Source: Takakia lepidozioides | Lineage: Eukaryota > Plantae > Bryophyta | NCBI GenBank assembly: GCA_030704615.1 | Contig: CM060732.1 | Location: 74,276,001-74,340,000, forward strand | DNA: 64,000 bases | Direction of reading: 5' to 3' | Shown here: positions 1 to 64,000 of the stretch, piece by piece | How the letters are laid out: every line of letters begins with the position of its first letter | Numbering within the stretch: position 1 is the first letter of the stretch | Program-made: the position numbers and the translations under genes | Notes under the pieces: generated by a model | The model's input: the letters and a program-made list of their open reading frames with translations, nothing else | Databases searched by the model: none | What the model was told of the DNA's origin: nothing

Positions 1-1637
1 GCTTCTGCCTGGCCGTCATGTTGGTCCTGCCTCTGCTTGTTGAGCTCCTCAAGAGTCTTCAAAGCTTTGTAAAGTCTGCTACACATACTGATGAAGGACC
101 TGTGACAAATTTACTGCTTTAGTGGTAGATTAACCAGAGAAAACAGCTCCAGAAACAGGCTTTTAAGATGCCAATCCAGCTAAAGGACACAAGCCGTGTT
201 GGCTATCAGGTCCTGCCATCCCTATCAATCACACAACTTGCCAGCCACTACTTTGAAATGGCAAGAAACATAATTGACAAACACGTATTATGCTAAGAAT
301 CATAGTTGCCCAGGAATTTTTCCAGTAACAACACAGACCGAATGCTGGATTCCTCACAACCTAGGGAGGAGCAGATATCAGCAGAGCTCTCACTTTTGTG
401 CATCTTTCACAGTTACATTTTTCACCAAGGCCCGCACTGATGCAAGCTGCTCTCGCCTTTCATTTTCTGCAGCTCTAGCTAGCCAATTAATGTCGTCATC
501 GTCATGGCGTCTCCGTAAGCTCAAATCTTTCGGCAAAAGTCTAGATTGAGACTGCTGAGATTTATACATAGATCTCACAGGAACCTTCCCAATGTCCGTC
601 CCTCTGTCATGGACACCTCCTTCTGACAGTCTGTCATCTTCAGGCTCACTCACACGAAGGCCCTCCGACCGCTCCAGGGATGAGGACCGAGACCGTGCAG
701 GTTGAGAAGGCAGTTCAATTTCCCCTTCCTCCAACTCTCCCTCTTCACGATCCTCAGCTGCAATATCTGTCACATGTACCTGCCCAGCAGGTCTGGAAGA
801 GATTTTATCGCTCCTACCGGATTCCTCACCAGAAGCGTTAGGTTGCAAACTTCCCTTTCGACGTCCTCTCTCTCCTCTTTCATTGGCCCCTTTCTCAGAC
901 TTCAGTTTCTCCCCAGGGACAAAAACTTGTTCGCCTTCATCCTCCACAGACATCCGATCTCTCAATGACGAGAGATTCACAGCATCGGAATTGCGACCCC
1001 CCTTCCATGACCCACTTCTTACCAATGAGGACTCTAACTGCAACCTCTGAGTTTCATAGCGTGCTTCAGCTCCTAATGTCATCTCATCTAACGAATCGGG
1101 GATCGCATCCTGCCAATCCCCGTCATAGGAGCCCCTAAAGCCTGGTATTGCAGCAGCACTATCTTCTTTCTTCACAGAACCATTTCCAGGAGGATCTACA
1201 GGTGAGAAGCTCGAGCGGCCCTGCACTGCTTGTGCCCAAGCAAAGTTGTAAAGGTTGGGGGCATAGTTGTTATTAGGAGGGCGATACGCAGCAGGACTAA
1301 TCCAAGGATTGTCTTCACCACTCCATGATATCCTCTCACGCTCAAGTTCGTCATCCTCCAACCTTTCGACATCTCTGACCATAATATCTCTTCCTTCTCT
1401 CGAGGAATACTCATTCCGTATGCGAGTTCTCGGGGTTCCAGATCTCAACTCCCCTCGAGCAACCAGGTCAGTAAGACTCACTCTCTTTAGAAGAAGTGGT
1501 ATGTCTTTCCTCGGGGGCCGATCTGATTTCTCTATACTTACTTTTTCATCAGGTGACGCCTGATCTTTGTCAGAGATCTCTCCCTCCTCCTGGTCCTCAT
1601 CCGTAGGGTTTGCAGATTCGTTAACGACTGGAGCCAT
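1..1637 (-). CDS. CPL3: RNA polymerase II CTD phosphatase-like 3 (CPL3-like), N-terminal exons; gene continues off the left edge
   Basis: Large coding exon 1637-394 with acidic EEGEI motifs and the NLYNFAWAQAVQ motif typical of plant CPL3. GT donor at 393 and AG acceptor at 100 splice in frame to KSFISMCSRLYKAL (99-1). The catalytic FCP1/BRCT domains lie outside the window. Confidence 0.75.
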
Positions 1638-4600
1638 TTGATCCCAAAGACTCTAACTAGCACCCTGCAACAGGTTTAGATAGCATGAAGACATAGACAA
1701 AGGTGCACTGGCCAAAGAACCATCTCTTATCAGATCTTGGTTAACGGCTCAACATGGATTCGCTTTGTTACATGTTTTCCCAGCATTTCCTGGAAAAGTG
1801 GAGGGCTCACTATCCCACTGCTACTGCCCGCCCTCCCTACGGATCAGTCGTCCAGAAGATAGCGAAATTCAACTCCACAAAACAGCCCGTTTTGAGATTA
1901 CGGCTACGGCAGACTCGATCGTCAAACCGTTCAATGCAGAAGCTTGGACTAAGGGACTTCGGCTTTAGGACTAGTTTCTAAAGGGAGGGGAAGGATTCAG
2001 GGAGCAGAATATCCTCTGCAGGAATTTGCAAAGGCTCAATGCCACTTGCAAAGAGTCCTTTGGCCGTCCAAACTTCCAAGGAAACAAGACAGCGACGCGC
2101 CTACGGGCTGGCTTCCAGAGACTAGAACAGCTTGGCCATGTCTCATCAAATTATGCCCCTCTCATTCTCGGTAGAGCTTCCGGCCCAATCAAGGAGACGC
2201 GAAGAAGTGCAAGCTGGACAAGGGCAAGGCGAGCACGCAAGTGCGGTGGCATGGAGGGGCAGGCAGCCAGCATGGTTATGAGCAATGCAGCATAGCCAGG
2301 TCAGGCCCGCACATGCCCTAAACGACAGACCCCGGGTCATCCTCGTTCGCGCGCCCGGCCCGGTGCGACCCTGCGCCAGGCCTGTAACATGCATGACAAC
2401 GACCCTTTAAATATGCTTCATAGGGACTCGGACTCCCTGCTGCACTCGTGTACGAAGAAAATTCCGAAATCTTGTGGTTCTTCAAAACCTCGGAAGGTAT
2501 GATACTTATAAAACCATTGTCACATTCTCCACAATAAGTATGCACCCTTATTCGGTCACAGTGCAGTACATAGTCGCCTTGTGTTGGAATATATGAATAA
2601 CACTCCGACTACAGCCAGTCAGAGCATGAGTGCAGAGGACCAAATGACCATCATTGTCTTCAGCCAGGTGGTCATATCACCTTCAACCTCCATTGAACTA
2701 CCCTTATGGAACAGAGGCCATCCTCAACCTAAACCATCTTTTTTTTTTTCCATCTCTAATACCCACTAAATCAAGTTTTAGTGCGTGTACATCAAAGGCA
2801 GGTGATTTATTGAGGGTTGAATTAATGGTCAAACAGTATACATGGTGTACGGAATGACCATTTGGGAAAATATAGTTCATATCTCATGATATGTTGGAAT
2901 TATATTATTACTTTAACGGTAGATTAATGTATTTAAAATTGAGCCATTTCATATATAAAATTAATTCAGATGTATGGTCTATAGTTTTTGTAGTTCTACT
3001 TCCAACTTCGAAATTCTAGTGACAACCATTAGGTCCAAGCTGGTTTAACATAGACGACCATGGAGGTTGGGTAGCAAGTGAGCAGGCTCATGCGGGCCTG
3101 AGCATGCTCACGTGAGCACAAGCGAATATACTGCATATTCCTAAGATGCCTTGCAAATATTCTTTAGCGAAACGAAAATTTGAGAAACTAAAAATTTTGC
3201 GAAACTATTTTTTCACAGGCCCTTACAGCAATACTTAAGAAACAAGTAACCCCTATACATGATAAACTTGTTACCCTATAGGCGTGGGATTTCCTCGCGC
3301 TATGCTCATCCGATACTAGGCCCTTGCCATTATAGACTTGAGAAAAGGGCGCTCAGACTCCAAGAGACCTTAAAGGTTGTCACGTCCCATAGATAATTTA
3401 TCGAGACGAAACCCTCACTCCCGATTACTTAATTTAATTTCTCAATGCAAAATTAAAAACTCTCACTCCCGAAACTACTACTTAATTTTAATTTCTCAAT
3501 GCGAAACTGAAAGATAGATCAGATAGTTTATCGTTTTGGTGCAACTCCACCCTATCAATGCACCGAACCTCAAAACATGTAATTCCTATGACTGCGGTTT
3601 AAAAACATACCCCATGACTGTGGGGCCCCCACAACCATGGGGTTCATTAGCCGTCATAGTTTTCTGGCAACTGAAATGACACTTCCAAAAGACCACGCAA
3701 CAATTTTGGGGGGGAAACAAAAAGACCCTTAAAAACGGTTCAAATGTTTTCTTTCTTCCACGATTTTTCTTCTACTATTTATCGAGTTTATGTATTGTCT
3801 TTATTGCTTTCACATCTAGCATAGACGACCATGGGGTCCATTAGTCGTCATAGTTTGATAATTATAAGAAAGGAGAGTCCGAGAGAGAGATCTACACATA
3901 AGTATCGGGCCACTTCTTATGTTTCCCGTTGATGAATAAGGAGGACACGATGTATGTGACCCACATGCATTGTCAGATATTTCTCTGAAATTGCAAGAAC
4001 TTGCTTGTTTGATTTAAAGAAAACTTTGTAATTGCATATGCACCTCAGTTCGCATTTGGAAACAACCCTGAGCACTCGCAATAAAAACAGATCTCACATT
4101 ACGGACTATATAACAAATTTGACATTTGTAATGCTTCCAAAATACAAACGACAGTCAATTAATAGTTTGACATCTTGCTGATAGTGCGGACCGGCAACAC
4201 GCAAACCTAGTATTTTGTATTACTACATACCTAATACTATTTAAAAATATTATAGATATTAAAAACTCCATCCCATAATAAGTATTGGGGGTCCTTTTGC
4301 GCCCAAAAGAAAATAGAAAATATCACATATATATAATTGTTTTTTGCTAAAGCAAACTTATAATATCTCTTCACCCCCCCCCCAAGGACTTCAGTTGTGT
4401 GAGCACGACTGTGTGGGCAAAACTGGGATAACGGTAAATGGATTTACAAGTCATAAGCGGATATAAGATATTACTGCATCAAGATGGTCACTTACATGGT
4501 CTATTATGAGATAACTTTTTTATTATAGTAATTGATGTTGAAAAACTTTGGCTATGACTTAATATCAAACACTTTTTCTATCACCAATACAATTCTACAT

Positions 4601-7600
4601 AAACCAAAGAAGTTTCAAAGTAAAGTTAACAAGCGGCTTGAGTCACGTATGGAATAGTGGAATCTAATTTTATCCATAATAACGTGACAGGCCAAGGCAA
4701 TACCGCAAGGGGAAGAGGCTCTTATTTACGCTAACTTTGGTTGGCGTTATATATATATATAGTACAATCCTTTTTCTTTTTCTTTTCTTTTTTTCTTTTT
4801 CTTGGTTCAAAAGGAAACCTGGGAATTCAGGCCCTTGAGGAGGGGGGAAAATTAACCCCCTTTCATTTATGGGCCATGAGGCCTACAGGACGACCAACGC
4901 CCAGACATACAGTCACGAACAAAGAGAACACTTTTTTGGGGGGCATTTTTTATTGATCCAAATTTTGGCGGGGGAGTAGCGGTGGGATGCTTGAAGTTGA
5001 TTTATCATAAGCTTCTTAAGTTCATTAAATAAATATTATAAAATTAAATAACTCAATGACACTAACTTTATTCTTCTTAAGATTCAACATAAAATACAAC
5101 CAAGAATACTTACATATAGACCGTCCAGTGTTGTTCGGGTAAATAATTTTACCCGGATGTACCATTTTCATTTATCCTTACCCTATAATCATTTCTATAT
5201 ACCCTTGATCACAAGTAAATATATATTGTTGGAGGATAAATAAGAAAAGGGTAAATGTGGAGGTGTCTTGTTCCTCTTTAGACTAAGACCTATATATCTT
5301 CTATAATCAGCTACACTATTATAAGAGTAAAGTGTAAATTAATATTTAGTTATATGTAGATGTGTATTTTAGCTATATGTAGATTTGTTTGAAGAACTGA
5401 GGGATGCAAAGGATAAAAATCATTTACCCTTCCCCTTATGAATGTATTGCCCTATATCCACTGTCCGGAGGGTAAATAATCTTTTATTTATCTATACCTG
5501 GAGGATACTCAACATTCTATTTATCCACACAACATTTATACAAGCCTCTATTAGCTTCTCATTATAAGATAATAGCGTCTTCAATGAGCGCGAATGTGCC
5601 CGCTGCAAAGGGTCGGCTGCTCGGTCTATCGCAAATAGATCCGGGCAAGCGAGTCCATTGCGGTAGGTCCCAGCCAAGAGAGACATGCTTGCAGGCGCTG
5701 ATAATGCATATGTAGTGTGAAAAAAAGGGGGCATAAATCCCCTTTTGTGTAATTCTAACTGTACTTCTTCCAGTAAAAAGAACAACCTAGCAATCTACCA
5801 GCGGCACACGGTTATGGGTTTCCATCCTATCGTTCATGATCAGAGTTCATAAATCCTCATCCACGCCGCAGCGGAAGAGAAAACATGGATGGGGATTGAA
5901 TCCTTCTTGTTCATGATTTACACAATCTTTATACAGTTGCAGTGATATTTTCAGTGATACAACCAGCCCTATGACGGAGCTAAATGCGACCCATGTGGGC
6001 ATCACCCTTGAGCAATACACGTCGAAACCCCTTCTGTAATGAGATCACTGATAAGAGGAAGGCAACTCAGATCTGCCATGAATTATAGGCCTAGTGATTC
6101 TCTGCAGATGTCATGGTTTTTCCTCTATCTCCCAGTTGACCATCCCTCATTACCCCTTTTATTGAGCAACTTTCTCCCTTCCCAAACTTTTTCTCTTTCA
6201 TTCCTGCTGTAAAATTCCCTGGCTCATTTTCTTCCAACCAGCAGCCTATCTACATGCAATGCAAACACATTCAGCCATGTATCCAGTGAATCCAGCCTTG
6301 AAATCAAACCTTGGTCACACAAGACATGATCGGCTCTTCCATCAGTCTTTCTCTCACCCAAAACAGACCCTTCACACTGTTTGCCTCCAGAGACAACCCA
6401 GTTTGTCAGTCAGTTCCCAACCCTTCTACAAATCTGCATCTAAACACCCCAACAACTCACTTTTGCCCTTTTAGATTTGAACCATAAAGTTCAAATGTTG
6501 AGTCCACTCTGAAACAGTTCTAAACTCCACATCAGTGTCAGTTTGCAGCCCCACCCACCTCTTCCTCTTTCTGATTTCAAAGAGGTTACAGGTAACCCTC
6601 ACTAGTGCTCACATCAACTACACTGGATTGCATTACATCTAATCATCAAAATCCCAAAGCCGCATTGTATGCAGATTCATGATATTGAAGCCAAATGAGC
6701 AAAAACAAAACAAACAGCAAGCATTTTGTCACTGTGGGTAAACTACATCTGCCCTCACTCAACACTCCTACAGACATGTGCATCAGATCCATTCATCTCC
6801 ACCCCATCCTGGTTTGAAGTCCAGAGTCCCCACTCCATTTCTCAAAGTCTTTTTCCTGTTCTCATCACGCTCTCAGTTTGAGAGTCTCTATCAAAATTTC
6901 ACAACAACGATTCCTAAGTGCCAAAATGAAGAAGCCTCGTGTCTACGAACTTATCTGTCTTATACTCCAGGTGAAGCGGTGGGACTGCCTGCCCAAAATG
7001 GCACCTCGCCATCTCCGTCAGCAGCTACCTTAACTCCTCTTGTCGTCTAGATTTGACGATTCCAGCGTTCATTAAGTCATGACGGCCCTGCTTCAGCCTA
7101 TGGCAACACCCTTGTAGCCTGCCAACTAACTACCCTATCTCACTATCTAAGCAAATCTACCCTAAGATCTGATATGATCTTATAACAAGAAGACAGTGAT
7201 CATCTGAAAGCTTCCTGCATCTGTACATTCCACTCTTTACCTCCTTATTTACAGATAACCTGAGTCACCATCCACAAGCCAATCCCTCATTCGCTCTGGC
7301 AGATGCTCGTTATGTTGGTCATGACTTAGCCACTTTCATCCTGGCAAAGTATCAGCATAGTGTGCCCATGAAATAACCTGTAGGCATGGATGAATTCCGC
7401 CCATAGCATGTATGAAATAAATTGAGCATTTCATCATGGCCAAGAGTTCCCATCGTTCCCATGATGTAACCTAAAAACATGTATGGAATAAATTGCAGGG
7501 ACAACTCAACCTATTTTCACATTGGTACCAGGGCCCTCTCTTTTGTAGAAATGCAGAATCTCGATGAACAAAAATTTCAATGTCACTCCCCTGCATTCAC

Positions 7601-7844
7601 ACTACACATATAAAACAATTGAATAGTTCCAATGTTTTCAAAAAGCAATGGGTAGTGTGATGGTTACGAGCAATGAATAAGATGTGAGGTTTGGTGTTCC
7701 AGTTTCCGTCAAGTGGTAAAGTGCCCGCCGCTCGGTGTTCAATTCTTGTCAGGTGGTAATGTGTGTTATTAATTAAACATTATGTATATTTGTTCTTGCT
7801 GAAAAAGTTTCCTAAGTCCTTGTTCTTCTACGGTGGCGGCCCTC

Positions 7845-8070
7845 CAACGGACTCCGGACTGAACTGTAGAGTGGATCCTCAAGCAGACTCTGCAGACCCT
7901 CCAGCGGACTTACTCTGCAGTGTAGAATAGATCCTCCAACAGACTCTGCAGAGTGGACCTTCTTCAACAGACTTTAGGTCCACCGGATTTGTGCAGAGTG
8001 GGTGGACCCTCCAAGAGACTCTCTAGAATGGACTGTTTAGTCCAATGGACCCTTCAGTGGACCCGGTGGA
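7845..8070. repeat. Degenerate minisatellite (cagactctgcagagtggaccctcca-like units)
   Basis: Several imperfect repeats of gactctgcag / gtggaccctcca are visible. Confidence 0.5.
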
Positions 8071-9136
8071 TGGGTGCTAGGCTTACGAGGTGACCCCTGG
8101 GCCGTACTGGCGGGGCCCACATGCGCATTAAAGACGCTATTATTAAAAAATTGTTGGCAAGGCAATAGCATATGACAATTTGAATTTCCTTTTAATAATT
8201 TTCTTGCCTAAGAATATGTTTTATTCAAAATAAAACTTATCGATATTTTGATTGTTATAGATTGAAGTTTGGACCAGTGTTGGGCGGTTATTTGATTAAT
8301 GAGAAAGTCGCCTGTTCAGGTTGTTTTGTTCTCACGAGTCACCAGTTGCTGTTATTTGGGATTTTAAAACTATGAAGGTTATCTAGATACGGTTATTTAA
8401 ATTTTTTATGACCTCCAATTAGGAGATTGTATGTTATTAATTCAATCAAAATTAATCATCAGTTATAAATTTCTGATTAAAATTTATATTATGACAAATT
8501 TTCCAAGATGTCTACGCTGTTGGAAAAGTGGCCTTTGCCATGAAATTGAATTGAGAGGTTATATGTACAATTCATCATTGCTTGAGTTTTTTGATAATAG
8601 GTAGATTAAATGTATATGTGTAGCATGTTTCAACAGTTATATACTAACAAACAGTTATCACTTATATATATTAACATAAGGTGATAAAAAAAAATCGGTT
8701 ATTTGATTTTTTCCTAATCTCCGGTGAACATATAACCTTAATTGTTGGCGCGTATTACTTTTTCTAATACCAGCCGGGTCCTGGTATTGAAAAGAAATTA
8801 CTTTTCAATACCAGCCGGTTCCATAGTATTGGAAGATTCACTTAATTTTAATATCCGCCAGTTCCCAATAGTAGTAGGATTTTTTATTTGCGGACGGGTA
8901 TCAATAGGATGGGTATTCCAATCTAATACCAGTCCGTTATCAACCCAGATATAAATAACTAAAATTAAAATTAAAATAACTGCTAAATCATAATTGAATT
9001 TAAAAACGTACTAAGAAATTAATTATTATGCTGCAAAATTCAGTCTTTGCATTAGTACATAAGTTGCAGACTTTAATATGCAAAGTTAATAGAAGATTGA
9101 TTGCAAGCCTCATCGTCAAACAAACCAGCATACCAA

Positions 9137-9345
9137 GAGTCAGTAGCTCAGTTGGTTAAGTGCACTAAGTGCTACCCAAATGATTCTGGGGTCAAATCTT
9201 GCTACTGACGGGTGTGGTATGGTTGCTAGGTGGTGCCCCATTCCTACGCCTCATGGCAAGTTACTGTGAAAGAGGTTATTTTCTCCTCTCACTATTAAGG
9301 GGCCTGATTTGTGAGCTGTCGCTCCAAGGTGTTTCTTTTTTTAAT
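9137..9345 (+). mobile_element. tRNA-derived SINE-like element or tRNA pseudogene head
   Basis: Pol III A box tagctcagttgg (9144-9155), B box gggtcaaatc (~9189-9198), complementary gtcagtagc (9139-9147) / gctactgac (9201-9209), followed by a T-rich tract. Confidence 0.5.
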
Positions 9346-9658
9346 GTAATTTATTTTTTCAAATAATTTATAAATTTATATTTATCATTTAAAATTTATT
9401 TATTTAATTTTATATATATATTATTTAATAATAATAATAATAAACAGCATATGCAATGAAGTCCAGAGATAAAGGCACCCACATTTGCTAAAAAATGAAG
9501 AATAGTGGCGGGCCCTTAGGGCTGGACATGCCCTGACCCTTGACATGTGCACCCGCCCGATTTCATATCTATACCATGTGTATAGTCCTTGTTTTTGCCC
9601 ATAATACGGATATCGGACGGGTATTGCCTTTGGCAATACCAGCCGGTCTGGTTATTAA

Positions 9659-10091
9659 GGGTTGTACCACACTAGCGGCACACCAGCGGCACTGACGTTG
9701 CAGGCTAAGGATTGTTGGACCATGTCACCAAGCGGCAATGAATCGGCTACCACACTATAACAGACACTATAGCAGAAGCCCAGGGGCAAAAAAATCGATA
9801 GGAGAGACCATCGCACGACGGGGTCGGAGAGACCAGCTTCGCGATGGCGGGAAAATCGTGTCACGACAAAATGTCTTTCTAAAATTGTGGATTTCCAGGG
9901 GACACTACCTGGAAATCCGTATTTCATGGTAATGTGACATGTAGGCGCCAGGTCGGAGCCATGTCAATGCCTCTCCGCCGGCAGCAGCCACTAGTGTGGT
10001 AGGCAGAGCGGCGCACTGCCTTCCCTTAAACCAATAGGAGGGTCGAGAATTGAGTGTTGCCGCCCCTCTTGCCGCTAGTGTGGTATCGCCC
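9659..10091. mobile_element. Tourist-like (PIF/Harbinger) MITE
   Basis: TIRs gggttgtaccacactagcggca ... tgccgctagtgtggtatcgccc, with TAA target-site duplication (9656-9658, 10092-10094). Removing it restores ggttattaaccctagtatt, matching the host repeat ggttattaaccatagtatt at ~10130. Confidence 0.85.
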
Positions 10092-10574
10092 TAACCCTAG
10101 TATTGGAATTGCCAACACCAGCTGGTTCGGTTATTAACCATAGTATTAATAGCCAATACCAACCGGGTCGGTTATTCAATACCCTGGTTGATACCAATGT
10201 TGGACTGGTATCAAGTTTTTTACATACCAGACTGGTCATGGTATCAAACGTATCACAAAATTTTCATACCAGTCCGTCTATTTAATGGTGGATGTATTTT
10301 TTTTCCACATATTGGTATAAATATAAGTATCATGACCACAATACCAGCCGGTATGAGATATCAACTCTGGTATCATTCCAAAGCCGTCTTGAGTTACAAA
10401 TTTATCAAATGGCAAGTATCAAGTGAAAACAAATAAAATATACATAAAGAAGTAAATATACTTCAGTACAAATATATAGGCATATGTACACATAAATTAA
10501 TTCAATGGAAGACGGTGGGGGAGTATTAGTATTGTGGCTGTATGAAAAAACTGATATCAATGACCAAGTATTCT

Positions 10575-10760
10575 ACCATAATAATAATATTTATAATATT
10601 TGACGCCTCCCGAAGGAAGCGTAAATTATGGTGTCTCTTCACCCCGAAGGGTTACCGCCTTCCGTTAAGAAGGTAGACACCTTTGTGACACCAAGGGTGG
10701 ATTGAACCCACAACCACTTCCAAGGTGGTATGTGCCCATTACCACTGGGCTACAATTTGA
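10575..10760 (-). mobile_element. tRNA-derived SINE-like element
   Basis: On the minus strand: A box tagcccagtgg (10752-10742), B box gggttcaatcc (10709-10699), AT-rich tail near 10575-10600. Confidence 0.5.
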
Positions 10761-10818
10761 TAGCATTCTCCCAAATGATACCAGACTGGTTTGGTATCTA
10801 ATGCCACTGCATATACCA

Positions 10819-13187
10819 GCAGCGTAGCTACGGCGTGAGCCCAGCCCCGTGAGCCTGGGAGTTGAGCTCACGTTGTAGCTGCAACGCGTGAGCGACACAA
10901 ATGTGTTGGAGAAGCAGGCCCTATAGGCGAGGATTGCAGGAAGAGGGCATATTACCATGGACAAAACAATGGGATCACCATGCACCATGTCTGCAATGTC
11001 TGCACAAAAAGAGGAATATGAACATATGGCAGATTTGAGCTCAGAATGATTGTGAATATTTTATTTCAATTCACAGAAAGACGCCTACAATGAATGGCAT
11101 GTGCAATTGCCCTGGTTCCGTGAACGAAATGTATGTGTTTGTCCTACATGCAAAGACTTCACACGATAAGCTGGAAACCAGCACGGGAAGTGGGCATGGC
11201 TCGTTTGTGTTCAAAGAGAATCTAGCGGAGCCCCACGCCAGGTGTCCCCCTGCAGAAAAGTGATGACTTCTCCGTAGCCTAGTGTGGCTTGGTGAATGAA
11301 TTGGTCTCTCTTACCGTCGCAGCACATAATTATAAGGTATATGTAATATTGATGCTTGCAGGGGACCCACTTTTTGGACTTCTTTCAAGTCCTCCTCAGT
11401 CTTACATGCTGCCAGTTTATGCGGAAGCACTCGTAGCAAGCATGTCCGTTCATGGCACTCGCAATTCAACCATCGACGGCCGTGGTAGAAGACGTGGTAT
11501 TGGGGCCGGAATCTTTGTGGATGACATAGCACATGAGGTCGATTGTGATTCTAATGACTATGACACTTGATATCAAGTTTTCTTTTACTTTTATTCGGGG
11601 CCAATTTTGAAATGGGATGGTTGTGTGTCCTTGTTGTCATGTTTGCAATGTGTGCGTGGGATGCGAATTCCTGGGAACAAACTATTGTTGGAGAGGGGGG
11701 TTGCATGGACTGCCCGGATTGTTCCTTCCATGTCTTTAGTGTTTTCCGCAACTCACAGCCTTGTGTGCATGCAAAAAACCCCTAAACGTGATGGGTTTGG
11801 GCAGTGCATTCTAGCATCATTTTCTCGTTGGTCTCCAAACCATTCATGCCAGAACAATGCTTGGTAAATCCATCACGTTAAAGTCCACGTGATCAAAGAT
11901 CGTTCAGGCATTCTTCTAGTGAGCATCCATGATGCTCCCGCACATACCATACATGTTCGCATCGGTGGTGGGTAAGAAAATATTTCGCATGGATCCGCTT
12001 TGGATGCTATGGGTGTGCACCTGCTTTCCGGGCCTTTTGTCCTGATGCACTGAAGCAAAAGACAAACATACGTAGGTGGATATGCTGCAATGCCTCCTTG
12101 GTTCAAAATCAGAAGAGCCTCTTCCAATTTGTCTGCCTCACGAAGCATCTTCACATCCCAAGAATGGGTGCTGACAAGCAGTGCTCACAACGTAGTTACG
12201 TTCCCATGCAAGGGCTTGGTATGTTAATAACGTCTAAATGGATGCAATGGATAGAAATGATGGATACAATGGATGTAACACATCCAGTTTGTATTGCCTG
12301 AAAAGGGCTAATCAACCCGCGGTAATGTCGCGGCCCTTTGCCTTGAGGGCAGGGGGTTGGGACGTAGAGGGGCTGCCCCTGTGGTGGGGGCGGTGGCAGC
12401 AATAGGTACGGGGGGCTAAAGCACCCTTGAGTGCCCAAGGCACTCAAGGAGGCGGAGGCACTCACTAGGTGGAGCCCCGCACACCGGGTTGCGGTAGGGG
12501 TGGCTCCACAAGGGGTGGTGGTAGCTTAGTGGGACTTAGTGGGGGTGGCATAGGACTCACCATGGGGCGGAGACCTTGTGGTGGGAGTCGTGGGGAGTCT
12601 TGGGACTCACCACGGTCCAATGGGGCCGTGGTGGGTGGGCCAAGACTTACCGCGACTCATCACCGGGAATTGAGGGTCTTCGTGCTGGTTCGCCATAAAA
12701 TGGCATGGTTGTTTGTGAAACCCCCGCGGACAGTCACAGAAGTATATATAGGGAGTAGTAACCCCGAGAACGGTGCAAGCCCGTTGGTGACCAAAAACTA
12801 GTGAGTAAGCGAGCGAGCCGGAAAACGACCAAGGAGTGGGGAGCTATTCCGGACTGCCATCTACCAAAGGGAATTTCCACTAGGCCCAAATTGGTGGAGG
12901 GTCTGTTGGGGCAAGAAAGGGGGACCGTTATGTCCCGGTGAGCAGTCGTAGCTCCGAGTTGGCCCGGCGGCCAGATTGAGAGTTAGCCGCGCACATCAAA
13001 GCGAGTAACTATGACTTGAAGGGGAGCTTACCGAAGTGAGGTGCGCGATAGGTAATAGGTGCCACCCGCGGTAATAGGCCCTGCATATTCGCTCCGGCAT
13101 GCTGACGTGGCTTGAGCCTCTGCTAGGCTCACGGGCTCCTGGGCTCACAGGCTCACACCTCTAGGCTCACGGAATAGCACTTCCCCC
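10819..13187. mobile_element. Non-autonomous MULE-like (Pack-MULE-like) element
   Basis: Flanked by the direct repeat catataccagc (10810-10820 and 13187-13197). Inverted terminal arrays gtgagcc/ggctcac. Left end matches the terminus at 13346. Internal SWIM remnant (WVPCKHQYY, minus, ~11340-11370) and a PPR fragment. Confidence 0.65.
11873..12160 (-). pseudogene. Captured PLS-class PPR gene fragment
   Basis: MLREADKLEEALLILNQ...TYVCLLLQCIRTK...RMPERSLITW aligns by eye with VRTLCKAGQLKQALHILNQ...TYVCLLQECIKMK...KMPERDLFTW of the PPR gene at 34.0 kb; frameshifted. Confidence 0.65.
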
Positions 13188-13267
13188 ATATACCAGCCCT
13201 TCACCTATATACCAGTCCAACACAAGTCTAAATTTGGACATGTATTTATCTCCATAGTTAGAGAGAG

Positions 13268-13345
13268 AAGACTCCGGCCGAAGCCGGCGTAGCTAAGAGC
13301 CACAACTAAGAACCACTTCGCCTCATATTGCCCCCTTTCAGGGGT
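13268..13345 (+). repeat. Short dispersed repeat with GC hairpin; second copy inverted at ~55385-55445
   Basis: aagactccggccgaagccggcgtagctaagagccacaacta here versus the reverse complement aagactccaggccgaagccggcgtaactgagagacacagcta at 55404-55445. Confidence 0.6.
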
Positions 13346-16300
13346 GGGGGGCAGCTAGGTCATGAGCCCAGCCCCATGAGCCTGGGAGCTGGGCTCACGT
13401 TTTAGGCACTAAGCATGAGCCCAAGGGTCAGGGTCTATTAGAAACATCACCTATTCCCGAGGACCACGGAACAGGGGCCTATTCCCGTTGGAATTGACAA
13501 CATCTTGAACTACACAACGCAATATGAGAATGCAGGAGCACTTTTGCGACATGAACGACAGCACAATCCATGCATATGCAATGAAAGGAGATGACCACGC
13601 AATACATGAGTTGCATAGGACCGGCATAGGAGTGAGTGATTGAATGAAGACATGCACTGAATTACAAGTATGTTATTGCTTCATTGTTACTCAATTTCCA
13701 CGCAAAGTATGACATGCAAACAAGCACCAAGGGGCATTGCACCTCCATGATTCTACTTAATCAGTCTCGGACCTGTCATGTTGCAGAAGAGTACAGACTT
13801 CATCAGGTGATAGCGTGGCCTGGTGAATATATTGGTCTCTTTTGGGGTCACAGCACATCATGCGCACAAAAATGAGTGCAGGTGCTTGCATGGAACCCAC
13901 GTCCCCTTCCTTCCCAGGCTGCCTTCACGCATGCAAAAAAAATCCGGACAAGTGCATTCCGGGCAGGTGCCAATCGTAACGTGATATGCCTTATCCTGAA
14001 GAAGCGAGCCCGAAGTGACCATTGTGTAGACACGGCCAAATCCAGCGGGGGGGGGGCTTCCATGGTAGATGTCACCCTTGCCTGCAAGATTCTGGCTAAC
14101 TCAACCTTGCAGTCGTGTTCCGCACCTGACTGCACACGCCGCACAGTCTTCCCATTCCTTTTGGTGGGGTGAGAATCAGCCAAAGGTGGGACCCCTGCAA
14201 ACGAAGTGAAAGTGGCCGATGCACGGCCAGTTGCATGAAGAATTGGACAGCGTGCTAGTCGGACTCTGTGGTCCTCCAACATGGCAATCTCCAGTGTTGA
14301 GAGGGAGGTTCCCGTCTTCACTGGCCAGACAGTTGGTGGGGGCCACTTCATTATCACGGACTCCCGCACGGCTCCCTTCACACAGATCTCAATATCATCG
14401 GGGCAGAACCAGAATTTATGAACTTTGGACTCTTTTGCCATATAAGGTCTAATCAAACTTGTGACTGCAGGAGCAAGAGTTCCACGAGAGCCTTTGCTGA
14501 TTTTGATTTTTCATTTTGCATAAGTTTTTTCCCGGATTGCAGTACATTTCACCTTCGAACCGCTCGGAGTACACTCGATGTGCCAGTCGCTATCATCACA
14601 GTCAGTCTCCTGCACAGGCGCAACCACATCCGAGGAACCACCTGGAACCGGCAAGGTGGCAAGCGATTGGGAGGGCTCCCATGAAGAAGGCGCTGCACCA
14701 AATGTCTCACCGCTTGAACCTCCCTGCATTGGAAACACCCGGGGCACGAAGAAATTCATTCTGTCGTGGCGACAGGAATCCCTATCTGCACCTGGAGGGG
14801 TGTCAAGTTTGTGTTTACATGTTCCAAACCTCTCATTGCCTTCCAAATGAGGAACCCTTGATTGCAGTGGAGATCCCACTGTGCACTTGTTGAGTGCCTA
14901 TGCCATCTTACTCGGATCACCTGATCTCTTGGCGGCCCTCAGCATCAATTCAGTGGTGTCTGGGCCTTTCCATCTTGCCCGTCCTCTTAGAAAATCTCGA
15001 TATCTGGTTTGTTGGCAAAGTGCTCGAACCATATCGTCCGTTGTGGCAGCATACAAATCCCTACCTGATTTTCGGACTGCCTTCCAGACATTGTACTGCA
15101 CCAATTCTGCCAAATTGCAGGATGGCATGTCCGCCATATCTTCAAGTGACATTTCCTGCAAAATAGCACCAAACAATGAATGTATGGAAGTGGAACTACT
15201 GCACAGAAGCAGAAGGTGAAGAATTGCAACAACAGCCATCCTTCAATGTGGTTGAAGAGAGCTCACCGTTGTCATGAAAGCTCCCCATTGTCTGTAGCGG
15301 AAATGCAAAAAGACAATCCAGTCATCCAATTCTTTCTGGAAGTCTTCACTTGCAGCCCCAGATGACACCCACCAAGCCCTGATCGCCGCGTACCTGCTAT
15401 CAGCCTTAGCCAGAGTTTTGCATTCTTGTACAGATGACAGAGCCTCCTATGCTCTGCTTGCAGATCAGGTCGTATGCACCTCTTTGTGTGCTTCTCCAAA
15501 GATTGTGTCCAGTGGAAAAGGCAAGTCCGCTCCCTGTTGGCCATAGGCACCTTCGGATCCCCCGAACCGAAAACTCGCCTAACCGCATTCCAGATTGTCT
15601 GCGCACTATCAGCCATGAACCCTGCGAAATTTGTGTCCGCAACACCATTGGCTCTCATGACAGATTTCAAGCAGTTCCACATTATCATTTGAGACTCCAT
15701 GTCCTCAGACTGCATGTCACATATGGCAATGGACATGAGGCGCTGATAAATTGGATCGTATACATGGCATGCCATGGTCGTCCAATTCTTTACTCGTTTG
15801 CAGTGGTCAAACATCAACCATGCCTTCGCCAAATCTCCACCAGGCTGCATGCGCTCGACAAGGGTGACACCGCTCCCCTGCCCAACTGTAGACATTTTGA
15901 ACAAATACATTTTACTCAATCCTTGTCCTGGGAATACACTGTCCTGAATGAAGTCGTACCGACTTTGACGTTTCAGGTCGAGAATGTTGTCCATGCAACC
16001 TCTGTTATCCAGACCCAATCTCAACGCATTCACCTGGTTCCGGATATTTGGAGAGTTAATAATGGAGAAGTGGTCCATCACTGCTTCAAGCGAACTCCCC
16101 TCCAGTTTCACACAGGACTGCTCATCCCCAGCCAGGATGTGTTTGACAAGAAATGTTTTGCTGGCGGCAAGCGCGATTGCAGACGGTTTTGCAGAGGGAG
16201 TGTTGTAGAATTCCTCCTTGAGAAGGGCCTTTGAAACGTCGATGCTTTCTCTACATCCCCCTTTCGACAGTGGATGCTCATGACTTCCAATATGTATGTA

Positions 16301-18040
16301 GGCACGGTCATCATCTTGCAGTGGTGTGTCACATTATACATACGGGCAGGGCACAGTGCTACACAGGATGGGGCCACCTTGCATTATATGCAGACGAAGG
16401 TGTTGTTGACTGGAGGGGCACGACCTGGCATGAAAGGATTGTCCGCAACACCCTCCCATTCAGTCTAATTTGAAGAGCTTTGGCCACGCCTCCCTGGGCA
16501 ATTGCTATTGAGGCACCGAACGTGACCGATGCAGACCGACCTCCGGAACAACAAAACATCGTCATTATGAATATTTGTAGTTTTCATTTTGCACCATGGG
16601 TGTCCATCGATCGTACTTCTTGTCCATTCCTTGCAAGAGACCCGCAAGCCCACCTGATAAGGTTGGTGGATCCAGTTCAAAACATAACATCCCCGTTGAA
16701 GGCCCCGGGCAAGTATTGAATCAATTAGCCGCAGCTCACTTTTCCTCCCACCAACGCCACAGAGAGCTTTGAGTTTCGGAATGACACTTCTGATCTCCTC
16801 AACGTCAGTGTCCCTTCCAAGAGTAGGTGCAGGGCCACCAGGAATCTCCGACACGTCGTCCTCCGAGGAAACAGACAACGTCACGAACGTCGTGGAGGGT
16901 GTTGCCTCATCCTTGACGACCACAAACCTTCGATCAAGAACAACAGAAGCCGCAGTGCCAGGTGTGACCATGGAGGCACCGGTCTCTTTTCTTTGAGCCC
17001 TATGCACCTAGTATCTACTGGCACAAACTTTCCATTCCTTACATACTCCCGATTTAGTAGGAAGGCAAAGGTGAGTCCGGGCCATACCACCGCCAGCATT
17101 ATAAATCTCTTCCAAAACATTGCATGTGCCGATTTTAAATTTGAATTGCGATGCGAGAACGTTTTCCCCAACCACAGCGAAGCCCTCGTCGTCCACGGAC
17201 GCACTCAAAGGAACACAGTGCTGGTCCACAGAGAAACAAGCTTCAGAATCCAAGGAGGAGGCCATTCATTTCTTGCAGGGACGAAGTGGCAACACACCAA
17301 TATTTGAAAAACAGGAAGTGGCTCAATGACACACTACACATAGTGCTTGTGTCTTGTCTCACAACAGTCGACCCCCTAAACTTGTTGAATTCCAATACAA
17401 GCATGTTCAACAGAGTTCATCCGGCCACATCCAATTCCAAATCAGACAAAGAGGAAACTGTGGAGAACAAGTCTATGATCCATGAAACCATGCATCAACC
17501 ATCAAAACATGGATTACACCATGGCGCCCGACCAGTGGAGAATTCAATGGATCGTTGCCGGCGTATTTACTCAAGGCCTCCCAACCACATCGGGAGCCTT
17601 GTACGAAATGTGGTGTGGCTTGCATGTCTTACAGCCATTGTCAAACACTGCATGGAATGATTTTGGACAAGTGCAATTTATTTCGCTCAAACAACCAAGG
17701 ATGTAGATGAATCGTATCGTTACGCAACATTAAATGGGGGCGGCCATGGAAACCCAACGAAGCCATTGGATTCTAAGTTTGAAGGCCAATGCCATTTCCC
17801 ATTCATTGTCCGCCCTGTTAAAGAAAAAAAATATGCCTTTGAATTTTCAAGAGTATCCCGGGAATGGTTTTATGGAGGCGGCCTCCTTACTTTTGTCAGA
17901 TCGTTACTACCCACACCCCAATGCATGAATAGCCATCGAAGTATGCCCCTGCCGCCGGTGCCGATAATTGCACTGCCACCCTTCCAAATGCTTCTGGAAT
18001 TACAGTGGGACACGTGGATGAACGGACTTTCGCCGTGTGG
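13346..18040 (-). mobile_element. Mutator-like (MULE) DNA transposon with decayed transposase (coding remnant ~17265-13790)
   Basis: Terminus ggggggcagcta...gagcccagcccc at 13346. Frameshifted minus-strand ORFs with a Cys/His N-terminal region (SVCIGHVRCLNSNCP, CPARMY), MULE-type DDE core (MFDH, FMADSAQ, CLFHW = CxxH, NLAE) and a C-terminal SWIM finger (CPECTCPDF...WVPCKH). Right terminus not found. Confidence 0.7.
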
Positions 18041-18890
18041 ATGAGCTCAACACATATCCTCTCATGACCCCATTCATTTGCCAATAGTTTGCATAGCAAG
18101 TGAAACTGTTGTTTGTAAACCGTCAAACTAGAGAGCTTGAGAGGCAGAGAGGAGAGTGTTTGATTACAGAGGAAAAAGAGAAGGAAGTCATTGTACTTCA
18201 CAAGCAGTAAGGAACGGCCTGTGCTGACTCGTGGAGGCACTGGTGGACTGCCTAAGGACTAGCATGTGGTCTTGAAGGCCGAATTTTGAAGCTCGTGGAG
18301 GGCGGTTTGAGAAGTATCTTCATGATATTCCCATGGTCATGTAAGTGAGGGAAGAGAGGAGAGGAAGAGTGTTGGGATGAGGGCATGCTGGGGTTAGGCA
18401 TTGCTTTAGCTTCTCTTCCTCGTAGTTTCCACCGTCTCATTAGGCCAAGACCTTTCCGTAGGTGGAGGCAAGAGTCAGTCCGGGTTTGGGCTGGGGTGTC
18501 CTTGCAGGAGCAACACCGTGGAGTTGTTTTTGGTGTGGGGGAGTTGTCGTTCTGATTTCTTGTGTTTGGATCCCCTCCATACCTGCATGCTTGACTGTGC
18601 GCCATGCTAGTTTTGTGTGGGCGCTTGTTTTTATAGGTGATTGGTCCGGATTTGATCACCGGCCAGTCCTAGAGCATGCTGTCGATGGTGAGGCTGGGGT
18701 GATGACCAGCCAGACCATAATTGTTTCTCCTGTGGTGAGGTTGGAGGTGATGACCAGCCAACCATAGGAGTGTTTGCGGTGGATGCAGGTACAAGTGTAG
18801 GCTATGTTAGGAATTTAGTATTCCAAACCATAAGCCGCAACAGGTTCTCTACCCGGTTACCTTGTGGAGAGGGGGTTAGGGACATGTTCA
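18040..18890 (+). repeat. Putative 5' LTR/leader of the DNMT-carrying gypsy element
   Basis: Non-coding, purine-rich block directly upstream of gag, ending ...gacatgttCA at 18890. No partner LTR found, so boundaries are approximate. Confidence 0.3.
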
Positions 18891-21789
18891 TGACCGGTTG
18901 AGTGTCAACACGGAGGTGCCACTAGTTGCTGGGGACAGTGCCGGTTCGAGCACTAGCGATACTAGTGGGTACACGAGACGAGGTGTGCGTTTAGGCCACC
19001 TTCACCTCCTGTGTCTTCTACGGAAGGTTCTGATTCGGATTGTGAATCAGGAGGACTCATACCGGCGGTGCAAGTTGTTTCTTTGCCATTGTTGTGGGAC
19101 ACAATGGAGGAGATGTATGGAGCTACCAAGGGGCCACGAAGGTACTCTAGGGCGGTGGGCACCATCGAGTTGGAAGATTTTATCCAAGAGTTTGATAGTT
19201 GGTGTGATTTGCAGCAAATGCGCAATCCACAACTATTTACGCCTTTCATGGCATAGAAGGGGCTGTTTCAGCACCTTGAGGGGCCGCCTATGGATGATTA
19301 CCATGAGTTCAGGCGGGGGCATGAGGTTGAGATCGAGGAGTGGAGGATGTACTGGTCACCCGACTATGTCTCCATCACTAGGGGCACTAGAGCCACGAGG
19401 GCAGTGGCTACACTTGCCGCTGCACCGGCAGCTTCAACAAGTAGCAGTGGGACTGGTGGTACAGTAGCTACGACGTCCACCCAAGCCACTACTGCACCAG
19501 CACTAGCACCCGTGCCTGCCTTCAACCCTGTTGTGGAGTTCTTCGAAGAGTTGAGAGGGAACTACTAAGGGGTGAGGACAGAGAAGTTGCGGAGCTTGCA
19601 AGAGTTCCAACGGAAGCCGACCGAGAGCTTGGGAGGCTTTCACTCGCATGAGGCCCTTGATAAATGTAACCCAAGGGGTTACGGAAGCTCAGGCAGTCCA
19701 ATTCTGGTATGGGATATTGGACAAGGAACTGAGGAGAAGGGTGCGGGATGCAACTCTCCTACAAGCGTCCTTAGCAAATGTGTTTTTGCTGGCAGAGCAT
19801 ATAGAGCTCAACATGGTGGAGGAACGAGTGGTCACGGTGGGATTTTCTAGGGAGACACCACGTGGTAGTGGTGCTCCTAGCCAACCACTACCTCAACGTG
19901 CTCAAGGCAACAAGGGGGCTCAGGTGAAGCTCAGGGAAGGGCAGAGAGGACCTCAGATGCAGGGGTCTCTCCCTTCATTTGCTGGCCAACAACGGGCGGA
20001 TGTGGTGTGCTGGACATATGGAGGACCCCATGTCAAGAAGGATTGCCCAGAGGGAGGCAAAGGGCCGGCACATGCATAGCCTGCACAGTTGCAGGGTGGG
20101 CATTGTGGCAAGCACGGGCATGGAGAGGCCCAGTGTTATGGTTTGCATCCTGAGTTGCGCCCAGGCCAGTTCCAAGGGAACAATGGTGGCCGGGGGCGAG
20201 GTGGAGCAGCCCAAAGAGGACGAGGTGGCCAGCCACAAGGTGCAGGCCAAGGGCAAGCTCAACATGGCCAAGGACGCGGAGGTCAAGGTGTTGACCAAGG
20301 CATGGCCAACCGGCTTCAGCAGCTAGAGCAGAGGCTTGCTGCCATGGCTATAGCTCAGGTGGTACCGGCTCTAAGGCCGGATGGTCCACCTCCTGCTCCT
20401 GAGGGAGGAGATATGGGAGGCATGGGATTCATGTGTGGAGCAGCACTACCACTAGTGCAGGTGGAGTCTGCTGCAGCCGTGACTTGAGGAGCAGCACGAG
20501 TTCCTGAGCCACGAGGTGAAGAGGTGGAGTTGGATCCACAGCGTGGGGAGGCAAGCCGTCAGGCTAGGCTTCCTCAGTCATTCACATTGGCGGAGACAGT
20601 GTCGACGCCATCCATGGCACCTAGTTCTCGCTCGACTGTTACCGAGGCGGAGGTTACTATGCCATTGGGGAGAGCTACACGGGTAGCACCACTACCTAGT
20701 GTCGCCAAGGCTACGGCAGCTAGTGTGCTGCTAGGAGCGGCCACATCTGTGTGCGAGGCTCCATTGTTCTCGGCTACCATGATTGCAACGCCGGGGGTAA
20801 GACCAGCTGAGGTGTTCAGGCTGGCAGCTACACTCTGTGAGAGTGAGGAGGTTACTTCATCTTCTGCGGAGATACTAGGAGGTGTAGTGCCGGAGGGATC
20901 CTCGGATTTGAGGGTCAAGACTGCCACGGCGGCGCCATGGCAAGCTGCAGCTGCCAGCTAGGCCAGCCATTGAGCGCGCCATGGTGACACCTGGAGTTGT
21001 CATGTTAGACAACCAGGATGGCATTTTCTATTTGAGTGGACCGGCAGGCAAGAGGTACCGGCCACTGCGGGTCTTGTTGGACTCGGGAGTTCAGCCACTG
21101 ATGCTAGGCAGAGCTGCTATTGCAGGCTTGGGCCTCACGGAGGCGGATATGGAGCCTTGTCCTTTCCAGATACACGTCTCTGGGAGGATCGGAGCAAGCT
21201 CGGAGCATGACACGGCGTGAGTTGGCTATCAGACTACGGCCGGATCACCCTACAGATGGCTCAGTGATGCGAGCCAAGGCCATTGTGATAGACGCGGTCT
21301 CATATGATGTCCTGGTTGGTGGGGCAGTGTTGTACCCCATGGGCTTCACCCTAGATTTTTGGGAGGAGTCAGCTTCCTATAGGCCTGCATGGCAGTCAGG
21401 GGAGGGCCGGCGTGTGTAGCTCCCTGTGACGTTCATAGGAGGAGTTGCGGTTGCCCAGCGAGGCAAGATGCCGACACTAACAACATTCACAGTGGCAGTG
21501 AGTTGGCCTAGAGAGTTGCTTGAGGGCAACGCTCATTCAGAGGATGTACCACCTCCGGGAGAGCAGGATGACATGTATGGTATGGCGGAGTTGCCTACCA
21601 TGGTTGCTCAGACTCCATTGTGGGGCACGAGCAAGGATTTGCAGCGGGATGCTGATCGACGGGTGCAACAAGCCTGGGTGGAGGCTTTTGTACCGTCATG
21701 AGAGGAGGAGAGTGCGGGGATTGTACCAGGACCACCTCAATTGTCTCCATTGGACACCACACCTATTGTGTGGCAGTATCCGGATGAAG

Positions 21790-22760
21790 GCATTTGTCTT
21801 CTGGACTTGTTTGGCGGGATCAGCACCGGATTGGCTGCTGTGTTACAGGCAGGTGTACGAGTTTGGCGTTACCTGTATGTGGAGAGGGATGAGACTGCAC
21901 GACGCGTTTTACTTCGCCATGTTGCTCAGTTGGTGCAGCGGTACCCTGAGTTGTTGTCAGTGTCTGCAATTCGTGGATATCAGCAGGCCTTGCCAGCAGA
22001 CCTTTCGTTGCTCGGGGCGTAGGATTTGGAACGGGTTGGCTCCATTGATCTGGTAGTGGCAGGTTGGCCCTGCCAAGGGCATTCATCAGCCGGGCATGGC
22101 AATGGATTGCGAGACTCGAGGTCGGGTCTGTTTTGGGAGATGGAGCAGGTTTTGCGCCACTTGCAGCTTCATTAAGCTGTATCTCCAGCATACATCTTGG
22201 AGAATGTGCCACTGATGAGCGATTCTCGGGCCAGGGTGATGGCCAATGTGCATCAAGTCCGGTCGTGGCTTGGGTCAGCAGTGTTGCTAGATGCAGCTAC
22301 AGTGGGGTCACGGGCTCATCGTCCACGGCTATGGTGGACTAACTTGATGCCACCCGCACTACTCAAGCGTGCATTTGATGGGATGCAGCGGCCAGCACAT
22401 CTCACAGTGGATAACATTCTAGACACATGGAGGCAGTCTCAGCGTGTGAGACACGATGACCGTTCGCCTTTGGCAGTGGTCAACAAGGTGGGTCAACCAC
22501 GAGCAGCATTACCTACACTGCTCAGCTTCCCAGGATCGCATGCTTTTCGGGATAGTGGACCTGGCCTCCTGTGGGATGCTCAGTTGCAGTAGTTAGTGGA
22601 GCCTAATGCTGACGAGCGTGAGTGGGCAATGGGTTTTACCACTGGTACCACGGCGGTGTCGTCCCTTTCTGAGGCATCACGTCGTCAAGTGTTGGGGCAA
22701 GCAATGGATCTCAATTGCTTGACCTGGATTATCAGCTTGGCTCTGGCTGAGCAACGCAGA
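21790..22760 (+). pseudogene. C5 cytosine DNA methyltransferase domain (DNMT3-like) within the retrotransposon polyprotein
   Basis: One reading frame contains motif I LDLFGGI (21801), motif II-like YVERD, motif IV DLVVAGWPCQ (PC at 22068-22073), SGLFWE, motif VI ILENV (22200), motif VIII AHRPRLWWTN (~22315) and motifs IX/X EREWAMGF...SRRQVLGQAMD. Only three nonsense codons interrupt it (22020 TAG, 22173 TAA, 22590 TAG). Confidence 0.9.
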
Positions 22761-24714
22761 GTGCAGAGTACACTTTCCTCAATGGTCTCTCTGCCTATCG
22801 AGACGGTACAGGCAGTGAGTGGGGGCGAGCATGTGAGGACCACGGGGTGTATGCATCCATGGCACACGTGGGAGGTGCTCGAGGTTCAGAGGGAGTTGGC
22901 AGCCAAGGTGGCTATGATGGATGAGGTTGGGGATTCTTCTCGGGTTGAGGAGGTCCTCAAGGATGAGATGATGGGGTAGGATGAGGCCTTGTCATTGACT
23001 GAGCAGGCAGGGAGTACTGCTCAAGAGGTTGCAACATAGCAACCACTGGACGCGTCCTCTACCTCTAAGCCCACTGGACTTAAGGTTGCAGTTACGGAGG
23101 ACAATTGGGAGCTTGACATTGGACCCATTGTCACGGAGGAGAGAGACGACGTATACGGCGGTTCCTGAGGGCTTACAGGAATTGCTTTGCCTTCAGTTTG
23201 AAGGACTTGGGAGCACTGAAGGGTCAAGAGATCCATATTGAGTTGGCCACTGACACGCCAATCTTTTGGAGACCCTATAGATACAGTGACATGGAGAGGT
23301 CTTTAATTCAGATGAGGACTCAAGATCTCTGGGAGGCAGGTTTGGTGGAGCTCTCTGGTGGAGAGTATGCTTCAGCCACAGTGATGCCAGCCAAGAAGGA
23401 TGTCTATGGCAATTGGACGGAGAGACGTATGTGCGGTGATTACCGGCCTGTAAATCGTCAGACCAAGTCCGATAAGTATGCCATGCCAACACCAGAGGAG
23501 ATCTTTGATGCCATCGGGCATGCTAAGGCCTTTAGCACTTTGGATTTACGATCCGGATATCACCAGTTGCCAATCAAGGAGGCGGACAAGCAGAAGACGA
23601 CATTCTGGGGGATCAATGAGCATGGCAAGGATTGTCTATATCAGTGGCGGTTCTTACCATTTGGGCTTAAGAATGCTCCTGCAGAGTTTCAGAGAGTCAT
23701 GGATAGGATTCTAGCAGGGGTGGACTTTGCTTGGTGCTACATAGATGACATCATCATCTTTAGTGTTACGATGGAGGAGCATGAGAGACACCTTCAGGTG
23801 GTATTGGAGCGCTTGAGAGCGCACGGATTGAATTTGTATCCGGGGAAGTGCAAATTTTTCCACAACCAGATTGAGTATCTGGGTCACATGATATATCCTG
23901 GAGGATTGGGGGTACAGCAGACTAAGGTAGAGGCCATTGCACAAAATTCCACGCCCCACGGATGTGAGCCGAGTTCGAGCTTTCATAGGGTTGGCAAACT
24001 ATTATAGACGGTTTGTCAAGGGATTTAGTACCATTGCAAAGGCTCTAACCAAGCTGACAAGGTGGACCCAGGAGTGGCAGTGGGAAGATGAGCAGGAACG
24101 AGCTTTTCAAGAGCTCAAGGCGAGGTTGACCTCGGCGCTTATCCTTAGACGACCTATCAGGGGGCGTCCCTTTCAGTTGCATACGGATTGGAGCATGTTG
24201 GGGCTTGGAGCGGTGCTCACACAGGTGGATGATGAGGGAAGAGAGTTCGTAGTGGCTTATGCTAGCCGCTCGAACAACGCTGCAAATGCTAAGTACAGCT
24301 CATATGAGGGAGAGTGCTTAGCTGCAGTGTGGGCCGTGGCACACTTCAGGTGCTATCTATACGACAATCTTTTCACCCTTGTCACGGATCACCAGCCACT
24401 CAAGTGGTTGATGGAGTCAGACAAGCTTACGGGGAAGCTTGCACGGTGGGCACTCATACTCCAGGAGTATGACTTTCAGGTTGTGCATCGACCAGGTTTG
24501 GTCAATCGGGATGCGGATGGATTGAGTCGCAATCCTTGCATGAGCCAGCAGGATGACACAGGAGCTCGGTGGCATGGTGAGACGGACGAGGAGATGGTGC
24601 CGGGATGGCACGCATCTGCATTTTTGTGTATCTTGGCATCGGGAGGTCAGGTTGGACCTACAACAGGGATGACTGTAGACGGAGTGTCTGAGGACCCTGA
24701 GGCTAGTGCTTACG

Positions 24715-27700
24715 ATCGAGGCTAATCCTGCTGCTACAACCCACTCTACTGGTGCTCTTGTTGTTACGAATCCTACTGTTGAAACTAATCTTGCTGCTAC
24801 GACTCATTCTGCTGATCATCTTTGTTGCTAACACCACTAACAGCGCGCTGCCTGGTAGTGTTGCCTTGCCAATGTCGCCATTACCTGAGCCCAACGCTCA
24901 TAATCCAGATCTTGTCGTTCCGTTAGGCTCGCTTGGTAATAGTGACTATGCTAACCTAGTGGAGGCAGAGGCGTGGTCACCAATTTCTGAGAGGTCTGAC
25001 AGTTCTCTAGACAGTTGTGACCCGGAGTATTACAATTTTGATAATTTTGTTGATCCTGGGCTTGAGTACTTTGAGAGTAGGCAACAAGCAACAAAATTGG
25101 AAAGGGATATTGAATTGTCACAAGAGGTAGATGACCTTATGTGTGAAGTCAGTGAGGAGGATCATCTTGGTTTGAACGTATAAAGAAGGCTGTTGACGGG
25201 GACCTTGTTACGTTAACTAGTCATCACGAGTCCTTGTTTGAAGGCCCTCGCTTGAGTCTATTGCAGTGGTTTCCATACTTACCATGCTGCCTCGAACGCA
25301 CACGGTTTGTCCCACCTGAAACAGGTTAGAATACTTAACACGCAAGCTGTTAAAATTGCGGGTCTGGGTTAGCTGAGCCTTACCAATGTTTGACTTGGCA
25401 TCATGGATAGACACCGCATGCCGAGCATGAAGATCCTCAACAAAGGTATCAAGATCAACCGGATTAGCAACAGTTTAGATAAGAGGGGTAGAATGCAAAG
25501 GAGAAACACACTTGTGACCATACAACAACTCAAAATGAGTCTTCTTGGTGCTAGCATGTACGGCGGTGCGATAAGAAAGAAAATAGGGGAAAAAAGGTAT
25601 CCCACTCCCTGGTAAGTTTGCCATTCTTCTCCAACATTCGGCAAAGAGTTTGGTTGAAGCGTTCCGTGAGACCATTGGTCTGGGGATGGTATGTGGCAGT
25701 GGTGAAATGCTTGATACCAAAGTTGAAACATACCACTGTGAGGAACTGGTTACAAAACTCCTTGCCCTGATCCGTTAGTATCTCCCGATGACACCCATGC
25801 CGCATAAGGATCTCATTGAAAAAGAACTGAGCTACAACATCACTAGCCTTGGAACGCAAAGGCCGGACCTCTACCCACTTAGTCAAGTAGTCAGTAGCAA
25901 TACAAAAGTAGCTTCGACCCTTTGATGTAAGTGCGAGGGGTCCTACCAAATCAATGCCAACACGAGCAAAAGCATGGGTGATAGACAAAAGCTGCAGCTC
26001 ATACGAGACTTCTCCAGGTGATAAATCCACCACACATACTAGCGCATGAATAAATCAACCAGGATCATCAAGAAGGCTAGACCAGCCCCAAGCAGCCAAT
26101 ATGCCATGAGAATCCAAGGCCAAGGGTTGCTGATCTGCACAAAGGAGGTTGAGAAGAGGAGTTGCATCAGTAGCAGCAAGATCATCCAAGGTGAGCATAG
26201 GCTTGCCGACAGGAAGATCAACCCGCGTAAGTACATCAGCGTTGATGTTTTCCTTGTCTTTCTTGTAGACTATATCCATGTTAAATTCTTGCAGAAACAT
26301 AACCCATCTAGCAAACCTGCCATGAAGCTCCCTTGGTTTAATAAGAGCCTTGAGTGGAAGGTGATCAGTCTCCACTACAAATCGGCTACCATGTAAATAT
26401 TGCCTGAAATGCTTCACACCAAAGATCAGGGGTAGACCCTCCTATCAGATATGGAATAATTCCGTTCATGACGATCTAGAGAGCGAGATGCATAAACTAT
26501 CACATGCTCTTTGCCTTCCACAACTTGATATAAGATTGCAGAAATAGCAATATCTGATGCATCAATCTGAAGTAAGAAAGATAATTCAAAGTTAGGAAAT
26601 ATCAAGATGGGAACTGAACAAAGAGCTTTGCGAAGAGTGTCAAAGGCAGCCTGAGCTGGAAGAAGGTCCATTCAAACCTGGCATCCTTGCATACACCTTG
26701 GTCAGGGGGTGAGCAAGTTTGACAAAGTTTTTGATGAAACGCCTATAATAGGAAGCCAGACCAAGAAATGATTTGATACAATGTTTATCCCTAGGAATAG
26801 GAAAGCCCCAAACAGACTCAAGCTTGGCAGGATCAGGAAGCAAACCATCTTTGAACATGATATGACCAAGAAAGTGCAACTCAGGCATAAATAACTCACA
26901 CTTCTTTGGCTTCACCTTGAACCCTGTTGTGCATACTGAAAACACGTTGCAGATCAGTCAAGTGAGAATCAATGGAGAGCAATGTTAGCACGACAACCTT
27001 CACACTTAGAGATGAACTCTGTGACATCCCGGTGAATTCCCAGCCAATAGTAAACCTCCTAGATGCGGGCCACGGTTTTCTTGATACCAAGGTGACCTGC
27101 ATACAAGGAACAATAGAAACGCTCCAATAAAGCATTCAGTTGGCTCCGTGGTGAGGGCAGCAAAGGCGTCCATGGTTCATTCATCATACCAATTTTTCAT
27201 CCCACACTCATCCAACATTCATCCATTCCTTTTTTTTTAAGCAGATTCCCTGAAGCGTGAGCAGATTGAAAACGTAAGCACATTACTGATGCGGACCCTA
27301 AAACCGAGGGAACAAGTGGGCCTATTGCCGTGGACGCGAACTCCACTGCAATGACGCAATCTCCGCTCCATCGGACCGAAAACAGACAGGCTCCAAGACG
27401 ACAATGTGGCACGAATGTGCGATGAAAAAACAATTAAAATCTTGACTTCCTGCCTATAACCCCTATCTATGACACCAGTAGCCACTAAGCAATGTTTGAG
27501 GGTGGTGAGTCTCCTCCAACCTTCAACTTCAAGGAAATGAGCAGTTGGACACAGGAAAGCTAGGCCAGATCTAACCACCTTCTAGGTAATGGTAAGAATG
27601 GTGATATTGACAGGTGCACAAACCAAGGTAGAATTTCTGGGAATAGCTATAGGCACCCCTGTCATGCCACCAGCATTAGGAACATGCCATTGATGTAAAA

Positions 27701-30240
27701 ACTGAAGATTAGGCTGAAATTTGTAAAATTCATTCCAATTGAGGTTGGAGTGGGAGTTTTGTTGTACCTCTTTTACCAGGGCCTGCACTTTGGAGAGATT
27801 TGGCTGTAGCTGACCCAACATTGAGTTTCACTGCCTTCAAAAGGACCACTTTCTCATGGCCCTCACCATTGTTGAAGCAAAAGGAATAGTCTGCCAGACT
27901 GATGGTGGCACCAGCCCTAGTCATCCAGTCTAGGCCTAGCAGGAATTGATCTCCAATAGTAACTCACCACAACCTCTTTCTTGTGAATTCTGATAGGTAC
28001 AGTGACTAGACCCAGAGGCTCATATCTGGATCCATCTACAATCAACACTTCAATACCAGATGCAAGGCATAACTTAAGACCAAGAACTCTCACAACATCC
28101 AAAGGTACAGTAGATATAGTACATCCTATGTCAATTACGCAGGAAAAGCTCAACTCATGGATATGACATTGGGCCATGAGAGGGCTGATCTATCGGCCAG
28201 CAGTCTGCCTGCTGAGAGGACAATGCAAGGCTTTGAACTAGTTAGTGGACAAAACAGCTTGAACCGAAACAAGAGAGATAGGGTTGGTGGATGGTGGACC
28301 TCTTGCCCCCTTCCCAAGAGATCTCTCTAGTTTAAAGGAGGGGAAGAACCACTAGCAGCTTTCTTGCTCTTGATCAGCTGTGGCAGCGCCCCTGCTCTGT
28401 CTGGACAATGCTTAGTCCAGTGTTCCAAGGATCCACAGATACAACATGCAACACGATTGGCTTCATAAGCTTGACCAGTCTGGGTATGACCTCTATTATT
28501 ACCACCTACTTGTCCTTACGCATGTCGAGGCTGCCAATGCTGCTAATGAGCCTGCATGGCAACAAACTGAATAGCTACAGACTCACTGAGACTTCCTATT
28601 GTGTTGGCCAATCCTTGAAGGGTAAAGTTGTCTATCTTGCATTGCATAACATGAGAAACATAGGGTGAAGATGTTGCATGCCAAGCTCGAAGCCCCCTGG
28701 AGCTTGAAACTTGGCATGGTGTTGCATTGATTTGCTGTCAGCCAAGTCAGCCATCTTAAGATTAACTTATGCTAACACAGTTTCGTCATTGACAAACTGA
28801 CGACGCTGAGCCTAGTTCTGAATAGCAAGGGATAATCTAAGGAGAGTCAATGATATTATCAACAGCAGGAAACTTGATATCCATGTAGTATTTCCATGTA
28901 GTAAGTCCTAGAAGATAGTTTGATAAAGCAATCTAGAGGCCTCTCAGGAGGTTTGAACAAGATCTTTGCCCACTCTACAAAGGATGCCCAATTGATGCTG
29001 GGATCATCCATGACTGTTGCATGCAGCAAGTCACGAGCTGACCCCTTCATGCTCATCCTAAAGATAGCCATTTTGAAATTCTCAGGGACACCATTCACAT
29101 TAGCAATCACCTCATACATCTGAAGATATCTATCAATGTCTTCTCCCATGTTATATTCTGGATAGGGCTAAGTGGTTAACTGGGGGATCAAGTGACAGGG
29201 CAAGCTATGGTTCATGTGTCCAGGAAGAACAGATCCATGAGTAGGGCAGCAGGAAACCATGGCCTGAGTTTGGGCAGTAGCACCACTAGCATGCACATGA
29301 TTAGCAGCAGATGTGGAACTGTGACCCAAAATATTACTGGTTGACCTTATGGCAGTAGAAGAAGGCAGACTTGTATGTGACTTGCCATACCCATGGGGAG
29401 GATATGTGACATCATATTTTGCTGAGCAGCAGGATGGACTTACTGCAAGTGAGGCTGAGGCATTCCACTCATGGGAATAGTGGGTGCCACTCCCACTGGC
29501 TGAACTGACATGGACCCTATGTTATGGACAGGAGCAGTGCTAATACTACTAACATGCATGCCTACAGGCTGGCTGGTAGCAACTCCTGGTGGTGTGCCCG
29601 CTTGCTAGACAGGGAGGGCTCCCACATAGGTGCTAGCACTAGGAACCCGATTGGCAATCGAGCTAGAGGATGCTTGCGTCATGACCCCTCTACTTTGAAC
29701 AGGACCAGAGACACTCAACAGAGGAGCACCACCCGAATGCAAACCCGAACCCACAGGCAAAGACATCCCTCCCCCGAGAGTGGGATTAGGGAGATTCATG
29801 ACATGCATTACATTAGAGTCCACACTAGTCATGACCTGGGCCGGCATACCGCTCGTAGTTGCCCGAACATCCAAGATCGGCCTATGGACAAAATCCGGAC
29901 TTTGCAACTATGTCGTGGGCTTGCTGTGCCGAGTCACTACGGCCGCATCAGCTCGAACGTAGACAAGAAAATTCGTAGGATCAAACATTCCAAACTCTTC
30001 GGGTGAGAGAACCAAACTCTCATCTCTCACCCTTGCAACAACACCATCATGTAACGTGGCTCTAGCTCTCCTTCTAAAGTACCAGTGTTCAACAAGACAT
30101 CATTGGCCAGCATATTACTTTCCTGCAGGTTGTCCGATTCTTTACTTATCCCAGGTACGCCTTCACCACGTGACTCCCTCGAGCTATCCATGAGCCTCTG
30201 TCTACCATATCTCAGCCAAGCAGTCTTACCTAGCATACAA
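24715..30240 (-). mobile_element. Second Ty3/gypsy element (decayed, rearranged): gag - protease - dUTPase-like - partial RT - RNase H - integrase
   Basis: gag 29149-28859. Knuckle CCICGSLEHWTKHC at ~28400-28447. Protease VIDIGC 28177-27917. RT C-terminus KPKKCELF...FLGH 26945-26640. RNase H (QIDASD, ETDHLPL, NADVLTR). Integrase core (GIDLVGP, LTDQGKEF, YHPQTNGLTER) 26033-25551. PBS-like tggtgttgttgcaaggg at 30046-30030 next to a TG edge at 30050. Confidence 0.85.
27430..27660 (-). pseudogene. dUTPase-like remnant in the second gypsy element
   Basis: VVRSGLAFLCP...VATGVIDRGYRQEVKILI resembles dUTPase motif 3 (GVIDxDYRGEI) and the preceding TGL...P strand. Motifs 4 and 5 are missing. Confidence 0.55.
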
Positions 30241-30879
30241 GAAATGAAAAATAGGCTTGGGAAATTTGACCGTTAAGCAGCAGGGATGTGAAGAGAAGGT
30301 CGAGCACCCGGCGAGCTAGCCCCTGGAACCCACGTAGAGCAGCACGTGCAATCCTCAGCACCTTGTGCGACTGCAGCTCGTAGATGCCCAAAGCCAACCA
30401 CTCCCAACCTTCAGTGTTCTTGATCCAAAAGCTCACACGAGTGGTGTCACCCTCCCGCCACGTTCGTGAGAGCAGAGCTAAAATAGGGTAGTCACTCAAA
30501 TTCTCAAAGGCACTTAGGCGAACCACCCTTTGAGTAGCAAAGGTGGTGCCCACGCCTAGGATTACCAAGTCAGACAACTGCACGATCAGGGGCCCACCCC
30601 TCAAGCCGTCAATCAACTGTGAGGATGTGGGTGCCAACGCACAGGGTCGGAGGTGAAATCGCAGAGTGCGCAACACCAGTGCCCCCGTGCCCTGCAACAT
30701 CAACGAGAGCCAATTCTGCCGTACTGGGCTAGGGCCATGATGAAGCTCCATGCTTCGAATGCCAGAGAGAGGCAGATATAGGCCAAGTTCCAGCCACGTA
30801 AACTCCCGGTGATGCAGAAAGCGCGACTTGATTGCCTTGATGGCAAGCGCTCAGAATTGCGGAGCTCGAATTCTTTTTT

Positions 30880-31130
30880 AGTGAGCTACCTAGCTCTAAT
30901 GCAAGGTGGTCTTAGGACGATCTTCTTCTGCAATCGTGCTCTGGTTGTATCCGGAAAATACATCAAGGAAAGAATAGCATTCATGGCCAGCGACTGCATC
31001 CAGGATAATGTCAGTGAAAGGCCATGGAAAATAGTCCTTCCTGGTAACTGCATTAAGCTTCCAAAAGTCCGAGCAAATCCACACTTTGCCCGATTGCTTC
31101 TTTGGGACAACCACTATCGGCGACACCCAA
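30880..31130 (-). mobile_element. Short gypsy RT fragment from a third element
   Basis: SPIVVVPKK..GKVWICSDFWKLNAVTRKDYFP.PFTD.ILD...FLDVFSGYNQ...DRPKT, corresponding to RT domains 1-4. Confidence 0.8.
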
Positions 31131-31213
31131 TCACTATATGGAACAGGACAAGACGACTATCACGGCGGAATTGGAACGTGGAGCCAGTCTTCACGAAACA
31201 ATATGCATCATAC

Positions 31214-31791
31214 GTTCCACTCCAAACCAATTTCAATTATCAAATAATGAACTGAATAGTGAGGGCTGTTGCAGCCTCTGACAATGGTGGAACCAGATGT
31301 TCCACCCTGATCCTATTGGCCTGGAAGGGGGAGGCCTCTAGTGGAAGCATTTCCCTGTGCGGAATGCACCCATTGGATTCTGCTTTTGAAGGGCATGACG
31401 AATGAATGGGAAAAACTTTGCAAGTTCTTTACGCCTTGAAAAGTCCCCTCCAACTACGCTAAGAAAATCAGAAATAACCTTAAAAAATATCGGAAAAAAT
31501 CACTTTACATAGCATGAAGGCAGAGAAATGAGGTTCCACTCCGAACCAATTTCGGTTATCAAATAATGAACTTAAGAGTGAGGGCTGTTGCAGCCTCTGA
31601 CAATGGTCGAACCAGATGTTCCACCCTGATCCTATTGGCCTGGAAGGGGAAGGCCTCCAGTGGAAGCATTTCCCTGTGCGGAATGCACCCATCGGATTCT
31701 GCTTGTGAAGGGCACGATAAATGAATGGGAAAAACTTTGCAAGTTCTTTACGCCTTGAAAAGTCCCCTCCAACTACGCTAAGAAAATCAGA
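31214..31791. repeat. Direct repeat: two ~259-bp copies, period 319 bp
   Basis: 31214-31472 and 31533-31791 are near-identical (gttccactcc...aagaaaatcaga). Confidence 0.9.
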
Positions 31792-31923
31792 GGAGGTCTT
31801 TACGTTTTGGTAATCAGCCCTTCAAGTTCCAGAAGTTCAACATCCTTAGCCACAAAGGCATAATGGTATATCACAACATCTCTAATGCCCACATACTTCC
31901 AGTGACACTCTTTCATGCTTATC

Positions 31924-34165
31924 TCACCAATAATCCCCGCATGAACAAACCCCATCTTGAAAGTGGTGAAAACGGTTGGCATCTCTTACAACGACTGCTC
32001 GATCAACAATCTTCGAGATGAACTTGATGGCGGTGTGGCAGTCACCACACACCCGAAGGTTCTTAATGACACGGATAGGCATCCCAGGAGGTGTGCTGAT
32101 GAGCCCAAAAGCAATGGCCAGCTTCTCACTGTGGTGGCAAAGAGAAACTGCCTTCTGCTCCTCGTCTAAATCATGCAAGACATAACGTGTGTCAGGCACA
32201 TATCCAGCCTCCTTCATCCAACAAGACAGTCGGTTCAGCTCAGCATGGATTTCCTCAATTTGTGGATGCATTTTATCTTCTACTGCAAATGTATGGACCC
32301 GGTTGTTGACCTCAATGCAGCTGCGACCTGGCTCCTTTCTGACACCTCTGTCCTCCATCATTTTTCTTACCTTGGCTTTGTCATCCCACCTGCCAGCTGC
32401 AGCATAGATATTTGAGAGAAGCACATAAGCTGCAGTATGTTCTGGATCCCACTTGAGAAGGCATTTTGCAGCATGTTCTGCAAGGTTCACATCACCATGG
32501 ACTCTGCAGGCACCAAGCAATGCACCCCACACTGAACCATCTGGTTCAATGGGCATTTTCTTAATTAACTCCTCTGCCTCCTCCAATCGTCCTGCACGTC
32601 CAAGAATGTCCACCATACAGCTAAAATGCTCAACTGTAGGCATGAGGCCATGGTGTTGGCTCATGGAATCCAAGTAGTGTTGGCCTTCCTCCACTAGGCC
32701 CACATTGCAACTGTAGGAGAAGAGATATAAATGTGATACCATTGGGCTGTCAGCCTTCCTGTTGCATTTGTTCAAATAGTTGGATAGCTTCCCTACCATA
32801 TCCCTGCTGGGCATATCCTGCAATCATCGCATTCCATGATATCACATCGCGTTCACCTATTTTGTCGAAAACTTGACGTGCACCTTTCAAGCTCCCACAT
32901 TTGGAATACATTGTAACCAGTGTATTCTCCAGATTAATATATGAAGGAACTCCAGCTTTAATGATGTCAGCATGGACCTGCCTGCCCTTTTCCAGGGCTC
33001 CTAGGTTAATACAGGCATTGAGAACAGAAATGAACGTCACCTTGTTGTGGGTTACCCCTTCCTGTTGCATTTGCTCATAGATTTTGAAAGCCTCTTCTCC
33101 AAACCCGTACTGAGCATATCCTGATATCATTGCACTCCATGAAACCACATCTTGATCAGCCATATTGTCAAAAACTTGACGTGCATTTTTCATGCTCCCG
33201 CATTTAGCATACATTTCTATAAGGGCAGTCTCCAAATTAATATGTGATGCAATTCCAGCTCTGATGATGTCAGAATGGACCTCTTTGCCCTTTTCTAGGG
33301 AGCCTAGGCTGGCACACGCATTTAGAACACAAATAAACGTTACCCTGTTGGGTGTCACCCCCTCTTGCTGCATTATCTCATAGAGCTTGAACGCATCCAT
33401 TGCAGCACCATATTGAGCATATCCTGCGATCAATGCACTCCATGATACAACATCTTGCTTAGCCATGTTGTCGAACACTCGACGCGCATCCTTCACACTC
33501 CCGCATTTGGCATACATGTCAACAAGGGCAGTCTCCAAGTTGATATGTGATGCAATTCCAGCTTGAATGATGTCAGCATGGACCTCTTTGCCTTTTTCCA
33601 CAACTCCTAAGGTGGCACACGCACTGAGCACACAAATGAATGAAACCCTGTCGGGCGTTATCCCTTCTGATTGCATTTGCTCATAAATCTTGAAAGCCTC
33701 CTCAGAATGCCCACACTTGGCATATCCTGCCATCATTATAGTCCATGTAAATAAATCTCGTTCAGGCATTTTGTCAAACACTTGGCGTGCATCCACCAAG
33801 CTCCCACATTTGGCATACATGTTGACAAGGGTGCTGAGAAGAAACTTGTTTGACTTCAATCCAGTTTGGATAATGTGGGCATGCACCTGCTTCCCCCCTG
33901 CTAGGTCTTTCATTTTGATGCACTCCTGTAAGAGACAGACGTAAGTATTGGAGTCTCCCGACTTGCGTTGTTGGTTCAAAATGTGCAGCGCCTGTTTCAG
34001 TTGTCCTGCCTTACATAGTGTCCTGACATCCCTGAAAGCCCCAGACAAGTTCTTTGTGGTTCCTTCTCCTGCTATTCCTTCAGAAGCAGTGGTGATGGTG
34101 AAGGTGCTCCCCCTGCCATCAGTCTGCTGTCCAACAAGTACCTGTGCCTGATTCAGACCTTTCAT
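31924..34165 (-). pseudogene. PLS-E-DYW class PPR (organellar C-to-U editing factor), disrupted
   Basis: P-L-S triplets in 34165-32750. E1/E2 and DYW domain with PG box, HSEKLA, CGDC and terminal DYW in 32700-31924. In-frame TGA at 32752-32750, then QPNGITFISLL, then a frameshift at ~32715. No obvious transit peptide. Confidence 0.8.
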
Positions 34166-36981
34166 TCTGCATGACTCCAAACTTTCAACTCAAAACCCAC
34201 TTAATATGCATCAAAGCTCGTAGACGCTCAATAAAGGACCTCTTTATGATGACAGGCTCTTGCAGCACAATTATGGGTTAGAAACCAAACTATCCAGCCT
34301 TAGTTGAAAAACTTGCATCCTCATCAAAGTGATACCCGTTGAGTTGTCAGCCTGGTGCTGCATGGTGTACATCAGCATTAAAACCATCATCAGATTGTAC
34401 TCGACCTTGTGTCATGGCAGCTAGCTCTGCTTTCACCCAAGGAGGATTTGACAAACTCTCAATCCAAAGGACCTTCTTTGAATGCTTATGTAGAAAATCA
34501 TGAGATCTTGGACTTTTCTGTAAAGAGCAACAAGGGGTAGCTGAGCAGCTAGAGCTTCAACCACAGCCTCACAAAGACCACTCTACAGCCGCCAAGGTCA
34601 TCTCAAACAACATACCACGACAAAGCTACTTCAATGCCACTGTGGCTTAGCAACTGAGAGAAAAAGCACTACAGTAAGTGTAAAAGACGAATATATTTCT
34701 TGGTATTACTGCAACCATGTTCCAGTCTTCATAGACTCACCATATAAGACCTGTTGTCCCACCACTGCAAGGGATCTGACATGAACTCCTGCCACAGTCG
34801 TCCTATGCCTATGGATTGACCTGCATGCAAACACCACCCAAACAAGTCTTTAGGCATCTCTTAATTGCCTTATGCTGTACACTTGAGGGCATAGTTTGAA
34901 GGCAATGCTCCTGCAGCCAGTTGTGGGTTTTTTACCCACTGGTGTATGATAACTCAGCTCCAGAACACCATAGTCCCTGTGAATAACCACCGACAATCTC
35001 GTTGTAGGTGATTAGAATTTTGATGTAGACATCATGCCAGCAGCAATATTGATTCCAGCACTGCCACTCTAGCCCACAATCACACAGGTGTGACACATGG
35101 ATGCAATTGCACTGCCAGAGAGAGAGAGAGAGTTCCACGAGGAGCAAGAGCTTAAGGGGACGAGTGTGGAACAAGAACCAACACCCCGGAAGTCCTACAG
35201 AAAGAGAGAGACGTTCATTGTATGAAAAATCTGCACCCACAATCCTCAACAAGGGCGGCTAACGTTCACAAGGAAGCGAGACATCAACCAGTGCCTCTCG
35301 TACTTCTCTGTGAATCCTTGTCCATCCGTAAGTGTGACTGGATAATTGTGGTTTTACACGGCTCTAGTAGGATCACATCTATTCGTATCACGTCTATGAG
35401 AAGTAGCTTTCTACATTAAGGAGTGAGCTCAAAATGTTGCACCTCATGGAACTCTGCAGCCAGTTTTCCAGTAGACCGTGGAGGCAGCCCTGTCCAAAGT
35501 CCACCAAACTTCCGCCTTGAGAGTAAATCCCGGTGGCGACATTCTAGCCATGCAAATAAATGCCCGTCTCTCTCTCTCTCCCCCATGCAATCGATTGAAA
35601 AAATATAAATAGGAGATGAGGAGCTCACGTTCACCTACAGCCCTTGCATGTGCCAACTTCTTCGACCAAAATGGGCGTAGCACTAGCTGGTGTGTGTCAA
35701 GGGAAATTCGGGAACTGTCTCGCTCGATCACACCAGAATTTGCTTGAGAAACCACGTAATGCACGAGGAGCTTGATATCTCTACCTTCCTTTGACTTCTC
35801 TGGAGACTTGGGAGGCATCAAAGCCATCGCTAAACCGGGGAGAGAGACAGCTTCCGCGAGATCTCGCCCGGCCTTTTCCCGGGCAGCTCTAAATGGATGA
35901 ACGCCCTCGTTCATGGATGACAAGTGGGAAAGAGCGGGAATGAGTTTTGAATGAGCGGGACTGTCTCTCTCCCGCTCAGACGTTCCACGACAGCTATGCG
36001 GCAGCTGCTTACTGCATTCGATGCGTAGTGATTGACGTACTTTTCTCCACCACAGCTATGGCGGCAGCTGCTGGCTCCGTTGTGCTTCCTTGCATGCGAG
36101 GCCTGATCGTTCACATGCGTAGTGATTGACGTACTTTTCTCCCCCACAGGTCGTAGATGTTCTTCCTTCCCTTCTTCACCTCCGTCGCACATGCTTGCGT
36201 GCGAGACTGTGGTAGGAGACATGCGAAAGCAGGGGGGCATTCACGTGCAGAATGATTCACATTGGAGTTGCACCACAGGTCGTAGGGTAGATGTTCTTCC
36301 ATAGGTCGATCTCCGTGTAAGCTTGAGAGGATTGAAGAGGAGGAGGAAATATGAGTGTTGTGGTCAATATGCATCAGCGGCGCACCATAGCCAATGGCAG
36401 GCAAAATCAAGATCCCAACACAGGTACTGCTTTTCTCTATCTTTCTCGCACAATATCGACGTTAAGGGATTGCCTCCAACCTGGGCTACTGAGATGGAGG
36501 CTGTAAAATCTTGTCAAAGGAGACGTTCCCAGTTTCAGTTGTAGCTAAGGTAACTTTGCAAACAAAAATTGCATTAAGTGACAATTGAAATCCTAAGGAA
36601 TGTCTTGCTTGGTCCGCGCAGCTGTTGGGGTGAAAGATTTAACGCCAAAGAAAACGTGCCCGAAACTTGAGAAGTCTATTCAGGAGGTGCTCAATCATGC
36701 CCGAAACACTTCTGGTACGTACGGGTCACTCTTTTGTGTCCGAGAATGGCTTTCTTAGGGTCTTGTAGCGCGAGATGCTCCATGAAATTCATGTTCAAAC
36801 AATGCAGTACTTGGAGCCCTGCCGTGAAATTGCAACGATCATTTTCTTAACCTAGACTCGTGAGTTGTCTCACTGTTCCAAGGTGAAAGTGCGGCATCCT
36901 TGACCTCGGTACTGAGTAGCAACTGTGGTTGAGCTGGAGTTGAAATGATACTCACTAGATTGGGAATGTGCTCCATATTCA

Positions 36982-39900
36982 GGGCGGGGCCGGGCAATGG
37001 TACTGGCTGCTTTACAGAAAAAGGCTCAAGCTTCAGATGAAAAGAAATCTCCGCAATGTAAGCTCTGTTGCAAGCATTTCCCAATTGGAAGTTTGTTGCT
37101 TTGGGTTTGGGTTTGTTGTGTACTACCTGGGCCTAGCCTACTGCTCAATTCTTGCTGCTACTGCTACAGTAAAGATAACTGGTCATTGTTCATACTCATT
37201 CCATCCAGCAATGTCATTAAAATCAGGTGTGATGTATCAAGCCAACTGAAATCCAGCTGGGAACATCTACAGTATCATGCTTGCCAGGGATTCTGGTTGT
37301 GCAGTTGAAGTTGTGTGTGCTAGTTGAAATGCAAACTGTGATGTTCCTGTGGTTGTCACAGCTGCTTCCAAGGCTTCCCAATCTGGTAAGCAGCCGCATT
37401 CTACACCCAATAGAAATGAAGTTGGCACTAGATGTGGATATGGATCTTCTACGCCATCAAAGGGAGGGGAGAATACTGTGGTGAGAGACAACTCAAAGCT
37501 GTCCTTAAGTGCTATGAAGAGACGACCTATGGATTCTGGGGAACAGCGAGAGCCCCTTTCTGATTTGGGCACTTCAGCTACGGATAGACAGGTGCTAGAT
37601 TGGGCTGATTGGACAGATATGCCAAATAAGATCACACAGAAAGAAGAGACAATTGTGTACAAGAAAAGGCCAAGAGTGGAAGTTTCTCATAAAGTGGACC
37701 CCCTCAGCCTGGATGTAAGTGACACTGAGAATTTATCTGCTCCATCAAACTCGTGCGAAACATCAACTTGGGACTGTCCAAAGGAGGGTGTGAACAAAGG
37801 TCATCTGCAATCCGTCAGATGGCAGCTTGAAACATCTCCTGGCAGAAAAGTGCATAGGTAACCACCTTTGTCTCATGCACTGAAGAGCTTAATGAAACTG
37901 AAGAAGCCCTATAATTTTCCAGTCTTGCATGAGGCATTAATTCATGTTGTGCCCGTAGTTTTAATGGACAGCTGAGACAGGTGCATATTATCTCTCATTG
38001 GTATCATTAAGATCTACTAGCAACATCAAAAGTAGCAAGCTTAGTTGTAGGCTTGCACTGATGGCATTTAAGGTAATGTTGGGATCAATCAAAAGTCAGT
38101 GGCCATTCAGACTCATAGAAAGATGTGTGTCCAGCAACAACAACAATGAAATCTATTTGTCACCTCCATCGAAAATACCCTGCGAGCCAGTCGGACCTGC
38201 CTCTGAGCAACATGTGAATGAAGGATGTTTGGAGAGGGAAGATGGATACCAGAGCAGACGCCCTTCACCAACACGACTTCATGGGTAAGCATTCTCCTTT
38301 TTGTGTATGTCTACTGTATGTGGCCATGCTGTTGAAACTCAAACCTTCCTACTACGTAGCTGGATATTTAGCCGTGAAGCCAAAGACTTGGGGTATATGC
38401 CCAGACATTTATGTACTTCTCAAGGCTTTTCTGAAATGTGGATTTCAGGCTGATGAATCTGGGCAACACCTGCTACATGAATGTCGTAATTCAGTTCCTA
38501 TTCAGCTTGCCCAGCTTTTTTTCCGACGTGGAGCGCCTATCTCGCACTTACTTGGAGCAAGATTCTGAAAGTTGTGCGGTAGAGAAGGTTGACCAAACAT
38601 CTACCTGCTTTTTTCTCTTTTCCGCCTGAATTTTTTTACTGGGTGTTGCTAGTAATATCTCTTTCAAATCAACACTAATTACTCTATGTCGCTCGTATTC
38701 CAAATCAAGGGGAAATCTTATTTTTCTAGTTGCCACATTGGAGAAGAAATGGGTTCCATTGCAAAGGGTGGCACGGCTTTCAATCAAGATGGTCATAAGT
38801 GGTTGCATCCTTTGTCCCACCTCTCTAGGTCAATCAACAAGACCCTCTATTCATGGCAGGAACTCCAAGGCTTGTGAATTGCAGGCTTTGCAGAAGAAAT
38901 CATTCCACTTGTTGGGCTCAGAGTGTATTCTACCCGGGTTGTGTTTCTTACTGCTATTAGAAAGACCTTCTGGTATTCTTAATAGCCAATTCAGCTGCAT
39001 TCATTTGAACCTGCGTGATATAAGAATGTCAAATCCCACTGCAAAAAATGCCATAGTACTAGGTTTGCAAACATGAAACCCTGTAGGTTATGGGACATCC
39101 CTATGATTCTACCACTTATAACAGCAATATGGAAGTACATGTAATGCTCATTGAAGTCAATAGTTTAGTAGGACCTTGTAAAAATGTGTGAAGATTTTGA
39201 CTCTCACCATGTTTTGTGCCAAGAAATTCTGTGCCAAGAGGTAAGTGCCAACTTAAACGTTGGCAAATAACTAGAAATCTTCTAATGCTGTTGCAGGACC
39301 TAGAGATGCCATCCCTATCGGGCAAGCTTACTGTGACTGCAGCTCTCCTCCAAGTTTTCCATGATATGAAAGTAACTGAGAGGAAAGAGACTGTGAACCC
39401 GATTGTTCTCAAAAGATCATTTGCCAAGTTCCAATCAAGCTTTTGGGGATGCATCCAACAGGTACAAATTAAGAAGTGATAGTCATTCTCAGTCAAAATA
39501 CCCCACTCCAAGTACAGTTTGATGTGCCGTGTACCACTACCAAGGTTGATTACGACCATAAGAATATCATGTGACAAATACTGTCTATCCAGCCCTGATG
39601 CCATTATTGCAGTCACTTGTGAGTGTTGGTTTGTAAACGCCTGTTTACTTTACTAAGGGCACCGCTTCATGTGTTCTGAAGTAGTTCTTTTCTTCCTTTT
39701 TTCTTTTTTTAATGTAGTTCTTGGTTTGTTCTACCCTGCCCTCTGGAGGTGTTTATTTTTTTTCTCTTTATACCTGCATTCTGATTGGGTCCTATGCAAA
39801 CGTCCCAGGATGCCCATGAGTTTTTTTGCAGCTTGATTGGCCGTATTCAGGAAGAAGTCTCCTCGTTAGTCTCAAAGCACTTAAGCAGACAAGTTCACTG

Positions 39901-41804
39901 TCCAGAAGTCGAAAGCATCTGTCCAACAACGCAGAACTTCAGGTCTTTTCAGTTTTTCATTTCCTTTATATGAACAGAGTCATGTGTTTGTGCTCCTGTG
40001 ATGCTTCCATTCAATTTAAGTTGTTCAATTCTTGAAAGGATCACATAGGACCGCTGTTGATATCAATGCAATAGATACTTACCAGGTGTATATGTAGCTG
40101 TTTGTTGTTCTAATGTTACTGTTGACTCAATGGTGTGCAGCTGTACAGTCAGGAACAGTCTTACATGTGTTGATTGTAACAATTTATCCCAAGTTGAAGA
40201 ACCATATCTCCACTTCTCTCTGGCCTTGCCCGAGGAAGAAAGGTGAAAGCTTCTTCCACATGTTTCCAGTTCATTGTATGGCTGAAAAGTTTACCAAGTT
40301 GTTATTTGCTGTGCAGTTTGCAATTTGTGCAGATGAAGTGTTGCAAGCGTTAAGTCCTCACAGAATCATTGTCTATCCTGATGAAAGGCTTGTATCTCCA
40401 GAAATGAAGACTCGAAGGCTTCTGATTTGGAGTCACTGTTGCGTCTCTACTTCCAGGTATGTGCTGTTTGTATCCTCAATTTTGGTGATGGTCCCTAAGG
40501 TGTCCATCACGAAATACACTTCTAATCATCCTTTCAGTAACTACAATCATGTCTTGTAATACTGTCAGTCTGCTCACTTGGAGTACACCTTGTAGGAAAC
40601 AGCTATGTCCCGCAAGTGCGAGAAATGTGGAGGGGAGTCTGCAAAGGTACAGGCCCGAATCTTGAGGCTGCCTCGAGTATTAGTGTTTCATTTGAAGAGA
40701 TTGCTTATGGACCGTGACGTACCCTGCACCAAGCGCTCTGTACCTGTCAACTTTTCCCCACATCTTGATATTGGTAATTTCAAATTCCACCTTCTCACAA
40801 TTTCTGGTTCTGTCGTCTGGAGGACACAGGTGGTACATGTAGAGAGATGAAATTAGACAGAAGAGAAAAGCTTCATACCTCCAGGGGGCTGAGCAGAGTT
40901 GTGTACATGTCTAGCTTTACACTTGCTTGACACTGCAACTTGTGTGTCAAAATTGTAGTTTAGGGGGACATTAGTGCAGTATCCAACACCACTTGTTGGT
41001 AATTTTGACTTTTTAACTCAGTTTCAGGTTGTCTTATCAGGTCCATGGTGCTCCAATGAGGCCCAAAGCCCTCTCACCCCTATGATTACCTCATTCTCAC
41101 ACGACAGCATGGATAACAGCAGTTCTGCATCAGTGCCTTCCAGTCATCAATGTTTGTCCCATCCTGTCTGCAAATCAAATGGTGTTGTGGGCAAGCCAAT
41201 TTCAGACGGAAAGGCTCTTTCGTCCAAAATTACGGGAGAAAGGGATGTTCATCTGCACCGAGCCATAGGTACAAGTTCTCTAAAAAAGTTACCAAAGGAG
41301 TGGAGCAACGCAAAGAAAGAAGAAACCCTTGAAATCAAGAAAGGCCATGTGAGTACATGCTACAGGTTGCAGGGGATTGTCAGCCATCTGGGAGGTCAGG
41401 CATCGGGTGGTCACTATGTTGCCAATATTCACGATACTGCAGCCAACAGATGGTTGAGATGTGATGATGCACTTGTGACGGAAGTAAGCTCCTGTGACTC
41501 TACAGCTAATTGCTTTACTGAGTAATCTCTCTTCTCTCTGTTGTACTTCTGTCCCTTGGGCCATAAGCTCTCAAGAGCTTCTAGTGGACATTATGAAATT
41601 TCCTTCATTTCTTTCTCTCTCTCCTTACTTGCTTGGGGCAACAACATCTTTGTGCAATGTTTTTGGTTGATTTCTTATTCGGTACGCAATGGACACCGTA
41701 TTTTGTGGTTTGACTGACAGGTACCAGCTGAGGTGGTGTTTAATGATGTGGAGGAATCGTACATGTTCATTTATGTGCATGAGCCCCTCTCTGCTGTGCC
41801 CTGA
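36982..41804 (+). CDS. Ubiquitin-specific protease (peptidase C19), multi-exon; 5' end uncertain
   Basis: Cys box GLMNLGNTCYMN (~38450), QQ|DAHEFF (~39810), CVDC/CEKC zinc pair, LPRVLVFHLKR, His box SHLGGQASGGHY...WLRCDD (~41380-41470), last exon YMFIY with TGA at 41802-41804. GT-AG junctions keep the frame. Confidence 0.85.
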
Positions 41805-42216
41805 TATGAGTGGAACTTCGAAGGTGCCCCACATGTTCATGTAAGTGGATGAGACCGTTTCCTGAATCCAGAAATGAGTGAAATTTCAAGAGATGGATGA
41901 ACTGGAGTGGTCTTGACATGAATCATGACGGTTACGGAGCATTATGTAAATAGTGGTCTGAGTCGATCCAGGGAAATAGAGTAAGCCAGACTGAATGTGT
42001 CAATCTTTTTTTTGTAACTCTCCCCTGTTGCTCTTTAGCACAAGTGATAACATGTCAAAGTCCTTATGGCGATAAATACCACAATGGCAACAAATTACTC
42101 CTACTTATACAGGGGTACTGGGTGTTGCTGGTTGTTACGTGTGTTGAAATGGCTATCCATATGAAGACACTGCAGCAATGACTGGTAACTAGAGAAGAAC
42201 CTGCTATGGCAGTCTA

Positions 42217-44568
42217 CTAACCACCATACCTTTCTTTGAGGGCAGGTGGTGGCTCTTCCTCCATCACTCCTACTCCAGTACCTGAATCTAGATATTGCCT
42301 TATGGTTGTTTTGCGATCCCCCAAATATGTATGATCGAGAAAGTTATCATAGGCCTCCTTTCCCAGGTTCTTTGAAGCTAGCACGCTGCAAGACCCACAG
42401 TACAACTATTTCTGGTGAGTTCAGATCTGTCACCAGTTGGGCCTAGGGTTGATGACGAAATGTAGATTAGGGAATAGCGTCTGCCACGAAGAGAAGTGTC
42501 ATGGTTTTAGAAGCATACCAGTGGCGGAGGTAGAGGCGGCACGGTAGTATGTCATCCTGCCATATTTGCTGAATATTGAAACGACCATATCTCTGATGGT
42601 ATACCAAGTGACTACCTGTGCAATACAACAATGACAAATAAAATGCTGGTGCTCTTGGCAGTCTCATGATCATCGAAAATGTGCATTAGCTGGATTACAC
42701 ACCTATACACCTCACTACTAATAACGGCGACATTAACCACATTTGCTGGAAGAGTATCAAAAGCTATATGGGCACAAGACATTTCACACCTTTGCAACGT
42801 ACATGGCGATACTCTATGTCATTGTATTTGGAACATACCACCTGCCCAGTTGTAAGCAACTCATTGTCAGGTTAACATTGACATGATTGGTGACAAGATT
42901 GACATTGGAATGCCACAAATTGTTTTTGATGTAGCATCAAGATAGGTTGCATTTGGTCTTGCCATATTCCAGCAAAACAAGGGCGGGGGTATTAATGGCT
43001 GCAATTCATTAAACAAGCCTCCATAAAGTTAGAAACAGAAGTTACCGCACGCTGGGAAAACGGTTGCCCATCTTTGTGTTCTGGTGTTACCTGCATCGTT
43101 TTAAAATGTTCCATTGTTAGAGCCCTGAGCATCCTGAGATGCTTGTTGCCCTCCTGCAACTTTTCCCCCATCCCCTCACTTACCACTCCCTTTGCTTCAT
43201 CTAAGCCAGTCCTGGCTATAGGGCTATCGCCAGCGAAGTCTACGGAGTGCATTTTTCTCCATCCCTCTCTCTTATGAAGTACTACTGCTTGCATGTCTCT
43301 TCTGTGTGTGAGGTTTTTAAGGAACAACCAGCACATATGCAGAAGCAAAAGTGAGAGAGCAAGGGACAATTCTTCCTCTCACAAATAGTGGCTACCATCA
43401 ACCACTTATGCCAAAGTGAATGAATAATCCAACTGAAAAGCCACATTGTTTTATACTGAAAGCATGAGACTGTGAAGGGCAAAGAAGCTGTGCATCCCAC
43501 CACAAGAAACCGAAACTCGTGTTCTCTTTCAATAAATGCTGGGACCTGCAGGCACCCATCACAATCATCCAACGCACATGTTAGCCCAGGTTTTCCCCAA
43601 TGACGGTTAGCATAAGAGAGATCACAAGGGACACAAATGCAAAGCCAGTTGAAGTGAAATAGCTCACTTTACCTCAGCTGCAGGGATTTCAAAAACAGTG
43701 ACAACAATGGACTCCCCAGGCCATGGTTCAACACTGAGGCTCGACATTTCCTGAATGACCACAAATCACACACGTCAGCAAACTGAACATTAATCATCTT
43801 CAAATTACTGGTCCTGGAAAGGAAGAGGAAACCCTTTTACTACTCGATGGATGTAATCCATATGATTTCACTCAAATGGGTACAATTGGTCTCAATGTTG
43901 ATTGTCACGAGAGATCAAAACTCATATGACTACTGACTATTCATCACATGCCTCACCTTTGTCTCCAAATTGGCAATGCCTCGCTCCAGAAACACAGGCG
44001 CCACATGTGCAAATACCCGTCGAAAACCTCGCAATACACCGATTCTGAAGTTGCGGGGATCAGGAAATGTGTATTTCGCACTCTTCTCTGTTACATGGCA
44101 GGAAATTGAGGTTGGAACAAGTGATAAAAGACTAGACAGGGACCTGTAACAAATCAGGACCTTCTAATGAACAAAAGAAAAATTGTACTTTTGGGATGTA
44201 CAGCAAACAGACTAGCCCATGGTTTTACTTGTCATTCAGTTAGATGTGCTGCCCCTGCTTACACGATGCTACAACAGCTTCTTGCCTTCATTTGTCCTCA
44301 TGGAGCCCAATGCACGTCAGCGGGAGGACCGTTTCTCTGATGACTGCTTATCGATATTGAACATTGGAAGGTTACAGTACACAGAAAGAGGGACAGAAAG
44401 AAAAGATGTTCTAAGAAAAAGAGAGAGGTGATCACCTGAAAGGAGTGACCCAAATCCACAAATAGAGATGTAGCCCTGATCATTAGCTATGGCAGTGAAG
44501 GCAGATGCATCTTCCAGTTCTATTGCACCTGGTGCAGCCCCCTCAACACTGCGAAGAGACCCCTCCAT
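42217..44568 (-). CDS. Conserved uncharacterised plant/algal protein (GGCT/ChaC-like GFGSLL motif), multi-exon
   Basis: Spliced exons give MEGS...ISICGFGSLLS|EKSAKYTFP...FRRVFAHVAP|EMSSLSVEP|VPAFIEREHEF|VTPEHKDGQPFSQRA (43090-43046)|VVCSKYND|GSHL...ILPCRLYLRHC|VLASK...ERYGG*. Further 5' exons may lie up to ~45.9 kb. Confidence 0.75.
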
Positions 44569-46382
44569 ACCTGCCCTTGCCGAGTCAGCATGGCTACAAT
44601 GTACAGATAATATGCAAGCATAGTCGTAGGTGCATATTCCAGACACAAACATTGCAATGTGCCAAAATCAGCAGGCTTCTTCTCCTATAATGTCACAGAG
44701 ATTTTGGCAGATCACAGACAAATTACAAATCTTAGTTATCTCAGTGTCCTTGAAACCGCAATAAATTGAATTTTACAGCTGAAAGTCTATAAGAAGCCTT
44801 TAAGTGACGTAGTTGGGACATTCACATCCTTCGCCAGCCTCATGCTTTAAATACCACAATCACACTAGTTATAGCAGTGAAGATGTCAGCATGGAATGGA
44901 TATAACACTCAGCAGTAGCCAGGATAAGTATAATTTGGTTTTAAGCCAGGGTTAAGTAAATGCTAAAGATATTTCCTCAAAAGAGTCCCCTGCGCGATTG
45001 GCTTTTGAGAGCACAAAAGTTGGGATGTGTGCTGGAGTATTGGCAAGACAACGTGTTCCTTTGATTTCCAGTGTATTTTCGTCGGCCTGCTAGATCGAAG
45101 CAATATGCCATGCAGCTTCAGCCATACTGTAAGTAACCAAAAACAACACGGAACAGGTGTGTACTGTGTACCACTTTAGCTTTGAACGTAATACTGCATG
45201 TAAGGAAGGCGTGATCAGAAATCGGATTTTGTTTCTGATGGCTGATTTCTCAAAGTTTAGAGGTAAATCTTTGAAAGACAGTCTAGAAGTACCGAAGATG
45301 TCGAAAATTTGGTCATCATTAGTCCCAGATGAGGACTATAGACAACGCTTCTCTGTGTTCCACGACATCCATCATAGGGTAAAATAAGCACGGGACAATA
45401 TTATAGCTGCTGGTATAGGCACTATTTTCCCTCCATGAAAATGTAATGGACAGCTGCAGACGTTGCAATCAACACCATCGACATCAGCTTGCCATGACAG
45501 AAAGAGAGAGGGAGAGTACCGGTGAGAGACTGCAGCTTGTGCTGCAACAATTTCCCAGTGCGAGGAATTTCAAATGCTCGAGGAACATTTGCTCTAGATG
45601 CACATAATCGGTTGCTGTTTCCGTCCAAGCTGCAGGGGTGACTACTTGCAAGAGTTGAAAGAGAAAGGCTCCAAGCTTTAGCAGACATCGAGAGTCTAAA
45701 GCCACACTATTATCCTCCAAATTTCCCGTGGCCTTTTTCTCATTAAACCGTCTCCAAACTTTCTCCACGAAATTGTTTCACGCTCTCTGGTACTCTCTCA
45801 CCCTCACTCGCTCGTTCTCTCTCTCGTCTCCTGTCCCTGAATTATTTTAGCGATTCCATAGCTTTCATCCGCGTCAAGTTAGCGACATTCACCAGTTTCA
45901 TCGCCATTGTATCCAAATCCAGAGAGAAACGCAGAAATCCAGTAGTCCGGAAATAGTCCTAATCAGTAGTCCTAATCATCATCAACGAGGAAGATCATCT
46001 TCAAGGATCGCGGAAAAGAGCGAAGAGCCAAGAATCTACGACGATGTCAAGACCAGGCGTCATAGAAACAGCGGCGTTCTAAGCCACAGCAAGCCATATC
46101 AACACTGGATCTGCACATCATGCCAATTACTGTAGTGATCATGGAGGACTTATTTAGGAACCAAAACATGACGTGAGGATAAAACGATAAAACGAACATG
46201 AGAGACAGAAAAGTAGAAACAACGGAACTGAATCAGTGGCAAGGAGCTACTCCGGCTGACCTAAGAACATCCCAACCAACTGCTTCAAGTAAAGGGGGTC
46301 TGAGGTGAGTGGTAGTAGTGAGTTGAGAGAGGGGGTCGGTGAAGATCGATCGATCGATCGATGTAGGGGAGCACAGCGGGAA

Positions 46383-49300
46383 ATGGAGGCGATGCAGCAT
46401 GCGGAAGGTGTGGTGAAGGAGTTTTTGCTGTTTCGTGGGTTCACTCACACTCTGCACACTTATGAAGCAGAGCTGGCGGCTGATTTGGGGAACGGTTTTC
46501 AGGTGTGGTCCTTCTCTGAATGCGAGAGTTGACAGGTTTTCAGACGTGATTTATCTTGCGAAATTATGGCTTGCTGTTACTGAAAAAATTTCTTTCTCGT
46601 ATATTTCGTATCCTTGAGCAGTCATAGAGGCATTATATGTGGGGAATTGGTAGGGACGGCACTGGACACTCTCAAGTTATTCCTCGGTGTTTTCTTCACT
46701 CGCCATTACTCTAGTCGGGTGAAGCCTCAGGGAGAGTAGTTGGGAGCATAATCTATGAATGCTCCAGTACAGTTGTTTCTTACGAGGAAAATATCCTGAA
46801 CTGTGAACGGCTGATTTGTACGTCATTGGTCTTAAATTAGTCGTCTACTCCAGTCCCCTATGTTTTGAGACGCAGAAACTCACGGATCTGAACTGGTCAG
46901 ACATAGGTTGATCACTTCGAGCATAAGCCATAGTGCCAAAGGCTTCACAGACCCATTATATCATCCTCGGCTGCTTTCATTACGAACTATGGATGCTATG
47001 TGTTTGAGAAACCTTGATTTTTGTCGGGAATGCTATGATGCCTGATTAAGCTAATTCAGCTGAGGAAAGTCACTTCTGACTGCATGCAAACTTTTGCTAC
47101 GTCCACCATGTTTTCTTAACAATTTGTTGCCCATAGGCACTCCCTTTCACCTTGAGGTGTTCATAATATGCTGTAGAACCTCTGGAAGCCCTCTGGTTGG
47201 AATTTAACTGCTGAGATGAAAAATTATTCAGAAGTCTCTGTTCCTGTGAACCCAGGAGATTGTGGAAGATGGCAGGTACTGCAACCCCTAGTAATTTGGC
47301 AAGTCTTATTATTGACCCAAGGAATAAATCCTATGAATCATCATATAGAGCACCAATGTAGCACCCTCTTGTCATATCTGCTATTCGAGCCATAAATAAA
47401 TTGCCATTCAAAAAAATGACATGAATAGGTTAAGCAGGGACATCTACACTGGAGCTGTAGCTGCCTCTAAATGGTGGCATCTCTTCGGAGGCCTTGCTGT
47501 GTCAGTTTTGCTAATTGTCCTGCATATCCTGCAGAAGGGTCCAGAAGAGAGATGTTACCTTCCTTTTCTCTGTAAGCTTGTACCTGGTAGGGAGAATCTC
47601 TTCACAGCTACAGCAAGTTTTGTCTCTGACAGGACTGGGCAGCAGAAGCAAGGCATGCCCATTCTTTTGATGAACAGTTCATCACCTCATTCCTCAGGCA
47701 AGGCAGTATCTTCAACTCTGATGTGCTTCACTTTCCAGGTTGACCGCGTACTGGACCTACTGTTCATGGTGTATGTGCCGCGCTTTGAGGCTGACAAGCT
47801 GGTGAATCTCATGGCATTTTTGAACAATTCCTTCTTTGCGTCGGCTGATGTGTGGTACCAGAGCACATCAAAAAAGCTGGAGGGGTCGCTCAAGCGTTAT
47901 TATATTGTGCATGCACTACAGATGGGCCGACCCGATCGTGTGCTTGACTTCTATGAGCAGTATGGGGAATCACTGCTGCGTAGTGGTGAAGATTGGCTTG
48001 CCTGGTTTGGTGCGTATGTTTGTGTGTGCTTTGCATTGGTGTCCATTTGGGGTCAGGGTGGAGATTGTTGGTTTTTCAAGAATCTCCATTGATAGCTGAG
48101 AAATGTGTGGCTGTTCTCTCTGTGTGGTGCTGCCATTGTATAGATTGGCATTACACGCAAGCTTGCTTTTTATGGAGCTTGCGTGTAAGTTGCCTCCAGC
48201 ACTACATTATTTTTTCTCAAAATTCAGCAGGACTCCAATCCAATTTTGTACTTTCTGGATGATGCATTATGAATTGGGATTAAAAAAAAATCGTTCCTTT
48301 GCAGCAATTCCATATATGAAGAATCCAAGTACAGATCCACGCTTCCAAGTGTATTTTTCAAGAGAGTGGCTGGATACTTTGATTCTTTCCTTCCGCAACT
48401 TTCTCTGTGAAGTGTTTGACAGCATTCATATCCTCAACATGGCCATATTTGATTGGTTTTTGCAGCACATCAGATTTATCATTTTCTTTATTTGGACTTT
48501 GCTGTAAGGATATTTGCCTGGCTATTGCATATTAAGGGGCAGAAGCGAGAGAACCATGTGAATCAAACTATTTAAGAAGATTGTCATATATGTGCATTCT
48601 TGACTGAGTTGATGCCACGGCTACCAGCATTGTTGAAATTCAAAGCTGAGAGAATAAGAAGTAGAGCGCTGAAGCAGGAGCTAGACCAACTCCATGCAGA
48701 AAATACTCAATTGCGTGGGTCACTCAAGGCAAAGGATGCTGAGATCACTGAGCTTAAGAGGTATGGAGCATATGTTTCTGATTGAAAAATGTTGTTAAAT
48801 TGTTGAGTACATTGTGTTGAATAACTTCAGTACTAGTGCTTAAGGTAGATGTCTCTTTTATTCCCTTTTTTCCACTGCAGAGGGGTCAACTCTGAGGTTA
48901 AGAAAACCATGCTTTGTCGCGTTATTAGACCTGCCTTGGAGTACGGATCTGCTATATGGGTTGATAACTCCAACCAGGCTAATTGTCTAGAATCCATTCA
49001 AGTGGGGGTGCTTAAGGAGTGTATGTCAGCATGCTCCAAAACAGCCAATGTGGCTGTTCGGGGTGAGTTTGGCATTCCGTCCCTAAGCTCCCGACGAGAT
49101 GAATTCAAGGTCAGATGGTGGGGTCAGCTGCAACATATGCCCAACACCAGATATCCTAAGTTAATCGACTCTATATCTTGGAAACGGGACCGCCCTGTCA
49201 AACAGGCTAAGTCCTGGCAGAAGAGAGTAGAAGAGATTCTCAAGGACCTGGACCTGGATCCGCAAGTCTTGACCCTGCTGGATAAATCTGACTTAGAGGC

Positions 49301-52300
49301 TGTAGTGTCCTCAGCCATGTCTGTTGCCATGAGATTGTCTGATGAAAATGAAGTTAGGCAGAAAACTTCCCTGAACTTGTTTCCAGTCTGTGACATGGGG
49401 GAGGACATCTTGGATGACCTCAAGGGTCTACCCACTCTCGGCACTAGACTGAAATTTAAACTCAGGGCAGGAAGCCTACCTTTGAACAGCAAACAGAAGC
49501 AGAGAGGAAAGGGAGAGTGCAATTGCCCGTTGTGTGGGCAATCTGAAGACAGTATTCATTTTCTGATACACTGTCCGGGGGTTCTCTCACCAAAGAGACG
49601 CTCTCTTCAAATCTATTAAGGGAATTGTGCCTGTACCCCTGTTTACCAACTTTGAAAGTCTCGAAGCTGAGCCAAAAGCCCAGGCCCTCCTGAGGCCTAG
49701 TTTTTGGGCAAATCACACACAGCAGATTGATGCTTGTGTGAAGGGATTTCTAGAGGATATCTGGAAAACCCGGATTAATTCTTTATATGGAGGTAAGTCT
49801 TACTACCAACGTCAGCCCCTGACAGAGGTAGGTTCTGTCCCTTTTGTTCCCGCTCAAACTGGGCACGGGGTCAATGGCCACAAGGCTACGGCAAACAACA
49901 TCTTATGAGTACAATCTTTTATTCCCTTTGCATGGCTGCAGGGACCTCATATCTCAGATCTCAAGGGCTCCTGTGGATGTCCAGAAGAAGGGTCTGAAAC
50001 TTTCCATATCAAGATCATTTTATACAAGGCTGAAGGATCTAGGCACTACATTACATGAGCACTGGTTAATGTGCCGTTCTCCTTCGCCATGCTCGACTTA
50101 GCAAAATATTTGTTATCTACAGCCTCCTTTGTGTCTGGAAGATGTTGTTCTGGACCTGGTTTGAGACACAGGTTTGTACTTCTCATGCATTTTGTTAAGT
50201 ATTTTTTGCAGATTTTTGCCTGCTAATGGCTCCCAGCAGCTGTTACATTTGGAGGCTATATCTGGTGAACCTGTTTCTGGTGGTGGCATGAATCAGCCAA
50301 CGAAGCAGGCCTTGAATAGCGTCGGAATGCTAACCCGAGAAACAGGTGATTACTCCAATCATAGTCTCACCAAGTCATTGACTTCCAAAAAAGCCTCAAT
50401 TTTACTTCTGTATGGATGTTCTAAACCTGAATTCTGAAATGAATCCATGTAAGGTAGAAACATGAAGGCTTAGGACAGTACTGTCATTCAGTGCTACTAG
50501 TTCAGACCCTTTGTTAGGGGGTTGTGGTACTGAGAGACAGGAGAGACACTCTCATCACACTTGTCACTTGAGATTAGACAAGATTTTGTCTTTTCCATGG
50601 ATATCTAAACTGTATTTCTCACTTTGGCATTTATTTCTGCCAGCCATTTGGTAACGAATGAATGGATTCTCTTGGCAAAGGCTCTGTGCCAGTCTTAATC
50701 ACATCCAGACAAATGTGACTTAATGACCCTTTGAGCCTAAGCAACAACCATTGAAGAAGCCATACCTGTGGAGACAACCATCATATTGAAAAGGAGATGT
50801 GTCTTTGGCGTTTGTATGCATATGCCATGAGATAGTTCCCTCTCTACTGCCTAAGCAAATATTCTTCAACCACAGGCTGGTTGTTGGCGAAGAAGCTTTG
50901 CACACTACTCCAGTGTACATGTTTTCTTTCAACCAGTTTTTTACTGTCAGCAGAATGTCTTTGACGTATGATTTTTCCTTCTATGCTGTTTTCTTATTAA
51001 TAACCAAGCTGATCAGTTGTGTTTTGAACCAGAAACGAAAGACCATGCTGCAGGTTCTGTCAGCATGACTGGGTGTTGCTCGTTTTGGGTGCAGAGAAAA
51101 TGGCAGTTTCCAGGTCCTCAGAATGTTATGTTCCCCAAAGAAATATCCTCTCTTTTGATGTTGAGAAGGAAGTTTCAGGCTCCAACATCCACCCTAAAAA
51201 TGAGCCATGCGATGTTGGTGGTGCAACAACAGCTTCATCTGTGGATACCAAAAGTGAAGAATCTAGATGGAGTCTTCAAGGTTGGTTCTCTGTTTCTGGG
51301 GTTATACTTCGTACTATTAATTCGTCAGTGCATCCCTACTTGGATACTGATGAGTAGATGCTTGGTATATGGTGTTCTCAAGAGGGTACAGAAAGCAATA
51401 ACGTGTTTGGTTATTGTTGCATCCTGATGCATATCCCTTTCCTAAGGTAGTTCACACTGATTCATTGAGGATTTACATAACAAGCAGTCAGGACTAGGGA
51501 GCTGATATCTATGTTTGCAGAGGGTGGTGAAGCTGTTGGCCAGGCCAGGCAAGGTGAATTGTCCCAAGTGAATGTGGAGTTTCAGGTGCGCTGGTGAGAA
51601 TCCTATTCATCTGAGGATAAGCATTTTGGCAATTATTACTTCAGGCAGTCCACCAACAGGCAAATCTGAAACATTCTAGTATACAGCCACAATAGCCCTG
51701 TCAGACAATATTTGTTAGTGGTTCAAGACAATTGCCCTGTCATCGGTGTGCGAGTTCAATAGGAAGAACCACATTGCCAGCTGCCACTCCATCAGCATGC
51801 AAGTCAATCCAACCAGGTCGGATGTGGGGTTTAGTGGTTCCAAAGGAATGTGAGGGCTAAAGTGTTAATTTTTAGGGACATTGTATCAACTAAACAGGAT
51901 CTATTAGCATGGTGAGTATAGCCATTGTAGTCAAATGTCAACTAAACTCCAGAATATACATGGCTGCAGTACCATTAGGCAGGAATGTCATGTCACTTTG
52001 GAGGTCAGGAGAAAGTGGTGGCTCTGTGGGAGTTTCCACTGTCTTCAAGATTCTCTGTTTAACAGCAGCTTCCTTGTCTAAAACTGAAGTGGGTAATTTT
52101 GGGTGTCTTTTTCAGGAGATCTTCTCTGGTCACGCAAGCCCAATCACTCGGTGCCGCTTTTCTGCAACAGGAGCTAACATTGCAAGTGCATCCGTGGATG
52201 GCACTGTGAGGTGACATTTTTCAACATTGCTACCTTTTCTGGGAAATCCATGGCAGCTACCCAATGTCTCCTTCTTACAATGTGTCTCTAGCGTCTATCT

Positions 52301-55300
52301 AGGATATTTGATTTCAAAGTTCAAATGACAGTTTCATACAGCCAACATGCAAGTTATAATATGAAAGCTCTCCGGCTGTTTATTTTTGTGGTTTCCTTCA
52401 GAATATGGACACCAGATAATGCTGCAGCAACATCATCCCGAAATGCAACTATCTATAGTGGTGCTGAGATTATGTCATTGGAATGGGAGTACAAGTCTGA
52501 CCGCTTGGTACTTCCCTCTAAACCGCACACGAACAATAAAACTTTCTGGCCCTGCAATATCCTGTTTGTTAAGATGATATGTTATTTGAAGTGTAGTGCT
52601 AATATTTTAATCGTAGCTGCCTTGTTCTCTGATCATTGACACATGAAGGATGAGTTCCTCTATTGTGGGTCCATGTTGAGATATGCACTTGTGGATTTCA
52701 AAACCAATTAACTTGATCTCAGTTGGGATCCTGTTCTACGTACTGGTAGTTGCTGTTAGGAACAGCAGAGCGGGGCATAAAAGCATGGAATGTGGAGGCC
52801 AAGCGTGTAGTTTGTGATCTTTCAACTGATGCTGCATTTCCACGGTAAGTGAGATCTCTCTGGTCCGATGAGGTCCATTTGTCTAGCCTTACCTCTTTTA
52901 CTTGAGATAGACACATGACACTGTTATGTGGTCATTCGTTTGTAGCCTATCTCAATTGTGCTGTCAATTCGTTCCAGTCTATGCATGCTAGTGGTTCAGG
53001 CAGCTGGGCTCGTTCTGTGCTGAAAGACTTGAAAGAGAGTGATTCATATTTTCAAATTATTTGTTCCTATAGAGCTTAGTTTTTGAGTCTGATGGTGGCT
53101 ACAGCTTTAGAATGTCTATCTTTGATGTGTAGGGTAATGGACCTGAAATGCAGTCCAACAGACCCTGTGTTTTGTTGCGCAGCTGCATCTTCAACAGTGT
53201 AAGGCATCACTGCAGTCACTCTAACTCACTCTTCACGCTGTTTGATCTATTAGATGTTGGCAGGGTATTTGAGATGCTTTGTCAAACCTTTTCTATGATT
53301 CTCCTTCGTTGCTTTGTATGGTTGGTGATGACTGCTTCCGTCACATATTGGAGGCTTCTGATATCCAGGCGAAGGCGAGGAGTCCATTCCTAAAAAATTG
53401 TGCCCTTTGTGTCTAGCTTGTTTATAGTTTTGAAGTTTCTACCTTTTTTCAGTTTGCATCTGGCTTTCACAACCCATGTGTTTTTTGCATCTACTGTGAA
53501 ATTTGTTACTGTAGTCAAGATTACTCTAGTACTCAAATGTGCTTTAAGGAGTTTAGTGAATAGAGTACTGTTCTAAATGAGGCTGGAAACTACCTGGGTG
53601 CTTTCAGGCATGAAATGGAAGGAATGGGGGCGCTTGGTTTTGGCTCTTTGACTGTCTGGAATATGCGCACATGGAAGCCCATGGCAAGTGACTCAATATC
53701 CGTACGAGCATTGTTGTTTCATCAAGGACAGGGAGTTAGATTTCTGCAACTTCTGTTGAGACCAAATGTGGTTTGTGTTGCAGAGTTTTCTTCCACTTGG
53801 GGAAGACCCTCCAGTTGTGACCTCTGTGTGTTTCAACCACAATGGAAAAATTGTTGCAGCTGCAGCAACAGATGGCATGATTCGTCTTTTTGGTATCCTT
53901 GAGAGGTCACAATAACTGGTCTTGGAGGAACTGAAAAGGATTCCGAATATGAAGCACAAGATGTCCGGAACCCCCACTTTGGTAGTGTCATCCATGTACC
54001 ACATGTCCACAATAGAATAGTGGGATACATGTATCTACTTCGCTGACCTGCACATTTCTTCTCTTGAGATATACTCTTGCAAGAAATACTCAAGATCACC
54101 CGTTGTTATTTGTGTGTGGAAGCACTTTTCCACTTGTTAGACAGTTTTGAGAGGTTTGACAGCATGCAGATGTGTACAGAATGTGACACAGAAAATTTCA
54201 AGGTTCTTTGATGGTTGTCCTTCATTTCATATCAGATATAAAGGGCTGTTTACCTATCACAGGGTGGCCAGCCCATGATGGTTGTGCGGTGTCTTGTGTT
54301 CGGTTTGGTCATGACCAAGCAAGCATTTTCAGTTTGGGCACTGATGGCAAGGTAACCTTCTTGCTCATGTGTCTTTGTGATTGAGGGTTGTCTTTCTTGC
54401 CAGCCTCTCTGTTGATTCAATTTTATTTTTGTGTTCTATTTTGTCTGAAGAGGTTGTTGCAGGCAACATGCCGAGACTTTTATGGGTTTGATTTTGGAAC
54501 CTAGAAAGTGACAGTCGATGAAATAGCAGCAAAGCGTAACCGTTGGTTGGAGAAATGAGAATGGCAGGTTTTTGAGTGGAGTTTGCACAATCAAGGCCAA
54601 ATCCTGCAGTCCCAAGATGCCAGCCAGTGCGTGATCAGCTCAAATCCCTCCCACTCAGTTACGCTTAGCTTTGAGAGAGCTTCAATTTTGTTCAGCAGGT
54701 TTTTGGCAAATTGTATAAGATTACAGGTTTGGTTTCTGTTTCCTAACAATGAACCTGTTGGGCTCTGAGCACCTAGCTGTCTTAGCAGTCACAGCCATGA
54801 TAGACCTCTAATGAACATTCCTTACCATGGTTCTTGTTTTGGATGGAGCAGATTCTGTTCACTGGAAGGATGGGAGCTGCCTCGACACGAAATGGCATTA
54901 GATGCATGCGGAAAGCACTTGTTATTAACATCTAACCTCACTAAATCACCTATATATAACGTGAGTATCTTGTCCTCTCAGCATCTTGGATGCATGTTCA
55001 TTTGACTGACTGACTTATCTCCATGTCTTACAATGCACTATATGCTTTCTTTCTTTGGTTCCGCCATCCATTGACCTCTACCTCTTTCTCTCTTCAGAAG
55101 CAGAATTCAGCATACTTATCTGGAACTAGAAGTCAAGGTAGTTTTGCATTTTCATCACATTTTAGTGTCAAGTGTTTTCTTTGGCTGGGTCTGCAGTGGG
55201 ACAGGTCCAGGTTAGCTCAGAACACTCTGGAGCACACGGGTGCAATTACATCGGTGGATTGGCATCCCTCAATGCCTATGTATTTGACTGGCTCTGCTGA

Positions 55301-55352
55301 CCACTCTGTACGTGTCACATCAATTGTTGGTGCTTCCTCTGCTCTTTGTTAG
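46383..55352 (+). CDS. WDR91: WD repeat-containing protein 91 homolog (LisH-like N-terminus, coiled coil, WD40), multi-exon
   Basis: Exons 46383-46502 (VKEFLLFRGFTHT), 47739-48009, 48305-48427, 48619-48760, 49942 onward. WD40 exons FSGHASPITRCRFS, VTSVCFNHNG, GWPAHD, HTGAITSVDWHP...GSADHSVRV. Stop at 55350-55352. Confidence 0.85.
48428..48618 (+). other. U12-type AT-AC intron in WDR91
   Basis: 5' ATATCCTC, branch-like TTCTTGAC at 48597-48604, 3' AC. Splicing restores DSI-R-LPALLK. Confidence 0.8.
48869..49914 (+). mobile_element. 5'-truncated non-LTR retrotransposon (LINE) in a WDR91 intron
   Basis: ORF with LINE C-terminal motifs RPALEYGSAIW, AVRGEFG, LRAGSLPL, CPLCG..EDSIHFLIHCP. 15-bp TSD tcttttattcccttt at 48854-48868 and 49915-49929. 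Confidence 0.85.
53893..54235 (+). other. U12-type GT-AG intron in WDR91
   Basis: 5' GTATCCTT, branch-like TCCTTCAT at 54218-54225 close to the 3' AG. Splicing restores IRLF-D-IKG. Confidence 0.75.
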
Positions 55353-56374
55353 CAAGTCCAGGGAATGGTGTTAGCTGATAGAGCCCACCTCCAAAAGGGG
55401 CAGTAGCTGTGTCTCTCAGTTACGCCGGCTTCGGCCTGGAGTCTTACTTTTCTTCAAGTGTTAGCTGGAGTCGAAATAATAAAAATCATCCTACAGTAGG
55501 CACTCGTTCAAGAATCTGTGGTCACTAGAATGGCTTACACAGTTTTGTACTCCCAAATTCCTTGCAAATGATTAATTAGTAGCTGTTATGGACAGCTTCT
55601 TTAAACACTGTTGGTTGGGGCACATTCTGGAAGTTGAAGAGCATTGTGTCAGACATCTCTTGTAGTGGAACGATAAAGGAGCTAAAGAGGAGGTTGGTTC
55701 TTAAATTAAAATACAATCAGTTCACGCATTCCAATAATGCCATCCTTTCTTTTGAGATTAGAGGAACATTTAGGTGACAAACTGTACTCCTATAAACCCA
55801 TATGAACTACCCCTATAAACTTAACTTGTTGCACTGCATTTCTCATTCGGGTGAATTTATGGGTTCTTTTCTACAATGACTTAGCCTGGCATGGCTGCAA
55901 TGGTTATGTATAGCATTGAAAATGACTCATAATATATAAACTCATTGATCACAACCTGATTTCCACTTCGCTTAACTGTGTGGCAACATTAGCTTTTAGA
56001 ATGGTAGTGATATATTTTTTCGAAAAGGGACGAAAGCCCTGACATACATTACATAGTAAGGCAAACATAACCTTGCCAAGAATGCCACAAAGGTTCGTAA
56101 TCAAGAGAACCAGGGAAGATGAAGCCTACAGGATAATACAGAATTTGACATTACACCAGAAAATTCATGTAAGTATAATTGTCGTTGATATATGTGGTAA
56201 TGTTTTACATAAGAAAGGAAACCTGGGAGCGACAGCTCACAATTCAGGCTTTTCGCAGACGAGGGGGACAAATGAAGCCCCATTCGAGTAAGAGGGATTA
56301 CCCCCATTCAAGTAATACAGTCACTACCGGCCACTTAGAGACGGCCTACTCTTGGCAGCATCGTCGTTGCAGTC

Positions 56375-57952
56375 CTACTTGTGAGTAGACATGAAGGTTT
56401 CGTAGAAGTTGAGACCATCAAACTGCGGTGCAATCTTCAATGGCGCACCTGTTCGCACCAACTTGGGCTCTTGCTTCTGATCAGGGTGCTCTGATGACTG
56501 TGGCTTAGCACGTTCTTGAACTGGAATTGAAGAAGTGAAGGTTTCGTAGAAGTTGAGACCATCAAACTGCGGTGCAATCTTCAATGGCGCACCTGTTCGC
56601 ACCAACTTGGGCTCTTGCTTCTGATCAGGGTGCTCTGATGACTGTGGCTTAGCACGTTCTTGAACTGGAATTGAAGAAGTGAAGGTTTCGTAGAAGTTGA
56701 GACCATCAAACTGCGGTGCAATCTTCAATGGCGCACCTGTTCGCACCAACTTGGGCTCTTGCTTCTGATCAGGGTGCTCTGATGACTGTGGCTTAGCACG
56801 TTCTTGAACTGGAATTGAAGAAGTGAAGGTTTCGTAGAAGTTGAGACCATCAAACTGCGGTGCAATCTTCAATGGCGCACCTGTTCGCACCAACTTGGGC
56901 TCTTGCTTCTGATCAGGGTGCTCTGATGACTGTGGCTTAGCACGTTCTTGAACTGGAATTGAAGAAGTGAAGGTTTCGTAGAAGTTGAGACCATCAAACT
57001 GCGGTGCAATCTTCAATGGCGCACCTGTGCGCACCAACTTGGGCTCTTGCTTCTGATCAGGGTGCTCTGATGACTGTGGCTTAGCACGTTCTTGAACTGG
57101 AATTGAAGAAGTGAAGGTTTCGTAGAAGTTGAGACCATCAAACTGCGGTGCAATCTTCAATGGCGCACCTGTTCGCACCAACTTGGGCTCTTGCTTCTGA
57201 TCAGGGTGCTCTGATGACTGTGGCTTAGCACGTTCTTGAACTGGAATTGAAGAAGTGAAGGTTTCGTAGAAGTTGAGACCATCAAACTGCGGTGCAATCT
57301 TCAATGGCGCACCTGTGCGCACCAACTTGGGCTCTTGCTTCTGATCAGGGTGCTCTGATGACTGTGGCTTAGCACGTTCTTGAACTGGAATTGAAGAAGT
57401 GAAGGTTTCGTAGAAGTTGAGACCATCAAACTGCGGTGCAATCTTCAATGGCGCACCTGTTCGCACCAACTTGGGCTCTTGCTTCTGATCAGGGTGCTCT
57501 GATGACTGTGGCTTAGCACGTTCTTGAACTGGAATTGAAGAAGTGAAGGTTTCGTAGAAGTTGAGACCATCAAACTGCGGTGCAATCTTCAATGGCGCAC
57601 CTGTGCGCACCAACTTGGGCTCTTGCTTCTGATCAGGGTGCTCTGATGACTGTGGCTTAGCACGTTCTTGAACTGGAATTGAAGAAGTGAAGGTTTCGTA
57701 GAAGTTGAGACCATCAAACTGCGGTGCAATCTTCAATGGCGCACCTGTTCGCACCAACTTGGGCTCTTGCTTCTGATCAGGGTGCTCTGATGACTGTGGC
57801 TTAGCACGTTCTTGAACTGGAATTGAAGAAATCCTAAGCAATTCATCCCAGGAAGGACCGTTCGGTAAATAAAGGGCACCATATATGCGAGCCTCTAAAT
57901 AACCGATCGAGGCTGCTCCTGCAACAGCCGCAAATCTCCCCAAGCTCGACAT
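56375..57952 (-). CDS. Intronless tandem-repeat protein (~525 aa): short N-terminus plus 10 x 48-aa unit ending in APQFDGLNFYETF
   Basis: First ATG at 57952 (MSSLGRF; the ORF-track start at 58162 is TTG). Open frame to the stop at 56375. TATA box upstream. Confidence 0.7.
   Translation of the reverse strand: MSSLGRFAAVAGAASIGYLEARIYGALYLPNGPSWDELLRISSIPVQERAKPQSSEHPDQKQEPKLVRTGAPLKIAPQFDGLNFYETFTSSIPVQERAKPQSSEHPDQKQEPKLVRTGAPLKIAPQFDGLNFYETFTSSIPVQERAKPQSSEHPDQKQEPKLVRTGAPLKIAPQFDGLNFYETFTSSIPVQERAKPQSSEHPDQKQEPKLVRTGAPLKIAPQFDGLNFYETFTSSIPVQERAKPQSSEHPDQKQEPKLVRTGAPLKIAPQFDGLNFYETFTSSIPVQERAKPQSSEHPDQKQEPKLVRTGAPLKIAPQFDGLNFYETFTSSIPVQERAKPQSSEHPDQKQEPKLVRTGAPLKIAPQFDGLNFYETFTSSIPVQERAKPQSSEHPDQKQEPKLVRTGAPLKIAPQFDGLNFYETFTSSIPVQERAKPQSSEHPDQKQEPKLVRTGAPLKIAPQFDGLNFYETFTSSIPVQERAKPQSSEHPDQKQEPKLVRTGAPLKIAPQFDGLNFYETFMSTHK
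56392..57830. repeat. 144-bp tandem repeat x10
   Basis: Units appear identical except for a T/G variant at 57029, 57317 and 57605. Confidence 0.95.
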
Positions 57953-58199
57953 GCTGCACAATTGACAGAGGCGGATCCGAATAAGCCTGACAGATGAATG
58001 AGCAACCTTTGAGTGCGACACGCGGGAAGCAAACGAACTCCGGTTGCAAGGGTTGAATTGCGCGCTCCAAATCAACCAACACAGATCATGTGCGATTTTC
58101 CAGGCTCTCCGACAACTATCTCGAACACCCACCAGCGCACTCAGGGCCCAGGAACTCGTCAATGAGCACGTTTGTGAAACAAGTTGGCAACTCGCTGAG

Positions 58200-58207
58200 C
58201 TTTTATA
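58200..58207 (-). promoter_or_regulatory. TATA box (TATAAAAG) of the repeat-protein gene
   Basis: cttttata on +, about 250 bp upstream of the ATG at 57952. Confidence 0.4.
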
Positions 58208-58867
58208 CTAGGCTGCCAGACCCTCCGATTTTAGTAAAAGTTGACAACTCCAAAAGTTGTTCGATGTGTACAAATAAAGATTGAAAAGTACATCATTGCC
58301 ATGTGGGACTTGGGATGACGTGAAATAGAAAAAACCTTGTACGTGATTGGACATGGGGTCCTATTATAGCTTCCACCCAAGCCACATCTGGGCTACAAAC
58401 AAAATAACCTTTTCACAGTAACCTCGCAGATATACTGCCATTGCCATGCAGTGACTATCTTTGGAGTGTGTTTAGAAAGTGTTTAATTTTATGGTGGTTT
58501 TGCTTACGGTGTCTATAGTGGTTCTCTATGTTTCTTTTTCCTATTCTTGGATTTGCAAGGAAACAGCAGCCCCTGCAACTGGGCGTTGAGGGGGAAAATA
58601 AGTATTAGATACCAGACAAGATGTTCCATCCATCCACTGGAGAAAGGTGACAACCTGGTGTATGAGTTCCCGCCTTCATTCGGAATGGAGTGAGTGCGAG
58701 GAGGTTTGTTGGAGCTCAGGCTTCGAGCTCGCCCTGCAGCAGAGGATTGATCGTAGAGCAAAGCTTACTTGGGAGGAGGTTTTAGTCAGCGTACTCTTTG
58801 AGATTGGGTGAGCAATCTTCAGCTGCTTGCTTCAAGACCTTAGAGGGAGGAGAGTTGCTGGATAGGG

Positions 58868-60067
58868 ATGGGACGTGCTAGAATTGAGATCAAGAGATTG
58901 GAGGACGAAGCCAAGGCAAAGGTGACGTTTTCAAAGCGTAGGGATGGGTTGCTCAAGAAAGCGAAAGAGTTGGCTATTCTTTGTGACGTTGATGTGGCGG
59001 TAATTGCGTTCTCTCCTTCTGGAAAACTAGTACAGTTCTGTAATCGGTCTATTGAGGATGTGATAGGACGGTTTGACTTATCCCATGCACGCCAAGAGAA
59101 GATTTTTCAGATGAATCACTGCAGTGATGTGGGGAACTTGAGCACGTTGCGTGATCAAGTTGGGAAATTGCAGGCAGAATTGAGTGCCTCAAAAGAACTT
59201 TCAGGAATGTTGTGGGGAGATGAAGTTTGCCTCCAACGATTGAATCTTGCGGAGTTGGAGAGATTAGGAGCGCAATTGCGCGAATCTCATCAAAAGGTTC
59301 TAAACTACATGGGCTGTTTGCGGAGCTATGGTGTTCCTGCCGGGTCATGCCTCAATGTCCAGATGGCTGCTGAGACATGCGAGGTTTCGGCTCTAACACA
59401 TCAGGGAGTGGAGCCACGTCATGAGGTAGAGGGATCAGGAACAGAGCAAAGCTCATCGACCCTACATGGTGCTGAGGCTAACGGAAGTATTGAGGCTATT
59501 ACAGGAGGATCAGGTACAGGGCATATGTACAGCGCATCCCAGCTAGAGGCCGATCAGAGGCAATATTCTGAGACTCTTATGGAGGTTCTTTATTCTTATC
59601 AGGCAGGGACCTCCTCGGAAGAGGAGTCTGAAGGATCTGAGGCTATTACCGAGCTTACAGAGGGATCAGGTGCAAGATCAGGTGCATCCCAGAGCCTACA
59701 GGAGTGGCAAGATTCTGAGCAACTTCTGCAGGATCCTTGTGCTGATCCGGAAGAGGAATCTGAAGGATCTGAGGCTATTGCAGAGGGATCAGGTGCAGGG
59801 CATATGTGTAGTGCATCCCAGAGTCTACAGGAGTGGCAAAATTTTCGGCAACTTCTGCTGCAAGTTCCTTTTCCTGATCCGACAGGATCTTGGGAAGAGG
59901 ATTTTGAAGGATCTGAGGCTATTACAGAGGGATCAGGTGGAGGGCACGATATGCGTAGTGCATCCCAGAGCCTACAGGAGTGGCAAGATTCTGAGCAACT
60001 TCATTGTGCTTATGAGGCGGGGTACTGGGAAGTGGAAGCAGGGAATCGAGACATGATTCTCGATTAA
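58868..60067 (+). CDS. Intronless MADS-box transcription factor, MIKC*-like, with acidic C-terminal repeats
   Basis: MGRARIEIKRLE...VTFSKRRDGLLKKAKELAILCDVDVAVIAFSPSGK...SIEDVIGRF, then a K-like heptad region and repeated EEESEGSEAITEGSG..SASQSLQEWQ units. Confidence 0.85.
   Translation: MGRARIEIKRLEDEAKAKVTFSKRRDGLLKKAKELAILCDVDVAVIAFSPSGKLVQFCNRSIEDVIGRFDLSHARQEKIFQMNHCSDVGNLSTLRDQVGKLQAELSASKELSGMLWGDEVCLQRLNLAELERLGAQLRESHQKVLNYMGCLRSYGVPAGSCLNVQMAAETCEVSALTHQGVEPRHEVEGSGTEQSSSTLHGAEANGSIEAITGGSGTGHMYSASQLEADQRQYSETLMEVLYSYQAGTSSEEESEGSEAITELTEGSGARSGASQSLQEWQDSEQLLQDPCADPEEESEGSEAIAEGSGAGHMCSASQSLQEWQNFRQLLLQVPFPDPTGSWEEDFEGSEAITEGSGGGHDMRSASQSLQEWQDSEQLHCAYEAGYWEVEAGNRDMILD
59480..60003 (+). 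repeat. 3-4 degenerate coding tandem repeats in the MADS C-terminus
   Basis: Recurring gaaggatctgaggctatt...gggatcaggt...gcatcccagagcctacaggagtggcaa. Confidence 0.75.
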
Positions 60068-61513
60068 ATTATCTTAGGATCATGAAAATCTTGATCGCTG
60101 CAAAAGTGGCAAGTCTGTATAATTGTTGATCCTGGTGCTGATCCATTGGAGAGCCCTTGGTCTTAGCTCTAGGAATTAGAAGGAGTACTAGGTAGCACAC
60201 CGAGCTTCTTTGGTAGTGATACTGTAAGGGATGTATTACAATTCTTATGGAAGCACTGCTCAGTACACTACCAAATTTGTTGGTCCTGAAATTTTAACAC
60301 ACTTAAATCACATGGAAAAGCTGCAACGGTGGCCATTTTGTATTCATTGTCTATGTAAGTTGAGTGCACGGGACCCATGCGTTGGAACGGGGCACCGCGT
60401 TTGGTGTTGGGCATCGGCAGTCCGTGATGTATCCGCGAGTGCCCCTAAAGGATTTAGTGAGAATCCTGCTGCAATAGTCAAAGATTTTGTGGATAGGACG
60501 TTAGGGATAGATTGTAGAGACAGTATGCGTTAACAGGTAGCATAGCTGAAGTTTTGAATAAGCATTGTTGATCCAGCTGCTCAAAGCATGTTTTCGAGTC
60601 CCAATGGACCGTTGGCTGAACTTGTTGACGGATTGAGCCCAAGTTATGCACAGGCAAGCACAAACTCCCCATCCAAGTAGGCATACAACACCTCGGGCTA
60701 TCTGTAACCTGGCATCATCAATCAGGCGCTGTAACTTGGACAATGCATTCTTCCATCATCTCCATTTTATCATATTACAAGGAAAACTGGGGCTGAGACT
60801 TCAGCCTCAGGCATAAATACCTAGAAGGAGCCAAGATATGGTCTAGATCATATGCTCTGTCTCATGTGCAAACGTTTGATGAGTACATTCTCTCTAACAC
60901 ATTGGATTTCCTTTGTAGATATTCTCATCCAATTCTAAGTCACTTTCTCCCCCTCATTTGCAAATCTCTTAAGAGTTCATTCTCTCCCAAAATGAAATCG
61001 ACAAACTGCCTGTCGTGAAGTAACATTCCACAACCAGATCAGATCATGCTCCTGTGATTTCTTGTTCCCAGCACAAGAATCATAGGGCAGTGGCCATGAC
61101 ACATAGAGAGATTCATTAGAGCATCACAATGAGAGTGATAGAACTGAAGTATCACATTGAGGGGCTAGAGAAATTTGAGCATCCTAGGAGCCAAGTCTCC
61201 ACTGTACAGGAAAATGTCTATTATTTTGACTTGACTTATCTGCTGCAACTAATGTCATGAGCTACTATGACTATCCTAAATTGGTGATGGAATCCCCACC
61301 AAGATTGTTTACCTGGGGGTTCTGCTAATATTTCTCTAGGATTTTCTAGATGAAATGTCACCTGTTTCATTTCCAAGTAGCTGAGAGCCCCACATTTGGC
61401 CCTTGTCACCCCATCTATTCGTAGTTCAAGACCTGATCCAGGACCATGGCGAAATAATCCTCTGGGAGACAACAAGGTATCACTAGGTTTGAAGGTGGCA
61501 AAACATACAAAGC

Positions 61514-63731
61514 CTAAGCCAGTGAATTGTGGACTCGCTCCAGCAAACGCAGGACCTGGTCTACAGGCAAGCTTCTTTCTGAAAAAGGGGGGGTGAATGT
61601 ATTCTGACCAAAGGATGCTACACTAGGCTGATTACTCAAAGCTGCTTGCTGTTGTGTGCTTGTTAATTCCAAAAATTGACATAGCATGTCACCATCCAGA
61701 ACTCTGCACACTCCTGCCTGGACCCCACCCCTCAAACCAAACAAGAACTTGTTGACAACAGAGGTACGACAAAGCCAGGGAAGAGGGGAGGAGAAATCAG
61801 AAGGGCCAGTGGAGGGGAGAGAGTCAACCTCACTTATCCAAAACAGAGACTGTACTCAGTAGACCACCCAATCTTGCAGTCATTCACCTACCTGGATGTC
61901 CACAGGCTAGAAAGGTGACAACAAATTCTGTTTCGATAACTTGCACTGTTGAACACCTGGTAATAACTAGAATTCCATTACGCAAAAAATGTTGAGTGAG
62001 GGCACTTACAGGGCAGCCTTGGCTTCGGAAATCAGCATGGTTGTTACCCAAAAGAGGGGCAGTCAACGGATAGCCAGCAAGCCTTGCTTGCACAGCTTCC
62101 AACACTTCATACTCCTCTCTGTTAACCAAGCCGACATAATATTAAACCAAGCCTTCCAGCGTCAAAAGACCATGACTGATGAGCACCTACAACAGCACTG
62201 TCAACACTCGTGGTGATTACTACTTAATCTCAAGGATGAGGATGGGGCGAGAGAGAGGAATTATGGAGGTGGCAACAATGCTTTCATTCCACAGTGATGT
62301 GTGAGAGGGTGGGGGTGATGGACACAGGGGACGTGGAGGGTGTCAGGCCGATCATTCATGGCCAGGCAATGGTATATTGTGTGGTGAGATTTTACAATAT
62401 TGCTATATTTCCTTCTGCTCTATATTCCTTTTCACTAACACCAAACACCTTGTTAGACAAAAGGTAGCCTTTCTCATGATCCACTGAAGTACCGTGTGAC
62501 AAGGATGAAGATGAAAACACTGCCAAGTAGTGAGCTGGCCACCACTGAGGAGTCCGCAAAGTCAGAGATAGCACTGCTGCTGCAAGCCTTCACGCTATCC
62601 TCCATAGAACTTCTGTATGCAAATGAGGCCTGCCAATAGCACCATAGCTTTGCTGGATGAGTTAGGCAAACCATGAGACAGTTTCAGGCCTTGTCAAGAG
62701 CACAGTTCAGGAGGACAGGAAACTGACCTTGCAAATCCTCATTATGGTTTCGCCAACATGATACCAGGAACTTAATGCAAGATTGCTTTCTGGACTCGTA
62801 CTATCTGATCCAGCATCAAAACAGACATTTAATTAGACGAAGCAATGAAAATATCCAAAGGAAGGTTCTTCTTTGAGTGGCCAACAATCCTGTAATTTTA
62901 GTTGCCATCTGAAGAGAGAATTTCTCTGACAACGCCTGACTAGCACAAGGGCTGGCTATATTCGTTTGGGGTGCCTATTAGCATTAGTTGCTGGGCCACA
63001 CTGTAGAGGCTTGGACTAGGGACTTGCCCACTTCAATGCAACAAGTAGGGAAGGATGCCAGGAGAGGGGAGATAGTGAAAAATGTGTGAACCCATACTTC
63101 TCCTAGCCTCGTCTAGGGTGAGAGAGAGAAACCGTGCATGCACAGCACATGTGAGGCAATTTTCAACAATAAAGAATGGACAATAAGACCTAAGAAGGCT
63201 TATCACGAGTACACACTTTCATGCACTAAAGTACCAACTATCTGTAGGTTGACACAATGGAATTTCTCCCTTGTGAGCAGATAACTTCGTACCTTCTGGA
63301 ATATTTGCACTTGACAGAGCACAAAAGTTACCGAGGCGGTCTGTTGCTATTGCTGTATCCACATCCATGAGAATGCAGTCAGCTACAAGGCGCTGTACTG
63401 GATCACAATGGAGTTGCTCTAGCTGACAAGTATCCTGCACTCACCGACCACCATATGCCACATTCTCACCTATTGAATCTTGGGGCAGTTAAATGCTCTT
63501 GTTCCTTACTCTTAGAAAAACAGGGCACAAAATTGATAGAACAGATTTCCAAGGAAACAGTCTTTTCACACCCACCTCTTGATATGAATAGAAGACGACA
63601 CCATCCCGGCACTCCCCCACGGCAATTCGGTTTAAATGAACAGAAAGGCTGGTGATCGCAAAGCGCGTTCGTACCCTGGCAAGCCGCCGCAGCCGCTGGG
63701 GAGAGTCTGGCAGAAATCCTAGACAACACAG
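61514..63731 (-). CDS. SF3B3/RSE1/DDB1-family (CPSF A subunit domain) protein, 3' exons; gene continues off the right edge
   Basis: Exons RIAVGECRDGVVFYSY, QLEQLHCDPVQRLVADC...TDRLGN, VVASSLLGSV, REEYEVLEAVQARL...LGNNHADFRS, and a terminal VLDGDMLCQFLEL...VLRLLERVH*. Confidence 0.8.
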
Positions 63732-64000
63732 CTGTTTGCCCACCAAAAATAAGAGAAATATTGAAGGCATGAGGTTGATGATAAAGGTTTCTCCTTAGGG
63801 GCTGGGGGGCCTCCTCTAGGTAAACAGAAATTGCTCCTGGAAGTAAGGCCTTTCCATGTCTAAATAGCTTTAAGGGCCAAATTGCATTAGCTCAAAAAAT
63901 ACATATCCATCTCTGTCTTTCGAATGACTAGGTGCAAAATCATCAACAATATCCATACACTGGCATCCCGAGAGACACAAACCAGCAGCTGTTCTCCAAA

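Follow-up and report, generated by a model that had tools for sequence, protein, structure and literature searches.

A DNMT3-like methyltransferase and a conserved stop codon in a Ty3/gypsy retrotransposon family of bryophytes

Why a transposon should carry a transposon-silencing enzyme has been a question since 2018, confined to algae that are hard to manipulate, and retrotransposon-borne DNMTs are as such already known (de Mendoza et al., 2018). The question is raised anew by 64,000 nucleotides of Takakia lepidozioides (contig CM060732.1, positions 74,276,001 to 74,340,000; hereafter the window), where a decayed Ty3/gypsy copy bears a DNMT3-type C5 methyltransferase (MTase) between protease and reverse transcriptase (RT). 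A land-plant host, as given in a preliminary description of this DNA, is supported since all 8 of the 8 matches of a CPL3-like host gene in the window come from mosses and liverworts only, and since PLS-DYW PPR and MADS-box genes are also present.

The window element and its methyltransferase

The window element (Table 1) is a member of a high-copy Ty3/gypsy family. At its 5' side, contig depth climbs within the bin 18136-18419, where it goes from about 400 up to 4e5-9e5, these depths being summed and not to be taken as copy number, and loose contig ends lie at 18169 and 18214; the start motif TGTCA(C/T)G of Sphagnum-type relatives is absent from 17001-19100. The Gag region, collinear with Marchantia Mp4g09160 from the first Met of the latter, holds two zinc-knuckle-like C/H motifs, gave no match in a Pfam search and is disrupted by stops and frame breaks. 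Regarding the protease, Asp_protease_2 and gag-asp_proteas are matched only weakly by the proteases of relatives, while Pfam recognizes RVT_1 (23117-24007, E=8.8e-33) and RT_RNaseH (23931-24722, E=2.9e-35) in the window itself. The copy is cut at its 3' side at about 24670-24703, with integrase, PHD and 3' repeats missing: similarity to relatives stops at about 24636-24668, and at 24703 the depth drops and one contig continues with different letters. The integrase at 25.6-26.0 kb is part of another gypsy element on the opposite strand, and no LTR pair was found within the window.

Table 1. Features of the window element (positions in the window)
Feature	Position	Strand	Basis or remark
5' non-coding part (terminal A repeat and leader)	18150..19103	+	contig depth; left end approximate
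Gag region of ORF1	19104..20900	+	collinear with Marchantia Mp4g09160, 44-60% identity
Aspartic protease	20951..21400	+	LLDSG at about 21074; frame break near 21174
DNMT3-type C5 cytosine methyltransferase	21762..22751	+	Pfam PF00145; PDB profile search; relative's model
Conserved ORF1 stop TAG, then CAA CCA (CAR-YYA)	23037..23045	+	predicted readthrough site into ORF2
Reverse transcriptase, YIDD at 23738	23126..23940	+	Pfam RVT_1; 66% identical to L056 ORF2
RT connection, RNase H, start of linker towards integrase	23937..24703	+	Pfam RT_RNaseH

The Gag-PR-RT-RH-INT order is present in two intact relatives (L056 and L081), the window copy being devoid of INT through truncation. In the PDB, the RT-RH of L056 is nearest to Ty3 (1.5e-75), ahead of 8r0s (6.7e-48), which we take to be a caulimovirus-type polyprotein, and of gammaretroviral enzymes (5e-30), so that the Ty3/gypsy assignment already proposed is supported by sequence comparison.

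The reading frame initially described as shared from 21120 does join the C-terminal half of the protease, the MTase and the linker, but it starts at about 21174 and the LLDSG half of the protease lies in another frame. Six stops (21417, 21699, 22020, 22173, 22590 and 22977), of which 22020, 22173 and 22590 fall inside the MTase, look like the decay then invoked for every nonsense codon, whereas the TAG at 23037 is conserved in relatives. Nor is the break near 23135, formerly placed at about 23140, the single frameshift, as others occur near 19630, 20900-20950 and 23940. A programmed frameshift near 23135 was rejected because the relatives remain in frame there (46 of 61 linkers keep one frame, by eye) and other host contigs are without this break.

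With stops read as X, the MTase motifs follow one another canonically in one frame, namely LFGG (21807), WPCQ (22065), SGLF, ENV (22200), RPRLWWTN (22320), ERExAMGF and LGQAM (22692), and the domain matches Pfam DNA_methylase PF00145 (E=3.8e-12, 46.7 bits for a cut-off of 22), as anticipated. Motifs I-X are unpermuted, i.e. not in DRM-like order, and the catalytic C, E and R-x-R are retained; among 23 aligned homologues chosen without motif patterns, P110, Q112, E/N155, R194 and N201 are near-invariant. In profile searches against the PDB, DNMT3A/B/C rank first (about 1e-19 for DNMT3), followed by DRM (1e-9 to 1e-6) and M.HhaI (2e-5), with no DNMT1 or CMT among the 53 matches. The structure model of P0001, a relative 72% identical to the window domain, finds DNMT3A/B/C in all 34 rows listed (TM up to 0.84 by target). 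Sequence and modelled fold thus support a DNMT3-like enzyme.

Codon comparisons across copies, proposed earlier as a check, yielded MTase dN/dS values of 0.084 (L056-L081), 0.13 (L056-L055) and 0.073 (window-L004), with the 15 unsaturated pairs out of 21 spanning 0.05-0.27 and dS being close to saturation. On these ratios the domain is under purifying selection, and under weaker constraint than RT (0.03-0.10).

A conserved stop between methyltransferase and reverse transcriptase

The in-frame stop is kept at the position of 23037 in 60 of the 61 loci having both domains, which were all selected through the MTase, belong mostly to one family with redundant assemblies, and form 53 clusters at 98% and 7 at 80%. 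It is followed by CAR-YY in 54 of them, compared with 2 of 477 decay stops as background; in the other seven, CAR underwent a C-to-T step (four loci), the stop was displaced by an insertion (two) or it was lost (one). The complete CAR-YYA, defined as a readthrough context of the kind used by plant viruses (PMC2754532), is found at the stop of the window element and at 6 further loci, spanning 6 of the 7 families (<80% nucleotide identity). CAA CCC follows the stop in 45 of 61 loci; the large Sphagnum-type family reads CAA CCC ATG, departing from the consensus at the last base and offering the ATG as a possible reinitiation Met. Motif counts in the total of 81 loci are biased because these were fetched by WPCQ/ENV patterns, and the absence of the 23037 stop from the 40 differences listed out of 821 between the window and host contigs is no test of fixation.

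Intact relatives encode Gag-protease-DNMT in ORF1 and, after one in-frame stop, RT-RNaseH-integrase-PHD in ORF2. In L056, an ORF1 of 1369 aa, a single TAG and an ORF2 of 1047 aa share the same frame, and the first Met of ORF2 comes at residue 117, beyond the RT start at 51; L081 displays the same two-ORF, one-stop arrangement. A single continuous gag-pol polyprotein broken by decay only, as first envisaged, is not supported for this lineage. No conserved RNA structure was found 3' of it (z -0.3 to -3.6, inconsistent). Retrotransposon recoding has reportedly been treated by Gao and co-workers in 2003. In-frame stops whose 3' context sets a protein ratio are known from the TMV replicase (UAG-CAR-YYA), SIRE1 pol/env, and MuLV and Tca2 gag/pol (PMC2754532, PMC2194720), where they come after Gag or Pol and not, as here, after Gag-protease-DNMT.

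By comparison among loci, this stop is a conserved family feature and not decay, and translational readthrough of the UAG into the RT frame is very probable. Because the stop follows Gag-protease-DNMT, the MTase is predicted at Gag level and, being encoded just 5' of the stop, is likely much more abundant than RT; the element would thus likely control the enzyme dose relative to RT.

Relatives, termini and precedents

Marchantia, Calypogeia, Riccia and Sphagnum contain relatives at about 60-74% identity, and the recurrence of one DNMT order in dozens of independent loci, and in several named genomes, bears out that the MTase is ancestral to the element, a family trait rather than a later, single-copy insertion with its own boundaries. 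Chlorophytes harbour a sister arrangement, RT-RH-DNMT-INT-PHD, and further-out single-ORF PR-DNMT-RT forms exist (P0330). Marchantia, Calypogeia, Klebsormidium and chlorophyte members are known here from proteins, some of them NCBI models in which splicing may have been predicted. The MTase and RT trees both split arrangement A (DNMT before RT) from arrangement B (RT-RH-DNMT-INT-PHD), all being quick trees with plant host DNMT3 sequences left out; the rows labelled N in one of them are mostly decayed arrangement-A copies and just three other elements, and in another P0088 bears the label A wrongly. None of 71 candidate viral contigs bore the element.

Regarding the ends, relatives show split repeats of the form A-internal-B-A-B (A at 5', B or B-A-B at 3') rather than two complete identical LTRs: A-coding-B-A-B is complete in L050, the 3' B-A-B is seen in L018 and the B-A junction in L006, L056 and L081. 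The A-internal-B form of 18 of the 26 loci having plus-strand B may be a recombination product or a short-read collapse of B-A-B. Relatives have TG...CA ends and a polypurine tract, a purine run preceding B, and the target duplications of 9 full-length relatives are exact 4-bp ones in 6, with one mismatch in 2 and absent in 1. No tRNA primer-binding site was found, as no TGG follows A in 5 of 5 copies inspected, which suggests an unusual replication route.

The closest precedent is KnitGypsy-Dnmt3 of Klebsormidium nitens, likewise a gypsy element with an intronless DNMT3-type domain under purifying selection and DIRS-like A-coding-B-A-B repeats (de Mendoza et al., 2018; PMC5890265). The kinship suspected earlier is supported: K. 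nitens KFL_013780020 (P0411), 36% identical to the window domain, was found by profile (E=6e-86) and has, as in the window, a zinc knuckle and protease motif followed by DNMT; in quick trees of the MTase with one distant outgroup, P0411 sits on a long branch within an open fork. Its DNMT is, however, described in one ORF with RT (reviewer reply) where the window family has the conserved stop; it is reported from an alga only, whereas the window family is high-copy in land plants; and the integrase of the latter carries a PHD, a term absent from the main text of PMC5890265. SymbioDIRS-Dnmt3 and SymbioLINE-Dnmt (PMC5890265) and the EpiLTRs of Cymbomonas and Euglena (bioRxiv 10.64898/2026.05.21.726589) also encode cytosine methyltransferases but belong to other retroelement classes, the EpiLTR DNMTs being DNMT4-related and accompanied by DAM and chromodomains. 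Animal DNMT3A/B and plant PpDNMT3a/b (PMC6453930) share the unpermuted DNMT3-type catalytic domain; the element DNMT is without DUF3444, PWWP or ADD and about 20-25% identical to animal DNMT3. For the plant gypsy lineages of REXdb (Phygy, Selgy, Tcn1, Chlamyvir, OTA), the main text of Neumann 2019 does not contain 'PHD', and no mention of a methyltransferase domain was found in it; likewise, no report was found in the literature of the land-plant/chlorophyte range, the readthrough junction or the PHD for DNMT-bearing gypsy elements.

Putative function and competing explanations

In the proposed mechanism, ORF1 would supply Gag, protease and the DNMT3-type MTase, and leaky UAG readthrough would add RT-RNase H-integrase-PHD; the MTase, packaged at Gag-like levels, would methylate the cDNA of the element itself, either ahead of integration or while it takes place, and the PHD at the integrase end would steer integration through histone H3 tails. 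New copies would presumably benefit from being pre-marked, hence hidden from host surveillance or less harmful to the host. The enzyme is very probably catalytically active on DNA; the own cDNA is its probable, though less assured, main substrate, and the whole reading, from leaky stop through Gag-level packaging to cDNA methylation, we hold to be slightly favoured. With a CpG o/e of 0.52, the window element falls inside the range of its neighbours (0.32-0.65), which gives self-methylation no support, intact relatives being higher (0.55-0.78); CpG/CHG depletion is not distinctive for the element.

This absence of element-specific CpG loss would suit an enzyme active in the nucleus instead, on the chromatin of the insertion site, of other copies of the family, of rival elements or of host loci, as would Gag-side expression, which would provide far more enzyme than a single cDNA requires, and the chlorophyte arrangement, which puts the DNMT beside integrase-PHD. 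Such a role is nevertheless unlikely, as both arrangements keep the DNMT fused to particle proteins, and it has neither a targeting domain of its own nor DUF3444, which host plant DNMT3 carries (PMC6453930) and for which it gave no Pfam match.

Less likely again is the production of ORF2 by reinitiation, splicing or a separate transcript, which would leave the remaining reading unchanged. A Met does lie 3 codons past the stop in the Sphagnum-type family (5 in L059, 14 in L055) and in Ogre splicing takes place between Gag-PR and RT (PMC6317226), but L056 and L081 have no usable Met, the gap is of zero length, the frame is unchanged and every family retains CAR.

A non-catalytic or non-DNA role, such as DNA binding in split-repeat replication or RNA methylation, is about as improbable, if not slightly more so. 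The ends without tRNA primer site would be in line with it, and chlorophyte-type copies often carry WECQ instead of WPCQ (EC in 72 of 150 representatives, PC in 42). While no methylation was obtained in yeast with the Klebsormidium domain, a result its authors called inconclusive, Symbiodinium DIRS-DNMT3 domains performed de novo CG methylation there (PMC5890265). Against this role, the SAM-binding FGG and the catalytic residues (Cys, Glu and the two Arg) persist across about 35-75% identity, and the fold is that of DNMT3, not DNMT2.

Finally, the heavy decay and truncation of the window copy might suggest that a host or bacterial MTase gene landed in this copy alone, or that the assembly is at fault. 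Both are refuted by the recurrence of the same order across independent loci, besides which contigs from the host's own runs cover both MTase and RT, and the sole bacterial-genome contig that matched (L081) is an entire retroelement, likely a eukaryotic contaminant. The 2173-nt contig X12 may, at a guess, be RNA.

Returning to the packaged, cDNA-directed enzyme, a broader and tentative scenario, which we regard as possible rather than probable, is that a single DNMT3 has been passed down, from chlorophytes as far as mosses and liverworts, within an ancient clade of PHD-tipped gypsy elements present across green plants, and has been relocated between the Pol and Gag sides; the land-plant readthrough stop would have made it a high-copy virion enzyme pre-methylating insertions, and the split, primer-less ends would reflect a distinct replication route. 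Since copies occur in Marchantia polymorpha, a genetic model with methylation mutants, where Mp4g09160 and Mp8g17980 are long Gag-PR-DNMT frames annotated as hypothetical genes, the question is directly testable. Element copies may push up the number of DNMTs counted in bryophyte genomes and mislead DNMT3 phylogenies there and, if this broader scenario is true, such elements would give these genomes a mobile second source of de novo methylation.

The window copy and its surroundings

Translation with X in place of stops placed the C5-methyltransferase motifs in canonical order and in a single frame between protease and reverse transcriptase (RT), in agreement with the preliminary description, and Pfam matched DNA_methylase in the window (E=3.8e-12), as well as RVT_1 and RNase H (RH) in the element. 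The frame shared by the methyltransferase (MTase) motifs stood but the single frameshift claimed alongside it did not, since breaks occur near 19630, 20900-20950, 21174, 23135 and 23940. Several stop codons further mark a decayed copy, which ends at ~24670-24703 with its own integrase (INT) missing; no LTR pair was found within the 64-kb window. An integrase at 25.6-26.0 kb was rejected as the element's own, being on the opposite strand and 36% identical to the family's integrase.

In the host's own runs, contig depth between 18.2 and 24.7 kb exceeds that of the flanks about a thousandfold, for MTase as for RT, which shows that the DNMT element family is high-copy in the host, this depth not being convertible to copy number. 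Among the 40 of 821 differences listed, the stops at 19254, 20077, 20485, 22173 and 22977 are absent from nearly all other host copies and the breaks near 19630, 21174, 23135 and 23940 from many; both therefore represent private decay of the window copy. Besides DYW-type PPR and MADS genes, the window holds a CPL3-like host gene with top matches in mosses, then liverworts (8/8; 32-63% identity over parts); these genes point to a land-plant host, likely a bryophyte.

Features located in the window
Feature	Position	Strand	Remarks
Repetitive region	13851-17900		Depth ~400; 353-aa minus-strand ORF, DDE transposase-like by eye, no Pfam match
Frame break	~21174	+	Inside protease
Second decayed gypsy element	24707-29500	-	RH and integrase, no MTase match; adjoins cut end of DNMT element
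PLS-E-DYW PPR gene	31927-34189	-	Divided between two frames that overlap around 32750-32820, through a frameshift, a short intron or a misassembly
Near-identical 144-bp tandem repeats (~ten)	56243-57838		610-codon open frame on minus strand around them
MADS-box ORF, intronless, 407 aa	58844-60064	+	~144 bp internal repeats at 3' end

The stop between ORF1 and ORF2

Of 173 metagenome loci the best 80 were examined, together with one genome contig. The MTase had been proposed to lie within one gag-pol polyprotein, a view not supported by the intact metagenome locus L056 and genome contig L081, where a single in-frame TAG splits ORF1 (Gag-PR-DNMT) from a same-frame ORF2 of 1047 aa (RT-RH-INT-PHD); locus L055 has the same layout with one break in ORF1. 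MTase end and RT start are both present in 60/81 loci and in the window, giving 61 loci that group into 53 clusters at a nucleotide identity of 98% and into 7 families at 80%; the 21 short or deleted loci were dropped. TAG or TAA followed by CAR-YY stands 90-150 nt upstream of RT in 54/61, and the remaining seven comprise four with one C-to-T step in CAR, two with an insertion-displaced stop and one with the stop lost. As background, this context follows 2/477 decay stops within domains. Seven loci belonging to 6 families carry the complete CAR-YYA, the window with its stop at 23037 being one of them; UAG with CAR-YYA is the signal that TMV uses for readthrough, at 11-32% in reporter assays in plants (available text of PMC2754532 and PMC2194720).

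In addition, the first ORF2 Met in L056 and L081 lies only well within RT. Counting against readthrough, the largest family has CAA CCC ATG 3' of the stop, which departs from the consensus at one base and places a Met nearby. Regarding database proteins, 17 measurable ones of 25 checked terminate 27-164 aa past motif X with no RT, as would be expected of ORF1 products; the 8 others did not fit the motif pattern used for this measurement. The MTase of the land-plant gypsy-DNMT3 branch is likely under readthrough control.

Relatives, domain arrangements and element ends

With only ~8000 candidates scored in each of two runs, at least 157 MTase relatives of similar length and at least 56 longer ones were recovered, with named members in Marchantia polymorpha, M. 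paleacea, Riccia sorocarpa, Calypogeia fissa, three Sphagnum species, Closterium and Chromochloris; the top named matches are 66-72% identical to the window, and Marchantia Mp4g09160 is collinear with it from first Met through MTase. No vascular-plant name appeared among the named matches listed, which are a minority and so no evidence of absence. When 1.84 billion representatives were searched with a profile, 610 clusters (50% identity) came out at E<=1e-30, names being retrieved for 4 of 20 checked from the top 150 (Klebsormidium nitens, Closterium NIES-68, Scenedesmus and Cymbomonas). L081, a 9285-bp contig bearing an entire DNMT-gypsy element in a GTDB cyanobacterial assembly, is likely eukaryotic contamination; protein P0021, labelled Obscuribacterales MAG, resembles this case. 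Protein P0171 (1053 aa) combines PHD, the same DNMT3-type domain and PCIF1_WW, an adenine-methyltransferase-related family, and possibly comes from a two-methyltransferase element.

In the PDB ranking with a 23-sequence profile, DNMT3A/B/C came first (~1e-19), then DRM (1e-9 to 1e-6) and M.HhaI (2e-5), with no DNMT1 or CMT in the 53 matches, and the AlphaFold model (pLDDT 86) of P0001, a relative at 72% identity, resembles DNMT3A/B structures. The element proteins are without the DUF3444 present in host plant DNMT3 (PMC6453930, available text). Catalytic motifs are nearly invariant among aligned homologues; the MTase gives pairwise dN/dS values of 0.05-0.27 in the 15 pairs, out of 21, that were free of saturation, and RT gives 0.03-0.10. 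In 35 decayed members of a single family the medians for MTase and RT are 0.56 and 0.44, respectively.

In quick trees with one distant outgroup, the window MTase falls into a group (99% SH-aLRT) with those of Marchantia, Calypogeia and Sphagnum. The RT-RH-DNMT-INT-PHD arrangement forms one clade (100% in the MTase tree, 99% in the RT tree) containing Scenedesmus, Chromochloris and Cymbomonas proteins from chlorophytes. Klebsormidium and Closterium have the protease-DNMT order of the window but branch at an open fork. From the sequences, this would be compatible with a single DNMT capture and later relocation within the element. As a single ORF, the RT-RH-DNMT-INT-PHD arrangement dominates distant relatives (P0153-P0170, P0271-P0414); many such proteins have WECQ in motif IV and two a G-patch.

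In the Sphagnum-type family, so named since locus L004 clusters with a Sphagnum protein, a 340-bp repeat A with a TGTC start lies at the element 5' end and a 115-bp repeat B with a GACA end after a purine tract. Locus L050 reads A-internal-B-A-B, matching the DIRS-like repeats stated for KnitGypsy-Dnmt3 of Klebsormidium (PMC5890265, available text), and the L018 3' end reads B-A-B; a single B terminates 18/26 loci with plus-strand B, a form that could reflect recombination or assembly collapse. Exact 4-bp target duplications flank 6/9 full copies, and no tRNA-type primer site followed A in the 5 copies checked. The B-A junction recurs in the distant L056 and L081, as CACGACA-NN-TGTC (L050:10378-10972, L056:8550-8670, L081:6940-7070), resembling joined integrase attachment sites carried within the 3' end.

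Proposed mechanism and standing of the element

Readthrough would yield Gag-PR-DNMT several-fold above RT and integrase, the protease would free the MTase inside the particle, the freed enzyme would methylate new cDNA and the PHD would guide integration. The nearest solved relatives of this PHD are the CHD4, PHF12, PHF21A and KDM5 fingers, which prefer unmethylated H3K4. Two observations count against the mechanism: element-specific CpG loss was not found (CpG o/e 0.52 vs. 0.32-0.65 in neighbours), and the Klebsormidium domain showed no methylation in yeast (PMC5890265, available text). The data show architecture, conservation, selection and fold; for the whole predicted chain of readthrough dose, MTase release, cDNA methylation and PHD guidance, we lean slightly in favour.

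In the literature compared (including PMC9033089, PMC6317226, PMC11244446, PMC8557442, PMC12344493, PMC11982613 and PMC8616336, each in part), no report was found of gypsy-DNMT3 in land plants, the Marchantia gene ids or readthrough, coverage being thin for subscription papers and Repbase; a prior description may exist, since most of these lie outside it. The available text and three supplements of de Mendoza 2018 (PMC5890265) name no land-plant element, and its figures or main supplement may show domain order or PHD. A 2026 preprint mentions 'streptophytes (Gypsy-DNMT3)', citing earlier work, 'moss' and 'Marchantia' being absent from its main text as available. The window element is real and belongs to the land-plant branch of the known gypsy-DNMT3 elements, with a likely readthrough-controlled MTase.

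Follow-up and report, generated by a model that had tools for sequence, protein, structure and literature searches.

A tenfold in-frame tandem repeat of a conserved land-plant protein motif in an intronless gene of Takakia lepidozioides

Results

The repeat gene

The gene described in this work lies within a 64,000-nucleotide stretch of Takakia lepidozioides contig CM060732.1 (positions 74,276,001 to 74,340,000, assembly GCA_030704615.1), here called the window, and is composed of three parts: a head, an array of tandem units and a short native tail (Table 1). Its reading frame is the only one of the six open across the array, the other five being full of stops. TRF reports for the array a period of 144, 10.0 copies, 99% matches and 0% indels with a score of 2857, the strongest of the nine TRF rows in the 64 kb, and the motif pattern finds ten exact matches in the window against 0.01 expected by chance. 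This confirms the initial annotation, made from the letters alone, which had described ten 48-residue units in a single open frame.

The units are nearly identical. In a unit-by-unit comparison the sole internal difference is a synonymous change of CGA to CGC in units 2, 4 and 6 in coding order, which are units 9, 7 and 5 on the plus strand; the variant and its 288-bp period are found as first reported, at 57029, 57317 and 57605. Other differences are confined to the edges of the array, where unit 1 begins with Ile and the later units with Thr (one base). Across each unit boundary a tryptic peptide specific to the junction is encoded (IAPQFDGLNFYETFTSSIPVQER). Upstream of the ATG, a five-codon open reading frame begins at 58089.

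Table 1. Positions of the repeat gene and of its component features in the window
Feature	Position	Strand	Description
Intronless ORF, 525 aa, 58.8 kDa	56375-57952	-	1578 bp; hydrophilic, GRAVY -0.82
Head, 40 codons	57833-57952	-	Corresponds to the first coding exon of moss relatives (120 nt, phase 0)
Tandem array, 10 x 144 bp (48 aa)	56393-57832	-	Charged proline-rich linker, then motif closing each unit
Motif copy 1, APQFDGLNFYETF	57689-57727	-	Recurs at 144-bp intervals, finally at 56393-56431
Native tail, 5 codons and stop	56375-56392	-	After last unit only; opens with 5-of-6 match to exon-2 start
Ancestral intron site, empty in window copy	57832-57833	-	Left edge of repeat
Span of the three synonymous variants, 288 bp apart	57029-57605	-	Unit-by-unit comparison
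Unit-to-unit junction	56505-56560		
TATA-like box	58202-58207	-	255 bp upstream of ATG; consensus match only
Short high-copy dispersed element, about 50 bp	56205-56272	.	3' region of repeat gene; summed contig depth >2000x single copy

AlphaFold models of the product are of low confidence (mean pLDDT 36 and 55), too weak for a fold comparison, with helices in the head only and no predicted structure in the repeat. The best 19-aa hydropathy window scores 1.08, and there is no hydrophobic leader, in agreement with the earlier remark that a clear signal peptide is absent. Nine of the ten motif copies are internal, unlike the C-terminal norm of the family described below. If expressed, the product would be a 59-kDa protein of the cytosol, unprocessed and for the most part disordered, in which a putative binding motif is present ten times.

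Head-to-head with the repeat gene stands an intronless MADS-box ORF (SRF-TF, E 3e-22; 58868-60067, plus strand), which has its own, older in-frame repeats at 59470-60002 with a spacing of about 144-147 bp, a period similar to that of the adjoining gene; paralogous contigs of this ORF are found at single-copy depth. On the other side, a multi-exon WD40 gene (about 51900-55350, plus strand; WD40 match on its last ORF) ends in convergent orientation about 1 kb from the stop of the repeat gene. The dispersed element in the 3' region has a second copy at 9303-9329, and smaller multi-copy pieces lie at about 58340-58380 and 58556-58601. Rfam gave no matches for 54000-61000.

The protein family and its motif

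The motif identifies a family of uncharacterised land-plant proteins of 80-95 aa with a C-terminal AP(E/Q)(F/L)DGLxxxET. Scanning metagenome contigs with a degenerate DNA pattern yielded 55 homologous loci, all with a single motif and 50 with the stop 4-6 residues past its ET (6 residues in the moss relatives); the statement in the initial annotation, that the motif has homologues and is normally single and C-terminal, is thereby borne out. Four loci carry a 23-residue extension past the motif and one is open-ended (L018, L021, L025, L037 and L034), and these constitute a natural test of the need for a terminal motif. The 55 loci contain 22 distinct C-terminal contexts, and the set is therefore redundant and derived from few plants. 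The form of the motif present in the window, APQFDGLNFYET, is common to fourteen loci.

Exact look-up found seven of ten ORFs in the protein collection, as unnamed Populus, Sphagnum and JGI/ENA proteins and as Arabidopsis AED96461; family members include P0017 of Sphagnum, P0002 of Populus and P0028, the Arabidopsis protein. In Populus two annotated family copies are nearby, judging by their names, which hints that dose may matter in this family. The UniRef label of AED96461 is "Avr9/Cf-9 rapidly elicited protein", which implies fast induction by stress or an elicitor, and we take the protein to be the product of At5g54165. A gene At5g54165 with the same label is tabulated as induced in the accessible text of PMC8213393.

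The head and first unit of the window ORF align with a 94-aa Sphagnum protein (L041/P0017) at 36% identity and 59% positives over 91 aa, the head included, which by itself points to a moss-like host. In an alignment of ten sequences from moss to Arabidopsis the window head shows little likeness to the angiosperm heads, and the only invariant columns are the residues A, P, D, G, L, E and T of the motif. As the motif is invariant while the linker is free to vary, the element is probably a short partner-binding motif. The window ORF carries ten copies of the family motif AP[EQ][FL]DGLxx[FY]ET and departs from the family layout, one motif 4-6 residues before the stop in a protein of less than 100 aa, in having 525 aa with the last motif alone terminal. 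On its sequence it is a descendant of the family and a structural variant of it.

Database searches added little. The ESM Atlas returned unnamed Streptophyta clusters (at 0.91, 0.90 and 0.88; 73-93 aa) and no named cluster. Pfam gave no credible match for the head, the unit or five homologues, and the family has no model in the copy searched; the matches of the full ORF are sums of weak repeated stretches and are not real. Word-based protein searches gave no homologue, none of 217 longer candidates reaching E 10 or better, a result which says little because known homologues sit in that collection. A search of 1.84 billion representatives detected no multi-motif relative, but was weak, since it missed Sphagnum homologues scoring 39-42 bits locally; its single match, a Giardia repeat protein (P0001), is spurious, no single stretch of it scoring above 4.4 bits. 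There were no matches among PDB sequences or viral contigs. A literature search with the motif in various spellings did not find it and turned up no functional study of the family.

Four small-protein groups were considered as relatives and rejected. The wound-induced polypeptides of DUF3774, a candidate on account of the head, gave no Pfam match at E up to 10 with the head, the unit or five homologues. A link with At4g27652/4/7 was dropped, as a cloning primer in the available part of the supplement of PMC4619001 encodes a different N-terminus. FAMOSS/PSEP1 was set apart by its published description, which in the accessible text gives a conserved first 30 aa with a predicted membrane helix and a poorly conserved C-terminus (10.1101/2021.11.24.469821), whereas the present family is conserved C-terminally. 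Marchantia SGF17, as far as the accessible text of PMC9901580 describes it, does not fit.

Intron, repeat edges and paralogs

In four of the five genomic loci tested, moss relatives have a 187-nt GT-AG intron in phase 0 after coding nucleotide 120 (L035, for which no intron was listed, was left out of this count). The window copy has no intron, and a contig passes through 57801-58331 with 0 differences. The repeat begins at coding nucleotides 121-123, which is the ancestral exon-2 start, and each unit corresponds to exon 2 as far as the last residue of the motif. What this analysis adds is that the gene lacks the intron of its moss relatives and that its unit begins precisely where the ancestral exon 2 did, in a 5-of-6 microhomology. 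The two repeat edges read ATTTCT and ATGTCT, and the junction ACTTCT. About eleven distinct 5-of-6 pairs were possible (17 rows, overlaps merged), five of them in frame, and hence the coincidence with the exon edge is suggestive, not compelling; one longer match among the possible pairs would have yielded an 84-bp unit. Intronless members occur also in angiosperms, where the ORFs of L010 and L050 are contiguous and present in the protein collection.

A single-unit, intron-bearing paralog is found in run X3 of the same sample, on an 8.7-kb contig at single-copy depth in which a match to the head is followed by about 310 other letters and then by one unit. It is also present in two runs from other samples, guessed to be RNA, where head and unit are joined by a contig of 59 bases; the same two runs contain a second family member, matching in the motif only. 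No RNA run was listed for the stretch, and these two have no contig at least 95% alike to 57686-60200, which is no evidence either way on expression of the repeat gene. Another paralog, the closest at about 96-98% alike, has the same tail as the window copy. Among the gaps listed between window copy and paralog all are blocks of 3 or 9 bases, and as in addition the motif is undamaged and does not differ from that of the mosses, the expansion probably took place in a functional gene.

Short-read support for the array

The array was checked in four DNA runs of one sample from one study, possibly the source of the assembly itself. Among the short-read contigs aligned to the last unit and the 3' flank, the head-to-tail junction is present, in run X1 as a joint going back 144. 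Depth in the unit contig is 6.7-8.5 times that of the single-copy flank, and in all four runs the unit-to-unit junction contig has 6.2-8.4 times the flank depth. These data support an array of many units, roughly seven to ten by depth, and speak strongly against one or two; exactly ten is unproven because contig depth is a crude measure and not a copy number, and no contig spans the array.

Discussion

Origin and likely fate of the array

In coding minisatellites and other intragenic tandem repeats, near-identical units are repeated in frame with a higher-order pattern of variants, and the best reading of the array is a very young coding minisatellite of this type, youth being indicated by the single variant site among units. 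It differs from an ordinary one in that its unit contains the only conserved element of the protein. We consider it probable that an approximately tenfold in-frame expansion took place recently in an intronless paralog, starting from a duplication at microhomology and proceeding by slippage or unequal crossing-over, and that it has been tolerated and is near-neutral. The recurrence of the variant in alternate units argues for recombination or slippage at the DNA level, and on this the initial annotation, which had proposed a very recent expansion by unequal crossing-over, holds. The order of events would be loss of the intron, a single first duplication between short microhomologous stretches, a point mutation in a second unit that produced an A/C pair, duplication of this pair en bloc (288 bp), and more steps of one unit each through slippage or unequal crossing-over. 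Tolerance seems likely because the frame was kept and other family copies remain. The neighbouring MADS gene, with in-frame internal repeats of its own, supports this explanation. Against it, microhomology alone leaves the exact match between repeat edge and exon-2 start unexplained, and near-neutrality is weakened by the intact motif, by paralog gaps in multiples of three (among the gaps listed) and by the Populus pair. The units themselves are too young to give a signal for or against selection.

Would a protein with ten motifs do anything new? At most it would behave like the normal protein made stickier or given at a higher dose, and most likely it would have little effect, since nine motif copies stand away from the C-terminal position of the family. 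In an alternative which we regard as unlikely, the ten motifs on a flexible chain would bind several partner molecules, the product would serve as a high-avidity scaffold or sponge, and expansion would have been favoured. The frame and TATA-like box are intact, the invariant motif set in a variable linker is what a binding motif would leave, and the five loci extended past the motif or open-ended suggest that a free end may be dispensable. The near-terminal position kept in 50 of the 55 loci speaks against such a function, as do the motif having no known partner and the failure to find a multi-motif relative among the 55 loci or in the search of representatives, the latter being weak evidence. 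Quite doubtful is the broader proposition that the gene is expressed as a ten-valent form of an ancient land-plant binding motif, and that it may stem from a reverse-transcribed spliced RNA, intron loss and repetition of exon 2 being one event.

Taken separately, an RNA-templated origin, in which a spliced or circularised transcript was reverse-transcribed, so that the intron went and the repeat began in one step, with later amplification at the DNA level, appears distinctly improbable. It would account for the start of the unit at the exon-2 start, the repeat edge being 0-2 nt from the ancestral splice site of a gene that has no intron; to hit a 3-nt target in about 225 upstream positions has a chance of about 1%, a post-hoc estimate, but once microhomology is granted the match is no more surprising than about 1 in 11, or 1 in 5 among in-frame pairs. 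Circular-RNA-derived pseudogenes are likewise intronless, and their non-colinear junction has the start of an exon on its left, according to the accessible text of PMC4897178. In the window, by comparison, the right edge is neither a splice donor nor an exon end, and the array lies within a gene that is complete with head and upstream region. Canonical back-splicing is at odds with the lack of a GT at the right edge (the unit ends in TTC and ATG comes next; a circle defined by the nearest GT would measure 146 nt). Moreover, no poly(A) is present within 474 bases past the stop, the paralog contigs have sequence in common upstream of the TATA-like box (with a variant at 58227), and repeated rounds of one circle cannot place one variant in every second unit.

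CLE precursors are secreted and processed proteins. The multi-CLE precursors, such as rice CLE75 and CLE76, resemble the window gene in that a motif normally present once, at the C-terminus, recurs at even distances between similar linkers in one exon; amplification has been put forward for them as a hypothesis (accessible text of PMC2254619). Their units are diverged, whereas those of the window are near-identical, bear an unrelated motif and follow no leader by hydropathy. The polyubiquitin genes offer a second parallel, with head-to-tail, protein-identical units homogenised at the DNA level, as here. The ubiquitin unit, though, comprises the entire folded protein and has a dedicated site for cleavage; the window unit is a partial, apparently disordered piece without a recognisable one, and we know of no match between its junction, YETF-TSSI, and Gly-Gly, dibasic or Asx cleavage sites. 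That the product is a polyprotein of either style, cleaved to ten active peptides, is on these grounds very hard to accept, even with a head and regularly spaced motifs in one exon as in the multi-CLE precursors (PMC2254619, accessible text): a leader resembling a signal peptide is lacking by hydropathy, excised units would have neither the conserved 40-aa head nor the native tail, and the family shows no sign of processing. The polyubiquitin-style polyprotein first suggested for this locus is accordingly a weak analogy, and the near-identical units give it no signal of selection. Least credible of all is an assembly artefact with one or two units in the genome, for although no short-read contig bridges the whole array and all four runs are from one sample of one study, the junction is present in contigs at several times single-copy depth and the variants follow an ordered pattern.

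A young coding tandem repeat is a common kind of event, and this one affects a redundant gene. What makes it useful is the motif to which it points, conserved all the way from mosses to Arabidopsis, for which the copy of Pfam searched has no model and on which the literature search found no study; the natural ten-copy form could serve directly as bait in a search for the partner and to test the requirement for a C-terminal position. Were the array expressed and selected, an intracellular short motif would have been amplified as in the multi-CLE precursors; were the exon-edge match the trace of an RNA-templated event, intron loss would be tied to the birth of a tandem repeat; and an expressed ten-valent form would provide a natural high-avidity reagent and a dosage experiment for the family.

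Other features of the window

Broken pieces of LTR-type retroelements (reverse transcriptase, RNase H, integrase) are found at 19576-24725 on the plus strand and at 25551-26441 on the minus strand. Upstream of the reverse transcriptase, the ORF at 22176-22592 has no Pfam match at E 0.01 and contains ENV and RxR-like words of the kind known from cytosine methyltransferases. Transposase-like ORFs were recognised by eye at 15272-17007 (minus strand), with no Pfam match for 15275-16333. A PLS-type PPR gene (31924-34189, minus strand) contains a 303-bp repeat as well as E, E+ and DYW domains, and is split between two frames, presumably by an intron or a frameshift, near 32750-32823.
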